IMG/VR virus record: IMGVR_UViG_3300021389_000023
Span: 1-60,676 of that record
DNA length: 60,676 bases
Reading direction: 5' to 3' (one strand)
From: a virus
Taxonomy: Duplodnaviria > Caudoviricetes
Positions 1 through 60,676 of the stretch are shown piece by piece. Under the pieces are notes generated by a model. That model saw only the letters and a list, made by a program, of their open reading frames with translations, was not told the DNA's origin and searched no databases. A program made the translations under genes and the position numbers. Every line of letters begins with the position of its first letter. Positions within the stretch are counted from its first letter, which is position 1.

Positions 1-127
1 GTACTTGCCATTGTCTAACCTCCAATGGTCATACAGATTCATATTTATATCTATCTCTACCTCTGCCGTTTTGTAGTACACACTACGTTGTAAAATTTTA
101 ACTTTCATATCTCTTTTCTTTTTAATT
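1..127. repeat. Terminal overlap block 1, identical to 60274-60400
   Basis: Direct comparison: 127 identical nt, diverging at 128 vs 60401. Confidence 0.97.
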
Positions 128-392
128 ATTCGTCTTTTACTTTTATATATGTTTTGTAGTACAAAAAATCTTCATAATCTTTTTCTTCAACCTCGTAGTA
201 AGCATAATCAACGATAGTTAAACCAAACCTAGTCCCCAACCTTTGCCCTTCTAACGGCATGAATGGAATTTCAGCTACGTAGTAAAGGTTTTCAGTTTCG
301 TAGCAATATTTCAGTCCATAAAAATCTGTCCAATTATCCTTGTGTTCTTCATACTTTTTAGGACTACATTCTTTTAAAATGTGAACTCTCAT
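126..392 (-). CDS. Hypothetical early protein (allele A of variable slot)
   Basis: 88-aa ORF; same start context (aattATG) as 60378..60566. Confidence 0.75.
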   Translation of the reverse strand: MRVHILKECSPKKYEEHKDNWTDFYGLKYCYETENLYYVAEIPFMPLEGQRLGTRFGLTIVDYAYYEVEEKDYEDFLYYKTYIKVKDE

Positions 393-502
393 AATTAATA
401 GTTGTTTGTTAGGTATGTATTAAGAGCCAACTGCTGAATAACACTACCCTTGTGTTGTTTTAAAATGTTCTTTACTCCTTCGTCCTCCAAAGCTATTGAA
501 GG
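389..502. repeat. Terminal overlap block 2, identical to 60563-60676
   Basis: Direct comparison: 114 identical nt up to the end of the contig. Confidence 0.97.
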
Positions 503-550
503 GTCTACTGTATGCTCATTGCAGAGCCATATGAAATCTGCTTTTGTCAT
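395..550 (-). CDS. Hypothetical 51-aa early protein (MTKADFIWLC...)
   Basis: Hand-translated; ATGA overlap with 547..828; tiles the operon. Confidence 0.65.
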   Translation of the reverse strand: MTKADFIWLCNEHTVDPSIALEDEGVKNILKQHKGSVIQQLALNTYLTNNY

Positions 551-828
551 GAGTACATCCAATTAAAGTCTTTACTTGATAGTTTTAATAGTTGCTCTCT
601 GTAAGACTTGATGTCGTTAGCTAGGGCTAGTACATCATTAAATTCACTCTCATACCCATCGTCCCAATCATCATCCTCAGCCTCGCACAAGGACTCATAT
701 AGCCCTTGTACTTGCCAATAGATGTCATCATGCAGTGCATCAAACTCATCCAAGTCATCAGCATAGCATAGGTCTCTTAATTCGTTTAGAAGGTTATACG
801 CCTTCATTCCTTTTTCTTTTGTTGTCAT
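547..828 (-). CDS. Highly acidic hypothetical protein
   Basis: 93 aa, D/E-rich; coupled to its neighbours. Confidence 0.75.
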   Translation of the reverse strand: MTTKEKGMKAYNLLNELRDLCYADDLDEFDALHDDIYWQVQGLYESLCEAEDDDWDDGYESEFNDVLALANDIKSYREQLLKLSSKDFNWMYS

Positions 829-989
829 CTTATTAAGTTTCTTAGTTGTGTTAAAAATTGTATAAAAGGTATCTGAGCATACATGAAGGACTCTGCCTCA
901 TCATACGTCTTGAATACCTCTACTCTACTTCCTCTTGGTGTTGGATAGTCTACTACCCAAAGACCACTGTTTAGTTTTTTAGTTGTCAT
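825..989 (-). CDS. Hypothetical 54-aa early protein (MTTKKLNSGLW...)
   Basis: Hand-translated; ATGA overlap with the next gene. Confidence 0.6.
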   Translation of the reverse strand: MTTKKLNSGLWVVDYPTPRGSRVEVFKTYDEAESFMYAQIPFIQFLTQLRNLIR

Positions 990-1285
990 ATCTTATTCTC
1001 TTTTGCATATTCAAAATCAACCCATCTGTCATCTTCAGAGTCGTAAAGAACTCCATCTGAAATTTTTACTCCGACAAACACATCATTCACTTCAGTGCCG
1101 TCCGAGTAAGTTGTATTCCAATTTATAGGTACACCTATAAAGTCTTTTAATTTTTCCATATTCCAATTGTTTTATAACCTCTCTGACTCATAAAGTCTAT
1201 GTAGTTGTTGAGGTGTTTCTCGTTATTAAATTCTTTGTTGACTACACTATACCTATTAGTAAAGTGGTTCTTCATTGAGATCTTT

Positions 1286-1540
1286 CTAGTTATCATAGTA
1301 CTCGTTTTTAAATTCCTCTCTTATTAACCTACCTTGCCTAGTGTTAAAGCCATAGCTATGTGTATGTAGGCTCGGTATAGGTGTCTGCTCCACGATGAAG
1401 TGAAACATATCAATTGCCTTGCATTTATATCTATTGGATATAACCTTGCACGTATCATTCAATCTATCACAGTCATGCTTAACATGACCATAGTTTTCCG
1501 TTAGGTATCTCTCAATACCTCTTGATGTTAATCGTTTCAT
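1286..1540 (-). CDS. Hypothetical early protein
   Basis: 84-aa ORF; TAATG coupling with the upstream gene. Confidence 0.7.
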   Translation of the reverse strand: MKRLTSRGIERYLTENYGHVKHDCDRLNDTCKVISNRYKCKAIDMFHFIVEQTPIPSLHTHSYGFNTRQGRLIREEFKNEYYDN

Positions 1541-1686
1541 TAGTTATCAATTTTATAGTTATAATTTGTTTTTCTTGATAGCATAATTCTGCCTATCGTC
1601 TCTTGGATGTATGGTCTTCCATAGTCATCAAACTCAATTCTGTCTCTGTCTTCATCTAAGAAGATGTAATCGTTTAAGTCTTTCAT
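1540..1686 (-). CDS. 48-aa protein, paralog copy 1 (MKDLNDYIFLDEDRDRIEFDDYGRPYIQE...)
   Basis: Hand-translated; near-identical paralog at 2982..3128 differs mostly by synonymous or conservative changes. Confidence 0.8.
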   Translation of the reverse strand: MKDLNDYIFLDEDRDRIEFDDYGRPYIQETIGRIMLSRKTNYNYKIDN

Positions 1687-1922
1687 AATTCTCTCTGTTT
1701 ATTCCACACATTTAATGTGTTGTTGATTAATGTTTCAATTTCATCAAATTTTTCATTGTAGAAATCGTGTGCTTCTTCTGTAAACATCATTACATTTTCT
1801 TGTCCTACTTCACTTGATTCTGCATAGGTATCTGCACCAATTTTTAACTCTGTAATCTGTGTAGCAATTTCATCTACACATTCTAGAAATCTACTATCGC
1901 TTACTAATATTTTTTCACTCAT
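1683..1922 (-). CDS. Acidic hypothetical early protein
   Basis: 79-aa ORF, tagaaattATG start. Confidence 0.7.
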   Translation of the reverse strand: MSEKILVSDSRFLECVDEIATQITELKIGADTYAESSEVGQENVMMFTEEAHDFYNEKFDEIETLINNTLNVWNKQREL

Positions 1923-1935
1923 AATTTCTAATGGT

Positions 1936-2157
1936 TTAATATTTTGACAGAATCTCTCTGTCCTTTTCTAATTGTTTTTTGCTCAAGACGTTCATAATTG
2001 GAGATGTCTTTTCATCCCAAGAATAAAACTGATTGTCATTTGTCTCGTCAATACATCTTATCGAGGTGACATTGTCTAAAAGAAAGTTATCTCTTTCGAT
2101 TACATCAAGAACTTGTCTGATGTCATCTGTCATGACATCTAATATAAATCTTGCCAT
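1936..2157 (-). CDS. Hypothetical early protein (likely start MARFILD)
   Basis: ORF track 1936..2244; the ATG at 2157 has an A-rich leader. Confidence 0.6.
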   Translation of the reverse strand: MARFILDVMTDDIRQVLDVIERDNFLLDNVTSIRCIDETNDNQFYSWDEKTSPIMNVLSKKQLEKDREILSKY

Positions 2158-2404
2158 TTTTAAATCGCCCATGTTAGTCGGAAGGGACTTTTTCCTAGTT
2201 AGATGTGGGATATGGTTTTGCTCCATACAAGTGCGTCTACGCATCCCACTTTTTTTAGTTAGGTGTAACCCTAATCTTGATTTTCGGTCTCTGTGTAAAA
2301 CTCTGCGTGTTCATGACAGTCACCACACAATGTAGTATATGACCATAATGGTCTTGCTCCACAACAATTGCTATAATTTGACATAATTCTAATAGTTTAA
2401 TTAA

Positions 2405-2650
2405 TTAATATTCGTCCAATGGATACAAATCTTCCCATCCATCTACTGCGTTATTGTTATATGTTCTTGGCTCTTTGTATGGCTGTTGTTCGTAAGGCTC
2501 TACCCAAAAATCTTGACCAAATTGTTCTCCCCATCTTTCGATGCATTCCTTTGCCTCTTGCTGTGCTTCTGCTGATGTTTTAAATCCATCCTCTTGCGTT
2601 ACACATAGACCAAATTCGTCTACTGTTACTACTTTGTACATTGTCTTCAT
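2405..2650 (-). CDS. Hypothetical early protein
   Basis: 81-aa ORF, tagaattATG start. Confidence 0.7.
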   Translation of the reverse strand: MKTMYKVVTVDEFGLCVTQEDGFKTSAEAQQEAKECIERWGEQFGQDFWVEPYEQQPYKEPRTYNNNAVDGWEDLYPLDEY

Positions 2651-2658
2651 AATTCTAT

Positions 2659-2976
2659 TTAATTTCTTTTGTTATACCACTCAATAAAGTCAACTACTGC
2701 TGCATACGTTGAATCAAATCTATTGTCTTTATCTACTACAATTATTTCTTCTGAATTTCTGTTGTCTATTATCTCAACAAAGGATTGAATTACACTTACA
2801 TTGTACTTAGCACATCCATACTCATCTTCAATACTTTCAATCTTATCTACAACTGGCATCAACCAATCCCAAGAGGTGTGATACTTAATACCTTTATTAC
2901 CTAGCATATAGTAATCAAATCCATATTCTTTAGAATACACGCCCATAAATTCTGCTATTAGTTTATTGTCTTCCAT
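2659..2976 (-). CDS. Conserved phage protein (NKLIAEFMG...YHTSWDWLMPVVDKIE; ABA-sandwich-like)
   Basis: Motif pattern recalled from Flavobacteriia phage proteins. Confidence 0.7.
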   Translation of the reverse strand: MEDNKLIAEFMGVYSKEYGFDYYMLGNKGIKYHTSWDWLMPVVDKIESIEDEYGCAKYNVSVIQSFVEIIDNRNSEEIIVVDKDNRFDSTYAAVVDFIEWYNKRN

Positions 2977-2981
2977 AATTT

Positions 2982-3128
2982 CTATTTGTTTATTGTGTAG
3001 TTATACTTGGTTCTTCTAGATAGCATCACTCTGCCTATCTTCTCTTGGATGTATGGTCTACCATAGTCATCGAATTCAATTCTGTCTCTGTCTTCTTCTA
3101 AGAAGATGTAATCGTTTAAGTCTTTCAT
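2982..3128 (-). CDS. 48-aa protein, paralog copy 2 (MKDLNDYIFLEEDRDRIEFDDYGRPYIQE...)
   Basis: Hand-translated; paralog of 1540..1686. Confidence 0.8.
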   Translation of the reverse strand: MKDLNDYIFLEEDRDRIEFDDYGRPYIQEKIGRVMLSRRTKYNYTINK

Positions 3129-3445
3129 AATTCTATTTTTTTATTGTGAGTTCCTAAATAATGGTCATGAATTATCTCATGAGCATATCGCTCAATATAA
3201 GTATCTGAGAAATCAGCATATCCATTTGTCATCTTACTCCAACTCCAATCATCCTTATCGTAATTAATCAGTTTCTGTATCACTTTTGTGTTGTAAATAA
3301 CATATGCTATTTCGGGGATTACATAACTTGCACTTTCTATGTTATCAGATGGCATTTCTTGATGAGGTTGTTCTAACCTTATTCTTTCCCAAGTTCTAGC
3401 AACATGAATCAATATTATGTTGTGTATTTCTCTATCGTTAATCAT
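3125..3445 (-). CDS. Hypothetical early protein
   Basis: 106-aa ORF, tagaattATG start. Confidence 0.7.
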   Translation of the reverse strand: MINDREIHNIILIHVARTWERIRLEQPHQEMPSDNIESASYVIPEIAYVIYNTKVIQKLINYDKDDWSWSKMTNGYADFSDTYIERYAHEIIHDHYLGTHNKKIEL

Positions 3446-3449
3446 AATT

Positions 3450-3758
3450 CTATTTGTTTATAATTGTTATGTCCGTGTACTTTATCTTGGCAGTGGTCTT
3501 GTTTCCTAACATATCAAAGGTGTATAGATACATGTAGTCTCTACCAAACTTTTCTATGTTCATACCTTTACCATAGTAAGTCTCGTTATCATATATAGAC
3601 TCTCCACTATCCGTTACGACTAGGTCTTTAAGGTGATATCCATACTCATTATCATCACCACCTCTTTTGTATGTGGTAACTCCCTTGATATTAATTTCTG
3701 CGTTTCCGTTTTTAATGATTTGCTTAATTGTTTTGTTTGCTTGTCTTTTAGTTTTCAT
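3450..3758 (-). CDS. Hypothetical early protein
   Basis: 102-aa ORF, aacaaacattATG start. Confidence 0.75.
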   Translation of the reverse strand: MKTKRQANKTIKQIIKNGNAEINIKGVTTYKRGGDDNEYGYHLKDLVVTDSGESIYDNETYYGKGMNIEKFGRDYMYLYTFDMLGNKTTAKIKYTDITIINK

Positions 3759-3769
3759 AATGTTTGTTA

Positions 3770-3934
3770 TTAGTCTAGTATACCGTATTCATCTACGATT
3801 ACTATGGTGTTATTAACTTTAGTTATACCTCTATCTAAGATGTTGTTTATCTTACATAGTTTATCAGTGTACTCTAGCTTACTCTTGTTTATGTATTTTA
3901 TTGCATCTAATGTGTTGTTGTATACTTCTACCAT
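3770..3934 (-). CDS. Hypothetical early protein (likely start MVEVYNN)
   Basis: Fills the gap; gaattATG start. Confidence 0.55.
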   Translation of the reverse strand: MVEVYNNTLDAIKYINKSKLEYTDKLCKINNILDRGITKVNNTIVIVDEYGILD

Positions 3935-4158
3935 AATTCTGATTTTTCTATTTGGTTTACCTCTCTTGATGGTAACTCTGACGTGCATTCCTCGTACTTG
4001 TCAAAAGTCTTCTCGCAAAGTCTGTCGTACTTTCTGTACATCTTATCGTCACCATTGTTGTCAGCTAAATCCCTTTGGTCATTAGCTTCATTGTACTTCT
4101 CTAGCCACTTAACTGCTCTGTTGACCATGGCTTGATGTTTCTTGTTAATTGCTTTCAT
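3928..4158 (-). CDS. Hypothetical early protein
   Basis: 76-aa helical ORF; ATGA coupling. Confidence 0.75.
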   Translation of the reverse strand: MKAINKKHQAMVNRAVKWLEKYNEANDQRDLADNNGDDKMYRKYDRLCEKTFDKYEECTSELPSREVNQIEKSELW

Positions 4159-4307
4159 TGTTGTTTTATTGAATAAATTTCTAATACTTCATATCCATTG
4201 TCTTCAAGGATATCTTTAATTTCGGCTTCATCATCTGTTGGTAGGTCATACATATTCATAGAATATGCACCACCTACAGCAGTGAACATGCATTGATAAT
4301 ACTTCAT
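4155..4307 (-). CDS. Hypothetical 50-aa acidic protein (MKYYQCMFTAVGGAYS...), first gene after the hammerhead
   Basis: Hand-translated; 19-nt start context identical to that of 4371..4685. Confidence 0.7.
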   Translation of the reverse strand: MKYYQCMFTAVGGAYSMNMYDLPTDDEAEIKDILEDNGYEVLEIYSIKQQ

Positions 4308-4322
4308 AATGTTTGTTGTTTA

Positions 4323-4372
4323 AGTTAAGACGCCTCTCGGCGTTTCGTCCTATATGGACTCATCAGTTAACT
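4323..4372 (-). ncRNA. Type I hammerhead ribozyme
   Basis: Minus strand reads AGUUAA-CUGAUGA-GUCC(AUAUA)GGAC-GAAA-CGCC(GAGA)GGCG-UC^UUAACU: complete core, three perfect stems, GUC cleavage triplet. Confidence 0.95.
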
Positions 4373-4685
4373 ATGCATCATAAACACAGCCAACCGCTGA
4401 GTTCTGCCATTCAAAGTATAGACCGTTCTTACCAAGAATACTCTGTAGTTTTTCACTACCCCAATAATCAGAGTTATAGTCTAACCAACCCTCTGCATCG
4501 TACTCTTCAGCATCAATCCAAAAGTAACCTCTGTAATCCATATACTTTCGGTCATTTTGCCACCATATCTTCACCGGGCAACCAAGTTTTTTTAATTCGA
4601 TAAACGCCTTGATTGACTCCGGAGTCATGTGGTTGATTTCTTCTTTACTGAATTCGTTGTTGAACATTTCTTTTGTGTAACGCAT
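4371..4685 (-). CDS. Hypothetical protein, first ORF of the early transcript
   Basis: 104-aa W/Y-rich ORF; its TAG overlaps hammerhead stem I. Confidence 0.8.
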   Translation of the reverse strand: MRYTKEMFNNEFSKEEINHMTPESIKAFIELKKLGCPVKIWWQNDRKYMDYRGYFWIDAEEYDAEGWLDYNSDYWGSEKLQSILGKNGLYFEWQNSAVGCVYDA

Positions 4686-4710
4686 AATGTTTGTTGTTTA
4701 AAATTAATAG

Positions 4711-4801
4711 TCATCTGATAGGGATTCGAACCCAATATCTCCACGACAATGGTGTAACATCTAGGTCATGCCTAGCCTCACTCTTTGTGCCGATTCAGAT
4801 G
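4711..4801 (-). ncRNA. tRNA-like cloverleaf with a non-canonical 5-nt anticodon loop and a long variable arm
   Basis: 7-bp acceptor CAUCUGA/UCAGAUG plus discriminator A; 19-nt D region; CUAGG(CAUGA)CCUAG arm; T arm GGG-UUCGAAU-CCC; no encoded CCA. Confidence 0.6.
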
Positions 4802-5160
4802 ATTTTAGTGACAATATCTCTACCATCGCTAACGATTTTGGTTTGGGTAAAATCTCTAACCCCACTAGTGACGGTTAACGCCATATTGCTTCTGTACACA
4901 CATCTTAAGATGTTAACGGTTTTGGTCTGCCGATTGCTCAATATTCTGATATATCCGATTCGCAAAGAATTCCTATCACTAGTCTGTGCCTACTACTTTT
5001 AATCAATCAACTGCATGTTGCAGTGTAGTAAACCATGTCATGAATTTGATACCAATTGTAGAATGAACATTAAGTTGCTGAGAATCAGCTAGTTAGCTTG
5101 TAATGTACTGAGAATCAGTGACATAGCCGAAGGAGTCGGCTGCTATGCTCGGTAATCAAA
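4802..5160 (-). ncRNA. Putative structured non-coding leader of the early transcript
   Basis: No minus-strand ORF in the track; many nested stems (TTTGAT(T)ACC/GGTATCAAA, AGCCGA/TCGGCT, TACTAC/GTAGTA, ACTGCA/TGCAGT, ACTAGTGA/TCACTAGT). Confidence 0.45.
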
Positions 5161-5192
5161 TCAATATTTTAAAGAACGTTTCACCTTTCGGT
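5161..5192 (-). promoter_or_regulatory. boxB-like hairpin plus boxA-like antitermination site
   Basis: ACC-GAAA-GGT then CGTTCTTTAAAATATTG just after the predicted start site; same order as in rrn leaders. Confidence 0.55.
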
Positions 5193-5202
5193 TACTTGAG
5201 GG

Positions 5203-5234
5203 CTAAACTATATATAAGTATTTGTTCTATCAAA
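5203..5234 (-). promoter_or_regulatory. Early promoter, Bacteroidetes type
   Basis: TTTG-N20-TAGTTTAG (one mismatch to TAnnTTTG) at the head of the early arm. Confidence 0.65.
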
Positions 5235-5240
5235 AAAACT

Positions 5241-5347
5241 CGATGAAATGCATATTTATTTGTTTAAGTGTACTCTCAATCGACCAAATGCATAAAACAC
5301 ATGACGAAATGCATCCGACAAAATGCACATAATATCGATGAAATGCA
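5241..5347. repeat. Five copies of YGAY(G/C/A)AAATGCA upstream of the early promoter
   Basis: Copies start at 5241, 5281, 5302, 5316 and 5336. Confidence 0.7.
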
Positions 5348-6025
5348 AAAAGTTACATATTTACATTAAAAATCAAATATTCAATCTATTGATATTCAGT
5401 AAGTTATGAAATGACTTCTCTCTCTGTATTTCGTTTAAATGCATGAAACGTCGGTGAGATGCTATTCCTCAGCTGAGCGTATCTTATGCATATTATATGT
5501 CACCGGTAACAACATATAGTTTTCTTTTATTGAAATTACATTTGCCATAGGCTACATCTATATGTGCTTTCCTAGGTGCAATCTTGCATAATATATATGT
5601 GCATAATATGGATGCTATTACATGTACTATATAGGTATGACAATACACCACAGAAAAATGCCAAAAAAATCAGACAAGCCAACGAAAATAAGACCCCCCA
5701 TAGCGTAAAAAAATCGGTTTTCTGTAGAGGGCAATCGTCGGCATTTATATATATAGCCCTTTTACTACGTGTATCTGAATAATTTTTACCTTTGGGTATG
5801 GAGATACATATAATAAATAGGATACCGACAGGTATTGCATTAGGATGGAGTTACTTCCCTCCAGAGGATAATTTTCCTGTTGAGGAGATAACCTTCCACT
5901 TAATTTTAATAGATATAAAGTTTTTATGGTGACACAAAATGGTGTGTCGATTTTATTTTCGTCATAGAATGAGACCAAAAAGAGAGGAGAGAAATATTTT
6001 TTTATGGCAGAAAATGTGTTTTTAC

Positions 6026-6210
6026 ACTAAAAATCGACACGCTTTCTAAAAATCGACACAGAATCGACACGGGTTAAAAAACTCTATATCAGCTACTTAG
6101 GTAGTGACCGTGTCGGAATGTCGATTTTAATCCTAGTTATAGAAAAAAAATAAAATATAAATACCCTTATATAATATATATATATATATAGGCATTTTTT
6201 AAATTGACAC
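6026..6210 (+). repeat. Origin-like element A: 3x AATCGACAC, IHF-like site, inverted iterons, AT/(TA)n tract
   Basis: Iterons at 6032, 6051, 6062; TATCAGCTACTTA at 6087-6099; GTGTCGGAATGTCGATTTT at 6110-6128; inverted homolog at 59133-59320. Confidence 0.8.
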
Positions 6211-6220
6211 ACATATTTTT

Positions 6221-6251
6221 TTTGTTGGTATAATATATTTTGTTATATTTG
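6221..6251 (+). promoter_or_regulatory. Bacteroidetes promoter for groEL
   Basis: TTTG-N19-TATATTTG, 24 nt upstream of the ATG. Confidence 0.75.
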
Positions 6252-6275
6252 TTATAATAAAAAAAATGTAATAAA

Positions 6276-7820
6276 ATGAATGATTTATTTTTTGACCAAG
6301 AGGGTCGTAAAAAACTTATTAGTGGTATCGAAAAGATATCTAGGGCTGTAAAGAGTACTTTAGGTCCATTAGGTAACACTGTCATACTAGAATCTCAGTT
6401 ACACACTAGGGGTTTGACAGTCACTAAGGATGGTGTAACTGTGGCGAAGGCTATTAACCTACAGGATCCTGTAGAGAACTTAGCAGTACGTATGGTAAAG
6501 GAGGCTGCTGATAGGACAGCCACATCTGCTGGCGATGGGACTACCACTGCGATTGTATTGACCGAGGCTATTGTTGTCGAGGGTATGCGTCTAATTCAGG
6601 AGAACCCTTCTATTAATGTCTCTGAACTTGTACGTGAGATGGTTTCTATATCTGATAGTGTTATAAAGATGCTAACCAAGAGATCGAAGAAGGTAACGGG
6701 TCGTACACTCAGGGATGTTGCCACCATATCTTCAAACAATGACAAGGACTTAGGTAAGCTTGTCAGCGACATCTATAAGGAGGTTGGCAAGGATGGTGTT
6801 GTGACTGTAGAGAACAGTCAGACCAGCGACACGTATTACGAGGTAACTAATGGTATAAAGATAGACAGGGGTCATACGAGTCGTTTATTTATCAATAACC
6901 AGAAGAATGACGAGTGTATACTAGACGATGTTTATATATTAGCTACTGACCTTGAGATAAACAGTATCCTAAACATAGAGAACATACTCAAGCCTATAAT
7001 TCAGGGCAATAAGAAGCTACTGATAATAGGTCAGTGCTCACAGAACGTTATAAACACGCTTGGTATGAACGTTGTAAAGAACGGACTAAAGCTTTGTAAC
7101 ATAATACCACCACAGTTTGGCTACAAGACTAAAGAACTTATGTCTGACATAGCTCTATCTGTAGGTGCGAAGTACTTCTCAGAGGACACAGGAGATGATT
7201 TAAGCTTGATTCAGCTGTCAGACCTAGGTCATGCCCAGAAGGTTGTAGTTAGTTCAACACAGACCGTTATAATACGTGACGACAATCGTTCTAACGATGT
7301 CGATGACCGTATTTCTGAGCTAAAGGAGGCTCGTGATCGTTCTCAGAAGAAGTCAGAGAGGGATTTCATAAATGACAGGATAGCTAGTCTATCTGGTGGT
7401 GTTGGTGTTGTTTATGTTGGCGGAGACTCTGACATAGAGCAGAAGGAGTTGTATGACAGGGTCGAGGACGCTGTCTGTGCTGTAAGGTCTGCGATTGAAC
7501 AGGGTATACTACCTGGTGGTGGTTCGGCACTCCTTCATTTTTCTGAAGACGTCATAAAGATGGATTCGGTAGCATCTCAAATTATTGGTATGGCTATGAA
7601 GGCTCCATTTAAGCAGATAGTTGAGAACGCTGGAAAGATGTATCCATGTGTGGCTAACGAGTTTGGTGAGGGATGGGATGTCAAGAACGATGAGTACGGT
7701 AATATGTACAAGATGGGTGTCATAGACCCAGCAAAGGTAACAAAGAACGCACTAAAGAATGCGGTATCCATTGCGACAACTATATTAACCACTAACGCAA
7801 TTATAACGATAAAAAGATGA
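6276..7820 (+). CDS. groEL: Chaperonin GroEL (Cpn60)
   Basis: TLGP, TKDGVTVAK, GDGTTTA and GVIDP motifs; 514 aa; no GGM tail. Confidence 0.97.
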   Translation: MNDLFFDQEGRKKLISGIEKISRAVKSTLGPLGNTVILESQLHTRGLTVTKDGVTVAKAINLQDPVENLAVRMVKEAADRTATSAGDGTTTAIVLTEAIVVEGMRLIQENPSINVSELVREMVSISDSVIKMLTKRSKKVTGRTLRDVATISSNNDKDLGKLVSDIYKEVGKDGVVTVENSQTSDTYYEVTNGIKIDRGHTSRLFINNQKNDECILDDVYILATDLEINSILNIENILKPIIQGNKKLLIIGQCSQNVINTLGMNVVKNGLKLCNIIPPQFGYKTKELMSDIALSVGAKYFSEDTGDDLSLIQLSDLGHAQKVVVSSTQTVIIRDDNRSNDVDDRISELKEARDRSQKKSERDFINDRIASLSGGVGVVYVGGDSDIEQKELYDRVEDAVCAVRSAIEQGILPGGGSALLHFSEDVIKMDSVASQIIGMAMKAPFKQIVENAGKMYPCVANEFGEGWDVKNDEYGNMYKMGVIDPAKVTKNALKNAVSIATTILTTNAIITIKR

Positions 7821-8074
7821 GAGCTATAAACAAGTATATAATAATAGAAAAAATTTCAGAGGAGATGAAGACCGAGTCAGGTCTTCTACTCTCTGGAGAG
7901 GATGCAAACGAGTTTCGTTACAGTAAGGGACGAGTTGTCAATCCAGGGACGAATGTTGAGACCGTTAAAGAGGGTGACGTAATTTACTACGACAAGTCAT
8001 CTGGTCACACAATGGTAATACAGGACAAGAAATTTACAATTATTCTAGAGAGGGACGTTGTTGTTGTCTTGTAG
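7817..8074 (+). CDS. groES: Co-chaperonin GroES (Cpn10)
   Basis: KTESGLLLS mobile loop and VKEGDVIYY; coupled to groEL. Confidence 0.9.
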   Translation: MRAINKYIIIEKISEEMKTESGLLLSGEDANEFRYSKGRVVNPGTNVETVKEGDVIYYDKSSGHTMVIQDKKFTIILERDVVVVL

Positions 8075-8570
8075 TTTTATTCATTTTTTTAATAGCTCGT
8101 CTGTACACCTTATCGGTGTATGGCGAGTTTTTTTTGAATATAGGGTTATGATCTGGTGACTCTGATATGTCCTCCTCTCCTGATAGTTTTTTATAGAAAC
8201 TGTTGATGAACCTCTTACCTTTGTAAGAAACCTCGTACAGTGCTGACTCTGATCCTTTTTTCTTTCTCCATTTTGATATCCAACCATCACGAAGCAGGTT
8301 CTCAAACCTTGTAACGTCCCATGAGAATATTTCCTCGTACTCATTGAAGTCTGTCCTCTTGAATAGTCTCTCGCTGTATAAGAAAAGTAGCATCTCTAGA
8401 TCTGCTAGACCTATTCCCTTACTTCTCTTAGCCCAGTACCTAACGACCCTTAAATATTTAAGGTAGTCATGTGTAGGCTGCTTCCTATCGTAGTTTATTC
8501 TAACTATATCGTTGTAGCCTTTAGTAGGAACCTTACGTTCATACTTTCGTCTCATCTTGCGTTTTTTCAT
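8040..8570 (-). CDS. Putative winged-HTH transcriptional regulator
   Basis: DLEMLLFL...LLRDGWI...LYEVSYKG MarR-like pattern; only minus-strand gene in the late arm. Confidence 0.6.
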   Translation of the reverse strand: MKKRKMRRKYERKVPTKGYNDIVRINYDRKQPTHDYLKYLRVVRYWAKRSKGIGLADLEMLLFLYSERLFKRTDFNEYEEIFSWDVTRFENLLRDGWISKWRKKKGSESALYEVSYKGKRFINSFYKKLSGEEDISESPDHNPIFKKNSPYTDKVYRRAIKKMNKTTRQQQRPSLE

Positions 8571-8575
8571 TATAA

Positions 8576-8602
8576 CAAATATAATAATTTTATATATCTT
8601 TG
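8576..8602. promoter_or_regulatory. Back-to-back divergent -7 boxes
   Basis: Minus-strand TATATTTG at 8576-8583; plus-strand TATCTTTG at 8595-8602. Confidence 0.65.
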
Positions 8603-8790
8603 CATAAAAATAATAAAGTTATGAAAAAGAGTAAACCATGCACGTCAAAAATTAAGAAGACTAGTTATGCTAAGAAAAAAAAGAAGTAAGACAGGCATTC
8701 AAGAGTTAGTTGAGTCTAAGAAGGCTGAAAAGATGGCGAAAGAGATGAATAAAGCCATGATGAAGGCTATTATTTACAATAAGATAAAGA

Positions 8791-9069
8791 ATGGGTCTAA
8801 GTAGATCGGCAAAATATTATCGGGATAATCCCGAAGCCAGGGCGAAGAAAAACGCTTATCAAAAAACATTTAATAAAAAGAAAAGTCAAAGTAAGAACAG
8901 GGTAAACCTGAATCGTCTGAACAGGCTCTTTGGAACGTACGGTAATGGGGATAATTTAGATGTTTCTCATCGATCTGGCAAGAAACCAAGACTTGAATCC
9001 CAGTCTAAAAACAGGGGAAGTAAGACAAACACACCTGGCGACAAGAGAGCTAGAGGTAGGAAGAAATAA
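8791..9069 (+). CDS. Small basic protein with a degenerate HNH-like motif (DVSH...S.NR)
   Basis: 92 aa, K/R-rich; motif recalled. Confidence 0.6.
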   Translation: MGLSRSAKYYRDNPEARAKKNAYQKTFNKKKSQSKNRVNLNRLNRLFGTYGNGDNLDVSHRSGKKPRLESQSKNRGSKTNTPGDKRARGRKK

Positions 9070-9194
9070 TGAAAAAGAAGAGCGTTAAAGACAGCTGCTA
9101 TTACAAGGTAAAGAAGTCCTACAAGGTCTTCCCAAGTGCGTATGCAAGTGGTGCTATAGCGAAGTGTAGGAAAGCAAAATATAAGAAAAAGTAA
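9069..9194 (+). CDS. 41-aa basic protein (KDSCYYKVK..YKVFPSAYASGAIAKCRK)
   Basis: Hand-translated; TAATG coupling on both sides; PSAYASG motif recalled from other viruses. Confidence 0.75.
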   Translation: MKKKSVKDSCYYKVKKSYKVFPSAYASGAIAKCRKAKYKKK

Positions 9195-9496
9195 TGAGTT
9201 GTAAAGGATTAAAAGGAAAAGCCTTAAAGGATTGTATGGCGGCTGCGGCTGTTAAGAGAAAAAATAAGAAAGACTCTTTAGTAGTCGAAAGGACTCGTCA
9301 GAGAGACTCTGTTACCAAGGCTCTACAGGAAAGAAACCTTGCTAAGAAGAAGAAGATGATGGATGCTGCTGTTGCGAGAAAAAAGAAGAAGTTTGCTGAC
9401 TCTGAAAGAAGACACCAAATGAAAATAGATTCGGGTTGGCAGCATTTAGGCAGATACAATGAATACCACAGGGGTAGCAAAAGAAAAAAGCAATAA
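9194..9496 (+). CDS. Basic hypothetical protein
   Basis: 100-aa K/R-rich ORF, coupled. Confidence 0.7.
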   Translation: MSCKGLKGKALKDCMAAAAVKRKNKKDSLVVERTRQRDSVTKALQERNLAKKKKMMDAAVARKKKKFADSERRHQMKIDSGWQHLGRYNEYHRGSKRKKQ

Positions 9497-9498
9497 CA

Positions 9499-9732
9499 AT
9501 GGCTGTAAGGAAGACGAAGAGAGGTTTATCTCTAAAACGCTGGTTTTCAGAGAAGTGGACTGATCAGGACGGAAATCCTTGCGGATCGCCTAAAGGCGAT
9601 AAGATAAAGAAGTGTAGACCTTCAAAGAGGGTAAGTAAAAAAACACCAAAGACATGGAGACAGGTAGACAAGAAAAAGGTTGTCGCTGAAAAGAAACGTG
9701 TCGGAATGGGAAAAAGAACAAAGAAAGCATGA
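9499..9732 (+). CDS. Basic protein (LKRWF.EKW...CRP.KRVS.KTPKT; DUF5872-like)
   Basis: Motif recalled from cyanophage and NCLDV proteins. Confidence 0.7.
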   Translation: MAVRKTKRGLSLKRWFSEKWTDQDGNPCGSPKGDKIKKCRPSKRVSKKTPKTWRQVDKKKVVAEKKRVGMGKRTKKA

Positions 9733-10001
9733 GCAAAATAGATTTATACGGAACAGACTCTGTAATTCAGGACGAGGATAAGATAATTGGTACTGATGGT
9801 ACAAGCGGTTCTGACTCAGGTAAGACAAAAAACTTTACAGTTTCGTCTCTAACGACATATATTTCAGCGGAGACATTATCACACCCTGTAATTATTACAG
9901 GATTGTTGGAGGCTGCTGATGATTCGGCTGCTGCTACTGCTGGCGTTGCTGTTGGCGGTGTGTATAAGAACTCAGGTGTATTACAAATAAGAGAGGTATA
10001 A
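9729..10001 (+). CDS. Small virion decoration or fibre-like protein
   Basis: N-terminal DK.IGTD...TKNFTV motif shared with 13412..14131. Confidence 0.65.
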   Translation: MSKIDLYGTDSVIQDEDKIIGTDGTSGSDSGKTKNFTVSSLTTYISAETLSHPVIITGLLEAADDSAAATAGVAVGGVYKNSGVLQIREV

Positions 10002-10291
10002 TGGCAGACAAGAGTAAGATGAAGTGTAATGTCGTTAAAAAAAGCGACAGGGCTGGTAAAAAAAAGATGGTTAAGGCTTGCTCTGGAGGCAAGGAGAAGC
10101 TTATACACTTCGGTGCTAGTGGATATGGACATAACTACTCAGCCGCTGCAAGAAAGTCATTTAAGGCACGTCATAAATGCTCAACAGCAACTAATAAGCT
10201 ATCAGCCAGATACTGGTCATGTAAAAAGTTGTGGGCAGGTAAAGGAGGTAGCACCAAGTCTTCTCCATCATCAAAAAGAGGAAAATACTAA
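10001..10291 (+). CDS. Basic conserved viral protein (IHFGA.GY...RKSF.ARH.C...SARYWS..LW)
   Basis: Motif recalled from phage and NCLDV small proteins. Confidence 0.75.
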   Translation: MADKSKMKCNVVKKSDRAGKKKMVKACSGGKEKLIHFGASGYGHNYSAAARKSFKARHKCSTATNKLSARYWSCKKLWAGKGGSTKSSPSSKRGKY

Positions 10292-10554
10292 TGGTATATT
10301 ATATATTTACTGCAATGCTTTTGGTTATAATAGCTATATTATTACTATATAAGTTTAAAATATTAAAGGATGATGATAATGATTTCATTCCTGATGAGGT
10401 TGAGGATTTATACGAAAAATTTCAGGCTGATGTAAAGACTAGGGTTGAGAATATGAAGGATGAGGCTGAAGATGTTAAGGATGCTGCTAGTAATTTAGTA
10501 AAACAAACTGGTGATGTTTTTGACGCAGCTGCTGGTAAAAAAAATAATTCATGA
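10291..10554 (+). CDS. Membrane-anchored coiled-coil protein (possible lysis accessory)
   Basis: N-terminal TM helix; DDDNDFIPD motif. Confidence 0.65.
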   Translation: MVYYIFTAMLLVIIAILLLYKFKILKDDDNDFIPDEVEDLYEKFQADVKTRVENMKDEAEDVKDAASNLVKQTGDVFDAAAGKKNNS

Positions 10555-10697
10555 AGTCGAGAGGTTTAGGTGATAGTATTGATAGGTTTACTTCTGCTAC
10601 AGGAATAAAGTCTGTAGTAAAAAAAGCTACGAAGGGTAATTGCGGTTGTGAAAAGCGTCGCAAAAAATTAAATGATTTATTTCCATATAAAAAATGA
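10551..10697 (+). CDS. 48-aa conserved protein (GLGD.I...TGIK...CGC..R..KLN..FPY)
   Basis: Hand-translated; pattern recalled from Flavobacteriia phages. Confidence 0.75.
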   Translation: MKSRGLGDSIDRFTSATGIKSVVKKATKGNCGCEKRRKKLNDLFPYKK

Positions 10698-10855
10698 CAA
10701 CTGAGGATTTGAAAATAGGATTTTTAAACTTGTCGACATTTTTAGTGTCGTTTTCTAATATAGAGTCTATACTTAAGATTATTCTATTAATAGTATCTAT
10801 AGTGTATACTTTAAATAAGATAGTTAATCTTAGGAATGAAAAGAAAAATAAATAA
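10694..10855 (+). CDS. Putative small holin (53 aa, two hydrophobic segments, basic tail)
   Basis: Hand-translated; directly upstream of the endolysin. Confidence 0.6.
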   Translation: MTTEDLKIGFLNLSTFLVSFSNIESILKIILLIVSIVYTLNKIVNLRNEKKNK

Positions 10856-11267
10856 GATAATTGTACACTGTACCGCTACTCCAGAGGGTAGGTATGTGTC
10901 TGTTGATGATATAAGGCGATGGCACATTGATAGAGGTTGGAGTGATATAGGTTATCATTATGTTATTGATCTTTATGGTATGATCCATGAGGGTAGACCA
11001 TTATATAGGTCTGGTGCTCATACTAAGGGTCATAATTCTGACAGTATAGGGATAACTTATGTTGGAGGTATGAGTAGTGATATGAGTTGTTCTATGGATA
11101 CTAGGACAGACGAACAAAAGGAGACTCTTGATTTTTTCTTAAAGTATTTAAAGAATATTCATCCCAATGCAGAGATATTTGGTCATAGGGATTTTTCAAG
11201 TAAGGATTGTCCTAGCTTTGATGCTAGGTCTGAGTATAAGAGTATAAGTGAAATGTATAGTGAGTAA
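10836..11267 (+). CDS. Endolysin, N-acetylmuramoyl-L-alanine amidase (Amidase_2, T7 lysozyme-like)
   Basis: IIVHCTAT, GWSDIGYHY, GAHTKGHN, GHRD and KDCPSFD motifs. Confidence 0.95.
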   Translation: MKRKINKIIVHCTATPEGRYVSVDDIRRWHIDRGWSDIGYHYVIDLYGMIHEGRPLYRSGAHTKGHNSDSIGITYVGGMSSDMSCSMDTRTDEQKETLDFFLKYLKNIHPNAEIFGHRDFSSKDCPSFDARSEYKSISEMYSE

Positions 11268-11724
11268 GGACAAGAAAACATACAAAGAAAGAAACGGTAC
11301 TACTAGGGTTGGCGACTTTTTAAGGAGTATAAACTTTAGTAAGGCTGCTGATGTTGTTATGGACATTGTTGGTGGCAATTTTAAAGGTGCTTTAGAAACT
11401 ATAAAAGGTAGCGACGAACTAACACCAGCACAAATAGAATTTGCATTGAGAGAGCTTGAGTATGATATGCAGGAGATGCAAGAGGTTACTAAACGCTGGG
11501 AGAGCGATATGCTAAGTGACAGTTTCTGGAGCAAGAATATAAGACCTCTAAGCTTAGGTTTTTTGACAGTTACACTGTTTATATACATAATACTAGATAG
11601 TACGTTAGAAGGCTTTAAAATAGATAAGGAGTGGATAGATTTACTATCCTCTTTATTACTTTTAGTTTATGGCGGATATTTTGGTGCTAGAACTGTTGAG
11701 AAGGTGATAAAAAAAAATAGATAA
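11248..11724 (+). CDS. Holin-like membrane protein (GTA 3TM holin type)
   Basis: RW..DM.SD..SKNIRP...YFG.R..EK pattern with TM helices; start may be the GTG at 11260. Confidence 0.75.
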   Translation: MKCIVSKDKKTYKERNGTTRVGDFLRSINFSKAADVVMDIVGGNFKGALETIKGSDELTPAQIEFALRELEYDMQEMQEVTKRWESDMLSDSFWSKNIRPLSLGFLTVTLFIYIILDSTLEGFKIDKEWIDLLSSLLLLVYGGYFGARTVEKVIKKNR

Positions 11725-11733
11725 AAAGATGCA

Positions 11734-11741
11734 TATATTTG
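11734..11741 (+). promoter_or_regulatory. -7 box TATATTTG heading the tail-fibre module
   Basis: Consensus match in an intergenic gap. Confidence 0.6.
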
Positions 11742-11768
11742 CAATTAATAAATAAAAAAAATGATTTT

Positions 11769-12041
11769 ATGAGTACAAGTTTATATTTTTCAAAAGATTA
11801 CCAAAAACTATCATTCGGGGACAATGGTTTGAGAGTTATATCAGCTACAGAAACTTCTGTATCTGGAGAAACATTTGGTGCAATTCAAGTTATTGAAGAT
11901 TCTACTATTTCTTGCGATAATAATACTGATGCTGGGGATAGTTCAATTAGCTCTTTGGGGTTAACTTCAGGAACGATTATATATGGAAACTTTGATGACA
12001 TTTCTGTTGCAAGTGGTAAAATAATTGCTTATTTACGTTAA
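11769..12041 (+). CDS. Small virion structural protein
   Basis: Ser/Gly beta-rich sequence ending IAY; start moved downstream of the promoter. Confidence 0.7.
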   Translation: MSTSLYFSKDYQKLSFGDNGLRVISATETSVSGETFGAIQVIEDSTISCDNNTDAGDSSISSLGLTSGTIIYGNFDDISVASGKIIAYLR

Positions 12042-12044
12042 TTT

Positions 12045-12923
12045 ATGTTAGGATTAAATTTAGGATTAAATAATCATACGAATATAGGTGCAAGTAGTGG
12101 TTCAAGAGGTTTTACTTTTGAAATAGATGTTCAAGCTAACGATGTAATAACATTACCTTTAGTAAGTTCTTCTAGTTATGATTTTGTTTCTGAATGGGGC
12201 GACGGAAGTAGTGATACAATTACCGCTTTTAACTCGCCTAATGCTACGCACACTTATACTGATGCTGGTACTTATACTGTTGTTTGCGTGGGAAGTATGC
12301 CAGCTATAACATTTAAAAGTGCAACCACAGTTTTAAAAAATGCTTTAAAAAGTGTAATTAGCTACGGAGAAGAAGATGTTCTTACATTATTAAATTTTTC
12401 TGGGTGCGTAAATTTAACTTCTTTACCAGATGAAACTGCTAAGTTAAGAAATGTTACTACTTTTAGGGAATTTTTAAGAGGTACTGGAATTGTAGGAATA
12501 CCAGTTGGTACACTTGCTGAAAATACTACTGCATCTGATTTTTATTTATTTGCAGAAAGTTGCACAAGCCTAGCAGGTTTAGATGTAGATATTTTTAAAG
12601 ATAATATTAATATGTCTAATATAACAATAGCATTTAATAACTGCCCATCAACTAGTGGAAATTTAGGGGATATTTTTAGAAACTGCCCTAATATTAGTAG
12701 TTTAAGTAGGACTTTTCAAGGTACTAGGTTTAATACAGTTGACAGTAATTTTGGTCAGTTTAATACCATTACAAATTTTTATAGAGCTTTCTTTGGTAAT
12801 TTAGGAGCAACTGGCGATGCACCAGCGTTGTGGTTAAGATTTCCTTCAGCTACAAATACAACCCAAGCCTTTGCAGGCGGTACTTGGGCAAACAATGATG
12901 ATATACCAATAGCGTGGAAATAA
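12045..12923 (+). CDS. PKD-like plus BspA/DUF285-like repeat protein (putative adhesin or fibre)
   Basis: WGDG...HTY..AGTYTV motif followed by F..C..L repeats. Confidence 0.7.
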   Translation: MLGLNLGLNNHTNIGASSGSRGFTFEIDVQANDVITLPLVSSSSYDFVSEWGDGSSDTITAFNSPNATHTYTDAGTYTVVCVGSMPAITFKSATTVLKNALKSVISYGEEDVLTLLNFSGCVNLTSLPDETAKLRNVTTFREFLRGTGIVGIPVGTLAENTTASDFYLFAESCTSLAGLDVDIFKDNINMSNITIAFNNCPSTSGNLGDIFRNCPNISSLSRTFQGTRFNTVDSNFGQFNTITNFYRAFFGNLGATGDAPALWLRFPSATNTTQAFAGGTWANNDDIPIAWK

Positions 12924-12925
12924 AA

Positions 12926-13411
12926 ATGCAAAAACTAATCTACATACTACTATTTACAACCTTTTGTCAAGCACAAGATAATGTTAGTATATCTGTTTTT
13001 CAAGATGTTAAGTTTGCATTACAAGGCGATGTATCTAGGGGTTATAAAGCTGGTACTTTAAATATACTAGCTAGATTAAAGATGCAAGGCAATCAAGACG
13101 AGTTAGGATATTTTGTTGTAGCACCAGAGTTTGAGTATGCAGACTTACAAGGTACATATAGACGTTACTCAGTAAATGTAGGATATACATTAAATTCTAT
13201 AAAAAAAATAGAGGTTACGCCAATGATAAACTACGGTTGGATAGATAGAGGTGTATCTACATTTAGCGGTGGTGGTTCTATTGAAACGATGTATAAATTA
13301 AGCGACAATATAAAAATAGGATTATTAAACCAATTAGTACACCGTACAGATTTACCGAATAGAAAACTTGGTTATAGTTTCTTTTTTGGTACTGAAATTA
13401 ATATGAAATAG
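12926..13411 (+). CDS. Secreted outer-membrane beta-barrel-like protein
   Basis: Signal peptide MQKLIYILLFTTFCQAQ; alternating amphipathic strands (YSVNVGYT, YSFFFGTEIN). Confidence 0.6.
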   Translation: MQKLIYILLFTTFCQAQDNVSISVFQDVKFALQGDVSRGYKAGTLNILARLKMQGNQDELGYFVVAPEFEYADLQGTYRRYSVNVGYTLNSIKKIEVTPMINYGWIDRGVSTFSGGGSIETMYKLSDNIKIGLLNQLVHRTDLPNRKLGYSFFFGTEINMK

Positions 13412-14131
13412 ATGACAAAAATAAAAATATATCCTATAGATACTAATATTAGTGGTGGAGATAAGTGGATAGGAACTGACTCTGATTCTAATGGTATCAC
13501 TAAGAACTTTACGGTATCTGGATTAGGTGATTACTTCAACAATGTGAGTACGATAAATTTATCTAACTCATTAAGATTTAAGTATGACACTGTAGATGTT
13601 GGAGATGATAGAGCTATAGGAAGTTTTTCTTTTGAGACTGAAGTGGGTGCTACCGTAGATTTTTCTTCTATATCTAGCTTAATGTTTCATCAAAACACAT
13701 CAAACGGTAAAAATATTGTGAACCTTATGGGTGCATTCAGTGGTAACATTGTAATGTTAAGCAAGGTAGACGAACCAAATAAATTTGCCTTTTATAAGAT
13801 AACAAGCTACGAGCAGAATATAACGGAGACTGAGTTCTACGACACATCATTATCATACATTCAGGGGAATGGATCTATAGAGGAGGATGAGTTTTATTTC
13901 TTATCTTTGCTTCAGTTTGATAACATTTTAGGTAATGACAAGCATTATACGCATAATCAATCAGTTGCTGGATCAACATGGAGTATTAGTCATAACCTTA
14001 ATAAGTTTCCATCTGTAACAGCTGTTCTTTCAACGGGACAAAAAGGTTATGCAGATGTTACATATATAGACGAAAACAATTTAACAATAACATTTGCCAG
14101 CGCAGAATCTGGTAAAGCATACATGAACTAA
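13412..14131 (+). CDS. Tail fibre or virion appendage protein
   Basis: Shared N-terminal anchor motif; C-terminal W.I.HNL.KFPSV domain. Confidence 0.75.
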   Translation: MTKIKIYPIDTNISGGDKWIGTDSDSNGITKNFTVSGLGDYFNNVSTINLSNSLRFKYDTVDVGDDRAIGSFSFETEVGATVDFSSISSLMFHQNTSNGKNIVNLMGAFSGNIVMLSKVDEPNKFAFYKITSYEQNITETEFYDTSLSYIQGNGSIEEDEFYFLSLLQFDNILGNDKHYTHNQSVAGSTWSISHNLNKFPSVTAVLSTGQKGYADVTYIDENNLTITFASAESGKAYMN

Positions 14132-14133
14132 CT

Positions 14134-15396
14134 ATGGCAATACCATTTTTGAATAACATTGACCTCGATAATAACGAGTTACAAAATGCAAAGCTTCACA
14201 TAACTGGATCAGCTAATACAAACCCTGGTCAAATATACTTTGACACTGGTGACAACTTAGCTAAATACTATTCTAACGGGGTAGACACTTGGATATCTTT
14301 AAAAGAATACAGCTTTGGTAGTGGAACATTTGTAAACCTATCAACAACAGGCACTACAGCTAAACCTATAATAACAGCGGAGTTGTCAGCAACAGGAACA
14401 CCTGATGCAACGGTATTTTTAAGAGGTGACAATACATGGTCTCCAATTAGCGCAATACCTGGGACTTACACGTTTGACGTAGCTGGAGATAATGCTGTAG
14501 TTGAAAGAATAATCAGTGGTGATACTTTAAGCATATCTGGAGGTACTAACATTGGTACAGTTGTAGGTGCAACAGATACTTTGACTGTTAATCTAGACGA
14601 CAGTATAGATCTAGCAGGTACACTAACAGTTAGTGGAACAGGGCAATCGAGTTTTGCGGGTCAAGTAACGATACCATCATCTCCAGTTGCTTCTACTGAC
14701 GCGGCTTCAAAAGGATATGTTGACGAGGTTGTTGCTGGTGGTTTAATTTACCAAGGCGGATATAACGCTGCTACAAACACACCTAATCTAGATTCTTCAC
14801 CAAGTTCATCTATTAAAAAAGGTTGGACATACACGGTTACTGCTGACGGTAGTTTCTTTACAGAGCAGGTTAGAGTTGGTGACGTGTTAATATCAGAAGT
14901 AAATTCTCCAACTGCATTAGCTGATTGGACGACTGTACAAAATAACATTGACTTAGCTAGTTCAACACAAATAGGTATAGGTAATGTAGTTCAATCTACA
15001 GCTGAAGATAAAACAGGTATAGACGTAAGTTACTCAGGTGGTACTGCCACGGTAGGGTTAAACATAGACGACATAACTCAGGTATCAAGTCTTAATGAAC
15101 CAGATGACAGTTTTATTCCATTTTGGAACGAACCAGATGGTGAGAATCAAAGGATTAGTTCTCAGGATTTAGCTCTACAATTAAGCGGTTTAATCTCGAA
15201 GGCTTTTACAATAACAGATACCGCTACTGTAACACATAGTTTAAACACTAAAGATGTTATTATACAACTTTATGATATAACAACAAATGAGACAGTGTAT
15301 GCTGATGTAGATCGCATATCAACATCTCAAGCAACAATCACGTTCGCTACAACACCAACGAACTCTATTAGAGTGTTAGTGCAAAAAATAGGTTAA
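14134..15396 (+). CDS. Tail fibre protein
   Basis: FLRGD, DAASKGYVD and H.L.TKDVIIQ motifs; T/S/G-rich. Confidence 0.8.
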   Translation: MAIPFLNNIDLDNNELQNAKLHITGSANTNPGQIYFDTGDNLAKYYSNGVDTWISLKEYSFGSGTFVNLSTTGTTAKPIITAELSATGTPDATVFLRGDNTWSPISAIPGTYTFDVAGDNAVVERIISGDTLSISGGTNIGTVVGATDTLTVNLDDSIDLAGTLTVSGTGQSSFAGQVTIPSSPVASTDAASKGYVDEVVAGGLIYQGGYNAATNTPNLDSSPSSSIKKGWTYTVTADGSFFTEQVRVGDVLISEVNSPTALADWTTVQNNIDLASSTQIGIGNVVQSTAEDKTGIDVSYSGGTATVGLNIDDITQVSSLNEPDDSFIPFWNEPDGENQRISSQDLALQLSGLISKAFTITDTATVTHSLNTKDVIIQLYDITTNETVYADVDRISTSQATITFATTPTNSIRVLVQKIG

Positions 15397-15412
15397 TAAT
15401 AAAATTTAATAT

Positions 15413-17419
15413 ATGCCAAGTCGCTTTTTAAATAATATAACAGTAAACGATGAGTATACACTGCCAAGCGCAGATGGCGCAGCTGATCAGATAATAACAA
15501 CGGATGGCGCAGGTCAGCTTAGTTTTGTAGATCAAAGCACAATAAGCGCGGGTAATGCCGAGCACGTTGTCATTTATGCAAAAAACACTTCAGGTTCACA
15601 AATAGACAAAGGAACACCTGTTTACATAACTGGTACTGTTGGTGCTACTGACACAGTTGAAATAGCTCCAGCTGACGCAGGAAACTCTTCTCATATGCCT
15701 GCGGTTGGACTTCTAGATGATACGCTAGCTAACAATGCTTTTGGATATGTTATTACTGGTGGTTTTATGGATAATATCACTACTGACCCAATTGATGGTG
15801 ATCAACCCGCTTCAAATGATACAGTTTATGTAAAAGTAGGTGGAGGACTTACATTAACAAAACCAACAGGACCAACTGGGCTTATACAAAATATTGCTAA
15901 AGTTGGTAAAGTATCTGGTGGAAACTCTGGATCACTTATTGTTTCTTCTATACTTAGATCTAACGACGTGCCTAACCTTACAACTGGTAAGATATGGGTT
16001 GGCGACGGTAATACTACAGAATCTACAGTTGTTCATTTAGACGAGACTAATGGTCGTATGGGAATAGGAACGACTAGTCCAAGTTACAAACTAGATGTAG
16101 ATGGTACTGCGAGAATCAATGATGCTTTTACTATTACTAAACCATCGCAAACTGGAGTAAGAGAGAGATTGTTAACAGCAAGTGTTTCTGATGCACCTGG
16201 TGATTTATTTTTTATAAACAACGGTACTATTGGCAATGGAAGTTTTGCTCCTGCTTTTGGTGGAATAATGGCAACTAGGAATGATTTATTTAGTTTAGGT
16301 TTTTCTGGATTAACTACATCTGCATTAGATACTACATCGGGTTTATTTGGTTTACTTGATTTTGCAGCAATGTTAACATCAAATTCAAGCGATCCTTTAA
16401 ATGGTACATTATCTAATGTAAGCAATAGAAAGCTTTTTACCTTTAGGGGGGTAAATTCTTCTGATTTATTCTTAACAATTTTCCCAGGAGGTAATGTTAA
16501 TATAGGAGGTACCACAGATGTAGGCTACAAACTAGATGTAGATGGAGTTATAAGAGGCGAACAATACTTAAGGTTGGCAGATACAAGTGGTACAAACCAA
16601 TTTAGTATTAGAGCTGAGTCTACTTTCGGTACACTTGACAACGGGTCTAAAACATTTAACTACATAGCTAGTAATCATTTGTTTTTAGTTGGATTTTCTG
16701 AAAAGATGCGCATTAACTCTAATGGTAATGTCGGTATTGGGACTACAAGTCCTGATGAGGCACTACATGTGTACCACCCTTCTGCAAACATAAATGCAAT
16801 AATAGAATCGGGCGATGCAAATGCGTATCTAGCGTTTAAAGATAGTTTAACCACCTCAAATGCTTCTGTATTTTTAGGTGCTAGTGCCAATGATATGACA
16901 TTTTTTGCAGGTGGTACAACAGAACGTATGAGAATAGAATCAACGGGGGATGTAGGCATTGGAACTAATAATCCAACTGAGAAGTTGCATATTTCTGATA
17001 ATGGAGCTACTACTGTTGTAATAGAAAGTACGGACACTGCTAAATCTACAAATGCTAATTTGAATTTTAAAACAGCAGGTGTAGTAACAGTAGAAATGAA
17101 AGCTCAAGCAGAGTCTGCTAATGCTACAGTTGGAGGTAGTTTTGTAATAGAAACTGCATCGGATGATATTGGTGGGACAAACACAAACCAACTTGCTCTA
17201 AGTAATGATGGTAGTGTTGGTATTGGTATAGGGGCTCCTAGAGCTCAGCTTGAAGTTGATGGGGGTGTTAAAATTGCGGATGACACAGACACAGCTTCTT
17301 CTGACAAAGTAGGAACACTAAGATATAGAACATCAGGAAATAATAGTTATGTAGACATGTGTATGCAAACAGGTGCATCAACATATGCTTGGGTAAATAT
17401 AGTACAAAACAATTGGTAA
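15413..17419 (+). CDS. Long tail fibre with GNVGIGT repeats
   Basis: Five G.(V/M).IG repeat units typical of Bacteroidetes phage fibres. Confidence 0.85.
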   Translation: MPSRFLNNITVNDEYTLPSADGAADQIITTDGAGQLSFVDQSTISAGNAEHVVIYAKNTSGSQIDKGTPVYITGTVGATDTVEIAPADAGNSSHMPAVGLLDDTLANNAFGYVITGGFMDNITTDPIDGDQPASNDTVYVKVGGGLTLTKPTGPTGLIQNIAKVGKVSGGNSGSLIVSSILRSNDVPNLTTGKIWVGDGNTTESTVVHLDETNGRMGIGTTSPSYKLDVDGTARINDAFTITKPSQTGVRERLLTASVSDAPGDLFFINNGTIGNGSFAPAFGGIMATRNDLFSLGFSGLTTSALDTTSGLFGLLDFAAMLTSNSSDPLNGTLSNVSNRKLFTFRGVNSSDLFLTIFPGGNVNIGGTTDVGYKLDVDGVIRGEQYLRLADTSGTNQFSIRAESTFGTLDNGSKTFNYIASNHLFLVGFSEKMRINSNGNVGIGTTSPDEALHVYHPSANINAIIESGDANAYLAFKDSLTTSNASVFLGASANDMTFFAGGTTERMRIESTGDVGIGTNNPTEKLHISDNGATTVVIESTDTAKSTNANLNFKTAGVVTVEMKAQAESANATVGGSFVIETASDDIGGTNTNQLALSNDGSVGIGIGAPRAQLEVDGGVKIADDTDTASSDKVGTLRYRTSGNNSYVDMCMQTGASTYAWVNIVQNNW

Positions 17420-17420
17420 T

Positions 17421-17771
17421 ATGGGAAAAAAATATATATCTGACGAGTTTGTAACAGAAGCAGGGTGGTCATCTAATAATGCTGCTCTTGTAGATAATCT
17501 AACAACCGCCAACATAAGCGGTGCAACTAATTTAGATTGGGACTTTACAGTACATAAATTAACTGCTACCGCAGCGGTTACATTTAGTGATATTAATTTA
17601 CCTACACATCCTAAAACCATAACTATTTATTTAACAGGCGAATTTGCTATTACAGCGGTTACAGCTTGGGATTTAGACTTAACTGATTACGATGGTTCAG
17701 TATGGAATAGAATTACGATTGACTATGTGGAAAGCGGTTTTTATAGTGCGGATTTAAAAGTATTATCGTAA
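17421..17771 (+). CDS. Tail-fibre-associated beta protein
   Basis: 116-aa ORF within the fibre module. Confidence 0.65.
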   Translation: MGKKYISDEFVTEAGWSSNNAALVDNLTTANISGATNLDWDFTVHKLTATAAVTFSDINLPTHPKTITIYLTGEFAITAVTAWDLDLTDYDGSVWNRITIDYVESGFYSADLKVLS

Positions 17772-18493
17772 TGAGTAGACGTAGGATTTTATTAGCTAAT
17801 CAATCACAAGGCGGTGGTGGTTTTAGTCCTTTAGATTTAAGTCCTAACTTATGGTTAGATGCTACTGATGCAACTACTATTACAGAAGTAAGCGGAAATG
17901 TTAGTCAATGGGATGATAAAAGTGGTAACGGTAATAATGTTGTACAAACTTTATCAACTGACAGACCTACAAATGGTGCTTCTATTAACGGTAATAACGC
18001 TATTGATTGGGGTGCAGCGAGAAATAGAAAAAGACTTGGGTTAAATAGAGGTGCAAACACAGATAATTGGCAAGATGTTTACGTTGTTGGACGTTGGGAC
18101 GCAGCAGATACAATTTTTCCAAGATATAACGGTTTATATAGTGCTTTTACAAGTGGTGGTACATCGAGTGGTATAGGATTAACGGGAAGGATTAGTACAC
18201 CCGATTTTTTTAGCGCAATTACATTTTATGATAATTTATATTTAAACAATACTTTAATAGCAAGTGGCGACGATGTCTTAGGCGTTGCAAATACAATAGC
18301 AAATAATTTTTTTATATCTTTTTCGGCAAATTCACCTATTGGTGTTAATGGTATTTGTGTAGGTGGCGAAAGGGCTAATAATTCTAACGGTTGGCAAGGT
18401 GTTATAGGGGAAGTAGTTGCATTTCCTAGAAAATTAAGCGATACAGAACGAGGGCAAATGAACACATATTTAACAAATAAATGGGGTTTATAA
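17771..18493 (+). CDS. Concanavalin A-like lectin domain protein (putative receptor binding)
   Basis: LWLDA.D...VSQW.DKSGNG...G.IGEV...YL..KWG pattern. Confidence 0.8.
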   Translation: MSRRRILLANQSQGGGGFSPLDLSPNLWLDATDATTITEVSGNVSQWDDKSGNGNNVVQTLSTDRPTNGASINGNNAIDWGAARNRKRLGLNRGANTDNWQDVYVVGRWDAADTIFPRYNGLYSAFTSGGTSSGIGLTGRISTPDFFSAITFYDNLYLNNTLIASGDDVLGVANTIANNFFISFSANSPIGVNGICVGGERANNSNGWQGVIGEVVAFPRKLSDTERGQMNTYLTNKWGL

Positions 18494-18780
18494 TGAAAGC
18501 AATAAAAGAAAATAATACAATACAGATTTATTCCAAAATACCTAAATTTTATAATAATACACCGTATTATAACACGTTACCAAACGACAAGCATATTGCC
18601 GACGGTTGGCAAGATGTAGAGCAACCTACATTTGATAGTAACAAGCAAAGATTGTCTGAAGTAAAAGAAGATGTAGGCGGTGTTTTTTATTACGAAGTCA
18701 TAGACCTAAACGCAGACGAATTACAAGCTATTGAAGATGCGGAAATACAACTGGGAAAACATTTTGGTACACAGTTTTAA
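18493..18780 (+). CDS. Tail-fibre accessory protein
   Basis: Likely start MKAIKE with TAATG coupling. Confidence 0.6.
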   Translation: MKAIKENNTIQIYSKIPKFYNNTPYYNTLPNDKHIADGWQDVEQPTFDSNKQRLSEVKEDVGGVFYYEVIDLNADELQAIEDAEIQLGKHFGTQF

Positions 18781-18822
18781 TCTATAATAGCGTTGTAATG
18801 TTAATTAAAAAAAATAAAAATT

Positions 18823-19149
18823 ATGATAAATTACACATGGGATTGCAGAACAGTAGATGTATATCCAACAGAAGGAAGTAACACAAATGTGGTGTATAAC
18901 GTGCACTACAGGGTGACTGGTGAAGATAGTGAAACAGCTCTTACAGCAGTCTCAATAGGTACTCAAATGTTAGATACATCTGACATTACAGAGTTTATAC
19001 CTTTTTCTGATTTAACAAACGAGCAAGTCGTTGATTGGACAAAAGCGTCATTAGGTGATGAAACCATCGCTGTCATCGAGAAAAACATTGCTGATCAGAT
19101 TGCAGAGAAAGAAAATCCTACATCTGTTACGATGAACATAGAGGATTAA
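18823..19149 (+). CDS. Conserved tail-associated protein (FIPFSDLTNEQVVDW)
   Basis: Motif recalled from marine phages; follows the fibre genes. Confidence 0.75.
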   Translation: MINYTWDCRTVDVYPTEGSNTNVVYNVHYRVTGEDSETALTAVSIGTQMLDTSDITEFIPFSDLTNEQVVDWTKASLGDETIAVIEKNIADQIAEKENPTSVTMNIED

Positions 19150-19161
19150 ATTAAAATTACT

Positions 19162-19169
19162 TATATTTG
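19162..19169 (+). promoter_or_regulatory. -7 box TATATTTG heading the packaging operon
   Basis: Consensus match in an intergenic gap. Confidence 0.6.
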
Positions 19170-19190
19170 CTATAATAAAATCAAATAATA

Positions 19191-19421
19191 ATGAGTAAAA
19201 TTAAAGATGATCAGCTTAAAAAGCTACAGGAATTAGTAGGTAGTATAAACAGTGTACAATCACAGGTAGGTGGGTTGGAGTTTCAAAAGCACCAGCTACT
19301 TCATCAGGTGTCAGATATTCAGGGTGAATTAAATGCTTACCAGAAAGAACTTGAGGATGAGTATGGTAAGGTTTCAATAAACCTTCAAGACGGAACTATA
19401 TCTGAGGAAAGTGGAGATTAG
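19191..19421 (+). CDS. Small coiled-coil protein
   Basis: Heptad pattern; LE.EYG.V.I.L.DG ending. Confidence 0.75.
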   Translation: MSKIKDDQLKKLQELVGSINSVQSQVGGLEFQKHQLLHQVSDIQGELNAYQKELEDEYGKVSINLQDGTISEESGD

Positions 19422-19635
19422 AAAGATATCTATAGGAGCTGACTATAAGTCTAGTTCTATGCATTATATATATGGTCAAGGCGTTTTAAATAACCAGTAC
19501 TATATACATCTGATACAGTATGATGAGACATCTGAATCTTATAAAATATGGATAGAGAGGGATGGTGAAATTTTACTTTGGAAAAAGTTCAATAGGAATA
19601 TGCCAATATCTATAGAATTTAATATAAACTTTTAA
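19411..19635 (+). CDS. Conserved hypothetical protein (IRKISIG.DYK..MHY)
   Basis: GTG start, coupled to neighbours. Confidence 0.7.
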   Translation: MEIRKISIGADYKSSSMHYIYGQGVLNNQYYIHLIQYDETSESYKIWIERDGEILLWKKFNRNMPISIEFNINF

Positions 19636-20204
19636 TGAGATCACCCTTTAACTTTATTGTGCGTCCGCATAATGGAAGGAGGTATGATAATATAAAGAAT
19701 GTTGGTGGAATAGATTTAATAACTAGCACATCACAGGAAGATCATACAACATCTAACCGATATGCAACTGTGGTGTCTACACCTATTAATTACTCAGGTG
19801 ATATAGAGCCTGGTGATACTATTATGGTTCATCATAATGTTTTTAAATATTATTATGACATGAAGGGTCGTCAAAAAAGTGGAAGAAGTTTTATTAAGGA
19901 CGACTTATTCTTGGTTGATGACTTTCAGTATTATATGTATAAGCATAATGATGTTTGGAAGTCTAAGGATGAGTTTTGTTTTATAAGACCAATATCTAAA
20001 GAACAGATTTATATATACAGTCCTGGTGTAGAACAACCATTGATGGGTGAGATTGTATACACAAACAACATTTTACTTTCTTACGGATTAGATGTCGGAG
20101 ATATTGTATCTTTTAGACCAGATTCAGAGTATGAGTTTAATTTAGATGGAGAGAAACTGTACAGGGTAAGAACAGACTGGATAACATGGACTCAAGAAAA
20201 ATAA
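19635..20204 (+). CDS. Tandem GroES-like protein
   Basis: Two units each with FI(V)RP...(A/G).(V/I)V...GD.(I/V) GroES-fold pattern. Confidence 0.6.
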   Translation: MRSPFNFIVRPHNGRRYDNIKNVGGIDLITSTSQEDHTTSNRYATVVSTPINYSGDIEPGDTIMVHHNVFKYYYDMKGRQKSGRSFIKDDLFLVDDFQYYMYKHNDVWKSKDEFCFIRPISKEQIYIYSPGVEQPLMGEIVYTNNILLSYGLDVGDIVSFRPDSEYEFNLDGEKLYRVRTDWITWTQEK

Positions 20205-20467
20205 AGATAGAGATAATAAGGGCAGCTGAAAAGGCTGTTCAGGAACTTATAAAGGTCGCTAAGGAGGATATAATTAAGAAGGATCTTGATGATCTATCTC
20301 CAGAGATAGCTGCCGATAGGTTAAAGAATGCTGCTGCATCAAAAAAGCTTGCTATATTTGATGCTTTTGAGATACTATCTAGAATAGAGTCAGAGAAAGA
20401 ACTTATAGAGAGTTCAGGAACTGAAACAAAAAATATGAACAGCTTTGCAGAAAGAAGAGCAAAATAA
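20186..20467 (+). CDS. Putative terminase small subunit
   Basis: Helical 93-aa protein directly upstream of TerL. Confidence 0.5.
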   Translation: MDSRKIKIEIIRAAEKAVQELIKVAKEDIIKKDLDDLSPEIAADRLKNAAASKKLAIFDAFEILSRIESEKELIESSGTETKNMNSFAERRAK

Positions 20468-22688
20468 AGAACTATATACTAAGGTATATCCTATTACAGA
20501 AAAGGCTTTAAAATCAAAGAATAAGGCTAGATCATTTAAGTATGGATATGATGATAAGTATGATATTGTTGTTATATCTAAGGATGGTACTGTAGGGGAT
20601 GTTATTAATATTAATGGTATAAATATAGCCCTACCATCTACACCTAAAAAAATACACAAGAGAAGCTCAAAAAAAAATGAACAGTATTGGGAGGTTCCTG
20701 AATATCCAAAACAACTACAAAGAATAAAATCTATATTCCAATGGAACGAGTCTCCTAAAGATTTCAAGTCTAGTTGGGTTGATTATATTGAACAAGAGTT
20801 TGACAGAAGGGATGACGGATATTGGTTCTACAATAATGGCGAACCTACGTATATAACAGGTACACACTACATGTACTTGCAATGGACTAAGATTGATGTT
20901 GGTCATCCTGACTTTCGTGAAGCGAATAGAATATTCTTTTTATATTGGGAGGCTTGTAAGGCTGATGATAGATGTTTCGGAATGGTGTATTTAAAGATAC
21001 GTCGTTCAGGTTTTTCATTTATGTCTTCAGCTGAGTGTGTTAATACTGCTACACTAGCAAAAGATTCTAGGGTAGGGATATTGTCTAAGACTGGGTCTGA
21101 TGCCAAGAAGATGTTTACAGATAAGGTTGTACCAATATCTAGTAACTATCCTTTCTTCTTTAAGCCTGTTCAGGATGGTATGGATAAACCTAAGACAGAG
21201 CTTGCGTACAGGGTTCCTGCCTCTAAGATAACAAAGAAAAATATGTATGACTCTGAGGAGGATATAGATGGATTGGATACCACTATTGATTGGAAGAATA
21301 CTGACGATAACTCTTATGATGGGGAAAAACTTTTACTACTGGTTCATGATGAATCTGGTAAGTGGATTAAACCAAATAATATATTAAACAATTGGCGTGT
21401 AACAAAAACCTGTCTAAGACTAGGTAGTAGGATCATTGGTAAGTGTCTAATGGGTTCTACATCAAATGCACTAGAGAAGGGTGGTAATAACTTCAAGAAG
21501 TTATACTACGATTCTGATCCTAACAACAGGAACTCTAACGGACAAACAAAGAGTGGTATGTATAACATATTCATACCTATGGAATGGAATATGGAAGGTT
21601 TTATAGATAGGTATGGTATGCCAGTCTTAGACAATCCAAAAAAGCCTGTTATAGGTATCAATGGTGATAAAATAAAGCAGGGTGCTGTAGAGTATTGGAA
21701 CAATGAGGTTGATTCTCTTAAGAACGATCCAGATGCTCTTAATGAGTATTATAGACAGTTTCCAAGGACAGAGTCTCATGCATTTAGAGATGAAAGCAAG
21801 AGCTCTATATTTAGCCTGACTAAGATATATCAGCAGATGGATTACAATGATAATCTTATACGTGATAAGGTTTTGGTTAAGGGGTCATTCCATTGGAAGG
21901 ATGGAAAGAAGGATACAGAGGTTTTCTGGACTCCCGATAACAGGGGTAGGTTTTTAATATCTTGGATTCCAAATCAAAAATTACAGAACAGGATAGATAT
22001 AGTAAACGGATCTAAGTCACCTGGCAACGCTCATATAGGTTCCTTTGGTTGTGATAGTTATGATATATCAGGAACTGTTGGTGGTGGTGGATCTAATGGT
22101 GCTCTTCATGGACTTACTAGATTTCATATGGATGACGCTCCTGTAAACGAGTTTTTTTTGGAGTATGTGGCAAGACCTCAGACAGCAGAAATATTCTTTG
22201 AGGATGTTTTAATGGCTTGTGTATTTTATGGGATGCCTATACTTGTAGAGAACAATAAACCAAGACTACTATATCACTTTAAAAACAGAGGTTATAGAAA
22301 GTATTCATTAAACAGACCTGATAAGCCTACTAGGAACCTTTCTAAGACAGAGTTAGAGCTTGGGGGTATACCTAACTCATCTGAGGCAGTAAAACAAGCA
22401 CACGCATCAGCTATAGAGACATACATAGAGAAGTATGTTGGTTTAGATATTGAGGGCAACTATAGGTCTTCTGACGAGATGGGTTCTATGTACTTCTCTA
22501 GGACACTGCAAGACTGGGCTAGGTTCGATATAAATAATAGAACTAAGTTTGATGCATCTATTAGCTCTGGTTTAGCTATCATGGCTAATCAAAAACATAC
22601 ATTTAACAACATTAAAAAACAGTCAAAAATAAGCATTAACTTTGCAAGATATAATAACCAAGGACGATTTAGTGAAATAATTAGATGA
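20445..22688 (+). CDS. terL: Terminase large subunit
   Basis: LKIRRSGFS Walker A variant, LLVHDESGK Walker B, GST motif, GCDSYD nuclease aspartate. Confidence 0.92.
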   Translation: MQKEEQNKELYTKVYPITEKALKSKNKARSFKYGYDDKYDIVVISKDGTVGDVININGINIALPSTPKKIHKRSSKKNEQYWEVPEYPKQLQRIKSIFQWNESPKDFKSSWVDYIEQEFDRRDDGYWFYNNGEPTYITGTHYMYLQWTKIDVGHPDFREANRIFFLYWEACKADDRCFGMVYLKIRRSGFSFMSSAECVNTATLAKDSRVGILSKTGSDAKKMFTDKVVPISSNYPFFFKPVQDGMDKPKTELAYRVPASKITKKNMYDSEEDIDGLDTTIDWKNTDDNSYDGEKLLLLVHDESGKWIKPNNILNNWRVTKTCLRLGSRIIGKCLMGSTSNALEKGGNNFKKLYYDSDPNNRNSNGQTKSGMYNIFIPMEWNMEGFIDRYGMPVLDNPKKPVIGINGDKIKQGAVEYWNNEVDSLKNDPDALNEYYRQFPRTESHAFRDESKSSIFSLTKIYQQMDYNDNLIRDKVLVKGSFHWKDGKKDTEVFWTPDNRGRFLISWIPNQKLQNRIDIVNGSKSPGNAHIGSFGCDSYDISGTVGGGGSNGALHGLTRFHMDDAPVNEFFLEYVARPQTAEIFFEDVLMACVFYGMPILVENNKPRLLYHFKNRGYRKYSLNRPDKPTRNLSKTELELGGIPNSSEAVKQAHASAIETYIEKYVGLDIEGNYRSSDEMGSMYFSRTLQDWARFDINNRTKFDASISSGLAIMANQKHTFNNIKKQSKISINFARYNNQGRFSEIIR

Positions 22689-25105
22689 AAGAGATAAATA
22701 TATCTGTAAACTCGTCTTCATTTCCCAGCCAGTATGTACCTGACTCTAAGAAGAATACAAAAGAGTTTGGTCTACAGATAGGTCAAGCCATTCAGTATGA
22801 GTGGTTTAAGAGAGATAATGGAGGTTCAAAATTTTACAACCAATGGGATGCCTTCCATAAACTAAGGCTATACGCTAGAGCAGAACAATCTGTAGCTAAA
22901 TATAAGAACGAACTATCTGTAGACGGAGACTTGTCATACATGAACTTAGACTGGACACCTGTCCCAATAATACCTAAGTTCATAGACATAGTTGTTAACG
23001 GAATGGCAGACAGAATGTTTGACATTAAGGCTTATGCACAAGATGCAATGTCTGCTGAAAAGAGAAATAGTTATCAAGACAATATAGAGTCAGACATGGT
23101 CTCTAAGGACTTGCTTACACAAATAAAAGATGACTTTGGGGTAGATGCATTTAATACATCACCAGAAGAGTTACCAGAGACAGATGATGAGTTACAATTG
23201 CATATGCAGCTTAACTATAAGTCGTCTATAGAGTTGGCTGAAGAGGCGGCTATAAATACTATACTTTCTGAGAACAAGTATGAGGATACTAGAAAAAGAA
23301 TTGTATATGACCTAACTACACTAGGTATAGGTGTTGCAAAGCACGAGTTCTTACCTGGAGCAGGTATTGTTGCTAAGTATGTAGACCCAGCTAATGTTGT
23401 ATATAGCTATACTGAAGACCCTAACTTTAATGATTGTTTTTATTGGGGTGAGGTTAAGACAGTACCTATAACTGAGGTTGTAAAGATAGACCCTAGTATA
23501 AGTAACGAAGATTTAGAGGCTATTGGAAAATACAGTCAGGCATGGCATCAGTACTCTCATTCTACACAGTATTATGATAATTCTATATTTAGTAATGACA
23601 GCGTAACACTTTTATATTTCAACTATAAGACCACAAAGAAGATGGTTTATAAGAAGAAGGGTGAAAAAGTTATTGAGAAGGATGATGAGTTTAATCCACC
23701 ACAAGAGATGATGGATGAAAGAGGGTTTGATAAGATTGAGAAGAAGATAGAGGTATGGTATGAGGGTGTTATGGTTATGGGTACAAACATCATACTTAGA
23801 TGGGAGTTAGCTAAGAATATGGTAAGACCTAAGTCTGCATCTCAAAACTCAAGTTCTAATTATATTGCTTGTGCTCCAAGGATGTATAAGGGTAATATAG
23901 AGTCATTACTTAGACGTATGGTTCCTTTTGCGGATCTTATACAGATGACTCACCTTAAACTACAACAGGTAATACAGAAGGTTGTTCCAGATGGTGTATT
24001 TATTGATGCTGATGGTATTAATGAGGTTGACCTTGGTAATGGAGCAGCATACAGCCCTGAAGATGCACTTAGGCTATACTTTCAGACAGGTTCTGTTGTT
24101 GGTAGAAGTTATACTCAGGATGGAGAGTTTAATAATGCAAGAGTTCCAATACAGGAACTTTCTAAGAATAGTGGTCAGGGTAAGATAGGAAGCCTTATAG
24201 GTAGTTATAATCATTACCTACAGATGCTTAGAGATGTAACTGGACTTAATGAGGCTCGTGATGGTTCAATGCCTGATCCAAACTCATTAGTAGGGTTACA
24301 GAAGCTTGCAGCATTAAATAGTAATACAGCAACTAGACATATATTAGACGGTACTTTGGATATAACTAGAGACCTAGCTGTAGCACTTTCATGTAGAGTG
24401 TCTGATGCTTTAGAGTATCATCCATACAAGGATGAATTTATAATGCAGATAGGTAAGTATAATGTAAACCTACTTAATGATATTAAGGATTTACACATAT
24501 ATGACTTTGGAATATTTATAGAGATGGCTCCTGACGATGAGCAGAAACAACAGCTAGAACAAAATATTCAAGTAGCTCTCTCTCGTGACGCTATTGATTT
24601 GGATGATGCCATTGATATACGTGAGGTTAGAAATGTAAAGCTAGCTAATCAGTTATTAAAGGTTAAAAGAAAAAGAAAAGAAAAAGACAGACGTGCTTAC
24701 GAGATGCAGAAGGTTCAGCAACAACAGCAGGGACAGATGCAGTCTCAACAGATAGCTGCTCAGGCTGCTGCTCAGAAGATACAGATGGAGGCTCAGGCTA
24801 AGATGCAGATCGCTCAAGCTGAAGCAGGTTTCTCATTAGAGAAGCTTAGAGGTGAGGCTGAGTTGAAGACTCAATTGATGCAACTTGAATTCCAATTAAA
24901 CATGCAGTTAAGGGGTGTTGAGGCTGATATGGTAAACAGTAGAGAGGATAGTAAAGAAAAGGCTAAGGATGATAGGATAAGTAAACAGAATACGCAACAA
25001 TCAAGACTTATTGAGCAGCGTAAGAAAGATTTACCTCCTATAAATTTTGAGTCCAATGAGGATACTCTAGATGGATTTGATCTGTCTGAGTTTGAGCCTA
25101 GATAA
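22685..25105 (+). CDS. Portal protein
   Basis: 806 aa following TerL; IPKF.D.VVNG motif; Q-rich C-terminal coiled coil. Confidence 0.88.
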   Translation: MKEINISVNSSSFPSQYVPDSKKNTKEFGLQIGQAIQYEWFKRDNGGSKFYNQWDAFHKLRLYARAEQSVAKYKNELSVDGDLSYMNLDWTPVPIIPKFIDIVVNGMADRMFDIKAYAQDAMSAEKRNSYQDNIESDMVSKDLLTQIKDDFGVDAFNTSPEELPETDDELQLHMQLNYKSSIELAEEAAINTILSENKYEDTRKRIVYDLTTLGIGVAKHEFLPGAGIVAKYVDPANVVYSYTEDPNFNDCFYWGEVKTVPITEVVKIDPSISNEDLEAIGKYSQAWHQYSHSTQYYDNSIFSNDSVTLLYFNYKTTKKMVYKKKGEKVIEKDDEFNPPQEMMDERGFDKIEKKIEVWYEGVMVMGTNIILRWELAKNMVRPKSASQNSSSNYIACAPRMYKGNIESLLRRMVPFADLIQMTHLKLQQVIQKVVPDGVFIDADGINEVDLGNGAAYSPEDALRLYFQTGSVVGRSYTQDGEFNNARVPIQELSKNSGQGKIGSLIGSYNHYLQMLRDVTGLNEARDGSMPDPNSLVGLQKLAALNSNTATRHILDGTLDITRDLAVALSCRVSDALEYHPYKDEFIMQIGKYNVNLLNDIKDLHIYDFGIFIEMAPDDEQKQQLEQNIQVALSRDAIDLDDAIDIREVRNVKLANQLLKVKRKRKEKDRRAYEMQKVQQQQQGQMQSQQIAAQAAAQKIQMEAQAKMQIAQAEAGFSLEKLRGEAELKTQLMQLEFQLNMQLRGVEADMVNSREDSKEKAKDDRISKQNTQQSRLIEQRKKDLPPINFESNEDTLDGFDLSEFEPR

Positions 25106-25123
25106 ATATAATATAATAATGTG

Positions 25124-25131
25124 TATTTTTG
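25124..25131 (+). promoter_or_regulatory. -7 box TATTTTTG heading scaffold and capsid genes
   Basis: Consensus match in an intergenic gap. Confidence 0.55.
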
Positions 25132-25151
25132 CACAATAAATTTAATTTAAT

Positions 25152-26219
25152 ATGGAAATAAAAATAAAAGAGGTCGATGGTCCTGGACAGAAATCGATCC
25201 AAGAGGTCGAGGAAAAATTAATTGATCAACAGACCGAACAAGTAGAGGTCGAGAATACTACAGATGAAAAGACTGTAGAAGATAACACTCCTCAGTTTGG
25301 TGAGGAAGACGTTCTTTCATTTATTAAGAATAGATATGAAAAAGATATAAACTCTATAGACGAGTTGTTCTCTCAGCGTGAGCAGAATGATGAACTACCA
25401 GAGGATGTATCATCCTTCTTGAAGTATAAGAAGGAAACAGGTCGAGGTATTAATGACTTCATGAAGTTACAGATTGACTATGATGAACTAGACCCAGACC
25501 AAGTATTGCGTGACTATTATGCTGAAACCGAAAATGATTTAGACTCTGAGGATATTAATTACCTTATGAGTGAGAAATTTTCTTATGACGAAGATTTGGA
25601 TGATGAGTCGGAGATTAAGAATAAGCAGATCGCAAAGAAAAGAGAACTTGCAAAAGCTAAGAAGCATTTCAATGATCTAAAGGAGGCGTATAAGGTCCCT
25701 GTCGAGTCGACGGGTTCACCTGTCAACGAAGATGAAATGGAGTCCTACAAGGCTTACAAGGAATATATATCACAATCAGAAAGTATCCAAGAACAGAATC
25801 AGAAGCGTTCCGAATACTTCACCCAAAAGACTAACGATCTTTTCAACGATGATTTCAAAGGTTTTGAATTCGCAGTCGGTGATCAGAAGGTTATATTTAA
25901 TCCAGGTGACGTTAAGGAGGTAAAGAAGGTTCAGTCAGACGTAAATAACTTTATCTCTAAATTTTTAGATGATTCAGGTATGGTGAATGACCATGTTGGA
26001 TACCATAAGGCTTTAAGTGCTGCTTTGAATCCAGATAAACTTGCCACATACTTCTATGAGAAGGGTAAGTCTGACGCTGTTGATAATGTAGGTAAGACGA
26101 TAAAAAACATCGATATGGATGTTCGTTCTACACCTCAACAGATGACAACTAATGAAGGGTTTAAAATAAGAGCTGTAGAGTCTAATTCTAGTCGTGGTCT
26201 AAAGATTAAAAAAAGATAA
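25152..26219 (+). CDS. Putative capsid scaffolding protein
   Basis: Acidic and helical; lies between portal and major capsid genes. Confidence 0.75.
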   Translation: MEIKIKEVDGPGQKSIQEVEEKLIDQQTEQVEVENTTDEKTVEDNTPQFGEEDVLSFIKNRYEKDINSIDELFSQREQNDELPEDVSSFLKYKKETGRGINDFMKLQIDYDELDPDQVLRDYYAETENDLDSEDINYLMSEKFSYDEDLDDESEIKNKQIAKKRELAKAKKHFNDLKEAYKVPVESTGSPVNEDEMESYKAYKEYISQSESIQEQNQKRSEYFTQKTNDLFNDDFKGFEFAVGDQKVIFNPGDVKEVKKVQSDVNNFISKFLDDSGMVNDHVGYHKALSAALNPDKLATYFYEKGKSDAVDNVGKTIKNIDMDVRSTPQQMTTNEGFKIRAVESNSSRGLKIKKR

Positions 26220-26243
26220 AAATAACAAAAAAAACATTAAATT

Positions 26244-27644
26244 ATGGCTTTTACATTAGGAGGATCTGTGAGTTTAACTCCAGCTCCAAGCCAGGTAACA
26301 TTACCTGGAAATTACATTACTGACTTCAACTTTTTGAATCAGTACTTACCAGACACTTACGAAAAAGAATTCGAGCGTTATGGTAACAGATCAGTTAGCT
26401 CTTTCTTAAGAATGGTTGGAGCTGAAATGCCTTGTACTTCTGACTTAATCAAGTGGTCTGAGCAAGGACGTTTACACATTAAATATGAGGGTGTTACTCT
26501 TGACGATGCTGAAGTAGCTGGTCAGGATGACGTTGTACTTAACATTACAGGTCACGCACTTAGAAAAGGACAGACTGTAATGGTATCTGATGGATCTACA
26601 TCAGCTACTGCTTCTTTCAAAGGTATCATCACTGCTACTACTGCTGATACTGTAACTGTAGCTATCTATGACGCAGCTGGTCTTCCTGCTGTTGCTGGAT
26701 TAGCATCAGGTGATAACTCTGCTACTGACTTAGACTTATTTGTTTATGGTTCTGAATTTAAAAAAGGATCAAACGGAATGGATGGTGCTTTAGAGGCTGA
26801 AGAGGATATCAAGGAAAATAACCCAATCATCATCAAGGACAAGTATTCAGTATCAGGTTCTGACATGGCTCAGATCGGATGGATCGAAGTTGAAGGAGAG
26901 AATGGTTCAGGATACCTATGGTACTTAAAGTCTGAGCACGAAACTCGTCAGCGTTTTGAAGATTATTTAGAGACTGCAATGATCGAGGCTGTTCCTGCTG
27001 AGGCTAACTCTGGAGCAATTGCTGCTAGTGGAGACTTAGGAAATAAAGGTTCTGAAGGTTTATTCTACGCTATAGAAAATGGTGGTAACACTACTACAGG
27101 TTCTTTAGCTGATTTAGATGATATCGATGCTGTTGTTACTCGTTTAGATAAGCAAGGTGCTATCGAAGAGAACGTTCTTTTCGTTAACCGTGCACTTTCT
27201 TTCGAGATTGACAATGTATTAGCTGCACAGAATAACTTCGGTTCTTCAGGTGCTTCTTTTGGATTGTTTGATAACGATCAAGATATGGCTTTAAACTTAG
27301 GATTCAACGGATTCCGTAGAGGATATGACTTCTATAAGTCTGACTGGAAGTACTTAAATGATGCAACTATGAGAGGTGGTATCGTTGGTGGTGCTGTAGA
27401 CGGAGTATTAGTTCCTGCTGGATCTACTAACGTTTATGACCAAATCATGGGTAAAAACGCTAAGCGTCCATTCTTACACGTAAGATATAGAGCTTCTGAA
27501 ACTGAAGATCGTAAGATGAAGTCTTGGATCGTAGGTTCTGCTGGAGGTGCTTCAAATAGCGATTTAGATGCTATGGAGGTTCACTTCTTATCAGAGAGAG
27601 CTTTATGTACATTAGGTGCAAACAATTTCTTCTTATTTAAATAA
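26244..27644 (+). CDS. Major capsid protein
   Basis: 466 aa; highly biased codon usage; position; downstream hairpin; W.EQGRLH motif. Confidence 0.88.
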   Translation: MAFTLGGSVSLTPAPSQVTLPGNYITDFNFLNQYLPDTYEKEFERYGNRSVSSFLRMVGAEMPCTSDLIKWSEQGRLHIKYEGVTLDDAEVAGQDDVVLNITGHALRKGQTVMVSDGSTSATASFKGIITATTADTVTVAIYDAAGLPAVAGLASGDNSATDLDLFVYGSEFKKGSNGMDGALEAEEDIKENNPIIIKDKYSVSGSDMAQIGWIEVEGENGSGYLWYLKSEHETRQRFEDYLETAMIEAVPAEANSGAIAASGDLGNKGSEGLFYAIENGGNTTTGSLADLDDIDAVVTRLDKQGAIEENVLFVNRALSFEIDNVLAAQNNFGSSGASFGLFDNDQDMALNLGFNGFRRGYDFYKSDWKYLNDATMRGGIVGGAVDGVLVPAGSTNVYDQIMGKNAKRPFLHVRYRASETEDRKMKSWIVGSAGGASNSDLDAMEVHFLSERALCTLGANNFFLFK

Positions 27645-27663
27645 GAATTAAAATATGTAATTT

Positions 27664-27690
27664 TTACCCTCGTTGTATTGACGGGGGTAA
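27664..27690 (+). terminator. Hairpin terminator after the capsid gene
   Basis: TTACCCTCGT...ACGGGGGTAA stem followed by a T-rich tail. Confidence 0.7.
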
Positions 27691-27723
27691 TTATTACTTT
27701 TATAAACTTTAAATTAAAATCAA

Positions 27724-28467
27724 ATGAAAAAACAAGTAGTCCTAAAGGACAGAACCTATCGGTTAAAAGGAAAGACAGCTTCTATTGTCTTTATTCTAAA
27801 TTCACGTAACTCACGTAGAAAACCATTACTACATTTTGACGGAAAACAAAACCGTGCTTTAAGGTATTCATCAAACCAATCATCACCATTTCAGGATGAT
27901 CAGGATGATAATGCTATTATTGAACCTGTTGTTTTTGAGGATGGTATGTTATTTGTACCTAAAACAAATCCTGTACTTCAGGAATTTTTATCACTTCACC
28001 CAGGGAATGGAACTATATTTGAAGAGGTAGACAATGAGAAAGATGCTACAGTAGAGGTTGAGATTTTAGATGCTCAGATTGATGCTCAGGTAGCTGCAAA
28101 GAATCTTGATATAGATATGTTAGAAACTATAGGTAGAATAGCTCTTGGATTGAATGTGGATAAGATGTCTACATCTGAACTAAAGAGAGATGTTCGTCTA
28201 TATGCAAGAAACAGTCCAGAAGATTTCTTGGACACACTTAATGATCCAATGTTAAAGATCCAGAAGTTAGCTTCTGATTGTATGAGTCAAGGATTATTAT
28301 CAATAAGAAATAAGGGTAAGGATGTTTACTTTAACCTACCTCAGAACAAGAAGAAGTTATTGAGTATACCTTTCGGTGATACTGCTATACAGGCTTTGGC
28401 TATGTTCTTCCAGACGGATGATGGCATTGAACTTATGTCTATGCTTGAGAACAAGTTAGAGGACTAA
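27724..28467 (+). CDS. Conserved hypothetical protein after the capsid gene
   Basis: 247-aa ORF with an A-rich leader. Confidence 0.8.
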   Translation: MKKQVVLKDRTYRLKGKTASIVFILNSRNSRRKPLLHFDGKQNRALRYSSNQSSPFQDDQDDNAIIEPVVFEDGMLFVPKTNPVLQEFLSLHPGNGTIFEEVDNEKDATVEVEILDAQIDAQVAAKNLDIDMLETIGRIALGLNVDKMSTSELKRDVRLYARNSPEDFLDTLNDPMLKIQKLASDCMSQGLLSIRNKGKDVYFNLPQNKKKLLSIPFGDTAIQALAMFFQTDDGIELMSMLENKLED

Positions 28468-28495
28468 AACTTACCATATAACACATATTATCTAG

Positions 28496-28529
28496 ACCCT
28501 TTCAGAAATGAAGGGGTTTATTTATTTTT
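28496..28529 (+). terminator. Intrinsic terminator
   Basis: ACCCTTTCA-GAAA-TGAAGGGGT followed by a T tract. Confidence 0.7.
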
Positions 28530-28531
28530 AC

Positions 28532-28539
28532 TATCTTTG
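28532..28539 (+). promoter_or_regulatory. -7 box TATCTTTG heading the tail tube operon
   Basis: Consensus match immediately after the terminator. Confidence 0.6.
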
Positions 28540-28555
28540 CATAAACTTTTACAAG

Positions 28556-29530
28556 ATGATAAACAGTGTAAGAAATACTGTGTTGGCTGTAGCTAACAAG
28601 CAAAACTTCGGATATATAAGTCCTGCTGACTTTAATCTTTATGCAAAGCAGGCACAGTTAGATATTTTTGAGGATTATTTCTATAGATATAATGAATGGA
28701 TGGTCAAACAGAACTCTAGAGTTTCAGGTAGTGGCTATGCTGATATAGTAAAAAATTTAGAAGAGGTTATTGACTTGTTTTCTGTTCAGGACTCTTTATA
28801 TAGGGTTAATCCACCGAGTGGTATTTCTAACTTATATAATATGCCTAACGAGACAAATAACGATGATACGTATTACCTTTTAAATAAGGTATTGGTATAT
28901 AAAAATATTTTAACAGAGGGAACTACTACTGGTGTTACTGTAGGAAATAATGGTGTTGTTGACACAAGCAAAGATTTTGTAAGTTTAGGAGTATCTGTAG
29001 GTGACTATGTTGCTATACAGGTAGGTGATAGAATTTTTTTCGAGAGAATAAATAGTATTACAGGTACAGATACTTTGGTTGTATCTAACACAAATATATC
29101 TAGCTCTTCAAGTGTTTATTCTGTATATGAGGCTAATACTATTCAGAAAGAAGTAGAGAGAGTTTCTCATTCAAAGATAACAATGCTAAACTCATCAAAC
29201 CTTACAGCTCCTAAGTTAAACACTCCAGCATACACTCAGAGCGAGTTAACTATATCTGTATTTCCTAATAGCGTAGATGCAGTGGGTCAGGTTACTGCTC
29301 AATATATTAGGAAGCCAAGAGACCCTAAGTGGACATATACAAGTCTATCTGGAGGAGAGCCAGCTTTTGATCAGAGTTCAACTGACTATCAGGATTTTGA
29401 ACTACCTATTACTGATGAACCTAACTTAGTGAATAAGATACTAAAGTATGCAGGTATATCTATAAGAGAGGCTGACGTATATCAGACAGCAAGTAACGAA
29501 GAAATTAAAGAAGCACAAAAACAAGGATAA
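28556..29530 (+). CDS. Tail adaptor or tubular protein A-like
   Basis: Likely start MINSVRN; ANK...GYISP.DFN.YA pattern; position. Confidence 0.7.
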   Translation: MINSVRNTVLAVANKQNFGYISPADFNLYAKQAQLDIFEDYFYRYNEWMVKQNSRVSGSGYADIVKNLEEVIDLFSVQDSLYRVNPPSGISNLYNMPNETNNDDTYYLLNKVLVYKNILTEGTTTGVTVGNNGVVDTSKDFVSLGVSVGDYVAIQVGDRIFFERINSITGTDTLVVSNTNISSSSSVYSVYEANTIQKEVERVSHSKITMLNSSNLTAPKLNTPAYTQSELTISVFPNSVDAVGQVTAQYIRKPRDPKWTYTSLSGGEPAFDQSSTDYQDFELPITDEPNLVNKILKYAGISIREADVYQTASNEEIKEAQKQG

Positions 29531-30447
29531 TGGCATATTTAACAGGATATCAATATTACGAGAATGCAGGGTCTAACCCAGAGGATAATAATTGGGGATC
29601 ATATCAGTACATATCATTGGATGATATTGTAAACAACTTTATGTTGATGTATGTCGGTAATGATAAGTTGGTAAACAATGTTGAGAGGTATAATGTATTA
29701 TTCCATGCAAAGAGAGGTATACAGGAATTGAATTACGATGCGATGAAGGAGACAAAGATAGTTGAGCTATCTGTATCTGACAATGCAACAGTTGTTCTTC
29801 CTCCAGACTATGTAAACTGGGTTAGAATATCTTTATATAAGGATGGAGTCTTAATGCCTTTAACAGAGAATGTTAATACTAACTTTTCAAAGAGTTACCT
29901 ACAAGACAATGATGCTCGTGTATTATTTGATCAGGATGGAGATGTTCTTATAGGAAGTGGTATACTAGACCTAGATAGAATTGATGGTGTTCAAAAAACA
30001 CAATACTTAGGAGAGGGAAGAATGAATGGTTCTCTTGGGTATCAGATAGAAGGAAAATGGGTGTTTGATTACTCTGTAGGAGGTAGGTATGGTTTAAATA
30101 CTGAAACCGCTAATGCAAATCCAACATTTAAGATAAATAAATCTAGTGGAGTTATAAGCTTCAGTTCAGCTATGGCTGATCAGATTGTAGTTATAGAGTA
30201 TGTGTCTGATGGTATGGAAGGCGGAGATGATGCAAAGGTAAGTCTAAATAAGTTATTTGAAGATTACATATATGCATACATGAAGTACGCTATACTTAAT
30301 TCTAAGTTTGCTGTTCAGGAGTATGTAGTTAGGAGAGCTCAGAAAGATAAATCTGCTCTTTTAAGAAATGCCAAGATAAGACTTAGTAACATTCATCCTG
30401 GTCGCCTACTTATGAATATGAGGGGTGCTCAAAAATGGTTAAAATAG
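29530..30447 (+). CDS. Structural tail ring protein
   Basis: LPPDYVNWVRI motif; position. Confidence 0.7.
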   Translation: MAYLTGYQYYENAGSNPEDNNWGSYQYISLDDIVNNFMLMYVGNDKLVNNVERYNVLFHAKRGIQELNYDAMKETKIVELSVSDNATVVLPPDYVNWVRISLYKDGVLMPLTENVNTNFSKSYLQDNDARVLFDQDGDVLIGSGILDLDRIDGVQKTQYLGEGRMNGSLGYQIEGKWVFDYSVGGRYGLNTETANANPTFKINKSSGVISFSSAMADQIVVIEYVSDGMEGGDDAKVSLNKLFEDYIYAYMKYAILNSKFAVQEYVVRRAQKDKSALLRNAKIRLSNIHPGRLLMNMRGAQKWLK

Positions 30448-30448
30448 A

Positions 30449-33400
30449 ATGATTATAAACAAGAATTTTATAGGGTCTAGAATGAATAAAAGTCTAGACG
30501 AAAGATTAATACCTGCTGGTGATTATACGGATGCGTTAAACATACGTGTATCATCTTCTGAGGATGGTGAAGCATTAAGTGCTGAAAACACAAAAGGTAA
30601 TGAGCTGTTAGCAACACCTAGGTATGATGGAAAAGATGTGGCAGATGCTGTATGTATCGGTGCGTATGAGGATGGAGAAAATGAAAAAATATACTGGTTT
30701 TTAACGTCTGATGTTGTAGATATTATATTATCATACAATACCAAGTCAGATTCAATAACATATCATGTTGTATCAGAGACTGTATTAAACTTCGATGAGA
30801 GGTATCTTATCAATGGTATCAATCTTATAGATGACCTATTATTTTTTACAGACAATTATAATCAACCGAGACGTATAAACGTTCTGTCGTCATACCCTGA
30901 ACCAATTGGAGGTGTTGATCAGATTACAGAGGATGACATATCGGTTATAGTTAAGCCACCTGTAGATGCTCCTGTTTTAACACTATCAAAGAAAGCTAAG
31001 AAGGATAACTATATGGAGGAGAAGTTTATCCGATTTTCTTATAGATATAAGTACAAGGACGGAGAGTATTCTGCCCTTTCTGAGTTTTCAGATTTAGCAT
31101 TTACTCCAGGACAGTTTAGATTTGACTATGGTAGCTATGATATGATTGGTATGAGAAATAATATTAACTCTGTTAATGTTGATTTTTTTACTGGACCATC
31201 TGACGTTATTGGTATTGACTTGTGTTTCAAACTATCTAACACAAATATAATTAATGTTATAGAGAAGTACGATAAGTCAGAGATGGGATGGGGTGACAAT
31301 GACAATGTATCTGTAGAGTTCACTAACCAAAAGATATATACCACGCTACCAGAGAGTGAGTTACTAAGGTTATATGATAACGTTCCTAAGAAGGCTAAGG
31401 CACAGACAACTATAGGTAATAGGATTATGTATGGTAACTATTATGATGGACATAATGTAGACACCATTATTGATTACAGTATTGAACTTAATACTGAGGA
31501 TATAGGATTCAATCCTTTAGTAGAATCTAGGGATGATGGAACTGATTACACATTAGAAACACCTAATGTAACTATAACAAACTCAAGGCTAGATATAGAC
31601 CTTACTGATATTGATATGTTAGAGGGAGGTAGTCTTAATATAGATTTTAATATTGTTCATGATTCATTTGGTGGAGATGCTTCTTTTGTAGATGGAAGTG
31701 AGGTAGAGAATAATTACCAGGAAACGTTTGAATTTATATTCCCTAGAGATTTTTCAGATGCACAGGATCTTGCTACAGATACTGATTTTTTAGCCTCTAT
31801 AGAGTTAACAGACCCGACAGGATTCCCAGGTACTGAGGATGATGGATATAGCCTGAGTGACTTGTTTTTTTCAAATATAGTAGACCACGCTAGTGGTAAC
31901 TGGGGTATTTCTGATGGAGGTATTACATCTTCAGACCAAGGATTTATAGTATCTCACTCTGGAAATACACTAAGTATACAGATACCAGCAGTAGAGTTTG
32001 AGGATAGTACAAACCCTGGAACTTATGCATACGAATATTTCTCTAACAGCTCTACAACTACGTCCATAACTGAACAAGGTAATAGACAGAGTCTGCATAG
32101 TAATAGGGATTATGAGGTAGGTATTGTTTATCTTGACGAATATAACAGAGCTTCAACTGCTCTTGTTAGTAATTACAATACAGTGTATGTAGAGCCTCAG
32201 TACTCTATAAATAAGAACTCAATTACAACAACAATAAATAGTTTAGCTCCAAGCTGGGCAAAGAGATATAGGCTTGTAATGAAGCCGAGTAAGGGTAATT
32301 ACGAGACTGTTTATGTGCAGAACTATTATTTTGACACTAGTGAAGGTGCTTGGTGGTTAAAGCTTGAGGGTGATAATCAGACAAAGTTTAAGAACGGTGA
32401 CAGTTTAATAGTAAAGAAAGCATCAGATGGACCTACAACAGATGTTATAAAGACCAAGGTGTTAGATTTAGAGACAAAGGAAAAACATTTTATAGACGAG
32501 AATAATGAGGTCCCTCCTAGTAGTGGGGTGTATATGAAGGTCAGACCTAGTAATTTTACTATCGCTGAGTCCGAGGTAGAGGACATAGATTTTGATAGTT
32601 TGACTAAAAAAAATGGTGTTGGTCAAGCGTACCCTACATATATAGAAGACCCAGATAATCCAGGGACTTATATAGACTATTCAATAACGTCTGGAAGTGA
32701 GGTTAGGATATTTTTCAATAACCACAGAGCTGGTTCAGGAAGTGGTTGTGGATCTAGGTATTTTAAGTTCGATAGAACGTTTATAGCTACCAGAGATTAC
32801 GATAGTCTTTACGACTTCATAATAAGCGAGAACGTAGACTTCAACAACCCTACAAACAATCCAGGACCTGAGAGTTCTGACGACACTACCCCTAGCGCAG
32901 ATTTTGATGAAAGTATTGGGACAGCATTGGTTGTTCTCTCTACTTATAGTATAATATCTGGTGGTTATAATGCTGGTGAAGGTGTAACGGGTATTCAGTT
33001 TGTTAGAAATAATACACCAGGGACTTCTAATTACAGTTCTTTCTTGACATTCACTCAAGCTGGTAGTAAGTGTAATGGAAGAAACTATTGGCTTACTGTT
33101 CATATTCAGGTATTTAATGCAGGAGAACTTTTAGTTTTTGAGACTATACCAGAGGAAAACACTAACGAGATATACTACGAGAGTTTTAAGAGTTACCCAA
33201 TAACAGAGGACAGATACCATACTGGTGATGTTCAAGATCAGACAAGTAGTGATTCGTGTATTGTCAATCTAGATATGTATAACTGCTTTGCCTTTGGTAA
33301 CGGTGTTGAAAGTTTTAAGATAGAGGATGGTTTAGCTCAACCAGGGTTTAATCTTGGTGCTAGGGTGACTGCTGTGTCTGAGCAGGACTATAAGGAGGCT

Positions 33401-35158
33401 CATAGGTATGCAGACATTACTTATAGTGGTGTGTACAATCAGGAGACAAACCTTAACAAGCTAAACGAGTTCAATCTAGGTTTAGTAAACTTCAAGACGC
33501 TAGAACAAAACTTTGGACCTATAGAGGTACTTCATGCAAGGATGAGTGATATACTCACCCTTCAGGAGGATAAGATATCTTATGTACTTGCTAATGGTAA
33601 GAATTTATTTTCAGATGCACAGGCAGGAGGAGCTATACTATCCACACCTGACGTACTTGGACAACAAATACCAAGGATTGAGGAGTATGGTATAAGTAAT
33701 AATCCTGAAAGTTTTTCTAACTATGGTTTCGATATATTCTTCACAGACTCAAAGAGAGGTGCTGTAATAAACTTAAGAGGTGCTGGTGGTACAGGTGACC
33801 AGCTTAATGTTATTTCTTCATTAGGAATGCGTTCTTGGTTTAGAGATAGGTTTATAGAGAACACTAATAAAATGCATTTAGGTGAGTATGATCCTTACAT
33901 GAATGAGTATGTTTTATCATTTACTGATAACTTAATAGATGTACAGGAAGATACTAGAGATTGTGGATTCAGTTTAGCACAACAGTCATCAAGCACTGTA
34001 GCTACATATAATATTAACCTAGATGATTTTACAGGAGATGTTGATATTGATTACGACATTACAGCTGGTAGTTTAGATATACTTGTCACGTATGACGGTA
34101 CAGATGTACTAGACCAGGTGTTAACTGGAACAGGTACATTAACATTCTCAAAGGATGAACTGAATGTAAACGAGTGTGTGCTAGTACTGACACCAACAAA
34201 TGCTACATATGAAATAAACTTTGGATGTGTTCAGGCACAGCAGCTTACTGTTGTAAGGATAGTTAATAATACAGATGAAATGGAAGACCTAAGTATTCAT
34301 CACGAATACCTATGGGAGGATAATGGATTTTCTAGTCAGGTTGTGACTGATTCCTTTACTTTTGGTGAAGGTCCTGTATCTTTATACGAGACATCTACTA
34401 ACTTTGAGTCTCAAGGTGGATCACCATCTGAGGGTGCAACTGTCACTATGAGATATAAGAAGCTGGAAGGTGATTTGGCTGAATGGGATATTGACAAGTT
34501 CAAGTACCTAGTCTCTGATGTTCTTTATCAGGAAGGAGACATAGCTACACTTATACCTTTACTAACAGAGGCTACGCCTATATTAAGTCCAGAGACAGAT
34601 GTGTATGAGGCTTCATTTACATACACTAACACTTCTAATAATCAGTATCTGTATTTGGTATGGGATTATATAGATCAGGTTTCAGGTACAACTGTTACAG
34701 CTACGTTTGATAATAGCTTAGGGAATGAAAGGTATTCTAGTCAGTTTGGACTGTCTCCGTTATCTGTAACAAGCCCAGGCACACCAACTAGATTTGGTTG
34801 GACATTTACAGGATGGTCTCCAACACTTCCAACAACTATAACTTCAGACACTACGTTTACATCACAATGGTCGGATAATGGTGTGACATACGATAGCGTT
34901 GTAGCTGTGGATGATTGTAATGATGCTGATGGAGTTGCTACTAGTATTGTAAGTGTAGATGAGACTGATGCAATAATAGTTGGTCAAAACTTGTACCAGA
35001 CTAGTGGAGGAGATATAGTACTTCTTTCTTCTGGAACGTATAGACTATCTAGTGGTCTTACAGACGGACAGAGCTATGTATTATCAAGTATAACAGTGTC
35101 AGACTATGTAATTGTTATAGGTACTAGTGGAGTTATAATTAACATTATTCAATGCTAA
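30449..35158 (+). CDS. Tail tubular protein B (stabilisation, nozzle-like)
   Basis: MNKSLDER..P.G.Y.DALN N-terminus; 1569 aa, beta-rich. Confidence 0.8.
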   Translation: MIINKNFIGSRMNKSLDERLIPAGDYTDALNIRVSSSEDGEALSAENTKGNELLATPRYDGKDVADAVCIGAYEDGENEKIYWFLTSDVVDIILSYNTKSDSITYHVVSETVLNFDERYLINGINLIDDLLFFTDNYNQPRRINVLSSYPEPIGGVDQITEDDISVIVKPPVDAPVLTLSKKAKKDNYMEEKFIRFSYRYKYKDGEYSALSEFSDLAFTPGQFRFDYGSYDMIGMRNNINSVNVDFFTGPSDVIGIDLCFKLSNTNIINVIEKYDKSEMGWGDNDNVSVEFTNQKIYTTLPESELLRLYDNVPKKAKAQTTIGNRIMYGNYYDGHNVDTIIDYSIELNTEDIGFNPLVESRDDGTDYTLETPNVTITNSRLDIDLTDIDMLEGGSLNIDFNIVHDSFGGDASFVDGSEVENNYQETFEFIFPRDFSDAQDLATDTDFLASIELTDPTGFPGTEDDGYSLSDLFFSNIVDHASGNWGISDGGITSSDQGFIVSHSGNTLSIQIPAVEFEDSTNPGTYAYEYFSNSSTTTSITEQGNRQSLHSNRDYEVGIVYLDEYNRASTALVSNYNTVYVEPQYSINKNSITTTINSLAPSWAKRYRLVMKPSKGNYETVYVQNYYFDTSEGAWWLKLEGDNQTKFKNGDSLIVKKASDGPTTDVIKTKVLDLETKEKHFIDENNEVPPSSGVYMKVRPSNFTIAESEVEDIDFDSLTKKNGVGQAYPTYIEDPDNPGTYIDYSITSGSEVRIFFNNHRAGSGSGCGSRYFKFDRTFIATRDYDSLYDFIISENVDFNNPTNNPGPESSDDTTPSADFDESIGTALVVLSTYSIISGGYNAGEGVTGIQFVRNNTPGTSNYSSFLTFTQAGSKCNGRNYWLTVHIQVFNAGELLVFETIPEENTNEIYYESFKSYPITEDRYHTGDVQDQTSSDSCIVNLDMYNCFAFGNGVESFKIEDGLAQPGFNLGARVTAVSEQDYKEAHRYADITYSGVYNQETNLNKLNEFNLGLVNFKTLEQNFGPIEVLHARMSDILTLQEDKISYVLANGKNLFSDAQAGGAILSTPDVLGQQIPRIEEYGISNNPESFSNYGFDIFFTDSKRGAVINLRGAGGTGDQLNVISSLGMRSWFRDRFIENTNKMHLGEYDPYMNEYVLSFTDNLIDVQEDTRDCGFSLAQQSSSTVATYNINLDDFTGDVDIDYDITAGSLDILVTYDGTDVLDQVLTGTGTLTFSKDELNVNECVLVLTPTNATYEINFGCVQAQQLTVVRIVNNTDEMEDLSIHHEYLWEDNGFSSQVVTDSFTFGEGPVSLYETSTNFESQGGSPSEGATVTMRYKKLEGDLAEWDIDKFKYLVSDVLYQEGDIATLIPLLTEATPILSPETDVYEASFTYTNTSNNQYLYLVWDYIDQVSGTTVTATFDNSLGNERYSSQFGLSPLSVTSPGTPTRFGWTFTGWSPTLPTTITSDTTFTSQWSDNGVTYDSVVAVDDCNDADGVATSIVSVDETDAIIVGQNLYQTSGGDIVLLSSGTYRLSSGLTDGQSYVLSSITVSDYVIVIGTSGVIINIIQC

Positions 35159-35163
35159 AATAG

Positions 35164-35919
35164 ATGGATAAAACATTAACATACAGTGAGTCAGCTAAGG
35201 GATGGACTTCGTTCTATTCCTTTGAGCCAGATATGATGATAGGGATGAATAACTACTTTTATTCATTTAAGGGTGGAAGGTTGTATAGACACAATACCAA
35301 TAATACTAGGAATAATTTTTATGGAACACAGTATGTGTCTACTATAACTGGTGTCATAAATGAAGAACCATCTACAGTTAAGACATTTAAGACTATATCT
35401 TTAGAGAGTACTAAACCATTTAACTGTACGGTTACAAGTGATTTAGGTTCTGGCTTTATAGATAATACTTGGTTTAGTCTAAAGGAGGGTGATTACTACG
35501 CACACATTAGAAGAAATGATTCTGATGGAGTTTTTGAGATGAGGTCTCTTCAAGGTATTGGGTCTAGTACGGATGTAGATTCATCTGACACCTCAGCTGT
35601 ATTGATAACGTTTGGGTTTAGGCTAGACAGTATGATATCTGTCGGTGATAAGATGCGTATGACTTCACTTACAGGCACAGACTTTATTGGAGACATAACT
35701 TCTGTTGATGGTAAAACCATAACTGTAGACACTACGGTTGGTGGTGGTTCTGTACCTACTGTTGGAGAGTATTTGATGTATGTGAAGAACAATGTAGCTG
35801 AGTCTTATGGAACTACAGGATATTATCTAGAATACCATTTAGAGCTACCTGTTAATTTATCTAACACATTTACCGAGATATTTGGTGTAGGATCCTCTTT
35901 ATTCAAGAGTTATCCATAA
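35164..35919 (+). CDS. Tail protein resembling a separated C-terminal part of tubular protein B
   Basis: TLTYSE..KGWTSFYSF.P...K.FKTI.LES...KEG.Y pattern. Confidence 0.65.
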   Translation: MDKTLTYSESAKGWTSFYSFEPDMMIGMNNYFYSFKGGRLYRHNTNNTRNNFYGTQYVSTITGVINEEPSTVKTFKTISLESTKPFNCTVTSDLGSGFIDNTWFSLKEGDYYAHIRRNDSDGVFEMRSLQGIGSSTDVDSSDTSAVLITFGFRLDSMISVGDKMRMTSLTGTDFIGDITSVDGKTITVDTTVGGGSVPTVGEYLMYVKNNVAESYGTTGYYLEYHLELPVNLSNTFTEIFGVGSSLFKSYP

Positions 35920-35927
35920 AAAAATAG

Positions 35928-35935
35928 TATATTTG
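35928..35935 (+). promoter_or_regulatory. -7 box TATATTTG heading the ejection protein operon
   Basis: Consensus match in an intergenic gap. Confidence 0.6.
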
Positions 35936-35957
35936 CATTAATAAAAAACAATAATAT

Positions 35958-36824
35958 ATGGGAGCAGCAGCAGGACTAGGAGCAGCAGTACCTTTTGTAG
36001 GCGTAGGATTACAAGTATTGGGTATGGGTTTAGATATAGCTCAATCTATAGACGCAAAGAAGAAGGAGAGAGACGCAGAGAGAGCAGCAGCAGAGTCTTT
36101 GGCTCAAGCGAAGAGTAAGATAGAGGTTAATAGAATGGAAGGCTTACAAGTGCCCTTAGACGCTTACGAACAGGCTGGAAGAGAGATAACTGCACAACAT
36201 ATGCAATCCTTAGAAGGGTTACGTGAGGCTGACGCTAGAACATTAGCCGCTGGTGTAGGTAAGTCATCAGCCGCTGGAGCTATGGCAACAGAAAAGAAAA
36301 GGCAACAGATGGCTGACGCTATATATGCAAGAGATAAGATGGTTGCTGATGAGCAGGCTACGATTGATAGAGCTTTAGCAACAATAAACTTACAAGAGGC
36401 GGAAGGTGCTCAGATGGCAGCAGCCCAAAGAGAACAGATGTCAGCACAGGCTTTATCTGGTGCAATAACAGGATTAGGTGGTGCAGCTCAAACATTTTAC
36501 GAGGGTCAAGCATTATATGGAAATGGCAGACAAGCAGAGTTAGCCGCTGCTTCAGCGTACCAACAACAGACAGGTATGTATGGAGATATGAATGCAAGAC
36601 AGGCAAGGAGAGCTATGATGAATAATGGTATTACCCAGCAAGGTTTTAATAACCTAGCCTCTGGACTGACAGCTGGTGGTCGGAGTGTTGCTCAGACACC
36701 TATAGAAACTGCAATGAATATACAACCTATAATGCCTACAGTACCTACACCTGCTTATAGGAATATTTCTCAGACACCTATAGCACCTATAACGCCTATA
36801 CAGCCTATAATACCTATAAATTAA
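35958..36824 (+). CDS. Internal virion (ejection) protein
   Basis: Gly/Ala hydrophobic N-terminus, A/Q helical body, PIx-repeat tail. Confidence 0.7.
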   Translation: MGAAAGLGAAVPFVGVGLQVLGMGLDIAQSIDAKKKERDAERAAAESLAQAKSKIEVNRMEGLQVPLDAYEQAGREITAQHMQSLEGLREADARTLAAGVGKSSAAGAMATEKKRQQMADAIYARDKMVADEQATIDRALATINLQEAEGAQMAAAQREQMSAQALSGAITGLGGAAQTFYEGQALYGNGRQAELAAASAYQQQTGMYGDMNARQARRAMMNNGITQQGFNNLASGLTAGGRSVAQTPIETAMNIQPIMPTVPTPAYRNISQTPIAPITPIQPIIPIN

Positions 36825-36837
36825 CGCACTACAATAA

Positions 36838-38433
36838 ATGGCTACATTCTACAAGTACAAAGAGAGAGACGACATAAGCAAGTCTATGATAGACTGGTCT
36901 GGGATAACTAAAAATATCTCTGACAACCTTATGAAAGAGAAGAGCAGAAGGGATGACCTTAAGCTTAAGATAGAAGAGGATCAGGTTCAAAGGCTGAATG
37001 CAATAGATGAGTATTCTAAGGGTCTAGACCCTACTATGAATCAGGCTATGATGAAGTACGCTCAAAACTATAAGGATTATCTTATGACTAGTCATAATTT
37101 ATTGAAGAATGGTCTAGTATCAGTTAATGATACCAAGATAAAAAAACAAGGTGCTTCGGATACATTTAAAGCCATCAATGACGTAACAAAAGTTTACAAT
37201 GAAAAAATTGGTGCGTTTATAGAAACTGGTGGATCTCTAAATGATTTTGTAGCTAAGAAAGTAGCAAGTGCTTTAGACATATCTAAGTCTGAGTTGATTA
37301 TTGATGACATGGGTCGTGGTAGTTTTCTCACTAGAGATGAGAGTGGTAATGAGATTGTTGTCCCTGCGACATCAATGAATACTATTCTAAATAAAAAGTA
37401 CGATAGGTTTAATACAACTGATGAGGTTGTTAACGTTGTTAAGGGTATATCTAATTGGACTTTAACAAGTAAAGGTGGATACAAGAGTGTGTCTGACTTT
37501 AGACAGAGGGGTGAGGATTTTTACAAGGAGACTCTAAAATCAAAAGTTAAGTCTATACTTAATAGTGATAAGAAAATATTAGAGGCTGCTGCCGACATGA
37601 TGAACATGGATGTAACCTATGACGAGAAGCTTGCTAAGGAAAATCCTGGACAATATATATTGGCTAAGAATGAGGGAGGCAAGATAGTATTCGATGTTGA
37701 AGGTATTAGAGAAACTGTAGAGGAGGGTCTTTACAATCAGATAGACGCAGCTATAGGAAGAACAGAGACAGAGAGATCAAGACCTGTAGGACCACGAACA
37801 CCTTCTGTGGAGAAAGCAGATAAAAACGTAGCATCTCTGATTGAAAACTTCGTCTCTAGGGGTGATTTTTCATCACTACAATCTGCTTTATCTGAAAAAG
37901 GATTTGTAGGATCTAAAGCTCCTGATAAGGATGGTGTTCTTAGATTAATAGATGCTAGTGGTAATGAGTATTTAATAAATACTAAAGGAAAGACTGCACA
38001 GCAGGTCGGTGAAGAAATAGCAGGTCCTCTAAAGGTGGTTAAATTCTTCAAGGATAGAGGTGTAAAAGGAAGTCTTAATGCATCAGTACTTGATCCAGCA
38101 AATAGTGGTAACTATGGTGTCTTTGTAAAAAGTCCTAAAGTTAGTTTTGATACTCAAACAAATAGAATCAGTATCACTAATAAATTAGAAGATTCTTTCG
38201 GGAATGCATTATCAGGTAATGAAAAGGGTGAAGAGATAGCAAATAGAATACAGAACTTAGTTGGTGGAGCTGCTAGTATATCATTTGTACCAGACACTAA
38301 TGATATTGAGGTTAATGGTGAAACAATAACAGACGGAGTAAAAAATTTAAGTCTTGTACTTAATGCTGTTGATAACTTAAATAAAACTCAAGGAGAAAAT
38401 CTTTTAAACGCATCAAATAGAAAACAAGAATAA
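36838..38433 (+). CDS. Internal virion (ejection) protein
   Basis: 531 aa, helical N-half; lies between the small ejection protein and the giant protein. Confidence 0.65.
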   Translation: MATFYKYKERDDISKSMIDWSGITKNISDNLMKEKSRRDDLKLKIEEDQVQRLNAIDEYSKGLDPTMNQAMMKYAQNYKDYLMTSHNLLKNGLVSVNDTKIKKQGASDTFKAINDVTKVYNEKIGAFIETGGSLNDFVAKKVASALDISKSELIIDDMGRGSFLTRDESGNEIVVPATSMNTILNKKYDRFNTTDEVVNVVKGISNWTLTSKGGYKSVSDFRQRGEDFYKETLKSKVKSILNSDKKILEAAADMMNMDVTYDEKLAKENPGQYILAKNEGGKIVFDVEGIRETVEEGLYNQIDAAIGRTETERSRPVGPRTPSVEKADKNVASLIENFVSRGDFSSLQSALSEKGFVGSKAPDKDGVLRLIDASGNEYLINTKGKTAQQVGEEIAGPLKVVKFFKDRGVKGSLNASVLDPANSGNYGVFVKSPKVSFDTQTNRISITNKLEDSFGNALSGNEKGEEIANRIQNLVGGAASISFVPDTNDIEVNGETITDGVKNLSLVLNAVDNLNKTQGENLLNASNRKQE

Positions 38434-38434
38434 G

Positions 38435-41400
38435 ATGGACGATAAATATATAAAAGACATATACGACAATCTTGGAGGAGAATCTGTATTTGGTAATTAC
38501 AATGATTATTATTCATTAATAACATCTGACGACAGTTATATAAAGGATGTTTACGATTCTAAAGGAGAGTCTGTATTTGGGTCATATGATGATTTCGTTT
38601 CTCTTGTAAAAAAAAAAGACGATTCTGTCGTTTCTACTTCTCAAGAGGGCGTTACGGAATCCACTACCAAGGAAGAAGAGCAAACTATCTTATCGGATGC
38701 TTCAGGCGTAACAGTTGATACACCTACTTTAGATTACTATAAACCGAACAAGGTGGATTTACAAGGTGTAAACGAATACCTAGTTAGTATGGGTTTAGAT
38801 GAAGTAATAACCCCAGAAAAAGCAGATACGTCTATAGGTGATAATAATCAATACGAAAATATTAGAAACTATTTTTCAAAAAGAAATGAACCTGTAGATC
38901 TTAATGATAGAGGTGTATTAGAATCTATAAACAAAGGACTTATTTCAGATGAAGATTTAATTTTGGCTGGATACAAAGATCCTGAAGTAATTTCTACAAT
39001 AAAAAGACAGCCTACTCAAGAAGAGATTTTTAACGCCAAACAAAAAATATATTCAAGAAAGACTAAAACTTCAGATGAATTAGATTTCGCCATATCTCAA
39101 TTCAAACTAGACAAGCCTTATATTTATGAAGAAAAGTCAAGTGAAGATCTTAGCTTTATAGAATATAATTATAATTCAGAGGATCTTTCTGAAGCAAATG
39201 TAAATATAAAAGACTTTGACGGATTCTTAAATGAAAAGGGTTTGAAGCAGGATTTTATAAATAAGGCTAAAACTTTTGAGTCTACATACGGGTCTATTTA
39301 TGACCTTGATTTAGCTAAGGAAATGGAATTATCTAGAATGCTAGATCTTTATATTTCTGAGCAATCAAAGAGAGATATTAAGCAACAAAAATTACAGTAC
39401 GAAAAAGAACAAGGTATAGATCCAGATTTAACAGATGACAAATATTCTTTTAAATTGTCAGATAAAAATGTAAGTATACCTAAAATAAATGAGTACTACA
39501 AAAAAAACTATCCTAAGCTAACAGAAAAGCTTTTAGAGACAGATTCAAAAAACAGGGATTTATATAAAAAATATTTAGAAGGTGATTTTGGTAATTTAGA
39601 TTTTTTAAAAGAGTTTGGAGATCAAGGTTACGAAGGTTTTGAAACAAGACTACAAAACTTATCCGCTAGTTTTACTGATTTAATAGGTTTTTCTAACACT
39701 GCTCAGGGTATTAGATTTCAAATTGAGCAAGAAAAACTAGTAGATGGTGACAACTTATCTTACTCTTATGTTGGTGGAAAAAAAGTTAATATTGATGGTA
39801 AGAACTATATCGTAGACAGCAATAATCAGGTTTATGATGCCGACCTAAAGATACGTGTAACAAATTATATTGATGAAGATTTAAGAAATAATATAATAGA
39901 TAAGTCTGTGCAATTCGGCACTGAAGATTTTAGTATTAGCTCTAAAGGTATGGCTTTTGAAACATCAAACATTGTGGGTGATATGGTTGTTCAAATAGGC
40001 TTACAAGGAAGTTTTACAAGCGGTGGTAAAATAGTTTCTGCTATTTCCAATACAGACAAGGTAAGACGTGTATTAGGTTATGTTCCATCAAGTTTTAAAC
40101 AACTAACAAAAGGTTTGACAATAGATAGGGGAATAGCATCATCTATATTAGCTCAATCAACCTTAGGAGCTTCTTCTGGATATGAAGACACATTATTGGC
40201 TGCAAAAGAGGCTGGATTAAGTGATAAGGAATCAGTAGAGTTAGCTAGAGATGCTTCAATTCAAATGGCAAAACTTTATGCTCTTACCGCTCCAATATCA
40301 CCACAAACAAAAGCCACAGAAGCTATATTTGGTAAGATTAAAAATGAAACAATAAAAGACGCTATAAAAGCTTATAAGAATATAGGTAAAGAAGGTTTTA
40401 TCGAGATTTTTGAAAAAGCAGGAAGAAAAGCTACAACTTACTTTGAGGAGGGATTAAAGGAGGCTGGTCAAGAAAATATTCAACAGTCAGGAGAAACTCT
40501 TGTTGTAAATAAAAGAACAAATGAATTAGCTGGTGTAAAGCTAAAGGAAGACGAAGTTACTGTTGACAGCTTTATAAATACATCTCTGTTATCATTAACT
40601 TCTGGTTTTTTAATGCCTTTTGGTGGGGATTTAATAGGTGGTGCTAGAAGTAAATCAAAAAAACTACTAGGTATCGACGGTGTTGATAGAATTAAGGCAT
40701 TGAGATTACTATCTGAAAACCAAGAAAAACTAGAAAAATTATTAAAGGTTCAACAAAATAAAGGTATATACTCTGAATCTCAAGTAGCTGAATTACTTGG
40801 AGATGTTAGAGTTTACAAGGACAACGTGTCTAAGATACCTTCAGATTTGAAATCAGATACAGCTTTAGATGTTATATCTGACTTGGAAAGCATACGAAAA
40901 TTAGAAAATAAGAAAAAAACACTTGACCCTTCTTTTCACGAAGATATAGATAAAGAGATATCGGAGATAAGAGAGTCGATTAAACAAAAAACAAAGGAAG
41001 ATGCCATTCAAGAGCAAGAAACAAGAGATATACCTGATGCTGAACGAGCCGAAGGTGTACAAGAAATGGAAGAAGAAGTACGGGAGCCTGCTGTCGAAGA
41101 AACGGAAGAAGTAACAGAACAGTTATCCCCTGAGGAGAAAGCAGAAACAGTAAGTGAATTAATAAATAGACCAGTTACACTTACAAAACTTGGAGGTTTT
41201 GATTTAGATACCCCACTAGAAGGTGATATGTATGTAGATGGTCAGCGTATCGTTGTTGAAGATGCTAATGGAAATATTACAGATATAGGTAACGTTGACA
41301 AGATATCAGACAAGACATTAGATGAAATGGGTATCGAGCAACAAATGCCTAGTGTCACTACTACAGATGATGGTAATATTGAATTTGAAGGTAAAATATA

Positions 41401-44400
41401 CAACCCAGAAAGTGCACGTATAAGAAGAGACAGTAGAGGTAACATAACTTCAGTCACTCTTGATCAGGTTGGTAAGCCAAGGTCAAAAACATTACGTGGA
41501 AAAAATGCAGAAGATGCTGCATATAATGTGTTATTAAGACAAGCACAACAATCAACAGAAATAGAACAATTACTAGAACAAGATGAAGAATTCCAAAACG
41601 AACTTAGACAAGCTGAAGAAGCTGCCCAAGGCAAAACAGATCAAGATACTGAGCAGGCTACTACAGAAGAAAGCATAGCGAGTCCAGAGGTTACAATAGA
41701 AGATGCTCCAGATGGGACATTCTTAAACATAGAGATGGTTGAAGGCAAGGATGGTCGTGAAATGACTCAGAAAGAGATATTAGACGCACTTCCAGTAGAA
41801 CCTTTAAATGTTGAGGTTAGCGGTAAAACTCTTGTCATACAAGTCCCTAGAAAACTTTCTGGATCGGAGATGATGAAACTTGCTAAGGATACAGAGCAAG
41901 ATGCTATACCTCAGGTGTCAGGTAAGAAGGGTGTGCTACACGCACAATCTAAAGAGAAGATGGACCTGTATGAGGGAAAGTTTATACCTAATTTATTTGT
42001 AAAACCAAAAAAAATAATAAAAGATGAAAAACCTAAAGCAGGAAACAGGCTCTTCAATAAGCCCCTCAAGGCAGTTAAGGCAATTGCGGACAAGTATTAC
42101 AAGAGAATTTTCAAAGGTGAAAGACCAAGGTTTGAAGGTGTCAAAAAGATAGACAAGGAATTCGCCAAAAGAATATCCGACGCATTTGAAGCCATGCAAG
42201 AGAATCCTAACGATCCTGAAGTAAAGGCTGCTTATGAAGCTCTAGCAAAGGAGACTATGGATCAGTATCAGGACTTCAAGGATGCAGGATACACTATAGA
42301 GGTTAATAACTCTGAGCCATACAAAAATGCTCAGGAGATGATTGATGATCTTAGGGATAATAAGAGGATGAAAATCTTCTCCACAGAGTCAGGATTTGGA
42401 GATACTCCTATAACAGAAAAACAAAGGAAAGAGAATCCACTTCTTAGAGACTCTGGTGTCAAGGATGTAAACGGAGAGACTCTTCTCGTTAATGACATAT
42501 TTAGAGCTGTACACGACTTCTACGGACACGCAGAGCTAGGTAATGGATTTGGCCCTGTTGGCGAAGAGAATGCGTGGAACGTTCATGCTAGAATGTTTTC
42601 TCCACTAGCACGTAGAGCTATGACTACTGAGACAAGAGGACAGAACTCTTATGTTAATTTCTCAGGGGTAAATGATGAAGCATTTAAGCTAAGGGATCAG
42701 GCCAGAAAACTAAGAAAGGAAGGAAAGGAGGCAGAGGCAGAGGCTTTAGTGGCTAAGGTCTATGAGATCATGAAGTTTGCCGATCAAAAGATTGGACTGC
42801 TTCCAGAAGAATTTTCATCTTTAGAGCAGGACGGTGTATCTAAACTTAGAGAGATGTTCAAGTCTACTAGCAAAAGGAAGCAGGTCGACAATGCATTGAA
42901 CGCACTGTCTAAGATAGCACCAGATGTTGAGGTGATACTGCATGAGAGTGAACAAGCGTATGCTGAAGCTACAGGAGAGACGGGTCGTAAACAAAAGACG
43001 GCAGGTACATATGATGAGACTATAGTTGACGGAAAGGTTAAGAAGGTTATACACATAAACCCTGACAAGGCTAACGCAAGGACTGTAGCTCACGAGGCAT
43101 TCCACGCTATATTCCTTAACATCGTAAAGAGTGATGCGGAGGCTCAGAGGCTTTCTGCTGCTATGATAAAGGCTGTATATAAGTCTGCACCTGCCGAACT
43201 AAAAAAACTTATAGATAACTTTGCTGAATCAAAGAATGCTGACGGAAGCAATAACTATGACTCAGCTGTACAGAATGAAGAGAAGCTTGCAGAGCTTATA
43301 GGATACCTTGCTACTGAATACGACTCATTACCAAAGCCAACTAAGAATGTTATAAAAAGATTCCTGGATAGACTTGCTAAGATGTTTGGTATGAAGCCAT
43401 TCACAGACAATGAGGTTATAGACGTACTAAACACTATAGCTGGTAAGGTGGCAAGAGGTGAGGCTGTAACACAGGAAGACTTATCTTCTATACAGTCTAA
43501 TGCTAAATATGTTTCTCAAGACGAAGCAAAACTTTGGGGTACAGTACCCGAAAGAAAACAAGTTAGAACAAAACCTGATCCAAAGAAAACCGTAAAGGCA
43601 TATAAAATGTTTAGGGTTAACAAATCTAAACCTGGTAAATTATTTCCATTATTTGTCAATGCAAATGATGAGGTATTAATGAATACTTGGCTTGATGCTG
43701 AAGTTGGAGAACTAACAAAAGATGGTAAAGTTAAATCTAAAATAGGAAATTTAGCTTACAGACCTGGATGGCATATGGGTGATTTACCTATAGCTACACA
43801 TATAGGTGATAAATATAATTTTAAAAAAGGAGAGGTAGATAAAAGTTTAAAAAAACCAACTGCAAGAAGTGCTAATCATGTATGGGCTGAAGTTGAAGTT
43901 GCCGCAGACGTTAATTGGCAAGAGGAAGCTAACAAGAGAGCAAAGAAAACAAAGGCTGGTAAAATAATACCAAGGACAGCACACATAACCGATCGATTAC
44001 CAGAAGACGGTTACTACAGATATAAAACAAATCCTAATATGACTGGCGAGTGGCTTATTGGTGGCTCAATAAAAGTTACTAAATTACTTACTGATGATGA
44101 GGTAAAAGCTATTAATGATGAGGCTGGTGTTGCAGACCTTCCAAGGGTTAAAGAATTAGATTTAAAATCAATAGGATTTGATAGAGATACTGATGTAGAT
44201 CTTAAGGTTACTCCTGCACCAACTGACTCAAAAGGAAATTTAAAAACGCCATCAAAAAAATCACAGAATAATCTTAAGAAGAGAAAACAAAATATAATAG
44301 ATGGAGTTAAGGATCAAGTTGTATCTGGAGAAATTGTTAGCACATCTCTACCAAATAAAGATGATGTTCATTCTAGTAAAGAATATGTAGTAGGTATATC

Positions 44401-47400
44401 TTCACTTGAAGAAATGGCTAGTACAGATAACAGGGCTAAGGATCAGTATATTAAAATTTCTAAAGAAGCAGCTTCATACGGAATATCTAAAACTAAAAAT
44501 GTAAATAATTTTGAAGATGCCAAGCAAGTTATATCTGAGTTTAAAGAAGTTGTAAAATCAAATTTAAAATGGCTTTATGACTCAGTAGATAAAGATGTTA
44601 GAGATATAAGTAAACTATGGTATGACGGAGCTAATAAAATATCTAATGATTTAGCAAATCAATATGGATATACAACAGAACAAGTTGCTGGAGTAATGGC
44701 TGTGCTAAGTCCTCAGATGGATTGGTTTAGAAATTTATCTTTAGGAGAAAGGGTTATTGATATATACAAAAACAATCAGGACTCACTGTTTGATGAGAAG
44801 ATGATAGAATTTGTTAATACAAAAACTACTGGTACTGGTAAAAATAAAAAACCTCTTTTTAAAAATAAAGAAGAAATAATATCAAGAGTAAAAAATAAAA
44901 AATTATCTGAACTAAGTTCTAAAGATCAATCATATTTTATAAGGGTTTATGATGAAGTTTATAATTCTAGAAACTACAACAACATAACTCCTAACGGAGA
45001 AATAAATGGACTTGTTAGAACTAAAAATGGTAACCCTGGTAAGGTTGGTTGGGGTGATTTTTCTACTATTGAGAAAGCTATATCTATACTAAATGATGGA
45101 TCAGTTAAAAATATTTCTACAAATCTAGGTAATCAACATAAGGTAAGAAATTTCTTTAATAACATATCAAATCCTAATGATAAAAATGCAGTTACGATTG
45201 ATACTCATGCTGTTGCAGCTGCATTATTAAAACCTTTATCAGGTAAATCAAAACAGGTTGCTTATAATTTTGGAGGATCATCATCTGTATCTACTGGTAT
45301 GACTGGAACATATCCTGTTTATGCGGATGCTTATAGAGAATTAGCTAATGAGCTGGGTATTCTTCCTAGAGAAGTTCAAAGTATAACATGGGAAGCAGGT
45401 AGAGGTTTATTTAAGGCTGCATTTAAATCTAACAAAAGCAATGAACAAAAAATAGATAATATTTGGAATAAATATAATTCTGGTGATATATCATTAAAAG
45501 AAGCTCAATCGAAAATAGAAAAACTAGCAGGAGGTATAAGTACACCTGTGTGGTATGAATATTTAGCTGATAATAATATTGAATCCTTAGACCAAAACTC
45601 AGCAGCTTTAGATCAATCTAATTTAGATGAAGAACCAATCACTAGATCTCGTAAGCAGGTTAACTTAGCTCCAAATGGAAAGCCTAGTAATCTAAATCAA
45701 GAGCAGTACGATATAGTACGTACACCTAAATTTAAGAATTGGTTTGGTGACTGGGAAAATGACCCTGAAAATTCTAGTAAGGTTGTCGATGAGAACGGTG
45801 AGCCGCTTGTTGTCTATCATGGTGGGCCAATAATAAAAGGCGACTCTTTTAGAAAAGGGTATGCAGACGGTAATTTAAGAGGAGATAAGGGAATATATTT
45901 TACAGAAAATAAAGAATTTGCTAAATACTTTGCTCATCAAAATGAACTTGTCGAAAGAGATAAAAGAAATTTTGAATACGATGATATTCCTGAGAGCGAG
46001 TTAGAGACAGGAGAGCCATTTAATGAAAAGTATTTTAAATATTCTGAAATCTATCCTGTGTTTCTTAACTTAAAGAAACCTACAATATCAGAAACGGGAA
46101 ATGCTAATTTGATACCTCGTCTGTACGAGGAAGGAGCAGATGGGTTTATAACAAAATCAACATCAGATTTTGGTTATGACGCAGGACAATACATAGCCTT
46201 CGAGCCTAACCAAATCAAACTCGCAGACGGAAGCAACAAGACCTTCGACCCAGACGCACCTTCTATTCGTAAGCAAGCACCAGGGAGACCAAGTATCGGA
46301 GAGATAGTTAGAAAGGGTAAACAGAACAATATTTCTGACGCTGATATAAGACAGTTCGCAAAGGAAGAAGGTTATACAGATGCAGAGATAACTGCCGCTA
46401 TGAATATTCCTTCTTCGGAAGAAATAGTTGAACGATCTGAGAAGGCTATAAAAGATAAGTTGAAGAAAAGAGATTTTAAAGGTACTATGAGGTATCTTAG
46501 AAAGAAAATTTTTGACAGACAGACATATATAAAAGACGTTCTTAAGGGTGTTGGAAATAAAAAATCAGTAAGAGCTCATAATAGGTTAGTAACAAAGGCT
46601 GGAGCTAAAGGTTTCGCTAACTATAGATTTAAGAAGGCAGAAAAAGAAATATTTAGCAATCTATCTGAAAAAGAAAAAAAACAGCTTGACGCTCTTATAT
46701 ATGCAAGAAGAATAGTCGCTATAAATGAAAATAGAAAGAAAAGAGGTGAGGATGAATATGTAGGAGCAGGTGGATATAATTATGATAAAGCTAAGTCAGA
46801 GGTTGAGGCATTTTCTAATGACAAGCTATCCAAAAGAGCTGATAAGTATTTTGAAGTATTTAATCAAAACCTAAAGAGGTTACGTGACTCAGGTAGAATA
46901 TCAGAAGATGTATATATAAGCCTAAGGGACATAGAATATTCACCTATAAAAACTATTAAGTATATTATAGGAGACAATCACAGCACTTCAGAAATGAATA
47001 ATCTAGCTAACTCAATTGGTGTCAGTCAAAAAGATATAATGGCACTTAGTGACGAGAATATTAATGATTTAATTACTGACTCACGTTGGCTTCTTATGAT
47101 GAATATAAGTGCTGTTGAAAATAGAGCTGCCACAAATGAAGTATTAAATTTGTTTTATGATGCAATAGAATCAGCAGATGCAGATGGTTTAGCAGCTATA
47201 AGTGACAACATTCTTGACAACCCAATTATTGGAAATAAAGAATCAGGAGCACCTAAATTTAAGTATGATGACGTTAAAGTTCCTGTAGGATATAGAACAG
47301 TATCATTCTTTAAGGATGGTGTTGAACACAAGATGGTGATGAGGGAAGAGTATGCTAGACAGTTGTTGGATATCAAAGTTGACGATAAGACATTGAAGGC

Positions 47401-49201
47401 TCTTAGGAAATTTACTTTTGGTAATGTTCTAAGGTTCTTTGCTACATCAGGAAATCCATTATTCATAGTAGGTAACACTGCGGTTGACTTTCAGAATATA
47501 CTATTCCTTGGAGATACCTATTCTAAATTTAAGTTAGTTGGAGGTGTTGAGCTTGGTTTTGATTTTGTAAACAATTCTTTGAAGAAAATATTTAACACTG
47601 GTAGTTACCAAAAAACCTATGAGGAGTTTATGACGTATGGTGGTGGTATGGATTTTCTATCTGTGGATGGTATAAAGGCAATTAAAGGTATCAGTAGGTT
47701 TAACAAGCCGAAGACTTTACTTCAAAAAGGAATGGTAAAGTGGGGTGAAGGATTATCCTACCTTGGGGAGACATCTGAGATGGCTTTTAGGTTGGCTGTA
47801 TATGAAAAAACAAGGTCAAAACTAATAAACCAATATAAAAAAGATAATAAGAAAGAACCTACAGGTCAGGATCTTGAGGATATACTTTATGAATCAGCTA
47901 GGGAATCTAGGGAGACCATTGATTTTAGTCAAGGAGGAGATCTTGTTAAATCAGCAGACTATGTACTACCATACCTGAATGCATCAGTACAAGGTGCTAG
48001 AAGGGCTGTTGATTACGCTTCAAAAAATCCAGGTGGTTTTGCATCTAGTATGATTCAGTATGCTGTTATGTCTGGAGGTCTTCTGGCTAGCTCTCTATAT
48101 ATGTTATCATCAGCATTCGATGATGAGGATGATGAAGAGGAGAAGGCTAAGAAGATGAAAGACGCATGGAGTAGTGTTAGTGATTACGAAAAATCAGCAT
48201 ACCACATAATATTTACAGGTGATGTTGATGAGGATGGGGAGTATGAATACTATAGGTTTAAAAAACTACCTGTTATAGGGTTACTGTCTACAACTGTTGA
48301 GGAGTCTATAATAAGTACGTACTTAAAATCAAAAGGTGTGGACTATGAATTTAATACAGAAAGCGTATCTAAGGCATTAGACAAAACATCTCCTATAGGT
48401 ATAACAGATATTGGTTCGAGAAACCCTGTAATATCTGGTGTACTTAGTTATGTGTACAATAAAGATACATTTACAGGAGAAGAAATTTTTAGAGGACCTA
48501 GAGGAAAGATAATACTTCCAGAGGCAGAGGGTATTTTAGATAATAAAGTAGAGCAGATATATAAAGACATAGCTCCTTTACTTGGAATGTCACCTAAAAG
48601 AACTCAGGTAATGGTTGAGAAGGTTATAACTAACGAAAGAACAAACCCATTGGTAGGAGTAATGTACGGTGGTTATAACGGTGTGTTTTCAAAGGAAACA
48701 ACTGTGGGTGAGGAGATGAAGGAGACAATGAATGGTGTATTAAAATCATTCAGCGGTAAGATAAAAAGATCAACCAACTCAAAGCTACAGGAATACAAAA
48801 AGATGGATGAGGTTAAAAAGGTTGAGGCTGAGATGGAAACTGAAATATACATTAAAGAGCAGAAGGTGTATAATGCTATAAAAGAAAAGAGAAAGAATAA
48901 GCAAGATATAGATGCTGGTTTCTTGAGGGATATTGTAAAGGAAAATTTTGAAAGAAAAGATTGGAAGAAGTATGGAAGAAAATTCTCAACATACGCAAAA
49001 AACGCAAACATAGATAGATCTATATTAGATTTAATCTACGAGGATACTCCAGAGGTTCAAGCTTATAAGATATTTTCAAGATATGGAGATGCTCTAGATG
49101 CTGATGAGAAGGAAGAACTTAAAAATGCTATAAAATCAGCCAGAAAAAATCTAAATAAGAAGGCATTAAGTATTTACAATAAGGAATACCGCAAAAAATA
49201 G
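38435..49201 (+). CDS. Giant polyvalent (ejection) protein: HD..GH domain, zincin peptidase (HEAFH), YRPGWH domain, HhH-glycosylase-like domain, ART-PolyVal-like ADP-ribosyltransferase, LPD38-like C-terminus
   Basis: 3588 aa; motifs FRAVHDFYGH, AHEAFH...EEKLAE, LAYRPGWH, HKVRNF..N...VTIDTH, FKNWFGDW...VVDENGEPLVVYHG...GIYFT, DFSQGG...PYLNASVQG. Confidence 0.85.
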   Translation: MDDKYIKDIYDNLGGESVFGNYNDYYSLITSDDSYIKDVYDSKGESVFGSYDDFVSLVKKKDDSVVSTSQEGVTESTTKEEEQTILSDASGVTVDTPTLDYYKPNKVDLQGVNEYLVSMGLDEVITPEKADTSIGDNNQYENIRNYFSKRNEPVDLNDRGVLESINKGLISDEDLILAGYKDPEVISTIKRQPTQEEIFNAKQKIYSRKTKTSDELDFAISQFKLDKPYIYEEKSSEDLSFIEYNYNSEDLSEANVNIKDFDGFLNEKGLKQDFINKAKTFESTYGSIYDLDLAKEMELSRMLDLYISEQSKRDIKQQKLQYEKEQGIDPDLTDDKYSFKLSDKNVSIPKINEYYKKNYPKLTEKLLETDSKNRDLYKKYLEGDFGNLDFLKEFGDQGYEGFETRLQNLSASFTDLIGFSNTAQGIRFQIEQEKLVDGDNLSYSYVGGKKVNIDGKNYIVDSNNQVYDADLKIRVTNYIDEDLRNNIIDKSVQFGTEDFSISSKGMAFETSNIVGDMVVQIGLQGSFTSGGKIVSAISNTDKVRRVLGYVPSSFKQLTKGLTIDRGIASSILAQSTLGASSGYEDTLLAAKEAGLSDKESVELARDASIQMAKLYALTAPISPQTKATEAIFGKIKNETIKDAIKAYKNIGKEGFIEIFEKAGRKATTYFEEGLKEAGQENIQQSGETLVVNKRTNELAGVKLKEDEVTVDSFINTSLLSLTSGFLMPFGGDLIGGARSKSKKLLGIDGVDRIKALRLLSENQEKLEKLLKVQQNKGIYSESQVAELLGDVRVYKDNVSKIPSDLKSDTALDVISDLESIRKLENKKKTLDPSFHEDIDKEISEIRESIKQKTKEDAIQEQETRDIPDAERAEGVQEMEEEVREPAVEETEEVTEQLSPEEKAETVSELINRPVTLTKLGGFDLDTPLEGDMYVDGQRIVVEDANGNITDIGNVDKISDKTLDEMGIEQQMPSVTTTDDGNIEFEGKIYNPESARIRRDSRGNITSVTLDQVGKPRSKTLRGKNAEDAAYNVLLRQAQQSTEIEQLLEQDEEFQNELRQAEEAAQGKTDQDTEQATTEESIASPEVTIEDAPDGTFLNIEMVEGKDGREMTQKEILDALPVEPLNVEVSGKTLVIQVPRKLSGSEMMKLAKDTEQDAIPQVSGKKGVLHAQSKEKMDLYEGKFIPNLFVKPKKIIKDEKPKAGNRLFNKPLKAVKAIADKYYKRIFKGERPRFEGVKKIDKEFAKRISDAFEAMQENPNDPEVKAAYEALAKETMDQYQDFKDAGYTIEVNNSEPYKNAQEMIDDLRDNKRMKIFSTESGFGDTPITEKQRKENPLLRDSGVKDVNGETLLVNDIFRAVHDFYGHAELGNGFGPVGEENAWNVHARMFSPLARRAMTTETRGQNSYVNFSGVNDEAFKLRDQARKLRKEGKEAEAEALVAKVYEIMKFADQKIGLLPEEFSSLEQDGVSKLREMFKSTSKRKQVDNALNALSKIAPDVEVILHESEQAYAEATGETGRKQKTAGTYDETIVDGKVKKVIHINPDKANARTVAHEAFHAIFLNIVKSDAEAQRLSAAMIKAVYKSAPAELKKLIDNFAESKNADGSNNYDSAVQNEEKLAELIGYLATEYDSLPKPTKNVIKRFLDRLAKMFGMKPFTDNEVIDVLNTIAGKVARGEAVTQEDLSSIQSNAKYVSQDEAKLWGTVPERKQVRTKPDPKKTVKAYKMFRVNKSKPGKLFPLFVNANDEVLMNTWLDAEVGELTKDGKVKSKIGNLAYRPGWHMGDLPIATHIGDKYNFKKGEVDKSLKKPTARSANHVWAEVEVAADVNWQEEANKRAKKTKAGKIIPRTAHITDRLPEDGYYRYKTNPNMTGEWLIGGSIKVTKLLTDDEVKAINDEAGVADLPRVKELDLKSIGFDRDTDVDLKVTPAPTDSKGNLKTPSKKSQNNLKKRKQNIIDGVKDQVVSGEIVSTSLPNKDDVHSSKEYVVGISSLEEMASTDNRAKDQYIKISKEAASYGISKTKNVNNFEDAKQVISEFKEVVKSNLKWLYDSVDKDVRDISKLWYDGANKISNDLANQYGYTTEQVAGVMAVLSPQMDWFRNLSLGERVIDIYKNNQDSLFDEKMIEFVNTKTTGTGKNKKPLFKNKEEIISRVKNKKLSELSSKDQSYFIRVYDEVYNSRNYNNITPNGEINGLVRTKNGNPGKVGWGDFSTIEKAISILNDGSVKNISTNLGNQHKVRNFFNNISNPNDKNAVTIDTHAVAAALLKPLSGKSKQVAYNFGGSSSVSTGMTGTYPVYADAYRELANELGILPREVQSITWEAGRGLFKAAFKSNKSNEQKIDNIWNKYNSGDISLKEAQSKIEKLAGGISTPVWYEYLADNNIESLDQNSAALDQSNLDEEPITRSRKQVNLAPNGKPSNLNQEQYDIVRTPKFKNWFGDWENDPENSSKVVDENGEPLVVYHGGPIIKGDSFRKGYADGNLRGDKGIYFTENKEFAKYFAHQNELVERDKRNFEYDDIPESELETGEPFNEKYFKYSEIYPVFLNLKKPTISETGNANLIPRLYEEGADGFITKSTSDFGYDAGQYIAFEPNQIKLADGSNKTFDPDAPSIRKQAPGRPSIGEIVRKGKQNNISDADIRQFAKEEGYTDAEITAAMNIPSSEEIVERSEKAIKDKLKKRDFKGTMRYLRKKIFDRQTYIKDVLKGVGNKKSVRAHNRLVTKAGAKGFANYRFKKAEKEIFSNLSEKEKKQLDALIYARRIVAINENRKKRGEDEYVGAGGYNYDKAKSEVEAFSNDKLSKRADKYFEVFNQNLKRLRDSGRISEDVYISLRDIEYSPIKTIKYIIGDNHSTSEMNNLANSIGVSQKDIMALSDENINDLITDSRWLLMMNISAVENRAATNEVLNLFYDAIESADADGLAAISDNILDNPIIGNKESGAPKFKYDDVKVPVGYRTVSFFKDGVEHKMVMREEYARQLLDIKVDDKTLKALRKFTFGNVLRFFATSGNPLFIVGNTAVDFQNILFLGDTYSKFKLVGGVELGFDFVNNSLKKIFNTGSYQKTYEEFMTYGGGMDFLSVDGIKAIKGISRFNKPKTLLQKGMVKWGEGLSYLGETSEMAFRLAVYEKTRSKLINQYKKDNKKEPTGQDLEDILYESARESRETIDFSQGGDLVKSADYVLPYLNASVQGARRAVDYASKNPGGFASSMIQYAVMSGGLLASSLYMLSSAFDDEDDEEEKAKKMKDAWSSVSDYEKSAYHIIFTGDVDEDGEYEYYRFKKLPVIGLLSTTVEESIISTYLKSKGVDYEFNTESVSKALDKTSPIGITDIGSRNPVISGVLSYVYNKDTFTGEEIFRGPRGKIILPEAEGILDNKVEQIYKDIAPLLGMSPKRTQVMVEKVITNERTNPLVGVMYGGYNGVFSKETTVGEEMKETMNGVLKSFSGKIKRSTNSKLQEYKKMDEVKKVEAEMETEIYIKEQKVYNAIKEKRKNKQDIDAGFLRDIVKENFERKDWKKYGRKFSTYAKNANIDRSILDLIYEDTPEVQAYKIFSRYGDALDADEKEELKNAIKSARKNLNKKALSIYNKEYRKK
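41001..41114 (+). CDS. Nested +1-frame gene, 37 aa: MPFKSKKQEIYLMLNEPKVYKKWKKKYGSLLSKKRKK
   Basis: Hand-translated; A-rich leader; matches the MPFKS..Q..Y...NEP...KW...YG small phage protein pattern as recalled. Confidence 0.7.
   Translation: MPFKSKKQEIYLMLNEPKVYKKWKKKYGSLLSKKRKK
41583..41678 (+). CDS. Nested +1-frame gene, 31 aa: MKNSKTNLDKLKKLPKAKQIKILSRLLQKKA
   Basis: Hand-translated; spans an acidic linker of the giant protein; A-rich leader. Confidence 0.45.
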   Translation: MKNSKTNLDKLKKLPKAKQIKILSRLLQKKA

Positions 49202-49432
49202 ATGTGTAATCCATGCGATCAGACCATTTATATTAAGCAGGACTAAGTTCCATTGCTTCCTTGTAGATACCTGAACGATAACACACAAGAAACCGATTAT
49301 ATAGAACACTGGCTCTATAGTCCACTGTGCAGCAATTAAAAGACCACTCCCCATGTATCCAATACGTGAGGAGAGTCTTTCGGTTGGTGTTAGTTTCTTT
49401 TTCCTTACAAGATTATTAAGATACGCCTTCAT
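49166..49432 (-). CDS. Small multi-pass membrane protein
   Basis: Three hydrophobic helices; converges on the giant gene. Confidence 0.7.
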   Translation of the reverse strand: MKAYLNNLVRKKKLTPTERLSSRIGYMGSGLLIAAQWTIEPVFYIIGFLCVIVQVSTRKQWNLVLLNINGLIAWITHLFFAVFLIVNT

Positions 49433-49568
49433 CTTGTTTGAGTTTTTCTATAGCTTCTTCGTAGTCAGGCATCCTTTTGATTGTTTCCATCATACCTATG
49501 ATCATAGTTGTTAACCTACTTACCTTTATCTCTAGTGCGTCTACTCGACTTTGTTTCCTGCTCTTCAT
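49416..49568 (-). CDS. Hypothetical 50-aa protein (MKSRKQSRVDALE...)
   Basis: Hand-translated; fills the gap. Confidence 0.55.
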   Translation of the reverse strand: MKSRKQSRVDALEIKVSRLTTMIIGMMETIKRMPDYEEAIEKLKQDEGVS

Positions 49569-49639
49569 CTAATTTTTGTTGTAGTTTTCTTATTAAATTA
49601 TAGTTAGGATTATCCTTTAATTTTTCTTCTAATATTTTT

Positions 49640-50032
49640 TTAATCATCTAAATATATTTCTAGAGCAGCCAACGCCCTCCATGCAACCTTGCCTAAGTGT
49701 AGCATTCCATCGTCGTCCAATGGATGATGAGAGTGATCAATCAGGTGTCTGACCAATGCATCTTCGTGATCAAAGCTCTTCTCTCTATCCCAGTGCAAGG
49801 GCTTATCAGGATGATGCTGGTCATTACCCAACTTACTTACCCTTGACACATATTTTAATGCCCTAGGAAAGTATTTAAGAACACCTGTATACACAGGCAT
49901 ACTCTTCCTGTCAACTTTCTCTCTAACATATGCAGCCTCTGTTCCACTTATAATATCGTAATTATTGTATCCAGTGTCACTGACCACCCATCTATTTTCG
50001 TCCTCTTCTAAAAGTTCTTTTCCTGTACTCAT
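49640..50032 (-). CDS. dATP/dGTP diphosphohydrolase-like protein (DUF5664)
   Basis: FPRAL..V..VS..G....W...DAL.RHL...HL...AWRALA pattern. Confidence 0.75.
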   Translation of the reverse strand: MSTGKELLEEDENRWVVSDTGYNNYDIISGTEAAYVREKVDRKSMPVYTGVLKYFPRALKYVSRVSKLGNDQHHPDKPLHWDREKSFDHEDALVRHLIDHSHHPLDDDGMLHLGKVAWRALAALEIYLDD

Positions 50033-50754
50033 AATTCCATTTTTACGTTAAACGCTGTATGACCTCCAATAATCACACCAACACCTATAGCCTCTTTCTT
50101 TCCGCCCTGCATATATCCCATAGCATAAGAAGAACTATCTATACCACAGCCTACAGCCAATGCAAATATAGCCCTGGTCTTACCGAACATCCACTCGCAA
50201 TACATATCCGTGTGATAGTGTCCAGAGACAGTAGAAACCATATCCCTCTTTACAGCTGTCCTTGGTTTACCACTCTTGTCTCCGTGAACATATCGAACGC
50301 CATCTATGTACACGTCAGTAACAAAACGCCAATTAGGTGTATTCAAAACCTCGCCAAACTCTTTAATCCACATACTAGGTATGTTAGATGTCTGAGCCTT
50401 TCTTATTATTATCCTGTCATGGTTTCCTAGTGTAACATCTGCATCTGGAAACGCCTTGTACCACTTAGCAAGCTTATCTATAGCCTTATTCAACTCATAC
50501 TTACCACCCATACCATCTGCCGATGACTCGTGATAGCTAGAGTAATGGTTGTCAATTATGTCTCCTATAAAAACAACCCTGTTGCAGTTATTCTCTGCAT
50601 AGGTTTTTTTACAAAATTCTAAATATCCATCCAAACAAAAGGGCTCATGCAGGTCACCAATACAAAGAACCCTGTTCTCTACCTTAGTAATCCTATCATA
50701 AGCCTTGCGTATGTTTCCTTTTAGTCTAGGTCTGTAGTCTTTTTTAGATTTCAT
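50029..50754 (-). CDS. Calcineurin-like metallophosphoesterase
   Basis: GDLH, GDIID, GNHD, HG and GHYH motifs. Confidence 0.9.
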   Translation of the reverse strand: MKSKKDYRPRLKGNIRKAYDRITKVENRVLCIGDLHEPFCLDGYLEFCKKTYAENNCNRVVFIGDIIDNHYSSYHESSADGMGGKYELNKAIDKLAKWYKAFPDADVTLGNHDRIIIRKAQTSNIPSMWIKEFGEVLNTPNWRFVTDVYIDGVRYVHGDKSGKPRTAVKRDMVSTVSGHYHTDMYCEWMFGKTRAIFALAVGCGIDSSSYAMGYMQGGKKEAIGVGVIIGGHTAFNVKMEL

Positions 50755-50977
50755 TTTTAAAAGTTTCTGTTAGATCTCTTAGTATTTCATTTATATTAAT
50801 CGAGATCTCTTCCACAGCACTAAAATCCTCGTCAAATAAAGACTCGTAAAGGTCGTCGCAAAGACTATTCACCATATGCATTGTGGTGTTTATAAATTTA
50901 ACTCTTTGCTGTTCATTATTCATATCATCATAAAAATATATAAAAATATCATACCTTTTATTAAAAGTTATTAACAA
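50744..50977 (-). CDS. Acidic hypothetical protein (true start probably the internal MNNEQQ)
   Basis: ORF track. Confidence 0.6.
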   Translation of the reverse strand: MLITFNKRYDIFIYFYDDMNNEQQRVKFINTTMHMVNSLCDDLYESLFDEDFSAVEEISININEILRDLTETFKNEI

Positions 50978-51213
50978 CCCCTATAGACCTCAGTCTTGAA
51001 TCCGTACTTCTCTAACTCCTTTAGTCTATATTCCTGAATCTTTGAAGTCTTACCTTTGGGAGTTTTGACTTCCGAGAAAATAACTGGTGTATTCGGAGGT
51101 ATAGCCACAATATCTGGTATTCCATTCTTATTGGTTTTAATTAGTTTAAGTACATAGTATCCCTCAGCTTCTAACTGATCGATACGCTTCTTTTGTATTT
51201 GTTGCTCAGTCAT
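50971..51213 (-). CDS. VRR-NUC (PD-(D/E)XK) nuclease
   Basis: E..IQ, GIPD, FSEVK and Q..R...L motifs. Confidence 0.85.
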   Translation of the reverse strand: MTEQQIQKKRIDQLEAEGYYVLKLIKTNKNGIPDIVAIPPNTPVIFSEVKTPKGKTSKIQEYRLKELEKYGFKTEVYRGC

Positions 51214-51451
51214 GATCTTCTTCTTCTACTCCACAAGTGGCACAGAACCTATGTCCAGGGTACCTGTCATAAGTATAAAACCACGTGCATTTTTCTTCTT
51301 TATATTCTAAATTCTCTTTCATCTTTTCTAAAATGTTTTAAATCCTTAATTAATTTCTATTACAGCCCATAAAATAGCTACTATCATCACTATCAAGAAT
51401 ACTATTCTGTTAAACTTTGTGTTTCTTGTTATCATAATTTTATTTTTAAAT

Positions 51452-51524
51452 ATTTACGCAATAGCTTTGCTACTGCTCATAACAGTCAATATAATGCATT
51501 GAAACGCATCATATCTTTGTGTTA
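51452..51524. repeat. 73-bp direct repeat copy 1 containing an attC-like hairpin
   Basis: One mismatch to 51811-51883; TAAC...(A/G)ATATAATGC/GCATCATATC...GTTA. Confidence 0.85.
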
Positions 51525-51580
51525 GCGAGTAATAAATTTTAACATAGCTTTTTTAAGAGCGTCGTTTGCTTCTTTTGTTT

Positions 51581-51778
51581 TCATAATTTCTCTATTTCTT
51601 GTTTAACTTCTTCTAGGAATGGCACTTCAATTTCTGCATCGTACTGATATCCACTATAAGACATTTCCAACATCTCATCTACACAAATTAACGCGCATTG
51701 TTTGGCCTTTGACTTCATATTTCTATCTCCAATTCTAAACCTACGTACTAACTCTTTTGCTTTATCTTCTGCTGTCAT
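51581..51778 (-). CDS. Conserved Flavobacteriia-phage small protein (KAKELV...AKQCALI.VDE...EVKQEIEKL)
   Basis: Motif recalled; lies between the two 73-bp repeats. Confidence 0.75.
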   Translation of the reverse strand: MTAEDKAKELVRRFRIGDRNMKSKAKQCALICVDEMLEMSYSGYQYDAEIEVPFLEEVKQEIEKL

Positions 51779-51810
51779 ATATTATTTCTATTTTAATTTT
51801 TCACTTTAAC

Positions 51811-51883
51811 ATTTACGCAATAGCTTTGCTACTGCTCATAACAGTCGATATAATGCATTGAAACGCATCATATCTTTGTGTTA
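51811..51883. repeat. 73-bp direct repeat copy 2 containing an attC-like hairpin
   Basis: As copy 1; identity stops immediately after GTTA. Confidence 0.85.
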
Positions 51884-51995
51884 TAAACAATTAAAAATAT
51901 CTTTAAAGTCTAACCAATAAAGTATTATTTTGTTTTTAATTCTTATAAAGAACCTATACTTTCTTCTGCGTCTTTGCTTGTCAATAAACTTTTGC

Positions 51996-52226
51996 CTATT
52001 CCAAGTCTTGTCTACTATGTTGTTTAATTTTCCCATATTCCTCAATGGCTTTTTTAATATCACCAATAGTATAAATACCTTGTGCAGTATTATCTAATGG
52101 CTCTACTTTTGTTTCATCTGGTAGTAAATGTGCTAATGGGTTTTCCCATCTAACATAGTGTGTTCTAAAGGCTACTTCTATAACTTCGCCTGTTGTCGGT
52201 ATTCTAATTCCAAATGTTGTACTCAT
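51996..52226 (-). CDS. Hypothetical protein
   Basis: 76-aa ORF with an A-rich leader. Confidence 0.7.
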   Translation of the reverse strand: MSTTFGIRIPTTGEVIEVAFRTHYVRWENPLAHLLPDETKVEPLDNTAQGIYTIGDIKKAIEEYGKIKQHSRQDLE

Positions 52227-52239
52227 AATATTTTTATTT

Positions 52240-52365
52240 TTAAATTAACGGTGCTTCGCTTTGCCCTACAACATCAAATAAAATCAATAACTCTTTATGT
52301 GCTTGTTCAGAAGTTATTTCTCCGTTTTGTAATCTTTCGTTTATTTCAAATAAATTATCTTTCAT
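52240..52365 (-). CDS. 41-aa ORF inside the third attC-like element (...KELLILFDVVGQSEAPLI)
   Basis: Hand-translated; starts in the loop and reads through one arm. Confidence 0.5.
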   Translation of the reverse strand: MKDNLFEINERLQNGEITSEQAHKELLILFDVVGQSEAPLI

Positions 52366-52396
52366 ATCGTTACTTGTTTTATCTGTTTCAGTTGTA
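52267..52396. repeat. Third attC-like imperfect inverted repeat
   Basis: TACAAC-atCAAATAAAATCAATAAC ... GTTACTTGTTTTATCTG-tttca-GTTGTA. Confidence 0.6.
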
Positions 52397-52411
52397 AATG
52401 TATTAAATTAT

Positions 52412-53647
52412 TTATAATCTTCCCACACGAGAAGTATCTTTTTTAAAATGCCTTAGCGTGTAGTCTTTTTTCTGTATAACAGTCCTGTATACTTTTTTCT
52501 CTATACCACCCTCAGAAAACAACCAATATACCTTGTTATAGTTCCTATCCTTGGTGGTCATCCTATCCCTAGCCTGCCAATAACTTGTGGCACTGAAGTC
52601 TATATTATAGAACACAATGAAGTCTGCATTCCTTAATGATATACCCTCACGACCACTAACAATCTGCAATGCAATATGCTTGTCCGTACTATTAAATGTC
52701 TCTAGGTCAGTACATATATCATCGCCAAAGACCTGCTTCAATGCATCTAACTCAGCCTTAAACTTGTAAAATATCCCTAGCTTATTACCTTCAAACTTCC
52801 ACTTAATAAAGTCAGCTTTACTGGTATCTAGGACCACACTTTTACCAGACTCAAACTTAACTGTCCCACTATACATCTGATGAAGTTTAGACATTAGCTT
52901 AACTCCTGTATCAGCAAGTATAGCCTCATCATCCATCTCGATAACAAGATCCTTCTTTAACTGACGACATAAGTCTCCAGTGTTCACTCTCACGGTTAGT
53001 ATCTCCTCCTCTATCTCGGAGCTGAATCCTGCCTGCTGTTGCGTGTACGATATCATGTATGGCTTCATAAGGTCATTTATACTCTGCCTGCCATCTGAAT
53101 AATTGTTTATCATGAATCCGTTTATCCTCTTCTGAGTCTTGTTTACATGGTCATCACAGAACCTGTAAAAGTTCTTGTACTCCTTGAATGGATTATTAGG
53201 GATACCATACACCTGATGATACATCTGACTGTAACTCTCAGGTGTTGGTGTCCCAGACAACAAACAAACAAATGGATTATTCTTTCTAATTAATTCTGAT
53301 ACCTGCTTAGCTCTCTTGCTAGGCTTAGGAAACGCACCCAATCCATGAGCCTCGTCCAGTATTATCATATCCCACTTTATATTAGGAGCCTTGTGTATGC
53401 TCTCGTAATTTATAATAAAAAGTGAAAACGAGTTAGGGCACATCAATTCATAGTCCGATGTTATAGACGATATCGCCTTCTTCTTTGTTAGAAATAGAAC
53501 ATTGTCTACATCTAACTCTTCTGCGATACCCAAACTAGTAAGCGTCTTACCAGTCCTAACTTCCATCGCAAGATACACAAACCTGTGTAAACTAATAACA
53601 TTGCTAGCATCTTTTATTATTTTTTTTTGATATTCTCTAAATTCCAT
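52412..53647 (-). CDS. SNF2-like (SF2) helicase
   Basis: VRTGKT, LDEAH, LSGTP, REGISL and QARDR motifs. Confidence 0.92.
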   Translation of the reverse strand: MEFREYQKKIIKDASNVISLHRFVYLAMEVRTGKTLTSLGIAEELDVDNVLFLTKKKAISSITSDYELMCPNSFSLFIINYESIHKAPNIKWDMIILDEAHGLGAFPKPSKRAKQVSELIRKNNPFVCLLSGTPTPESYSQMYHQVYGIPNNPFKEYKNFYRFCDDHVNKTQKRINGFMINNYSDGRQSINDLMKPYMISYTQQQAGFSSEIEEEILTVRVNTGDLCRQLKKDLVIEMDDEAILADTGVKLMSKLHQMYSGTVKFESGKSVVLDTSKADFIKWKFEGNKLGIFYKFKAELDALKQVFGDDICTDLETFNSTDKHIALQIVSGREGISLRNADFIVFYNIDFSATSYWQARDRMTTKDRNYNKVYWLFSEGGIEKKVYRTVIQKKDYTLRHFKKDTSRVGRL

Positions 53648-53883
53648 ATCTTTAAGTTTATTATATAATCCCTAAGGTCTGCACACTTCTCATAGTGCTC
53701 ATGCTTCTCCAAGACTTCAAGAGTATGCTCCGCTGAAATAAGTGCAGAAACATTATCGAAATTAGGATACTCTGATACATCTACAAAAAATAATGACCAG
53801 GCATCCTCTTCAACTATGTCATAAGGATCGTCCTCCAATATTAATACCCTGTACGTGTTCAGAGCAGCTGCAAATTCATCCAT
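53617..53883 (-). CDS. Hypothetical protein with a UVR-like C-terminal motif (EHYEKCADLRD)
   Basis: Motif. Confidence 0.65.
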   Translation of the reverse strand: MDEFAAALNTYRVLILEDDPYDIVEEDAWSLFFVDVSEYPNFDNVSALISAEHTLEVLEKHEHYEKCADLRDYIINLKIWNLENIKKK

Positions 53884-54211
53884 ACTTATTTCTTAAATGT
53901 TCGTAAACATAGTTTAAATTATTGTGTGCCTCAACCTGAGTATCAAAGACTAACTCACTTAATTTTTCTTTACTCAAAACCTTAACACCATTAACCATCT
54001 TATAGTCCCTACCCTCTGTCTTTATCCCTAGCCTACGGACTGCTATCTGATACTTGTTATTCATCACATAACAGTCCTTACCATTAGACTGATAAACATC
54101 ACAGACAGGCTTTATATACACCTGAAAATCATTATCGATACACCATCTCATGGCATCAAAATTCAAGCCCTGGTATACTCTCTTCAGTTTCTTTTTCCTC
54201 ATAATTTTCAT
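53876..54211 (-). CDS. Hypothetical protein (start uncertain)
   Basis: ORF track; overlaps the end of the primase gene. Confidence 0.6.
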   Translation of the reverse strand: MKIMRKKKLKRVYQGLNFDAMRWCIDNDFQVYIKPVCDVYQSNGKDCYVMNNKYQIAVRRLGIKTEGRDYKMVNGVKVLSKEKLSELVFDTQVEAHNNLNYVYEHLRNKYG

Positions 54212-56576
54212 CTTTAAACATTATCCATCTACCCTGCCTTGACCTGCCCTCTACAACATCAACATCAGACCTAAAGTCACCGTAATACAGAAGCCATTTG
54301 TAAAACGCAGTTCTAGATATAGTCTTCTTACCATTAGGAGCAAAGTCAGGATTGTCATTTATAAAGTCAATATACAACTCGTCCTTGAATATCTTACTAT
54401 TAAATGTAATTAGGTCACACATCCTAGTGCCCTCAACAAGACCTAGCCACTCAATAAACTCATGACAGGTATCTGCCGCAAGCCTCTTTATGGCTGTGTT
54501 TGACGATTCAGCCTCAACAAGACCACTAGAAAGGTATCCCTTTAAATTACTGACCATGTAGTTATCAAATGAACACCACTCTTCCATGTTCCACTCATCA
54601 AAGAACCTCTTACCAAACTCATCCACAGGAGTGAAATCCTTATTGTAAAACTGCTTCAACTCCAACTCAAACTTACGTCTCATGAATGAATTACCACGAC
54701 CACGTATAGTGTAGTTGGTGGTTATTACAATCTTGGGAGAAAACTTGAACGGTACACGTATAGCATCCTTGTTCTTCTTCTCTATGGTAATACCCTCTGT
54801 AATCGCAGAGAATAATCTCTCAAAATCAAAACCCTTCTTCACATCATCAAATGATATAACCTGCGTGTCTGTGCTTATGGTTTGATATGCGAAAGGCTTA
54901 TCGAAAGAGAAACCCTTTCCATCTATCATAGCGACCTTCTTCATCATGCTTATGCCTTGTACAAATAAACCCTTACCTGTACCACCCATAGGGTTATCAC
55001 TTATAACCTCATCATTGAGTATTACAGATGGACAAAATCCTGGATCTTTATACCCACTCATTAGAAATCCTATAGAGGACTCAAGGGCTTGAACCCTATT
55101 GTCATCATCTCCAGATATGTTCCTAACAAACTTCTTGAAGTCACATTCTGTGATGTCACAGAAATCAAAGTCTCTGTCTATAACTTGATCCTTCCATACA
55201 TAACCATCTAAGTCCACATAATCAACCATGATAACATCCTTTACACCTACCTTGAGTGCACAGTTATTGAAGTATATGAATGAGAAGTCCTTTTGGTCTT
55301 CAACAAAGTGTACATCCACAGTGTCTAGTAAGGATAGAAAATCCTCCTTGAAATACCTCGTCTTGTCTGCAAAGAAGTTATAAATGGATAGGTCATCAAA
55401 TTTCTCTAGGTATCCTAAAATAAAGTCCTTTATCTCCTCCTCAGACGCACGCTCTATAAGATTATTTGTAACCTTCACAAACATATACTTCTTTGAGTCG
55501 TGTGGTGCAAACTTATAAAAACCTCTGTGCTGAAGAAACTCCTTAAACAGATAGTGTACAATAGTTATAGCACCCTTATCTGACTTCAACCAAAAACGAT
55601 TTATGGAGTAATCTTTCTCCAAGTCTTTAACAACAGATCCAACGATATCCTTGTCTATGTCTGAGTTAGACTCCATTATAGACGTAGTAGACTCTCCCTT
55701 GTTTATCTTCTGTCTTATTTTAGACATCCTGGCATCATCCTCATAATACTTAGTCCCATGAGCCATAACATTCCTATATGCAGAGTCTATCGTTGTCTTT
55801 ATCTCAGACTGAGAGAACCCTTCAGACGCATAGTTACCCAGAACATACTCAGCTAAGGACTTATTTATACCGTAATCATTAAGTGCAGAGGCTAGTATAA
55901 ATGCATTGTTATTCCTCTGACCATCAACCATAGGATAGTTCTTTGTCCACCACTTTACAAGTATCTCTACTATCTTATTATCATCAGTGATAGGTATGGT
56001 CGGTCTGTCAGTTAGTTTGTCCACAGGTCTGTACTCATAATCAGAAGCCTTATCCCATACCTTTGAATCCATGTTAATGTATATATCATCATCGTAAGAC
56101 TCATAGCATACACGACTAACATTCTTTGTAGATATATCAAACTCACTCGAATCGAAATACTCTCCAAGTGCATCAAAATATCTCTTATGATTTTCAGTTT
56201 CGGCAGGTACTTTTATTATAACCTTTAGACCATTACCACTAGGACTGATGAATGCAGACATAACATACTCGTCTGATGACAATGCATCCTTAAAGTCTAG
56301 CATGTCCTTCTTCTTCTTGTAGCCATCAAAGTCTAAACATATAAGTCCACTATGTTCAAGTATGGCATCGTCAGACCTCTTGCTAAATGTACCTGAGAAA
56401 CATATTGCAGGAAGCTCCTTCTTTAATTCGTTCCTCTTGGTCTTATCCTTCTCTCTCCTTATTGCAGAAATCTTATCCTTGTGCTTCCCATCACGTATAC
56501 GGTCTAAAACAAATGATACATCCCTGTGGAATGGAGTGTATGTCTCTCTTATATTTTTAAATATTGTTATATTCAT
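54156..56576 (-). CDS. Primase-helicase: VirE_N/BT4734-like + PriCT + SF3 helicase
   Basis: KKELPAICFSGTF, LDFD, SPSGNGLK, GQRNN, GGTGKG, FDD and ITTN motifs. Confidence 0.9.
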   Translation of the reverse strand: MNITIFKNIRETYTPFHRDVSFVLDRIRDGKHKDKISAIRREKDKTKRNELKKELPAICFSGTFSKRSDDAILEHSGLICLDFDGYKKKKDMLDFKDALSSDEYVMSAFISPSGNGLKVIIKVPAETENHKRYFDALGEYFDSSEFDISTKNVSRVCYESYDDDIYINMDSKVWDKASDYEYRPVDKLTDRPTIPITDDNKIVEILVKWWTKNYPMVDGQRNNNAFILASALNDYGINKSLAEYVLGNYASEGFSQSEIKTTIDSAYRNVMAHGTKYYEDDARMSKIRQKINKGESTTSIMESNSDIDKDIVGSVVKDLEKDYSINRFWLKSDKGAITIVHYLFKEFLQHRGFYKFAPHDSKKYMFVKVTNNLIERASEEEIKDFILGYLEKFDDLSIYNFFADKTRYFKEDFLSLLDTVDVHFVEDQKDFSFIYFNNCALKVGVKDVIMVDYVDLDGYVWKDQVIDRDFDFCDITECDFKKFVRNISGDDDNRVQALESSIGFLMSGYKDPGFCPSVILNDEVISDNPMGGTGKGLFVQGISMMKKVAMIDGKGFSFDKPFAYQTISTDTQVISFDDVKKGFDFERLFSAITEGITIEKKNKDAIRVPFKFSPKIVITTNYTIRGRGNSFMRRKFELELKQFYNKDFTPVDEFGKRFFDEWNMEEWCSFDNYMVSNLKGYLSSGLVEAESSNTAIKRLAADTCHEFIEWLGLVEGTRMCDLITFNSKIFKDELYIDFINDNPDFAPNGKKTISRTAFYKWLLYYGDFRSDVDVVEGRSRQGRWIMFKDENYEEKETEESIPGLEF

Positions 56577-57067
56577 ATCATTTTTATTATAGCGTTAACC
56601 CTTAGCTTTAGTACTGATAACTTATCAGATGGCACTCTTCTTATGTTAGATATAAGTTCGTCCAAGTCATCATCCGTATTCAATAAATATAAGTTTTTAC
56701 AAACCTCATCATATTCATTTTTAAGATCTATATACTTGACCTTCATCTTGTCGTATGCGTCTTGTATAGGCTCATTAATCTCATCCTCGTCAAGATTTAG
56801 CTTACGAATAAGTGAAATCCTTCGGTCATGCATAGAGCTGTAGTAGGTCTTTACATCTGGAAGTATATTATTCAGGGCATTTATTACTGTAGCATGTGTC
56901 CTACCTATTGACCTACCAATAGCATTCATACTCCCCATCTTTAACTTATTGTAGGCTATATCATAGTATACAGCCCTACCTATAGCATGCTCTGAATCCC
57001 TACACCTTGATGTAATATCGACACCCATCTCCATAGAGACGATGTCTATTAGTTCTTTAAATTCCAT
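56573..57067 (-). CDS. DnaA domain IV-like HTH protein
   Basis: SRCR......RA.Y...IGR.IGR.HATVINAL pattern. Confidence 0.7.
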   Translation of the reverse strand: MEFKELIDIVSMEMGVDITSRCRDSEHAIGRAVYYDIAYNKLKMGSMNAIGRSIGRTHATVINALNNILPDVKTYYSSMHDRRISLIRKLNLDEDEINEPIQDAYDKMKVKYIDLKNEYDEVCKNLYLLNTDDDLDELISNIRRVPSDKLSVLKLRVNAIIKMI

Positions 57068-57085
57068 TGTTTTTTGTTTGTATAG

Positions 57086-57119
57086 ATGTAAAAGGGAGAC
57101 ATTGTCTCCCCATTTACAT
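57086..57119. terminator. Hairpin or terminator downstream of 57137..57793
   Basis: ATGTAAA.GGGAGAC/GTCTCCC..TTTACAT stem. Confidence 0.55.
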
Positions 57120-57136
57120 TCACATTAAAATAATAT

Positions 57137-57793
57137 CTAGAAGTCTAGCTCGACCTCTTCAGCCTCTTGAACCTCTTCCTTCTTGAAGTATTGGTCAAGA
57201 TAAATCTTTAGCTCAGATGCAGACGAGTTAGCCATGTCTGACTCCTTGCTCGTTAACGCCTTACCTAAAGTAAATTCTGGTGTACTGTACTTAATACTAC
57301 CCTTCTTCTGATCCTTTGAAGAATTAATCTCAACCCATTGATTGTCAATAAGGTTCTTGTTAGCCTCCATGAATTCAGACCATTCTCTAACTACAGAACC
57401 CTTCACAGAAAGGTTTGCAATAGTGCCATCCTCTAGCATTACATAGATAGACCTGTGGTACTTACCACCTGCATTTACAATGTCAGTCTTGATGTCTTTG
57501 TAAAGACCTGACGCTATCTCTCCACCCTTGTAAGAGCGTACTGTCATCGGCTCACTGCCAATATAAAACACCTCGTTAGAATAGATACCGCTTTGACTAG
57601 CATCGTTCCAACCCTTCACAGTGTGATAGTGCTGTAGGAATACAAACCTTAAAGGTAAATCTACAGATACCTTCTCCTCAGCATCCTTGTCATAGTAGCT
57701 GAAGTTTTTGTCGTTAGACTTCCACTCTAAGTATCTCTTAGTTGGATTGTTTGAGCTGTTGCTCTTCTCTGATGTGTGGCTAATTCTTGCCAT
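57137..57793 (-). CDS. Putative ssDNA-binding or annealing protein
   Basis: Beta-rich; acidic C-tail ending ELDF; next to the exonuclease. Confidence 0.55.
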   Translation of the reverse strand: MARISHTSEKSNSSNNPTKRYLEWKSNDKNFSYYDKDAEEKVSVDLPLRFVFLQHYHTVKGWNDASQSGIYSNEVFYIGSEPMTVRSYKGGEIASGLYKDIKTDIVNAGGKYHRSIYVMLEDGTIANLSVKGSVVREWSEFMEANKNLIDNQWVEINSSKDQKKGSIKYSTPEFTLGKALTSKESDMANSSASELKIYLDQYFKKEEVQEAEEVELDF

Positions 57794-57843
57794 AATAAAA
57801 AAAATATTTAATTTACGGTTACTTTTCCCTAACCGCTTGGGAT

Positions 57844-58566
57844 TTATAATATCTCTTGCTTTACATACTGTTGTACGTCATCCGTAGCATCTTCACTGAA
57901 GAACCTCTTCCATACATTTACTGCCCTCTCGACCTTGTCTCTTCCTCTCTCTAAAAACTCTTCACTGCAAGTGAACCTCTTCATCTGCAAACTGTCCTTG
58001 TCGATAACAAAAAACTCAAAAGGCTTGTTAAACATACTGCTATATATAAATGCTTGACTGTCATAGTTGTAGTTGTATGCACTGCTCCTAAACTTCGCTA
58101 TCGATGACGAGGTCTTTATGTCTATAATCTTGTCATCAGTAATGATGTCAGCCTTGCCCTTAAACTTTACACCATAGAATTCACCAATGATTGGGACTTC
58201 GTATTGTGCGTTCTTAGAGTATATCTCTGATGAGAGTGACTCACAGTCCTTCATGCAGTCAATCGCTATGTCAAGTGCCTCTACTTCCTTCCTAAGAAGT
58301 AATAGCCTTCCGTTAGACTGCTCCTTATATATCTTAGTGTTCCTTGATGATGCGTCCACTATCTCAAAGCTATCCTTCTTTTCTGGCTCCAACATAGATA
58401 CATGGAAGTACCTTCCTTGTACCATAGGAAGACTTTCATTGGATGGCTTTCCAAAGTCTCTTGGATTATTTAGTAAGACTCCTATGTTACTGTTTGATAG
58501 GTACTTCTTACCAAACGCACCGTAGTAGTGCTTATCCTCTTGTAATTTTTTTAGTATTGATTTCAT
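57844..58566 (-). CDS. PD-(D/E)XK exonuclease (RecE/DUF3799-like)
   Basis: LSNS, G..FH..LEP, KGKAD, DIKT and Y..Q..IY motifs. Confidence 0.85.
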   Translation of the reverse strand: MKSILKKLQEDKHYYGAFGKKYLSNSNIGVLLNNPRDFGKPSNESLPMVQGRYFHVSMLEPEKKDSFEIVDASSRNTKIYKEQSNGRLLLLRKEVEALDIAIDCMKDCESLSSEIYSKNAQYEVPIIGEFYGVKFKGKADIITDDKIIDIKTSSSIAKFRSSAYNYNYDSQAFIYSSMFNKPFEFFVIDKDSLQMKRFTCSEEFLERGRDKVERAVNVWKRFFSEDATDDVQQYVKQEIL

Positions 58567-58906
58567 TGTATTTGTTTAAGTAAAATTCTCTCATTCCTTT
58601 TAGGCTAGTAAAGTTCCTATGGTTCTTACTACCGTTTACATTTCTCTTTATAGCATCTCCAATAAGGTCTAACTTCTTTAGGTACTTCTTCTTTAGATGC
58701 TCTCTAACACCTATGTCTAGACTATCCCTAACAAAGTCATTGGTGATGTCCTTGTAAAACTCTGTGTCAGTGCAGTATATGTATACACCCGTGTCATCCT
58801 TTAAAAACTTTATACCCTTGTATACGGTAGCCTTATAATGATCAGTGTCCATGTCTACAGCTATATGCCTATCCCTAACTTCATCCCAAATATTTTCTAA
58901 TGTCAT
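58532..58906 (-). CDS. Hypothetical protein, probably leaderless
   Basis: 124 aa; TATATTTG ends 4 nt before the ATG. Confidence 0.7.
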   Translation of the reverse strand: MTLENIWDEVRDRHIAVDMDTDHYKATVYKGIKFLKDDTGVYIYCTDTEFYKDITNDFVRDSLDIGVREHLKKKYLKKLDLIGDAIKRNVNGSKNHRNFTSLKGMREFYLNKYNEINTKKITRG

Positions 58907-58910
58907 GTTC

Positions 58911-58918
58911 CAAATATA
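58911..58918 (-). promoter_or_regulatory. -7 box TATATTTG heading the replication operon
   Basis: Consensus match. Confidence 0.6.
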
Positions 58919-58939
58919 TTTAATTATTTTGATTTATTC

Positions 58940-59131
58940 TTACTTTTTCTTAAAAAAATTTGTCGGTCTGTCAAAACCATTCTTTATAACAAAGAGGTCG
59001 TATGCCTTTGCACACTCCTTATCGTCCTGGTACGAACCAAAGCTATACTTCGTCCCATTGTGTGAAAACTCAACCCTAAAGAATCGTCTTCCACTTGTCC
59101 TACCTCTGTGTACTCCTATGTATTTTTTCAT
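58940..59131 (-). CDS. Stand-alone AP2-domain DNA-binding protein
   Basis: KYIGV...F...G.Y....ECAKAYD......TNF pattern. Confidence 0.8.
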   Translation of the reverse strand: MKKYIGVHRGRTSGRRFFRVEFSHNGTKYSFGSYQDDKECAKAYDLFVIKNGFDRPTNFFKKK

Positions 59132-59132
59132 T

Positions 59133-59320
59133 GTGTCAGTTTTTTTTGTGCCTCTATATATATATATATTTATATAGGGTTATTTATATTTTATTTTTTT
59201 TCTGTAAATAGGAATAAAATCGACATTCCGACACGATCTATAGTTAACTTACTAATATTCAGTTAATTAAAGCGTGTCGATTCCGTGTCGATTTTCTATT
59301 TCCGTGTCGATTTTAGAAGG
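59133..59320 (-). repeat. Origin-like element B, an inverted diverged copy of 6026-6210
   Basis: GTGTCGATT at 59274, 59285, 59304; AAAATCGACATTCCGACAC; same AT/(TA)n tract. Confidence 0.8.
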
Positions 59321-59740
59321 ATTACTTCATAATTGTTCTCCTTAAGTAGCTTTATAGCCCTTTGGATTTCTCTTTGTTTCTCTCTGTAAGCCTCAAAAGT
59401 TTCAGACTCAAATGCATTTCTACTCATATTTTCTGTTTATAAATGTTTGTAAATTCTCTAGGTTTGTATCTATGTTAGCCATCGGCTGATACAATTCATT
59501 GTGCATGAACATATCCAATTCTAGTGGATCGATGTCCATGTTTTCTGTAGCCTTTATAAAGGCGTTTAGCAATATCTCTTGTCTCATTATACCATATTTA
59601 TTAAGTCGTCATACACCTTCATTCGCTCCTCGTGAACGTGCTTATGTATTTCGTTTTCTAGTTCCAATAATTTAATTTGCAGGTATACATTTGGCGAAGC
59701 GTTTGCATAGTCTTGCAATTGTTTTAATAGTTCTTTCATT

Positions 59741-60094
59741 TTAATAGTTTCTTAAAAATTTAGTTCTTACTTTTATTATATCTCCAACATCTGTAGTACC
59801 AGGATGGCAGTAACAGTCGTTCTTGTTTACATATCCCTTGTCCGTCTTGTAACTCCAAGCATGGATTTTAATTACCTCAGCCTCTGTTGTGTCGCCATTC
59901 ATTCCGTTGTATACCCTACAATATTCCTCAGCCTCTGTCTCATTAGCAAAGTATGTCCAGTCTGTTCCGTTTTCAATGAGGTTATCATCTGTGTCGTAAA
60001 CATCAAGACAAACTGCGTATGGTCTGTCCCCATAGTGTTCATCCCCAACCATATCATAGTCAGGGACTCGTACTGCTTTTAAAATTGTTTTCAT
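59741..60094 (-). CDS. Hypothetical early protein
   Basis: 117-aa acidic ORF, coupled. Confidence 0.75.
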   Translation of the reverse strand: MKTILKAVRVPDYDMVGDEHYGDRPYAVCLDVYDTDDNLIENGTDWTYFANETEAEEYCRVYNGMNGDTTEAEVIKIHAWSYKTDKGYVNKNDCYCHPGTTDVGDIIKVRTKFLRNY

Positions 60095-60381
60095 AAGTGT
60101 CCTCCTATTTTTAGTTCGTCACATTCGTATCTGAATTCAGACTCTTGGTCATCGTCTGTCCAATCCCCACTATCCATTCCAAATCCGAAGCCTAAAGGTT
60201 CCTCAGAAATAGCCTCGTCTATCTTGTCAGACCATAGGTCTTCATTCTCTATTAGGTAGTCTCCTATGTCTGCGTACTTGCCATTGTCTAACCTCCAATG
60301 GTCATACAGATTCATATTTATATCTATCTCTACCTCTGCCGTTTTGTAGTACACACTACGTTGTAAAATTTTAACTTTCAT
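60091..60381 (-). CDS. Acidic hypothetical early protein (5' part repeated at 1-108)
   Basis: 96-aa ORF. Confidence 0.75.
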   Translation of the reverse strand: MKVKILQRSVYYKTAEVEIDINMNLYDHWRLDNGKYADIGDYLIENEDLWSDKIDEAISEEPLGFGFGMDSGDWTDDDQESEFRYECDELKIGGHL

Positions 60382-60566
60382 ATCTCTTTTCTTTTTAATT
60401 CAAATGATTCACATGCATTCTCTATTGTTGCCCAACTAATTCCGTAGTTAGCATCGTGATAATCTCTTATCATTTCTAAAACTTTCATTCCCTCTTCATC
60501 TGTACATTCAAATCCAAGTGAACGGATATCGTCTACTGACCATATAATTTCAATTTGTGTTTTCAT
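60378..60566 (-). CDS. Hypothetical protein (allele B of variable slot; WSVDDI...HDANYGISW)
   Basis: 62-aa ORF; ATGA coupling with 60091..60381. Confidence 0.75.
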   Translation of the reverse strand: MKTQIEIIWSVDDIRSLGFECTDEEGMKVLEMIRDYHDANYGISWATIENACESFELKRKEI

Positions 60567-60676
60567 AATTAATAGTTGTTTGTTAGGTATGTATTAAGAG
60601 CCAACTGCTGAATAACACTACCCTTGTGTTGTTTTAAAATGTTCTTTACTCCTTCGTCCTCCAAAGCTATTGAAGG

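What the first reader, a model, noticed from the sequence alone, without database searches (positions are those of the whole stretch)
4323..4372. Perfect type I hammerhead ribozyme between the first two early genes
Seen: the full CUGAUGA/GAAA/GUC core with stems I-III fully paired, on the coding strand. It overlaps the stop of 4371..4685, and the predicted cut (between 4329 and 4328) leaves a 21-nt leader before the ATG at 4307. Established: hammerhead cleavage gives a 2',3'-cyclic phosphate and a 5'-OH, and 5'-OH ends resist 5'-monophosphate-stimulated decay. Inference: self-processing of the early polycistron that tunes stability or translation of the downstream early genes.
Basis: partly seen in the sequence, partly recalled or inferred. 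Interest (0 to 1): 0.8.

Follow-up and report, generated by a model that had tools for sequence, protein, structure and literature searches.

The report
Hammerhead ribozyme between two phage genes
A genuine self-cutting hammerhead RNA sits between the first two small genes of an uncultured flavobacterial-type phage; it is an ordinary member of a large phage family that probably cuts long messages into single-gene pieces with short leaders.

Summary
Window 4372..4323 (- strand) is a complete type I hammerhead. Rfam RF00163 scores it 35.9 bits against a gathering score of 34 (E 2.5e-5). The core is consensus and all three stems are paired. The cut falls between 4329 and 4328, and a 21-nt leader runs to the ATG at 4307.

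It belongs to a large family. Twelve of 63 related loci carry copies, always on the small-gene strand. A pattern scan of IMG/VR gave more than 136 stretches. In that sample the stems pair and covary. The cut-to-ATG distance is 19-26 nt in 111 of 147 cases. The leaders carry the Bacteroidia-type A-rich start signal.

The most likely function is self-cleaving punctuation of a polycistronic message. Perreault et al. proposed this in 2011 and it has not been tested in this family. This scan has reported the same kind on other DNA.

Three features are specific to this window. A predicted hairpin from the end of gene 1 sequesters the ribozyme's 5' half (ddG +7.2 kcal/mol, second highest of 157). The 19-nt leader is duplicated exactly before gene 1. 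That copy lies behind a tRNA-like minihelix.

No cleavage evidence was obtained, and "early" is unverified.

The parts
4323..4372 (-). Type I hammerhead ribozyme. Stem I is 4372-4367 paired with 4328-4323. The CUGAUGA core is 4366-4360. The stem II hairpin is 4359-4347. GAA is 4346-4344. The stem III hairpin is 4343-4330. C17 is 4329.
   Evidence: RF00163 scores 35.9 bits over GA 34, E 2.5e-5. Own model R1 scores 65.3 bits. Sequence read.
4328..4329 (-). Predicted self-cleavage site, after C17 (4329) and before U1.1 (4328).
   Evidence: Position of GUC relative to stems III and I in the alignment. Inferred from hammerhead chemistry; no RNA end was observed.
4308..4328 (-). 21-nt leader of the 3' cleavage product. 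It has no G and is A-rich, with A at -3, -6 and -12 to -14 relative to the ATG.
   Evidence: The family leaders show the same A pattern. The positions match those named for F. johnsoniae in PMC6847099.
4371..4685 (-). Gene 1: a 104-aa ORF of no known family. Its UAG stop (4373-4371) overlaps the ribozyme's first two bases.
   Evidence: Homologs in L002 (78% identity), L003 and L004. No Pfam or PHROG match.
4155..4307 (-). Gene 2: a 50-aa ORF, the first gene on the 3' cleavage product.
   Evidence: There is an 86%-identical homolog in L002 at 3722-3871. There it overlaps the stop of the gene before it, with no ribozyme.
4360..4400 (-). Predicted alternative hairpin. Codons near the end of gene 1 (4396-4384, plus 4400-4398) pair with 4376-4364 and 4362-4360. 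That region is the stem I 5' strand and the CUGAUGA core.
   Evidence: It is the MFE fold. The active fold is 7.2 kcal/mol worse, and only 2 of 157 family members, the window included, reach that value. The value is reached by 26 of 1000 shuffles and 3 of 489 real 45-mers. The identical ribozyme in L204 has ddG 0.
4683..4701 (-). Second, exact copy of the 19-nt leader plus ATG found at 4305-4323, here in front of gene 1.
   Evidence: 2 exact copies, 0.07 expected. (family D7, spacing 378).
4711..4801 (-). tRNA-like minihelix upstream of gene 1. The acceptor-like stem is 4801-4795 with 4718-4712. The T-arm-like hairpin is around 4734-4719. A discriminator-like A sits at 4711. 25 nt remain to the ATG. 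Belonging to the system is a hypothesis.
   Evidence: Read and folded (z -0.93, weak). Not called by ARAGORN or the Rfam tRNA model. Similar elements at the same relative place in L023 and L026, with one compensatory acceptor change.

Best explanation
The element is a functional type I hammerhead ribozyme transcribed as part of the leftward polycistronic message of a Flavobacteriia-type podophage. Once stem I closes, the RNA cuts itself after C17, between 4329 and 4328.

The upstream piece carries gene 1. It ends in the compact stem II/III fold with a 2',3'-cyclic phosphate.

The downstream piece starts with a 5'-OH and a 21-nt, G-free, A-rich leader, followed by gene 2 and the genes after it. 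Its first 6 nt are the AU-rich stem I strand, which should fall away after the cut.

The host group does not use Shine-Dalgarno pairing; it relies on unstructured A-rich leaders. The ribozyme therefore most likely acts as an intercistronic insulator. It uncouples the start region of gene 2 from the structure and fate of the gene 1 RNA, and gives it a standard short leader.

Shown: membership of the family, intergenic placement, strand, spacing and leader composition.
Inferred: cleavage in vivo, and any effect on translation or stability.
For: (1) Family membership. RF00163 scores over its gathering score, with a consensus core and no mispair next to the core.

(2) Selection on structure.
- 24 distinct copies from relatives are 97.7% paired. 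13 of 15 pairs have changes on both sides. The covariation score is 0.849, against 0.174 shuffled and at most 0.131 when slid.
- In a collection-wide sample chosen by a pattern that does not impose stem II or III pairing, stem II has 4 or more pairs in 146 of 150 (about 12 of 150 after shuffling). Stem III has 5 or more pairs in 147 of 150.

(3) Placement.
- All 26 model hits lie on the small-gene strand.
- In 21 of 21 descriptor hits the next ATG-ORF starts 6-27 nt after stem I. In 17 of 21 a long upstream ORF stops at or inside the ribozyme's 5' edge.
- In the wider sample the cut-to-ATG distance is 19-26 nt in 111 of 147, with the mode at 21-22; the window has 21. 131 of 150 have an upstream ORF stop within -24..+5.

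(4) Orthologous junction. Three of the 4 genomes with a gene 1 homolog (window, L002, L004; not L003) have a type I hammerhead directly after its stop.

(5) Leaders. They have A at -3 (0.77), -6 (0.61) and -11 to -13 (0.72-0.84), G at 0.14 or less, and an SD-like core in 18 of 131. These are the positive determinants reported for Flavobacterium johnsoniae (PMC6847099, abstract and passages).

(6) Host. Terminase relatives are phages of Flavobacterium, Cellulophaga, Tenacibaculum and Maribacter.

(7) Precedent.
- Clustered prophage hammerheads cleave in vitro, and processing of long phage transcripts has been proposed. The HF1/HF2 hammerhead lies 13 nt before an early start codon, with a mapped 5' end nearby (PMC3088659, passages).
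- A type I hammerhead 7 nt before an ORF makes a subgenomic RNA in an RNA virus (PMC13725137, passages).
- The engineered RiboJ insulator raises expression of downstream genes (PMC6206723, abstract).
Against: - No RNA end or cleavage product was seen.
- In this window the thermodynamic model strongly prefers an alternative hairpin that ties up the stem I 5' strand and the core. The ddG is +7.2 kcal/mol and the stem I pair probability is 0.00. The identical ribozyme in L204 and the orthologous one in L002 fold correctly.
- The window's stem I has a single G-C pair.
- The element is dispensable in close relatives. L005 and L006 (GroEL 88% identity) have none. L008 keeps only a remnant without stem II and half the core.
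- L002 has a hammerhead before the homolog of ORF 2650..2405 where the window has none. Gene 2's homolog in L002 has no hammerhead before it.
- A tertiary loop II-stem I contact, needed for speed at cellular Mg2+, could not be shown.
- The effect of a 5'-OH on decay is host-dependent.
Confidence: 0.6

Rival explanations
1. Translation-gated ribozyme. The ribozyme is real, but in this genome it is held off by the hairpin formed with the last codons of gene 1. It cuts only when ribosomes translating gene 1 cover the hairpin's 5' arm (4396-4384). Separation of the downstream message would then be coupled to translation of gene 1.
For: - The alternative hairpin is the MFE at every co-transcriptional length tested.
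- The ddG of 7.2 kcal/mol is the second highest of 157 family members.
- It is reached by 26 of 1000 shuffles of the upstream 45 nt and by 3 of 489 real 45-mers from the same gene cluster.
- The 5' arm lies wholly inside the gene 1 coding sequence.
- Compared with L002, two synonymous differences (GCG GUU against GCA GUG) change the pairing.
Against: - This is a prediction from nearest-neighbour energies only, which do not model the hammerhead's tertiary fold.
- The alternative hairpin has 5 G-U pairs in 13.
- It is not conserved at the orthologous L002 site (ddG 0).
- 26 of 1000 is only modest significance.
- A ribosome sitting on the stop codon would also cover the ribozyme's 5' half.
Confidence: 0.15
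2. Portable cassette or passenger. The hammerhead-plus-leader unit is mainly a repeated, recombination-prone boundary that moves small genes between phages. This would be comparable to the promoter-stem-loop cassettes of T4-type phages (recalled, not checked here). In this genome it contributes little to expression.
For: - A 50-nt ribozyme identical to the window's lies in L204 between unrelated genes.
- In L002 the gene 1 homolog is flanked by two copies identical over their first 30 nt.
- Presence differs at orthologous junctions, and L008 holds a dead remnant.
- The small-gene cluster is highly mosaic.
- Gene 1 plus the ribozyme is bounded by exact 19-nt direct repeats.
Against: - Strong purifying selection on pairing and core, with compensatory changes.
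- Strict strand and spacing rules relative to start codons.
- Both are unexpected for a mere recombination site. The two roles are not exclusive.
Confidence: 0.15
3. 3'-end maker for gene 1. The main role is to give the gene 1 message a defined, structured, cyclic-phosphate 3' end that resists 3' exonucleases. The downstream 5'-OH fragment would be the disposable product, as with glmS in Bacillus. The ribozyme would then lower, not raise, expression of gene 2 and the genes after it.
For: - The stop codon abuts or lies inside the ribozyme in most family members (47 of 150 use the TAA in stem I, 20 the TGA of the core).
- After the cut, stems II and III stay on the upstream piece.
- The glmS 5'-OH product is degraded by RNase J1 (PMC3328962, passage).
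Against: - The conserved distance to the next ATG and the optimised A-rich leader point to the downstream gene being expressed from the cut RNA.
- The host's RNases are unknown.
Confidence: 0.08
4. Chance motif with no ribozyme activity.
For: The Rfam score is only 1.9 bits over the gathering score. The active fold is disfavoured in context.
Against: - E 2.5e-5 for the whole window against all families.
- 65 bits with the family model.
- An identical copy elsewhere.
- Orthologous copies with compensatory changes.
Confidence: 0.02

Closest known systems
Type I hammerhead ribozymes of phage and prophage intergenic regions (Rfam RF00163; Perreault et al. 2011, PMC3088659)
   Same: Same core, same three-helix topology with open stem I, and a long stem III. 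Same intergenic position flanking single small phage genes, often in several copies per genome. Same proposed role of cutting long phage transcripts into gene-length mRNAs.
   Different: Nothing essential. This subfamily has a very regular anatomy: stem I of exactly 6 bp in 144 of 155, stem II of 4 bp with a 5-nt loop, and a cut 19-26 nt before the ATG. It is tied to Bacteroidia-type leaders. I did not see these regularities in the passages I read, but I did not read the paper's alignments or supplements.
HHphage of haloviruses HF1/HF2 (Perreault et al. 2011)
   Same: [quoted passage not shown] A transcript 5' end was mapped within 3 nt of the cut.
   Different: That one is a structurally variant hammerhead of archaeal viruses with a high Mg2+ requirement. 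This one has a canonical core and lies between two ORFs.
Type I hammerheads in 5'-UTRs and intergenic UTRs of fungal RNA viruses (PMC13725137, NAR 2026)
   Same: A type I hammerhead with a long helix III fills a short intergenic UTR. It cuts a few nt before the next start codon and yields a separate translatable RNA.
   Different: Those are RNA genomes in eukaryotic hosts, with cap-independent initiation. Here it is a DNA phage and bacterial SD-independent initiation.
RiboJ and related engineered ribozyme insulators
   Same: They work alike in design. A self-cleaving hammerhead placed just upstream of a translation start region removes upstream context and standardises the 5' leader (PMC6206723, abstract).
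   Different: RiboJ is synthetic, derived from a plant satellite RNA ribozyme plus an added hairpin (recalled), and used behind promoters. The phage element is natural and sits between cistrons. This is an analogy of function, not kinship.
RAGATH-1 hammerhead (Rfam RF03152)
   Same: Three L002 copies give partial matches: 34.8, 28 and 26.9 bits.
   Different: All are far below the gathering score of 56.3. The window's copy gives no match at E<=1. Not a member.

Membership tests
Hammerhead ribozyme type I (Rfam RF00163) | Score at or above the curated gathering score of the covariance model, over the full model length | tested here: met
   35.9 bits against 34, model positions 1-45 of 45, E 2.5e-5. 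The margin is small (1.9 bits).
Hammerhead ribozyme type I (Rfam RF00163) | Conserved core: C3 U4 G5 A6 N7 G8 A9, G12 A13 A14, A15.1-U16.1, H17 (criteria quoted from PMC3088659 methods) | tested here: met
   CUGAUGA at 4366-4360, GAAA at 4346-4343, U16.1 at 4330, C17 at 4329.
Hammerhead ribozyme type I (Rfam RF00163) | Three helices around the core, no mispair next to the core, stem I open (type I topology) | tested here: met
   Stem I has 6 bp, stem II 4 bp, stem III 5 bp, all standard pairs. The 5' and 3' ends are in stem I (alignment, descriptor).
Hammerhead ribozyme type I (Rfam RF00163) | Helices supported by covariation among relatives | tested here: met
   13 of 15 pairs have changes on both sides and 97.7% of cells are paired in 24 distinct copies. 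The alignment is fitted to the model, so it leans towards pairing. An independent check used a pattern that imposes no stem II or III pairing: 146 of 150 and 147 of 150 were paired.
Hammerhead ribozyme type I (Rfam RF00163) | Tertiary contact between loop II and distal stem I that gives fast cleavage at cellular Mg2+ | tested here: inconclusive
   Loop II type and the mismatch beyond stem I are perfectly associated. U-first loops go with A/A, A/U or A/G (149 cases); the AUAUA loop goes with U/U (6 cases). The 6 are one lineage. Loop II-flank complementarity is only slightly above permuted controls for the 5' flank (42 against 27.0, sd 3.8) and below them for the 3' flank.
Hammerhead ribozyme type I (Rfam RF00163) | Site-specific self-cleavage giving 2',3'-cyclic phosphate and 5'-OH | not testable with these tools
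   Only contigs of RNA libraries were available. None bridges or ends informatively at 4328/4329.
RAGATH-1 hammerhead (RF03152) | Gathering score of the model (56.3 bits), including the 5' hairpin | tested here: not met
   No match in the window at E<=1. L002 copies score 26.9-34.8 bits.
Intercistronic processing ribozymes of phage operons (functional class proposed by Perreault et al. 2011) | Lies between co-oriented ORFs of one transcription unit, on the coding strand | tested here: met
   That it is one transcription unit is inferred from tight spacing and overlapping genes. No promoter or terminator was mapped.

The most novel reading that the evidence does not exclude
In phages of Bacteroidia, which cannot use Shine-Dalgarno pairing, two kinds of RNA-processing element may be used interchangeably to cut out standard short leaders. 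These are the 6-bp-stem-I hammerhead and a stripped-down tRNA-like minihelix, presumably cut by RNase P or Z. The leaders are about 21-25 nt long, G-poor and A-rich, and would load ribosomes from a free 5' end.

The window shows both side by side. The tRNA-like element leaves 25 nt before gene 1. The hammerhead leaves 21 nt before gene 2. The last 19 nt, ATG included, are identical. In this genome the hammerhead would in addition be gated by translation of gene 1, through the competing hairpin. If so, these elements would be natural ribozyme insulators that set translation starts, not merely RNA cutters.
Probability: 0.2. Interest if true: 0.6.

Novelty: new member of a known kind. Interest (0 to 1): 0.3.

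Why it matters
What hammerhead ribozymes do in phages has been an open question since 2011. This copy adds little by itself.

The family it belongs to is abundant and has strict rules. Stem I is 6 bp, the cut lies about 21-22 nt before the start codon, and the leaders are Bacteroidia-type and A-rich. At least one cultured member exists: Flavobacterium phage vB_FspP_elemoE_6-9C, at 16304-16361 on the - strand, currently covered by a probably spurious ORF annotation.

That makes the insulator or leader-setting hypothesis directly testable in a laboratory phage-host pair.

For annotation, these elements are missed or overwritten by false small ORFs.

Tried and rejected
- **RNA evidence.** The look-up of sequencing runs listed 5 rows on record as RNA, all with small shares. 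Laying X1-X4 (contigs only) on window 1-9000 gave sparse pieces of depth about 2. No record has 31 or more letters on both sides of 4328/4329. X1 record 5 covers 4320-4491. X3 record 20 matches only 4328-4367 with unlike flanks, so it is another phage's hammerhead. This says nothing for or against cleavage or expression.
- **Nucleotide searches of cultured phages.** Megablast of 3000-6000 against cultured phages found nothing. blastn of the ribozyme region found only short chance-level hits.
- **Second ribozyme in the window.** None was found with Rfam at E<=1 or with the family model with filters off.
- **tRNA upstream of gene 1.** ARAGORN found none, even with relaxed settings. The Rfam tRNA models gave no match at E<=10. 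The fold z-score is -0.93. It is at best a minihelix look-alike.
- **Structured RNA in 4686-5200.** z -1.19. Rejected.
- **Leftward promoter.** The sigma-70 scan found fewer sites than in shuffles. The recalled Bacteroidetes motif was found only before GroEL.
- **First viral contigs pattern.** It was mis-specified (13 instead of 11 free bases in stem II) and returned 10 other hammerheads. Corrected.
- **Script.** It had an index error in the stem III constraint. Its numbers are void and replaced.
- **Functions of flanking proteins.** No Pfam family. Only two weak PHROG hits of unknown function, further down the cluster.
- **RAGATH-1.** The term does not occur in the main text of PMC5737381, and its supplements were not read.

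Full report
**1. The observation**

On the - strand, window 4372..4323 reads as a textbook type I hammerhead:
- a 6-bp stem I (4372-4367 with 4328-4323)
- CUGAUGA (4366-4360)
- a 4-bp stem II with a 5-nt loop (4359-4347)
- GAAA
- a 5-bp stem III closed by a GAGA loop (4343-4330)
- C17 at 4329

Rfam's cmscan of the whole window gives one match over a gathering score. It is RF00163 at exactly these coordinates: 35.9 bits against 34, E 2.5e-5, full model length. Nothing else of note appears at E<=1. The same model rings in 0 of 14 control genomes.

The cut falls between 4329 and 4328. The stop codon of ORF 4371..4685 overlaps the first two bases. The 3' product has 21 nt before the ATG at 4307.

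**2. The genome**

The window is a whole IMG/VR virus record of 60,676 bases, rated 100% complete. It encodes:
- a GroEL-like chaperonin (6276-7820, +)
- terminase, portal and virion proteins, and a 3588-aa protein, on the + strand
- helicase, primase-helicase and exonuclease on the - strand at 50-58 kb

Terminase relatives among cultured phages infect Flavobacterium (68 records), Cellulophaga (15), Tenacibaculum (2) and Maribacter (1). The best hit is an uncultured podovirus at 73% identity. A Flavobacteriia host is therefore likely.

The ribozyme lies in a run of about 20 small, tightly packed or overlapping - strand ORFs (4685 down to 126). This run starts after a 1.6-kb gene-free stretch that separates it from the divergent GroEL gene. 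ORF 4685..4371 is the first of this run and ORF 4307..4155 the second. That they are early genes is a reasonable guess from layout, but no call shows it. Neither protein matches a Pfam or PHROG family.

**3. Relatives**

Loci were fetched with gene 1 (3 loci) and with GroEL (60 loci).

- A simple descriptor found 20 further type I hammerheads in these loci.
- A covariance model built from 14 of them found 26 hits at E<=1 in 764,642 bases. They lie in the window and in 12 loci at E<=1e-3. Every one is on the strand of the small genes.
- The closest GroEL relatives, L005 and L006 (88% identity), have none.
- L008 has a 35-nt remnant that keeps stems I and III but lacks stem II and half the core.
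- L002 has the closest gene 1 homolog (78% identity) and carries seven copies in 3 kb. One lies directly before and one directly after that homolog.
- L004 also has one directly after its homolog, and L003 has none. The junction is thus occupied in 3 of 4 genomes.
- Between the window and L002 the orthologous ribozymes differ by compensatory changes in stems II and III.
- Other junctions differ between genomes. L002 has a hammerhead before the homolog of window ORF 2650..2405, where the window has none. Gene 2's homolog in L002 overlaps the preceding gene without any ribozyme.

**4. Structure under selection**

On the model-fitted alignment of 24 distinct copies, 97.7% of cells pair. 13 of 15 pairs show changes on both sides. 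The covariation score is 0.849, against 0.174 in shuffles and at most 0.131 when partners are slid. That alignment leans towards the model. The earlier 14-sequence count is biased because the descriptor demanded pairing.

I therefore used an independent sample. A pattern fixing only the core and four stem I bases was scanned over IMG/VR. Among 150 distinct matches:
- stem II has 4 or more contiguous pairs in 146 (about 12 expected after shuffling the interior)
- stem III has 5 or more pairs in 147

**5. Rules of placement**

In the 21 descriptor hits, the next ATG-ORF begins 6-27 nt after stem I in all 21. A long upstream ORF stops at or in the 5' edge in 17.

In the IMG/VR sample:
- The distance from cut to ATG is 19-26 nt in 111 of 147, with the mode at 21-22. 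The window's 21 nt is typical.
- An upstream ORF stop lies within -24..+5 of the ribozyme in 131 of 150. It often uses the TAA inside stem I (47) or the TGA of the core (20).
- Stem I is exactly 6 bp in 144 of 155.
- The leaders have A at -3 (0.77), -6 (0.61) and -11 to -13 (0.72-0.84). G is at most 0.14 at any position. An SD-like core occurs in only 18 of 131.

These are the determinants reported for Flavobacterium johnsoniae, whose ribosomes ignore Shine-Dalgarno sequences (PMC6847099, abstract and passages). The window's leader has A at -3, -6 and -12 to -14 and no G.

**6. Most likely mechanism**

The element most likely cuts the leftward polycistronic RNA between genes 1 and 2. The upstream piece keeps stems II and III and a cyclic phosphate. 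The downstream piece starts with a 5'-OH, sheds the weak AU-rich stem I strand, and presents an unstructured A-rich leader whose length just covers the start region.

This amounts to an intercistronic insulator. The closest engineered analogue is RiboJ, which raises expression of insulated genes (PMC6206723, abstract). Natural precedents:
- clustered prophage hammerheads shown to cleave in vitro and proposed to process long phage transcripts
- the HF1/HF2 hammerhead, 13 nt before an early start codon (PMC3088659, passages)
- type I hammerheads before ORFs of fungal RNA viruses, with RACE-confirmed ends (PMC13725137, passages)

A 2019 review still calls the purpose undefined (PMC6765202, passages). 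Cleavage and its consequences remain inferred here.

**7. What speaks against simple constitutive cleavage in this window**

With 45 nt of upstream context, the minimum-energy fold pairs codons near the end of gene 1 (4396-4384) with the stem I 5' strand and the core (4376-4360). This holds at every co-transcriptional length tried. The active fold is 7.2 kcal/mol worse and the stem I pair probability is 0.00.

Across 157 family members the median penalty is 0.2 kcal/mol, and 106 are within 1 kcal/mol. Only 2, the window included, reach 7.2.

The value is reached by 26 of 1000 shuffles of the upstream 45 nt and by 3 of 489 real 45-mers from the same gene cluster. The identical ribozyme in L204 and the orthologous one in L002 have no penalty.

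This may mean a slower ribozyme. It may mean one that fires only when ribosomes on gene 1 cover the competing arm. Or it may be a limit of the energy model. I rate the gated reading at 0.15.

**8. Mobility**

- The window's 50-nt ribozyme recurs base for base in L204 between unrelated genes. Four further contigs carry it with one compensatory change in stem III.
- These six form a minority class: loop II AUAUA, a U/U mismatch beyond stem I, and an A-U outer pair. The majority class has a U-first loop with an A/A mismatch. The association is perfect (6 and 149 of 155), but the six are one lineage, so it is only a hint of a tertiary contact.
- In the window, gene 1 plus the ribozyme is bounded by exact 19-nt direct repeats of the leader (4701-4683 and 4323-4305). 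Two copies were found where 0.07 are expected.

Together with the gain and loss at orthologous junctions, this fits hammerhead-leader units acting also as recombination boundaries for small genes.

**9.

The claim that a 5'-OH protects RNA is not general. The 5'-OH product of the glmS ribozyme is degraded by RNase J1 in B. subtilis (PMC3328962, passage). The host's RNase set is unknown.

**10. RNA data**

Five runs on record as RNA held small shares of the region. Laid as contigs, they give thin, patchy cover and no record that bridges or informatively ends at the cut. Nothing follows from this.

**11. Comparison and novelty**

This is a member of RF00163 and of the known class of phage intergenic hammerheads. 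It is not a RAGATH-1 hammerhead.

Earlier notes of this scan describe the same kind on other DNA. One describes a flavobacterial-type phage with two hammerheads, 23-nt leaders and a stripped-down tRNA look-alike (e1-3488195). Another describes a family between early genes of Bacteroidota phages (e1-5932362). I read these after making my own counts. They agree with them but are not independent evidence.

The family-level regularities and the cultured member are useful leads. That member is Flavobacterium phage vB_FspP_elemoE_6-9C, 16304-16361 on the - strand, 46.8 bits, under an annotated 35-aa + strand ORF. I searched papers and saw no description of the spacing rule in the passages read. I did not read the supplements or alignments of PMC3088659, where it may be evident.

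**Verdict:** a real feature, a new member of a known kind, of modest interest.

Noticed in passing
window 4711-4801 (-); L023 about 4480-4570 (-); L026 about 4560-4660 (-): A tRNA-like minihelix lies just upstream of the first gene of the leftward cluster. It has a 7-bp acceptor-like stem plus a T-arm with a UUCGAAU loop, and 22-25 nt remain to the ATG. ARAGORN and Rfam do not call it. L023 and L026 differ by a compensatory change in the acceptor stem, and the L026 fold has z -4.56. L060 has a true tRNA-Met on the same strand of the same upstream side. It may be a processing signal that sets the leader of gene 1.
   Followed up: partly
window 4683-4701 and 4305-4323: An exact 19-nt direct repeat (leader plus ATG) stands in front of genes 1 and 2, 378 nt apart. 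It brackets gene 1 plus the ribozyme like a cassette.
   Followed up: partly
L008 5353-5387 (-): Dead hammerhead remnant in a close relative (GroEL 79% identity). Stems I and III and the leader are kept. Stem II and part of the core are deleted.
   Followed up: partly
NC_055854.1 16289-16396 (L217 2790-2897): In cultured Flavobacterium phage vB_FspP_elemoE_6-9C, an annotated 35-aa + strand ORF (gp65) covers a - strand hammerhead (16304-16361, 46.8 bits) in an otherwise all-minus gene run. The ORF is probably spurious.
   Followed up: partly
L004 2773-2828 (+): A type III hammerhead-like match (RF00008, 38.1 bits, below GA 48.5, E 2.9e-5) lies upstream of the gene 1 homolog, which is followed by a type I hammerhead. 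Two topologies flank one gene.
   Followed up: no
window 5071-5127, 5240-5445, 5943-6084: The 1.6-kb gene-free stretch between the divergent gene sets holds several repeat families: a 15-nt unit four times (5240-5445), a hairpin-forming unit twice (5071-5127), and a 9-10-nt unit three times plus one inverted copy (5943-6084). They may be operator or origin repeats. The stretch 4686-5200 of the region does not fold as a stable RNA (z -1.19).
   Followed up: partly
window 6221-6251 (+): The only match in window 1-9000 to the recalled Bacteroidetes promoter consensus (TTTG, about 20 nt, TAnnTTTG) lies 25 nt before the GroEL start. None was found for the leftward cluster.
   Followed up: no
window 2271-2384 (-): A 37-codon Cys-rich ORF (two CxxC-like pairs) fills what looked like a 160-nt gap in the small-gene run. 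It is below the ORF-list cut-off used.
   Followed up: no
L002 2976-3000, 3371-3395, 5462-5486 (+): One hammerhead subclass in L002 is followed by a small GAAA-tetraloop hairpin inside the leader before the ATG. The other subclass has a plain A/U leader. Ribozyme and leader seem to be duplicated together.
   Followed up: no
window 38435-49201 (+): A 3588-aa ORF with only fragmentary PHROG matches of unknown function. It may be a giant virion or ejected protein.
   Followed up: no

Follow-up and report, generated by a model that had tools for sequence, protein, structure and literature searches.

A tRNA-like element before the first gene of a phage operon is a probable RNA-processing signal at junctions also held by hammerhead ribozymes

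The leftward operon of small genes in a marine phage from IMG/VR is preceded by a 91-nt tRNA-like element, here called TLS1. We postulate that TLS1 is a cleavage signal for host RNase P and RNase Z, which would trim the leader to a short AU-rich 5′ UTR, and that it is interchangeable with hammerhead ribozymes, an account that we hold to be probable. In relatives, the same junctions hold hammerheads, tRNA-like mini elements or CCA-less tRNA-Met genes, each with the same spacing to the following ATG. With three types of device in the same place, the comparative evidence therefore favours a processing signal over a decoy for tRNA-targeting defence nucleases, the two roles that the first-pass annotation had put forward. 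The window (the whole stretch of DNA analysed, 60,676 nucleotides of record IMGVR_UViG_3300021389_000023) belongs to a phage related, on the evidence of its portal and chaperonin, to phages that infect Flavobacterium, Cellulophaga, Maribacter, and Tenacibaculum. Its P22-like portal and BT4734-like primase speak against an N4-like phage. An N4-like phage with hairpin promoters had been considered from a 3588-aa ORF and was rejected, as this ORF encodes a polyvalent protein (ART-PolyVal, DUF7178, LPD38).

Table 1 Features of the operon start and of the second tRNA-like element in the window
Feature	Position	Strand	Remarks
Leader upstream of TLS1	4802..5200	minus	No convincing ORF
TLS1, 91-nt tRNA-like element	4711..4801	minus	RNA 5′ end 4801, 3′ end 4711; sequence reading
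TLS1 acceptor, CAUCUGA x UCAGAUG	4801-4795 x 4718-4712	minus	7/7 Watson-Crick pairs
TLS1 spacer after acceptor, 19 nt	4794-4776	minus	Position 8 is A, not U
TLS1 anticodon-like hairpin, CUAGG/CCUAG	4775-4771 / 4765-4761	minus	5-nt loop CAUGA, 4770-4766
TLS1 "variable" region, 25 nt	4760-4736	minus	Insert-like
TLS1 T stem, UUGGG/CCCUA	4735-4731 / 4723-4719	minus	4/5 pairs, one U.U mismatch
TLS1 T loop, UUCGAAU	4730-4724	minus	
AU-rich trailer/leader CUAUUAAUUUUAAACAACAAACAUU, 25 nt	4686..4710	minus	Predicted 5′ UTR of processed first mRNA
ORF 1 (P0001), 104 aa	4371..4685	minus	First ORF of leftward small-gene operon
Type I hammerhead	4323..4372	minus	Between ORF 1 and ORF 2, overlaps ORF 1 stop codon
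ORF 2 (P0002), 50 aa	4155..4307	minus	Hammerhead and same leader word upstream
TLS2, second punctuation element, ~46-nt three-way junction	2199..2251	minus	Models R1 24.2 bits, R2 37.2 bits (E 1.5e-6)

Direct reading of the minus strand bore out the coordinates, acceptor, T loop, and discriminator from which the tRNA-like geometry of TLS1 had been proposed. The T stem adjoins the 3′ strand of the acceptor, and the discriminator A at 4711 is followed by CUA instead of CCA. What is retained amounts to a tRNA top half: a 7-bp acceptor stacked on the T arm (7+5 bp; 11-13 bp in the counterparts of relatives), with a discriminator and no CCA. Decoding is lost: the anticodon loop has 5 nt, the D stem is missing (in the canonical register, CGGC and UGAG form 1/4 pairs), and the variable region is 20 nt larger. 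An L-shaped elbow is not assured because of the U.U mismatch in the T stem and because the T loop has no obvious G18G19 partner. The third acceptor pair is U-A, so that the G3.U70 pair, a trait of tmRNA, is absent.

Gene finders upheld the view that this is not a decoding tRNA, as did the short loop and the lack of a D stem and of U8. ARAGORN at default settings called zero tRNA or tmRNA genes in the whole window, and the Rfam tRNA model (RF00005) gave no match between 4000 and 5400 even at E ≤ 10. A low score or a pseudo call had been anticipated for TLS1, and a call was indeed obtained only below threshold: when the ARAGORN threshold was cut to 80%, the element was reported as a 92-nt "tRNA-Arg(CCU)" built on a different, weak anticodon stem, with a 7-nt loop (GACCUAG) in which position 33 is A, not U. 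No tmRNA was found at TLS1 by Rfam, nor by an ARAGORN tmRNA search even with a lowered threshold.

The 3′ end of TLS1 lies 25 nt from the ATG (4685) of ORF 1, on the same strand. The first-pass annotation had placed the element before the first early gene; ORF 1 opens the leftward operon, and "early" reflects the layout only. Its product, P0001, matched no Pfam or PHROG family and has orthologs of 77-82% identity in four related loci (L003, L066, L067, and L068). The leader word AACAACAAACATTATG is repeated after the hammerhead of the next junction (4320-4305) and, with 1 mismatch, at 3771-3756; at ≤2 mismatches, it gave 4 matches where 0.15 were expected. Likewise, the sequence ...UUAAACAACAAACAUUAUG comes after both TLS1 and the hammerhead at 4372-4323. 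Further upstream, the letters near 5240-5205 make a Bacteroidota-type promoter possible. The exact Bacteroidota consensus (TTTG-N17-23-TANNTTTG) was absent from the minus strand of the leader, its only site preceding the chaperonin gene, and a sigma-70 promoter scan stayed at shuffle level. A TATATTTG-like box is common to L066-L068 and L003, where it precedes their elements by about 300 nt. Most junctions in the operon of the window carry no element at all, so that not every gene requires a cut.

The type I hammerhead of the next junction scored 35.9 bits against Rfam RF00163 (gathering score 34; E 2.5e-5 for the window) and also matched our own descriptor, all core positions (CUGANGA...GAAA...UH, three stems) being present in the alignment. 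Cleavage is predicted between 4329 and 4328, with the ATG of ORF 2 (4307) 21 nt downstream. This placement is a regular one. All 39 descriptor matches, from 16 positive sources out of 78, lie on the operon strand, and an ORF with an ATG begins 12-32 nt past the cleavage site in 37/39 hammerheads versus 447/2000 random positions. The Cellulophaga phage phi19:3 displayed one sub-threshold type I hammerhead (22.1 bits) between gp051 and gp050, and no match to model R2.

Different devices were found to occupy corresponding positions. Upstream of the P0001 orthologs, where the window has TLS1, the loci L066, L067, and L068 carry junctions of about 50 nt with an acceptor, a D-like, and a T-like part, and L003 carries a hammerhead. 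Similarly, a 37-aa CxxC ORF is followed in the window by TLS2, and in L003, where its ortholog has 59% identity, by a hammerhead. The L067 leader retains, past its mini element, a UUAACC-GNRA-hairpin module, as is found after the hammerheads of L003. In L061 (Rfam 64.5 bits) and L047, a CCA-less tRNA-Met gene precedes the ATG of an ORF by 14 and 17 nt, respectively, and the trailers of the two genes (CUAAAAUU and CUAUUAAAUU) resemble the CUAUUAAUUUU of the window. The maturation of these two tRNAs must cut the mRNA at those junctions. Hammerheads, mini elements, and CCA-less tRNA-Met genes at such junctions all stand 12-35 nt before the next ATG. In a hand-curated list of 19 tRNA-like elements, partly chosen by eye, an ORF starts ≤40 nt from the discriminator in 14; in IMG/VR, an ORF begins within 45 nt of 18/23 mini elements, and the gap between the end of the preceding ORF and the element is usually 5-12 nt. 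When 21 IMG/VR loci were selected solely by the mini-element pattern and passage of a stem filter, clear hammerheads on the same strand turned up in L134 (3 copies), L148, and L165, and a doubtful match to the hammerhead descriptor in L091. Neither hammerhead nor mini element was detected by model or descriptor in three complete relatives, phi38:1 (Cellulophaga), elemoE (Flavobacterium), and MW202828.1. By eye, MW202828.1 displays junctions of a TLS-like kind, along with a different palindrome that recurs.

The mini elements are three-way junctions of 45-50 nt that combine an acceptor with a T arm and have no anticodon arm. They share about 15 conserved bases (loop AGCGAWA, NGAC, N-CUAA), are present in many contigs of IMG/VR, and have no matching family in Rfam; those of L006, L020, L024, and L038 have a UUCGAxU loop. 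TLS2 consists of a 6-7-bp acceptor-like stem, a small hairpin, and a 5-bp hairpin (loop AGCAAAA) that adjoins the 3′ strand, followed by A-UCUAA. Its fold was recovered from TLS2 alone (z = -2.26), and it sits after the CxxC ORF (2384-2271), 31 nt before the likely ATG (2172) of the next ORF.

The stems of these junctions covary. The 29 model-aligned mini elements were 96.4% paired, versus 53.3% in shuffles, with a covariation score of 0.881 (0.174 in shuffles, 0.08-0.19 in slid controls). Four MAFFT-aligned mini elements were 98.4% paired, with changes on both sides in 8/16 pairs, a level reached by 0/500 shuffles. When six positional counterparts including TLS1 were registered by hand, anchored on T loop, discriminator, and trailer, 70/72 acceptor and T-stem cells paired, and 10/12 pairs had changed on both sides. 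Hand registration was used because MAFFT alignments with TLS1 or with distant mini elements fell out of register, and because cmsearch mis-registered L010 and TLS2. The G.U pairs and the strand bias point to a structure that acts as RNA rather than DNA. The compensatory exchanges in acceptor and T stems on which the first-pass annotation had made the element depend are present only among the positional counterparts; for TLS1 itself, the collections searched contained no sequence homolog. The covariation specific to TLS1 is a single compensatory pair (U-A to G-C, pair 5) relative to L066, whose mini element, at the orthologous site, has a similar acceptor and trailer.

The origin of TLS1 can be read from its anticodon arm, which equals that of the L061 phage tRNA-Met(CAU) minus 2 loop bases and plus one change (GCTAGG-CATGA-CCTAGA, position 26, versus GCTAGG-CTCATAA-CCTAGA, position 27). 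This match to a real phage tRNA of a relative indicates that TLS1 is the relic of a tRNA-Met(CAU)-type gene. Searches by similarity were negative: blastn gave no match for positions 3800-6300 against phages, nor for TLS1 against 65 loci; an exact 25-mer of TLS1 had 0 matches in IMG/VR; and a 17-mer of its anticodon-like hairpin had 5, all unrelated on inspection. Relatives show no conservation of the leader (4686-5640), and the mini-element models R1 (over 4690-4830, even with filters off) and R2 do not recognise TLS1. The T-arm word GGTTCGAATCC by itself was not significant (1 match, 0.42 expected), and a loose acceptor and T-arm descriptor was abandoned as unspecific (102 matches versus 86-121 in shuffles). 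A strict descriptor (7-bp acceptor with ≤1 G.U, abutting 5-bp/7-nt hairpin, loop NNCRANN, G-C-rich inner stem) gave 16 matches in 810 kb of related loci, versus a shuffle mean of 2.73 (30 shuffles, maximum 8). With the trailer N-CTAW added, it gave 6 matches versus 0.03, TLS1 among them and 6/6 on the operon strand.

A relic of this kind might simply be a functionless, decaying tRNA-Met pseudogene that stands before a gene by accident. The wrecked anticodon loop, D arm, and variable region agree with this, as do the missing tRNA call, the lack of a homolog that would reveal conservation, and a fold that, for TLS1 alone, is no better than shuffles (z = -1.0). However, decay has spared all 7/7 acceptor pairs and the T loop despite an insertion of about 20 nt and the loss of the D stem. 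The similar acceptor and trailer of the L066 mini element, with its compensatory pair, and the hammerheads or mini elements that relatives hold in the same class of junction likewise speak against accident, and we regard a pseudogene as unlikely.

Based on these findings, we propose that TLS1 would be transcribed within the long leader of a leftward, probably early, operon. Host RNase P would cut on its 5′ side, between 4802 and 4801, and a host RNase Z-type tRNA 3′ endonuclease would cut past the discriminator, between 4711 and 4710. With the leader removed by both cuts, the first mRNA would begin with a 25-nt unstructured AU-rich 5′ UTR, which may suit the Shine-Dalgarno-less translation of Flavobacteriia, and the hammerhead of the next junction would perform the same cutting job in cis. 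The co-transcription of TLS1, its cutting, the identity of the enzymes, and the benefit of the cut are what we infer here. An acceptor/T-arm minihelix is sufficient for RNase P, RNase Z, and the CCA-adding enzyme. RNase Z is inhibited by CCA at positions 74-76, and the CCA-less tRNA precursors of T4 require host RNase BN/Z. Counting against processing, the only RNA-library contig across TLS1, from run X19 (4668-4843, depth about 2), spans both predicted cleavage sites; it represents either unprocessed RNA or DNA carry-over. Other contigs from the four RNA or possible-RNA runs, also at a depth of about 2 and possibly DNA, cover 4544-4718 (X17) and 4320-4491 and 4480-4680 (X18); contigs of these runs give no ends, strand, or level, and gaps in their cover carry no meaning.

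The released RNA might instead be the product that matters. In that case the 91-nt RNA, perhaps with CCA added, would act in trans as a sponge or decoy for proteins that bind the acceptor/T half, such as toxins of the 3′ end or acceptor stem, modification enzymes, EF-Tu, or SmpB. TLS1 is first in the operon and so would be made first, and an element of L061 that is similar to the tmRNA domain suggests that some elements mimic specific ligands. Yet hammerheads, which release no tRNA-like RNA, substitute at orthologous junctions, and Pfam and PHROG scans of 18 and 10 window ORFs, respectively, revealed no defence or counter-defence gene linked to the element. The earlier proposal of a decoy for tRNA-targeting defence nucleases gained no support, and mini elements without an anticodon arm argue against it, as they cannot bait anticodon nucleases, though they might bait enzymes of the acceptor end. 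A role in trans seems to us as improbable as a pseudogene.

We give slightly less credence to a bolder reading, in which marine Flavobacteriia phages punctuate their operons with three unrelated, freely swapped RNA devices: hammerheads, tRNA-gene relics such as TLS1, and the 45-50-nt junction with loop AGCGAWA and trailer N-CUAA, not described before. In this reading, the AGCGAWA junction would be a new self-cleaving or phage-factor-dependent module, not a substrate of RNase P/Z. Very improbable is a cap-like role in cis, with a cut by RNase P only or no cut, where the fold would stay on the mRNA and block 5′-end-dependent decay or aid ribosome loading. The element does lie 25 nt before the ATG, and the RNA-library contig crosses its 3′ border. 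The body of a type I hammerhead, however, stays on the upstream fragment, leaving a downstream mRNA that begins 12-32 nt before the ATG; the equivalent cut in a tRNA-like element is the one on its 3′ side, and true tRNA-Met genes at this position have to be freed on both sides. Least credible of all is that the whole class, above all the AGCGAWA junctions, self-cleaves or needs a phage factor and that TLS1 is a convergent look-alike: mini elements do swap with hammerheads, with about 15 conserved bases and no Rfam family, but TLS1, the UUCGAxU mini elements, and real tRNAs share positions and trailers, pointing to tRNA enzymes, and neither the 18 larger window ORFs compared with Pfam nor the 10 compared with PHROGs yielded a recognisable RNA-processing enzyme.

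The processing signal that we favour has counterparts in several known systems. In tRNA punctuation, RNase P and RNase Z set mRNA ends by excising tRNAs; it is known from mitochondria and from bacteria, where tRNAs are co-transcribed with mRNA in, for example, the E. coli tufB operon. Both cases share tRNAs or tRNA-like folds between cistrons, whereas here the setting is an operon of a dsDNA phage, and the element is non-decoding and alternates with self-cleaving ribozymes. Among the matches listed for "tRNA punctuation" together with "bacteriophage", all were mitochondrial. The mascRNA and menRNA of MALAT1 and NEAT1 are RNase P/Z cleavage signals within a long transcript, and they share with TLS1 a tRNA-like fold that does not decode, is reduced in its anticodon region, and lacks an encoded CCA. 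They differ in being eukaryotic and nuclear and in forming the 3′ ends of lncRNAs, and Rfam finds no such family in the window. RiboJ, ribozyme-flanked guide RNAs, and tRNA-gRNA arrays are engineered, interchangeable cutters that standardise the 5′ UTR; the interchange of hammerhead and tRNA is shared, engineered there, whereas it would be natural here.

Phage ribozymes offer closer parallels. Tandem type I hammerheads flank phage or prophage genes in one polycistronic RNA and cleave in vitro and in E. coli, and the 5′ end of a halovirus early transcript lies ≤3 nt from a hammerhead cleavage site; as far as it bears on this point, the report leaves the purpose of the tandem arrangements open and, unlike here, describes no tRNA-like counterparts (Perreault et al. 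2011, PMC3088659). Theta (HDV-like) ribozymes adjoin functional suppressor tRNAs in phages (Kienbeck et al. 2024, PMC10879173). According to the portion of that work drawn on here, ribozyme and tRNA processing are tied at the same loci in both cases, with ribozymes beside tRNAs there, whereas here a ribozyme and a tRNA-like element stand in for each other in mRNA cutting. The tRNA-like domain of tmRNA and the bacterial Y RNA module share with TLS1, in the part of the source used here, an acceptor and T arm without D stem or anticodon (Chen et al. 2014, PMC4201824). TLS1 differs in having neither G3.U70 nor a tmRNA body, and only the L061 element resembles that domain. This 121-nt element (L061 1859-1739) matches the tmRNA tRNA-like domain, G3.U70 included, at 37.9 bits, below the gathering score of 47. 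In a search of freely accessible articles, we found no paper on tRNA-like elements substituting for hammerheads in phages.

These findings may have implications for the understanding of how phages organise their operons. To our knowledge, the role of many phage and bacterial hammerheads has been open since they were first catalogued. If the top half of a tRNA and a ribozyme interchange at orthologous junctions, selection acts on the cut and on the short leader. If the AGCGAWA junction is a new cleavage module, such swaps would reveal the purpose of phage hammerheads, namely monocistronic mRNAs with short standard leaders. Our proposal, if true, would contribute a small RNA motif that covaries, is widespread, and has no Rfam entry, as well as a natural counterpart to the ribozyme and tRNA insulators of synthetic biology. 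It would also provide a route for the exaptation of phage tRNA genes after the loss of decoding, and phages considered to be "tRNA-less" may yet rely on the tRNA-processing enzymes of their hosts.

The element ahead of the leftward operon displayed, upon direct reading of the minus strand, all the features listed for it in the first-pass annotation. Its acceptor stem has 7 bp, all Watson-Crick, and is followed by a 19-nt stretch that lacks a D stem and has A at position 8, by an anticodon-like arm with a 5-bp stem and a 5-nt loop (CAUGA), by a variable stretch of 25 nt, and by a T arm with one U.U mismatch in the stem and the canonical loop UUCGAAU, which directly abuts the acceptor 3′ strand. 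The discriminator is A, with CUA rather than CCA after it, and 25 nt separate this A from the ATG of ORF 1. ARAGORN detected no tRNA or tmRNA in the entire window, and the Rfam tRNA model gave no match to the element even at E≤10. At a threshold reduced to 80%, ARAGORN called it a 92-nt 'tRNA-Arg(CCU)' with a weak alternative anticodon stem that lacks U33. These results uphold the initial claim that this is not a decoding tRNA.

The anticodon-like arm and its flanks (GCUAGG-CAUGA-CCUAGA, starting at position 26) resemble those of a bona fide tRNA-Met(CAU) (Rfam 64.5 bits) of the related locus L061 (GCUAGG-CUCAUAA-CCUAGA, starting at position 27), and the T loops of both are identical; this likeness concerns one of the four phage tRNAs compared. 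Judging from these sequences, the element is best read as the relic of a tRNA-Met-type gene, in which the anticodon loop would have lost two bases, the D arm would have dissolved, and the variable region would have gained about 20 bases.

The window is a complete 60.7-kb virus record in IMG/VR, encoding a P22-like portal, a GroEL-like chaperonin, a BT4734-like primase, and a polyvalent protein. Portal and chaperonin comparisons identified its relatives as podophages of Flavobacterium, Cellulophaga, Maribacter, and Tenacibaculum, which makes a Flavobacteriaceae host probable. The polyvalent protein, whose gene comes after the structural genes, carries ADP-ribosyltransferase (ART-PolyVal), DUF7178, and LPD38 domains and is probably a multi-domain protein, injected or virion-borne. 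The leftward operon, whose small ORFs have no recognisable function, and the chaperonin gene are divergent, with about 1.6 kb between them devoid of a convincing ORF. This control region holds repeats resembling others present in L006. In the equivalent operon of MW202828.1 (L088), one of three complete relatives, a different repeated palindrome (GTGTCGTTAACGACAC) stands about 20 nt ahead of most genes, and two junctions look tRNA-like by eye. The repeats and the palindrome could be operators, promoter elements, or RNA hairpins. At the place matching the leader repeat CUGAUUCUCAG of the window, L003, L066, and L068 carry CUGAUAAUCA / CUGAGAAUCA, downstream of a TATATTTG-like box.

Coordinates of features in the window and in related loci
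Source	Feature	Position	Strand	Details
Window	tRNA-like element	4801-4711	-	91 nt
Window	Leftward operon of small ORFs	1-4685	-
Window	Type I hammerhead	4372-4323	-	35.9 bits
Window	Mini element	2251-2199	-	~46-nt three-way junction; loop AGCAAAA; trailer A-UCUAAC
Window	Polyvalent protein	38435-49201	+	3588 aa
Window	Control-region repeats	6020-6130 and 5944-5955	both	GTGTCGATT, 4 or 5 direct copies; inverted copies AAATCGACAC
Window	Leader repeat	~5112-5060	-	CUGAUUCUCAG twice, 31 nt apart; 4-bp stem, 3-nt loop
L003	Hairpin with loop AAAGUCC	4074-4100
L003	UUAACC-GNRA module	2969-3000, 3364-3395
L067	UUAACC-GNRA module	2461-2500		after mini tRNA-like element
L035	Degenerate tRNA-like elements	2629-2545, 2221-2111, 636-552	-
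L026/L027	Degenerate tRNA-like element	2832-2723	-
L061	tmRNA-like element	1859-1739	-	121 nt
phi19:3 (L178, KC821608.1)	Type I hammerhead	9003-9057	+ in locus	RF00163 22.1 bits

The neighbourhood of the element provided insights into its function. The only Rfam family to reach gathering score anywhere in the window is a type I hammerhead on the same strand; it overlaps the ORF 1 stop codon, and 21 nt separate its predicted cleavage site from the downstream ATG, that of ORF 2. The leader word AACAACAAACAUUAUG is common to the sequences after the hammerhead and after the 91-nt element (four matches with at most two mismatches vs 0.15 expected). At orthologous junctions these devices replace each other. 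L003 has a hammerhead ahead of its ORF 1 ortholog (78% identity), while the metagenome contigs L066, L067, and L068 (77-82% identity) have there an element of about 50 nt, composed of a 7-bp stem, a small D-like hairpin, a 5-bp hairpin whose 7-nt loop AGCGAWA abuts the 3′ strand, and then A-CUAA. The L066 stem and trailer (CAUCGGA...UCCGAUG-A-CUAAUUUUAAAA) resemble those of the window (CAUCUGA...UCAGAUG-A-CUAUUAAUUUUAAAC), with one compensatory pair. Past the ortholog, these contigs display a hammerhead at nearly every junction (5-6 in ~2.8 kb). A second swap follows the 37-aa CxxC ORF of the window, where a mini element stands in the place of the hammerhead found after the L003 ortholog (59% identity). 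The element had been proposed as a processing signal or a nuclease decoy; from the hammerhead, the leader word, and the swaps, we lean towards processing.

Hammerheads were surveyed in related loci, gathered via the chaperonin (60) and via ORF 1 (16). Our descriptor gave 39 matches in 16 of 78 sources, near-identical contigs included (L026/L027; L005/L080/L081), and all 39 are on the operon strand. An ATG-ORF starts 12-32 nt past the cleavage site in 37 of them, vs 447 of 2000 random positions. In the cultured Cellulophaga phage phi19:3, the junction of gp051 and gp050 holds an unannotated hammerhead below gathering score, which overlaps the gp051 stop codon and has its predicted cleavage site 34 nt before the next ATG. 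At the new 5′ end after many hammerhead sites we observed UUAACC plus a small GNRA hairpin (GUC-GAAA-GAC or GGC-GAAA-GCC), a module similar to the additional hairpin in the synthetic insulator RiboJ.

On their operon strands, L006/L007, L020, L024/L048, L026/L027, L035 (three copies), L038, and L061 carry tRNA-like elements whose loops are the canonical UUCGAxU. A loose descriptor performed no better than on shuffles; the strict one gave 16 matches vs 2.73 expected, and six vs 0.03 when the trailer N-CTAW was added. A set of 19 elements was curated, in part by eye; the discriminator of 14 lies no more than 40 nt from an ORF start. The degenerate elements of L035 and L026/L027 are full-size (85-112 nt), every 3′ end lies within ~25 nt of an ATG, and one has a ~14-bp hairpin with a tetraloop in place of the anticodon arm. 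Real tRNA-Met genes in L047 and L061 lie upstream of an ORF, 17 and 14 nt from its ATG, without CCA and with trailers like that of the window; their maturation necessarily cuts the mRNA at that junction. About 150 nt upstream of the L061 tRNA-Met, in the same operon, an element with a G3.U70 pair matches both ends of the tmRNA model (tRNA-like domain), scores 37.9 bits where gathering requires 47, and is possibly a mini tmRNA mimic.

The AGCGAWA mini element is a covarying family of its own, present in many IMG/VR contigs, and no Rfam family matches it. In four MAFFT-aligned copies, 98.4% of cells pair, and both sides change in 8 of 16 pairs (0/500 shuffles as high; slid controls 0-2); each folds alone into a three-way junction (z = -2 to -4.9). 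A degenerate pattern matched 88 stretches of IMG/VR, and among the 80 listed, 22 have at least 4/5 pairs in the T-like stem and 7/7 in the enclosing stem. With the covariance model R1, 26 loci gave 29 copies, additional same-strand copies included. Their alignment, which was fitted to the model, has 96.4% of cells paired vs 53.3% in shuffles and a covariation score of 0.881 vs 0.174 (0/500; slid controls 0.08-0.19). For 18 of 23 copies, an ORF ends upstream, usually 5-12 nt away, and an ORF starts at most 45 nt downstream. Clear same-strand hammerheads also occur in L134 (three copies), L148, and L165, among 21 pattern-fetched loci; an L091 match is doubtful. A second model, R2, includes the window mini element (37.2 bits), which differs from the 91-nt element; a small hairpin with the conserved loop AAAGUCC comes after it, as in L003.

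tRNA punctuation and mascRNA-type signals are already known. So are tandem hammerheads flanking phage genes, whose purpose is given as unknown (PMC3088659), and ribozymes beside phage tRNAs (PMC10879173). The main texts of journals open without subscription yielded no account of phage operons in which tRNA-like elements and hammerheads substitute for one another, and no description of the AGCGAWA junction.

Several observations weaken the processing reading. RNA-library contigs gave no RNA ends, and the only one that crosses the 91-nt element bridges both predicted cleavage sites, which counts against this reading. Searches for a sequence homolog found none, R1 and R2 do not recognise the element, and it folds no better than shuffles. 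Most junctions of the operon have no device, and by model the three complete relatives have neither hammerheads nor mini elements.

Real tRNAs, the tRNA relic, and the UUCGAxU and AGCGAWA mini elements share an acceptor/T-type stack of 11-13 bp with a 7-nt closing loop, followed in all four by one unpaired base and CUA(A/U). Such a stack is the minimal substrate for RNase P, RNase Z, and the CCA-adding enzyme; RNase Z can cut it because CCA is absent. As a speculation, CUA could pair with GGU of RNase P RNA via a G.U wobble, yet escape the RNase Z CCA block. With a type I hammerhead, the ribozyme body remains with the upstream RNA, and the 5′ end of the downstream RNA falls 12-32 nt ahead of the ATG; in tRNA-like elements, a cut after the discriminator would correspond to this. 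We consider it reasonably likely that the 91-nt element is cut out by two enzymes, host RNase P and one of the RNase Z type; this excision would remove the leader and leave the first mRNA of the operon with a short AU-rich 5′ UTR.

Follow-up and report, generated by a model that had tools for sequence, protein, structure and literature searches.

Introduction

Out-of-frame embedded genes are textbook matter for very small ssDNA phages and for the Rz/Rz1 pair. Gene E of phiX174 lies inside gene D in the +1 frame, and its product, a membrane protein, has a transmembrane helix and blocks MraY. The lambda o-spanin Rz1, a lipoprotein that bears a signal sequence and a lipobox Cys and partners the product of its host gene, is encoded, also at +1, within the i-spanin gene Rz. 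To our knowledge, embedded out-of-frame genes are not annotated in the large genes of tailed phages, where gene callers forbid them. A small cationic protein is described for phage phiKT, whose disruptin gp28 has 56 aa, is strongly cationic and is predicted to be helical (Holt et al., bioRxiv 10.1101/515445). The host gene treated here belongs to the polyvalent proteins of phages as these are described by Iyer et al. (2017, PMC5512222). In the literature searched on overlapping or embedded phage genes and on polyvalent proteins, we found no description of an out-of-frame gene in a polyvalent linker, and a search by title and abstract found no paper on the protein family reported below.

Here we analysed the complete genome of a flavobacterial-type podovirus (60,676 nucleotides, 60.7 kb, hereafter the window), in which a small ORF lies in the +1 frame of a giant virion gene. 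As a whole, the locus is very probably best explained as a functional overlapping gene for a cationic member of a phage protein family that we call MPFKS after its first residues.

Results

The embedded ORF and its host gene

The original prediction had placed a small ORF in the +1 frame of the giant gene, and its coordinates, stop and translation were reproduced exactly (Table 1). The ORF translates to MPFKSKKQEIYLMLNEPKVYKKWKKKYGSLLSKKRKK (P0001), which contains 13 K and 1 R and has a net charge of +12. As (41001-38435) mod 3 is 1, it is in the +1 frame relative to the giant gene, and the whole of it lies inside that gene on the same strand. Upstream of its ATG is the A-rich leader TAAACAAAAAACAAAGGAAG, and across the linker the giant ORF reads KEDAIQEQETRDIPDAERAEGVQEMEEEVRE, both as first described. 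In Pfam, the giant protein (P0002) matched DUF7178 with 95.7 bits (cut-off 27) and ART-PolyVal with 49.6 bits (cut-off 31.2), and LPD38 with 20.9 bits, which is under its cut-off of 27. It thus has several conflict/LPD domains in one giant polypeptide (DUF7178 and ART-PolyVal), as polyvalent proteins do.

The length of the embedded ORF is not beyond chance, since it ranks 2nd of the 112 ATG-started +1-frame ORFs in the giant gene, the longest of which has 42 aa (42024-42152). T content is 12.7% around the embedded ORF vs 26.8% across the giant gene, and because the stretch is T-poor, stops are rare and an open length of 37 aa is expected. Unlike its length, the similarity of P0001 to known proteins was far beyond chance by phmmer.

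Table 1 Features of the window that bear on the embedded gene
Feature	Coordinates	Strand	Basis or remark
Lysis cassette	10836-11724	+	PHROG; amidase 10836-11267, holin phrog_3427 11248-11724
Portal gene	22685-25105
Scaffold-like head gene, 355 aa, empty here	25152-26219	+	hhalign to the ~410-aa host family
Major-capsid-like gene	26244-27644
Host gene, 3588-aa polyvalent virion protein (P0002)	38435-49201	+	Pfam domains
A-rich, G-poor, unstructured leader, KQKTKE in the host frame	40981-41000	+	sequence
Acidic linker DAIQEQETRDIPDAERAEGVQEMEEEVRE of the giant protein, host-frame reading	41000-41086	+	translation
Embedded gene, MPFKS family, 37-aa basic	41001-41114	+	+1 frame of the giant gene; start ATG at 41001, end includes the stop TAA at 41112-41114

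The MPFKS family

Against 1,835,955,588 representative proteins, phmmer with P0001 gave 82 matches at E<=1e-3 (best 3.2e-7, none at 1e-10), with stand-alone homologs among them. The matched proteins, mostly 39-60 aa long, were 47-77% identical across residues 1-30, and nearly all the matches, whose alignments took in residues 1-30 or more, began at residue 1. The stand-alone small phage protein of the original prediction exists. Its family comprises 810 clusters at E<=1e-3 and at least 243 viral loci, with a 63-sequence consensus of MPFKSxKQRxYLxxNxPEIAKRWxKKYG and with median values of 44 aa and net charge +13; annotated stand-alone members in cultured phages include URG13095.1 of 023Pt_psg01 and gp48 of Streptomyces phage FlowerPower. 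Common to the family is a core of MPFKSxKQxxYLxxNxPxI[AY]xxWxxKYG followed by a Lys/Arg-rich basic tail. P0001 keeps every column that is invariant or at least 90% conserved in two alignments (A1 with 23 and A3 with 63 sequences), which are M1, P2, F3, S5, Q8, L12, N15, P17, W23 and G28; its core up to Y27-G28 has no indels, and its length and tail are within the family range (about 34-60 aa, Lys/Arg-rich tail). AlphaFold gave a pLDDT of 84.8 with helices at 6-15, 17-27 and 30-36, and the core is confidently predicted to fold as a helical hairpin.

P0001 matched 0 Pfam families at E<=10, and Pfam and PHROGs scans of P0001, 23 family members, the ~410-aa hosts and the in-frame fusions gave nothing usable, the sole PHROGs match being phrog_1375 (function unknown, E about 0.006). 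Since neither collection has a model of the family, no function could be transferred. Foldseek against BFVD returned uncharacterised family members alone (best E 0.009), and neither Foldseek nor sequence search of the PDB gave a meaningful match. In the protein atlas, the family falls in unnamed clusters whose nearest named neighbour has DUF3008 on 15% of its members, at a score of 0.85, where the lead threshold of the atlas is 0.9. DUF3008 (PF11450) proteins are likewise small phage and bacterial proteins and presumably have a similar MP.KS.KQ start, and hmmscan with the Pfam model matched neither P0001 (E<=10) nor the 23 family members (E<=1). Among 50,697 phage records, blastn and tblastn with the window stretch and P0001 found no match, blastn of 40985-41100 gave matches at chance level (E 0.09), and no embedded copy was found in any cultured phage.

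Genomic homes of the gene

Arrangements were counted in the best 80 of at least 243 viral loci found through the peptide. At 41 of them a longer ORF enclosed the small ORF in its +1 frame, 29 were stand-alone and 10 were in-frame N-terminal fusions; several database proteins likewise carry MPFKS as the in-frame N-terminus of long proteins. The embedding hosts were 7 giants (1149 to >2400 aa) and 34 members of a ~410-aa family of scaffold-like head genes. This family was rejected as a possible domain of the giant protein, with an hhalign probability of 0.1. Two unrelated host genes thus carry the family in the same +1 geometry in many phages, a general habit that the original prediction did not foresee. 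We also considered a -1 shift, driven by the K-rich tail, from the peptide frame into the host body, which would make an MPFKS-body fusion; this idea was dropped because BLASTP (E<=1e-5) found no relation between the bodies of the in-frame fusions and the host proteins.

For an unbiased sample, 80 loci were found through the body of the ~410-aa head gene only. The embedded ORF was intact in 65, disrupted in 2 (L142 and L161), absent in 12 and truncated in 1, which gives 65/79 intact when the truncated locus is left out, and the 12 head genes without the ORF had no copy within 2.5 kb either. An ATG preceded PF in all 64 relatives of this sample that were examined. The giant gene's closest relatives (L172, L173, L178 and L009-L011) likewise carry the ORF intact, so that stand-alone homologs and unbroken ORFs in close relatives, the two points on which the original prediction was to stand or fall, were both found. 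L005 has a 4-codon deletion that takes out the conserved Q8-Y11, and has no ATG directly before PF. By these counts (41 of the best 80; 65/79), most of the sampled marine phages of flavobacterial type carry the family inside other genes.

The head gene of the window sits between the portal and the capsid-like gene and matched the ~410-aa family with an hhalign probability of 100 (E 1e-53). No second MPFKS copy was found in the window, and each of 7 genomes checked had a single copy, in the giant or in the head gene: the window and G005-G009 have it in the giant with the head gene empty, and G004 has the reverse. In other phages, a third home is stand-alone, downstream of the same holin family (phrog_3427) that occurs in the lysis cassette of the window, which itself has no MPFKS copy. 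This is one gene with three alternative genomic homes. The gene was absent from the incomplete records G001-G003 and from the cultured Elemovirus MT497071, and it is dispensable in some relatives.

It could be argued that the ORF is a decaying relic, that is, a free MPFKS gene swallowed by gene fusion into the giant ORF and now neither expressed nor selected. Polyvalent proteins grow by fusion (PMC5512222), openness is cheap where T is scarce, and some relatives show the losses, disruptions and L005 deletion described above. But the 65/79 intact ORFs of the unbiased sample, the persistence of ORF and ATG among hosts with protein identities of only 24-52%, and the phasing of variation described below all speak against it, and a relic does not explain why each genome checked has exactly one copy, in one place or the other. 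So we consider this reading improbable.

Selection on the two frames

The original prediction had proposed synonymous-site constraint in frame 0 as a check. In statistics on related sequences that carry no phylogenetic correction and overstate independence, entropy at peptide codon positions 1/2/3 was 0.596/0.570/0.869 in head-gene hosts (30 unique) and 0.558/0.318/0.635 in giants including the window (8), against 0.760/0.553/1.120 at host positions 1/2/3 in the non-overlapped body of the same host genes; amino acid identity was higher in the peptide frame than in the host frame (0.653 vs 0.478 and 0.693 vs 0.508); and of 78 pooled differences between the window and six relatives over 96 nt, 38 were synonymous for the peptide (18% expected) and 4 for the host (22% expected). 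Inside the overlap, variation was thus highest at peptide third positions and lowest at host third positions. Natural variants in public runs showed the same phasing, with 6/8 inside the overlap at peptide position 3 and 0/8 at host position 3, and 13/17 outside it at host position 3. The overlap is 93-94% identical in nucleotides to L009 and L178, whose giants are about 25-35% identical to that of the window, and part of this high identity may stem from recent horizontal exchange and not from long-standing constraint.

The codon for Phe3 was TTC in 42/42 embedded copies and TTT in 24/29 stand-alone ones. TTT would give a TAA stop in the host frame. TTC, obligatory in embedded copies, is a diagnostic codon choice, as is CCA/CCG.

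As judged from these alignments, it is the peptide frame, not the host frame, that is under purifying selection. Because host third positions vary least and host-frame changes are nearly all non-synonymous, the linker sequence appears to be largely dictated by the peptide frame, and an acidic inter-domain linker would tolerate whatever that frame dictates. True dual coding, as originally proposed, is strongly supported, because membership in the family, the intact ORF and ATG recurring in two hosts, the phased variation, the single copy per genome and the predicted fold all point to it. The locus would then be a clean natural system for two proteins sharing DNA, in which an acidic linker absorbs the constraints of a basic mini-protein.

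Another explanation is that the host-frame motif DA[IV]Q.Q.T...EVR, or a nucleotide element (RNA structure, recombination site or packaging site), is what is conserved, MPFKS being a gene-caller shadow. The motif does recur wherever the ORF is embedded, and contigs of unrelated organisms match about 40984-41083 only, at >=80%. But 29 of the best 80 loci have no long overlapping frame, and the TTT found at Phe3 in 24/29 of them puts a stop in the would-be host frame; the 10 fusions among the best 80 loci and the database proteins have MPFKS as an in-frame N-terminus; host-frame substitutions are non-synonymous; folding of 70 nt of RNA gave no stable structure (MFE -2 kcal/mol, z 0.42); and the +1 reading gives a confident predicted fold. 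We therefore regard it as very improbable.

Start site and predicted translation

The leader has A at -3, as is described for initiation in Bacteroidetes, and the genes of the window have no Shine-Dalgarno sequence and are A-rich at -15..-10. The start-context score of the embedded ATG was 8.0, which ranks 2nd among the 239 internal ATGs of the giant gene and exceeds 84% of 56 presumed gene starts. The ORF thus has, like known embedded phage genes, its own conserved ATG (64/64) and a plausible initiation site. It is hardly credible that the ORF is instead read through a programmed frameshift out of the giant frame, the product being a giant protein cut short and ending in a basic C-terminal tag. 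Although A/G-rich, Lys-codon-rich sequence is slippery in principle and such products are common in phage structural genes (PMC5009743), a +1 stop lies 10 codons upstream of the ATG in the window (stop-to-stop 40971-41114), 2-17 codons upstream in 64 relatives and 0-1 in L028 and L011, the ATG is invariant, and stand-alone family members begin Met-Pro-Phe.

For the preferred reading of a functional overlapping gene, P0001 would be translated from late structural mRNA by internal, Shine-Dalgarno-independent initiation at its own ATG, and the A-rich, unstructured leader of Bacteroidota type, with its A at -3, would serve initiation independently of the giant protein. The locus would in this way point to such initiation within a 10.8-kb ORF in phages of Bacteroidota. 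RNA-library contigs cover 40901-41571, which shows the presence of the giant gene's DNA or RNA only.

Discussion

The arrangement resembles E in D of phiX174 in that a small, late-acting gene lies wholly within a larger morphogenetic gene in the +1 frame, the MPFKS host is often a scaffold-like head gene, and free copies occur in lysis cassettes. Unlike E, MPFKS proteins lack a hydrophobic segment (no 18-aa window in 63 family members contains more than 12 hydrophobic residues). They also belong to tailed dsDNA phages, and their gene occurs free-standing and in a second host as well. With Rz1 in Rz the arrangement shares the out-of-frame +1 embedding in a tailed phage and a possible link to lysis; its hosts, however, are virion or head genes, and P0001 has neither Cys, nor signal peptide, nor hydrophobic stretch, so we rejected it as an o-spanin. 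Like gp28 of phiKT, P0001 is small, cationic and helical by model, but the conserved core of MPFKS is folded, unlike a simple amphipathic helix, and the family is also found in Streptomyces phages.

A place among the lysis genes would be expected of a disruptin. The lysis genes of the window lie elsewhere than P0001 (Table 1), and at 8/22 stand-alone loci a gene of the PHROG lysis category lies no more than three genes away; in FlowerPower, for example, the order is gp47 peptidase, gp48 (MPFKS) and gp49 holin. Because stand-alone copies commonly have holin and endolysin genes on either side, the function may tentatively be read as that of a cationic protein which is expressed late and takes part in lysis, and P0001 would then be a candidate for the missing late or lysis small protein of these phages. 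Against it count the place of the window copy outside the lysis cassette, the 14/22 stand-alone loci without a lysis neighbour, and the occurrence of the family in phages of Streptomyces, where there is no outer membrane to disrupt. Alternatively, P0001 may belong to the head module as a small protein associated with nucleic acid or with the capsid.

Rather unlikely, in our view, is a nomadic, single-copy, disruptin-like lysis factor that moves between the lysis cassette and structural-gene linkers and replaces spanins. In flavobacterial and other marine phages it would repeatedly have entered acidic linkers of late structural genes, each time in the +1 frame, and its dose and timing would be slaved to virion production. 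If so, the locus would be a tailed-phage counterpart of E in D of phiX174, and a lysis gene would be systematically overlooked by gene callers in hundreds of genomes of marine phages. Whatever the function, the locus is a warning that genes may hide in the linkers of polyvalent proteins.

We also considered the 42-aa +1 ORF of the giant gene as a second hidden gene; its similarity in L173 was not above that of the host frame, and it is unsupported independently. The start context of this ORF is the best in the giant gene.

Embedded ORF within the giant gene

In the complete virus record (60,676 bases), a small ORF with an ATG start and a TAA stop was found one base out of phase with the giant gene, that is, in its +1 frame, and its product P0001 is MPFKSKKQEIYLMLNEPKVYKKWKKKYGSLLSKKRKK. 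The giant frame reads DAIQEQETRDIPDAERAEGVQEMEEEVRE across 41000-41086. The ORF, its translation, its frame, the acidic linker of the giant frame and the A-rich leader were all borne out as originally described by coordinates and translation. The giant protein P0002 matched DUF7178 (95.7 bits) and ART-PolyVal (49.6 bits) above the Pfam cut-offs, with LPD38 below its cut-off at 20.9 bits, and by these domains it is a polyvalent protein.

Features of the embedded ORF and related genes in the window
Feature	Positions	Strand	Remarks
Embedded ORF	41001-41114	+	P0001
A-rich leader of embedded ORF	40981-41000	+	
Enclosing giant ORF	38435-49201	+	3588 aa, P0002
Second +1 ORF of giant gene	42024-42152	+	42 aa, P0189
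Nucleotide island	40984-41083		N-terminal coding part of small gene
Portal	22685-25105		
Homologue of ~410-aa family	25152-26219	+	hhalign probability 100, E 1e-53
Capsid-like gene	26244-27644		
GroEL-like chaperonin	6276-7820		phrog_5725, E 8.5e-129
GroES-like co-chaperonin	19635-20204		phrog_13932

The length of the embedded ORF ranked second among the 112 ATG-started +1-frame ORFs of the giant gene, and stops are scarce in this stretch because its T content is only 12.7%, compared with 26.8% for the gene, so length alone was not more than chance. The second +1 ORF is longer, and for start context its ATG scored highest of the giant gene's 239 internal ATGs. In the metagenome relative L173, similarity was 64% for P0189 and 66% for the host frame; this ORF thus gave no independent sign of selection.

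The MPFKS protein family

The original prediction pointed to a stand-alone small phage protein with this motif, and such a family does exist. P0001 was compared by exhaustive phmmer search with 1,835,955,588 representative proteins. At E ≤ 1e-3 there were 82 hits, the best at 3.2e-7 and none reaching 1e-10; most of them are 39-60 aa long and open with the same motif at the first residue. Family alignments of 23 and then 63 members gave the consensus MPFKSxKQRxYLxxNxPEIAKRWxKKYG, and P0001 retains all invariant or nearly invariant columns (M1, P2, F3, S5, Q8, L12, N15, P17, W23, G28). Of 1339 candidates in the profile search, 810 clusters passed E ≤ 1e-3, and the 120 of these clusters that were listed carried no Pfam domain and no name other than 'hypothetical protein'. 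Annotated stand-alone copies occur in the cultured phages 023Pt_psg01 (URG13095.1, 39 aa) and Streptomyces phage FlowerPower (gp48, 72 aa); P-RSP2 and S-CBS2 were also matched by the family, and phage C75C1 has an unannotated copy. Searches with P0001 found no Pfam family at E ≤ 10 and a single PHROG match (E 0.93), and neither tblastn nor blastn found anything in 50,697 phage records. Membership in DUF3008 was rejected, with no Pfam match and a protein atlas lead of only 0.85.

A divergent embedded type, MPFK[SN]KAQ..ACYAQNNPKW[DN]CKKW, has two conserved cysteines absent from the canonical family (L105, L115, L127, L134, L143-L145, L151, and L180 of genome G004). Eight proteins of 315-789 aa (P0005, P0009, P0012, P0017, P0022, P0027, P0035, P0050) have an N-terminal MPFKS domain, then blocks between which the motif AE[ST]F[NSDG]A[EDQ] recurs, and a common hydrophobic C-terminal segment. 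They had no Pfam or PHROG matches, and look like polyproteins with putative repeated cleavage sites.

Same arrangement in other phages

An IMG/VR scan with the family profile confirmed at least 243 relatives. Among the best 80 loci analysed, the ORF lay in the +1 frame of a longer ORF in 41, with the same geometry as in the window, formed the in-frame N-terminus of 154-438 aa proteins in 10, and stood alone in 29. Seven of the 41 enclosing ORFs were giants (1149 to >2400 aa, most reaching the locus end), and 34 belonged to one ~410-aa family, in which the peptide starts at about host residue 43-95 (13 in one locus with a shortened open frame). The two host families are mutually unrelated (no relation by BLASTP; hhalign probability 0.1). 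Flavobacterium Elemovirus phages encode a homologue of the ~410-aa family, a 339-aa 'structural protein' whose gene is flanked by those of 813-aa and 457-aa structural proteins. The family's homologue in the window is placed between the portal and capsid-like genes; the putative label 'scaffold-like' comes from gene position only. The MPFKS gene has three homes: the giant gene, the scaffold-like head gene and a stand-alone position.

Because these loci had been found through the peptide, a peptide-independent sample was obtained by searching with the body of the ~410-aa protein only. Relatives made up 598 of the 600 pattern matches, and in the best 80 of the 598 the family HMM matched the +1 frame within the host ORF in 49 at E ≤ 1e-3; reading the remaining loci revealed divergent ORFs also starting with MPFK, of two further sequence types. 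In total, 65 embedded ORFs were intact, 2 were disrupted (L161 by an internal stop; L142 without a start and with a stop), 12 were absent, and 1 locus was truncated. A simple pattern recovered 64 intact ORFs; ATG preceded Pro-Phe in 64/64, and these ORFs were 36-54 aa long with a +1-frame stop 2-17 codons upstream.

The scaffold-like open frames in this sample (L088-L167) had a median of 407 aa with the embedded ORF (n = 56) and 396 aa without it (n = 23), and were 355-389 aa where the copy sits in the giant gene, as if some tens of codons had been inserted into the N-terminal linker along with the ORF.

Selection on the two frames

Nucleotide entropy was calculated over the first 84 nt, where the third codon position of the peptide is the first position of the host. 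For peptide positions 1/2/3 it was 0.596/0.570/0.869 in 30 unique head-gene copies, 0.558/0.318/0.635 in 8 giants including the window, and 0.808/0.572/1.424 in stand-alone copies. By host positions, the head-gene overlap gave 0.823/0.590/0.581, and the non-overlapped body of the same genes (283 codons) showed the normal pattern of 0.760/0.553/1.120. The least variable position in the overlap was therefore the host third position. Embedded copies varied less than free ones at the peptide's third position, as some added constraint from the host frame would predict. Mean pairwise amino acid identity was higher for the peptide than for the host frame (0.653 vs 0.478 and 0.693 vs 0.508), also in the two divergent types (0.895 vs 0.688 and 0.694 vs 0.490).

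The window was then compared with six giant-gene relatives over 96 nt (differences/synonymous for peptide/synonymous for host: L172 14/7/1, L173 13/7/1, L178 6/3/0, L009 7/5/0, L010 24/11/1, L011 14/5/1). Pooled, these gave 78/38/4, where random change would be synonymous in 18% of cases for the peptide and 22% for the host (binomial P 7e-10 and 9e-5, respectively, with the pooled pairs being non-independent). In contigs from four public runs on 40500-41600, 6 of the 8 variable sites in the overlap were at peptide position 3 and 0 at host position 3, compared with 13 of 17 at host position 3 outside it. Codon choice also differed: Phe3 was TTC in 42/42 embedded copies and TTT in 24/29 stand-alone and 9/10 fused copies (TTT would make TAA in the host frame), and Pro2 was only CCA or CCG in embedded copies, with CCT in 14/29 free copies. 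Such choices are codon-level fingerprints of dual coding.

The true dual coding originally proposed is thus supported by the conserved ATG, by selection on the peptide frame and by the same +1 geometry in other phages, and the embedded ORF is very probably a selected, protein-coding overlapping gene. Small genes lying wholly within the +1 frame of a larger one include E inside D of phiX174 and Rz1 inside Rz of lambda, which have the same nesting as the window ORF in the giant gene. A spanin identity was rejected, as P0001 has no lipobox and no signal peptide. Paper listings on the motif and on genes embedded within phage or polyvalent-protein genes contained no description of this arrangement; the protein family and the pair of host genes are new, and the habit of one gene with alternative embedded or free homes is not known to have been described.

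In four public runs, contigs with flanks unrelated to the window matched it only at the island (at least 80% identity; one such contig had 1289 bases and a depth of 115), which means that many distinct phages present together in these samples share this stretch.

Start site and predicted expression

The capsid-like protein was 50-62% identical to proteins of Flavobacterium, Maribacter and Cellulophaga phages, so the host was assigned to Bacteroidota. Bacteroidota ribosomes are reported to ignore Shine-Dalgarno (SD) motifs and to prefer leaders that are unstructured and carry A at -3 (Baez et al., PMC6847099). As expected for such a phage, the upstream regions of 56 presumed window genes had no SD motif and were A-rich at -15 to -10. 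The start-context score of ATG 41001 (position-weight, 25 nt upstream) was 8.0, which ranked second among the 239 internal ATGs and exceeded 84% of presumed gene starts; the fold energy of the surrounding 70 nt was -2 kcal/mol, the same as shuffles. Entry by programmed frameshifting was ruled out by the +1-frame stop 2-17 codons upstream and the ATG in 64/64, which argues for own initiation; the ORF would be translated by SD-independent initiation at this ATG. RNA-library contigs spanned 40901-41571 at ≥99% identity, which indicates presence in such libraries, not translation.

Distribution and copy number among relatives

Searching with the giant protein sequence gave 7 viral and 7 metagenome loci. 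The viral loci kept the ORF only in L005 (35% identical), with a start shifted two codons upstream and a 4-codon deletion; other linkers and no embedded ORF were found at the site in L001-L004, L006 and L007. In the L005 ORF (about 3950-4085), core residues Q8-Y11 are missing and Ile takes the place of Met before Pro-Phe, while a Met lies two codons further upstream; this copy is possibly decaying. Intact ORFs with 84-94% nucleotide identity to that of the window were found in the metagenome loci L172, L173 and L178, the first two being the closest giant-protein relatives (49-52% identical), and L174-L177 were without it. Host-protein identity peaked locally at the overlap in L009 (0.77) and L011 (0.63), vs about 0.1-0.4 in the flanks.

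By six-frame HMM search the window has a single MPFKS copy. The related genomes G005-G009 gave one match each, in the giant gene, and their scaffold-like genes (357-389 aa) had no copy. G004 has a giant gene without the ORF and a divergent copy in the +1 frame of a 404-aa scaffold-like ORF. No copy was found in three incomplete records or in cultured Elemovirus MT497071.

Product and possible function

AlphaFold2 with the 63-sequence alignment gave P0001 a mean pLDDT of 84.8 (21 residues ≥90) and helices at 6-15, 17-27 and 30-36, a predicted small hairpin with a basic tail. The only Foldseek matches in BFVD were uncharacterised family members (best E 0.009), and the PDB gave no match to Foldseek or to a profile search of its sequences. 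P0001 has a net charge of +12; family medians are 44 aa and +13, and no transmembrane-like stretch was found in the family.

Of 22 stand-alone loci, whose 63 neighbours were annotated with PHROGs, 8 had a lysis-category gene within three genes: endolysin phrog_894 directly upstream (L033, L034, L040, L060), a transglycosylase/endolysin upstream (L055), holin phrog_3427 two genes upstream (L043, L065) or a lysozyme directly downstream (L048, L065). The window's own holin is also phrog_3427, and the FlowerPower gene order is peptidase-gp48-holin. The stop of the upstream gene overlaps the ATG (TAATG or TGATG) in 11/22. In being small, cationic and predicted helical, and in the lysis-gene neighbours of some stand-alone copies, MPFKS proteins resemble the phiKT gp28 'disruptin'; any membrane activity would be putative. 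A lysis-associated role may be entertained as possible but doubtful. Terminase, portal, capsid and GroES genes also occurred as neighbours, and the genes that house embedded copies are late structural ones. A role tied to the capsid or to nucleic acids seems unlikely. Because the family occurs in Streptomyces phages, a strictly outer-membrane role is argued against.

In five loci (L043 3442-4001, L048 3319-4001, L063 3717-4001, L065 3609-4001, L087 3453-4001), the MPFKS gene follows one or two other small, very basic, low-complexity proteins (phrog_23735, 25774, 16028 and 27331, PHROGs of unknown function) between holin-like and lysozyme genes. The stop and start codons of these mini-genes overlap, which suggests a run of translationally coupled mini-proteins. 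GroES genes adjoin stand-alone copies in L048, L078 and phage 023Pt_psg01, and the window encodes both a GroEL-like chaperonin and a GroES-like co-chaperonin.
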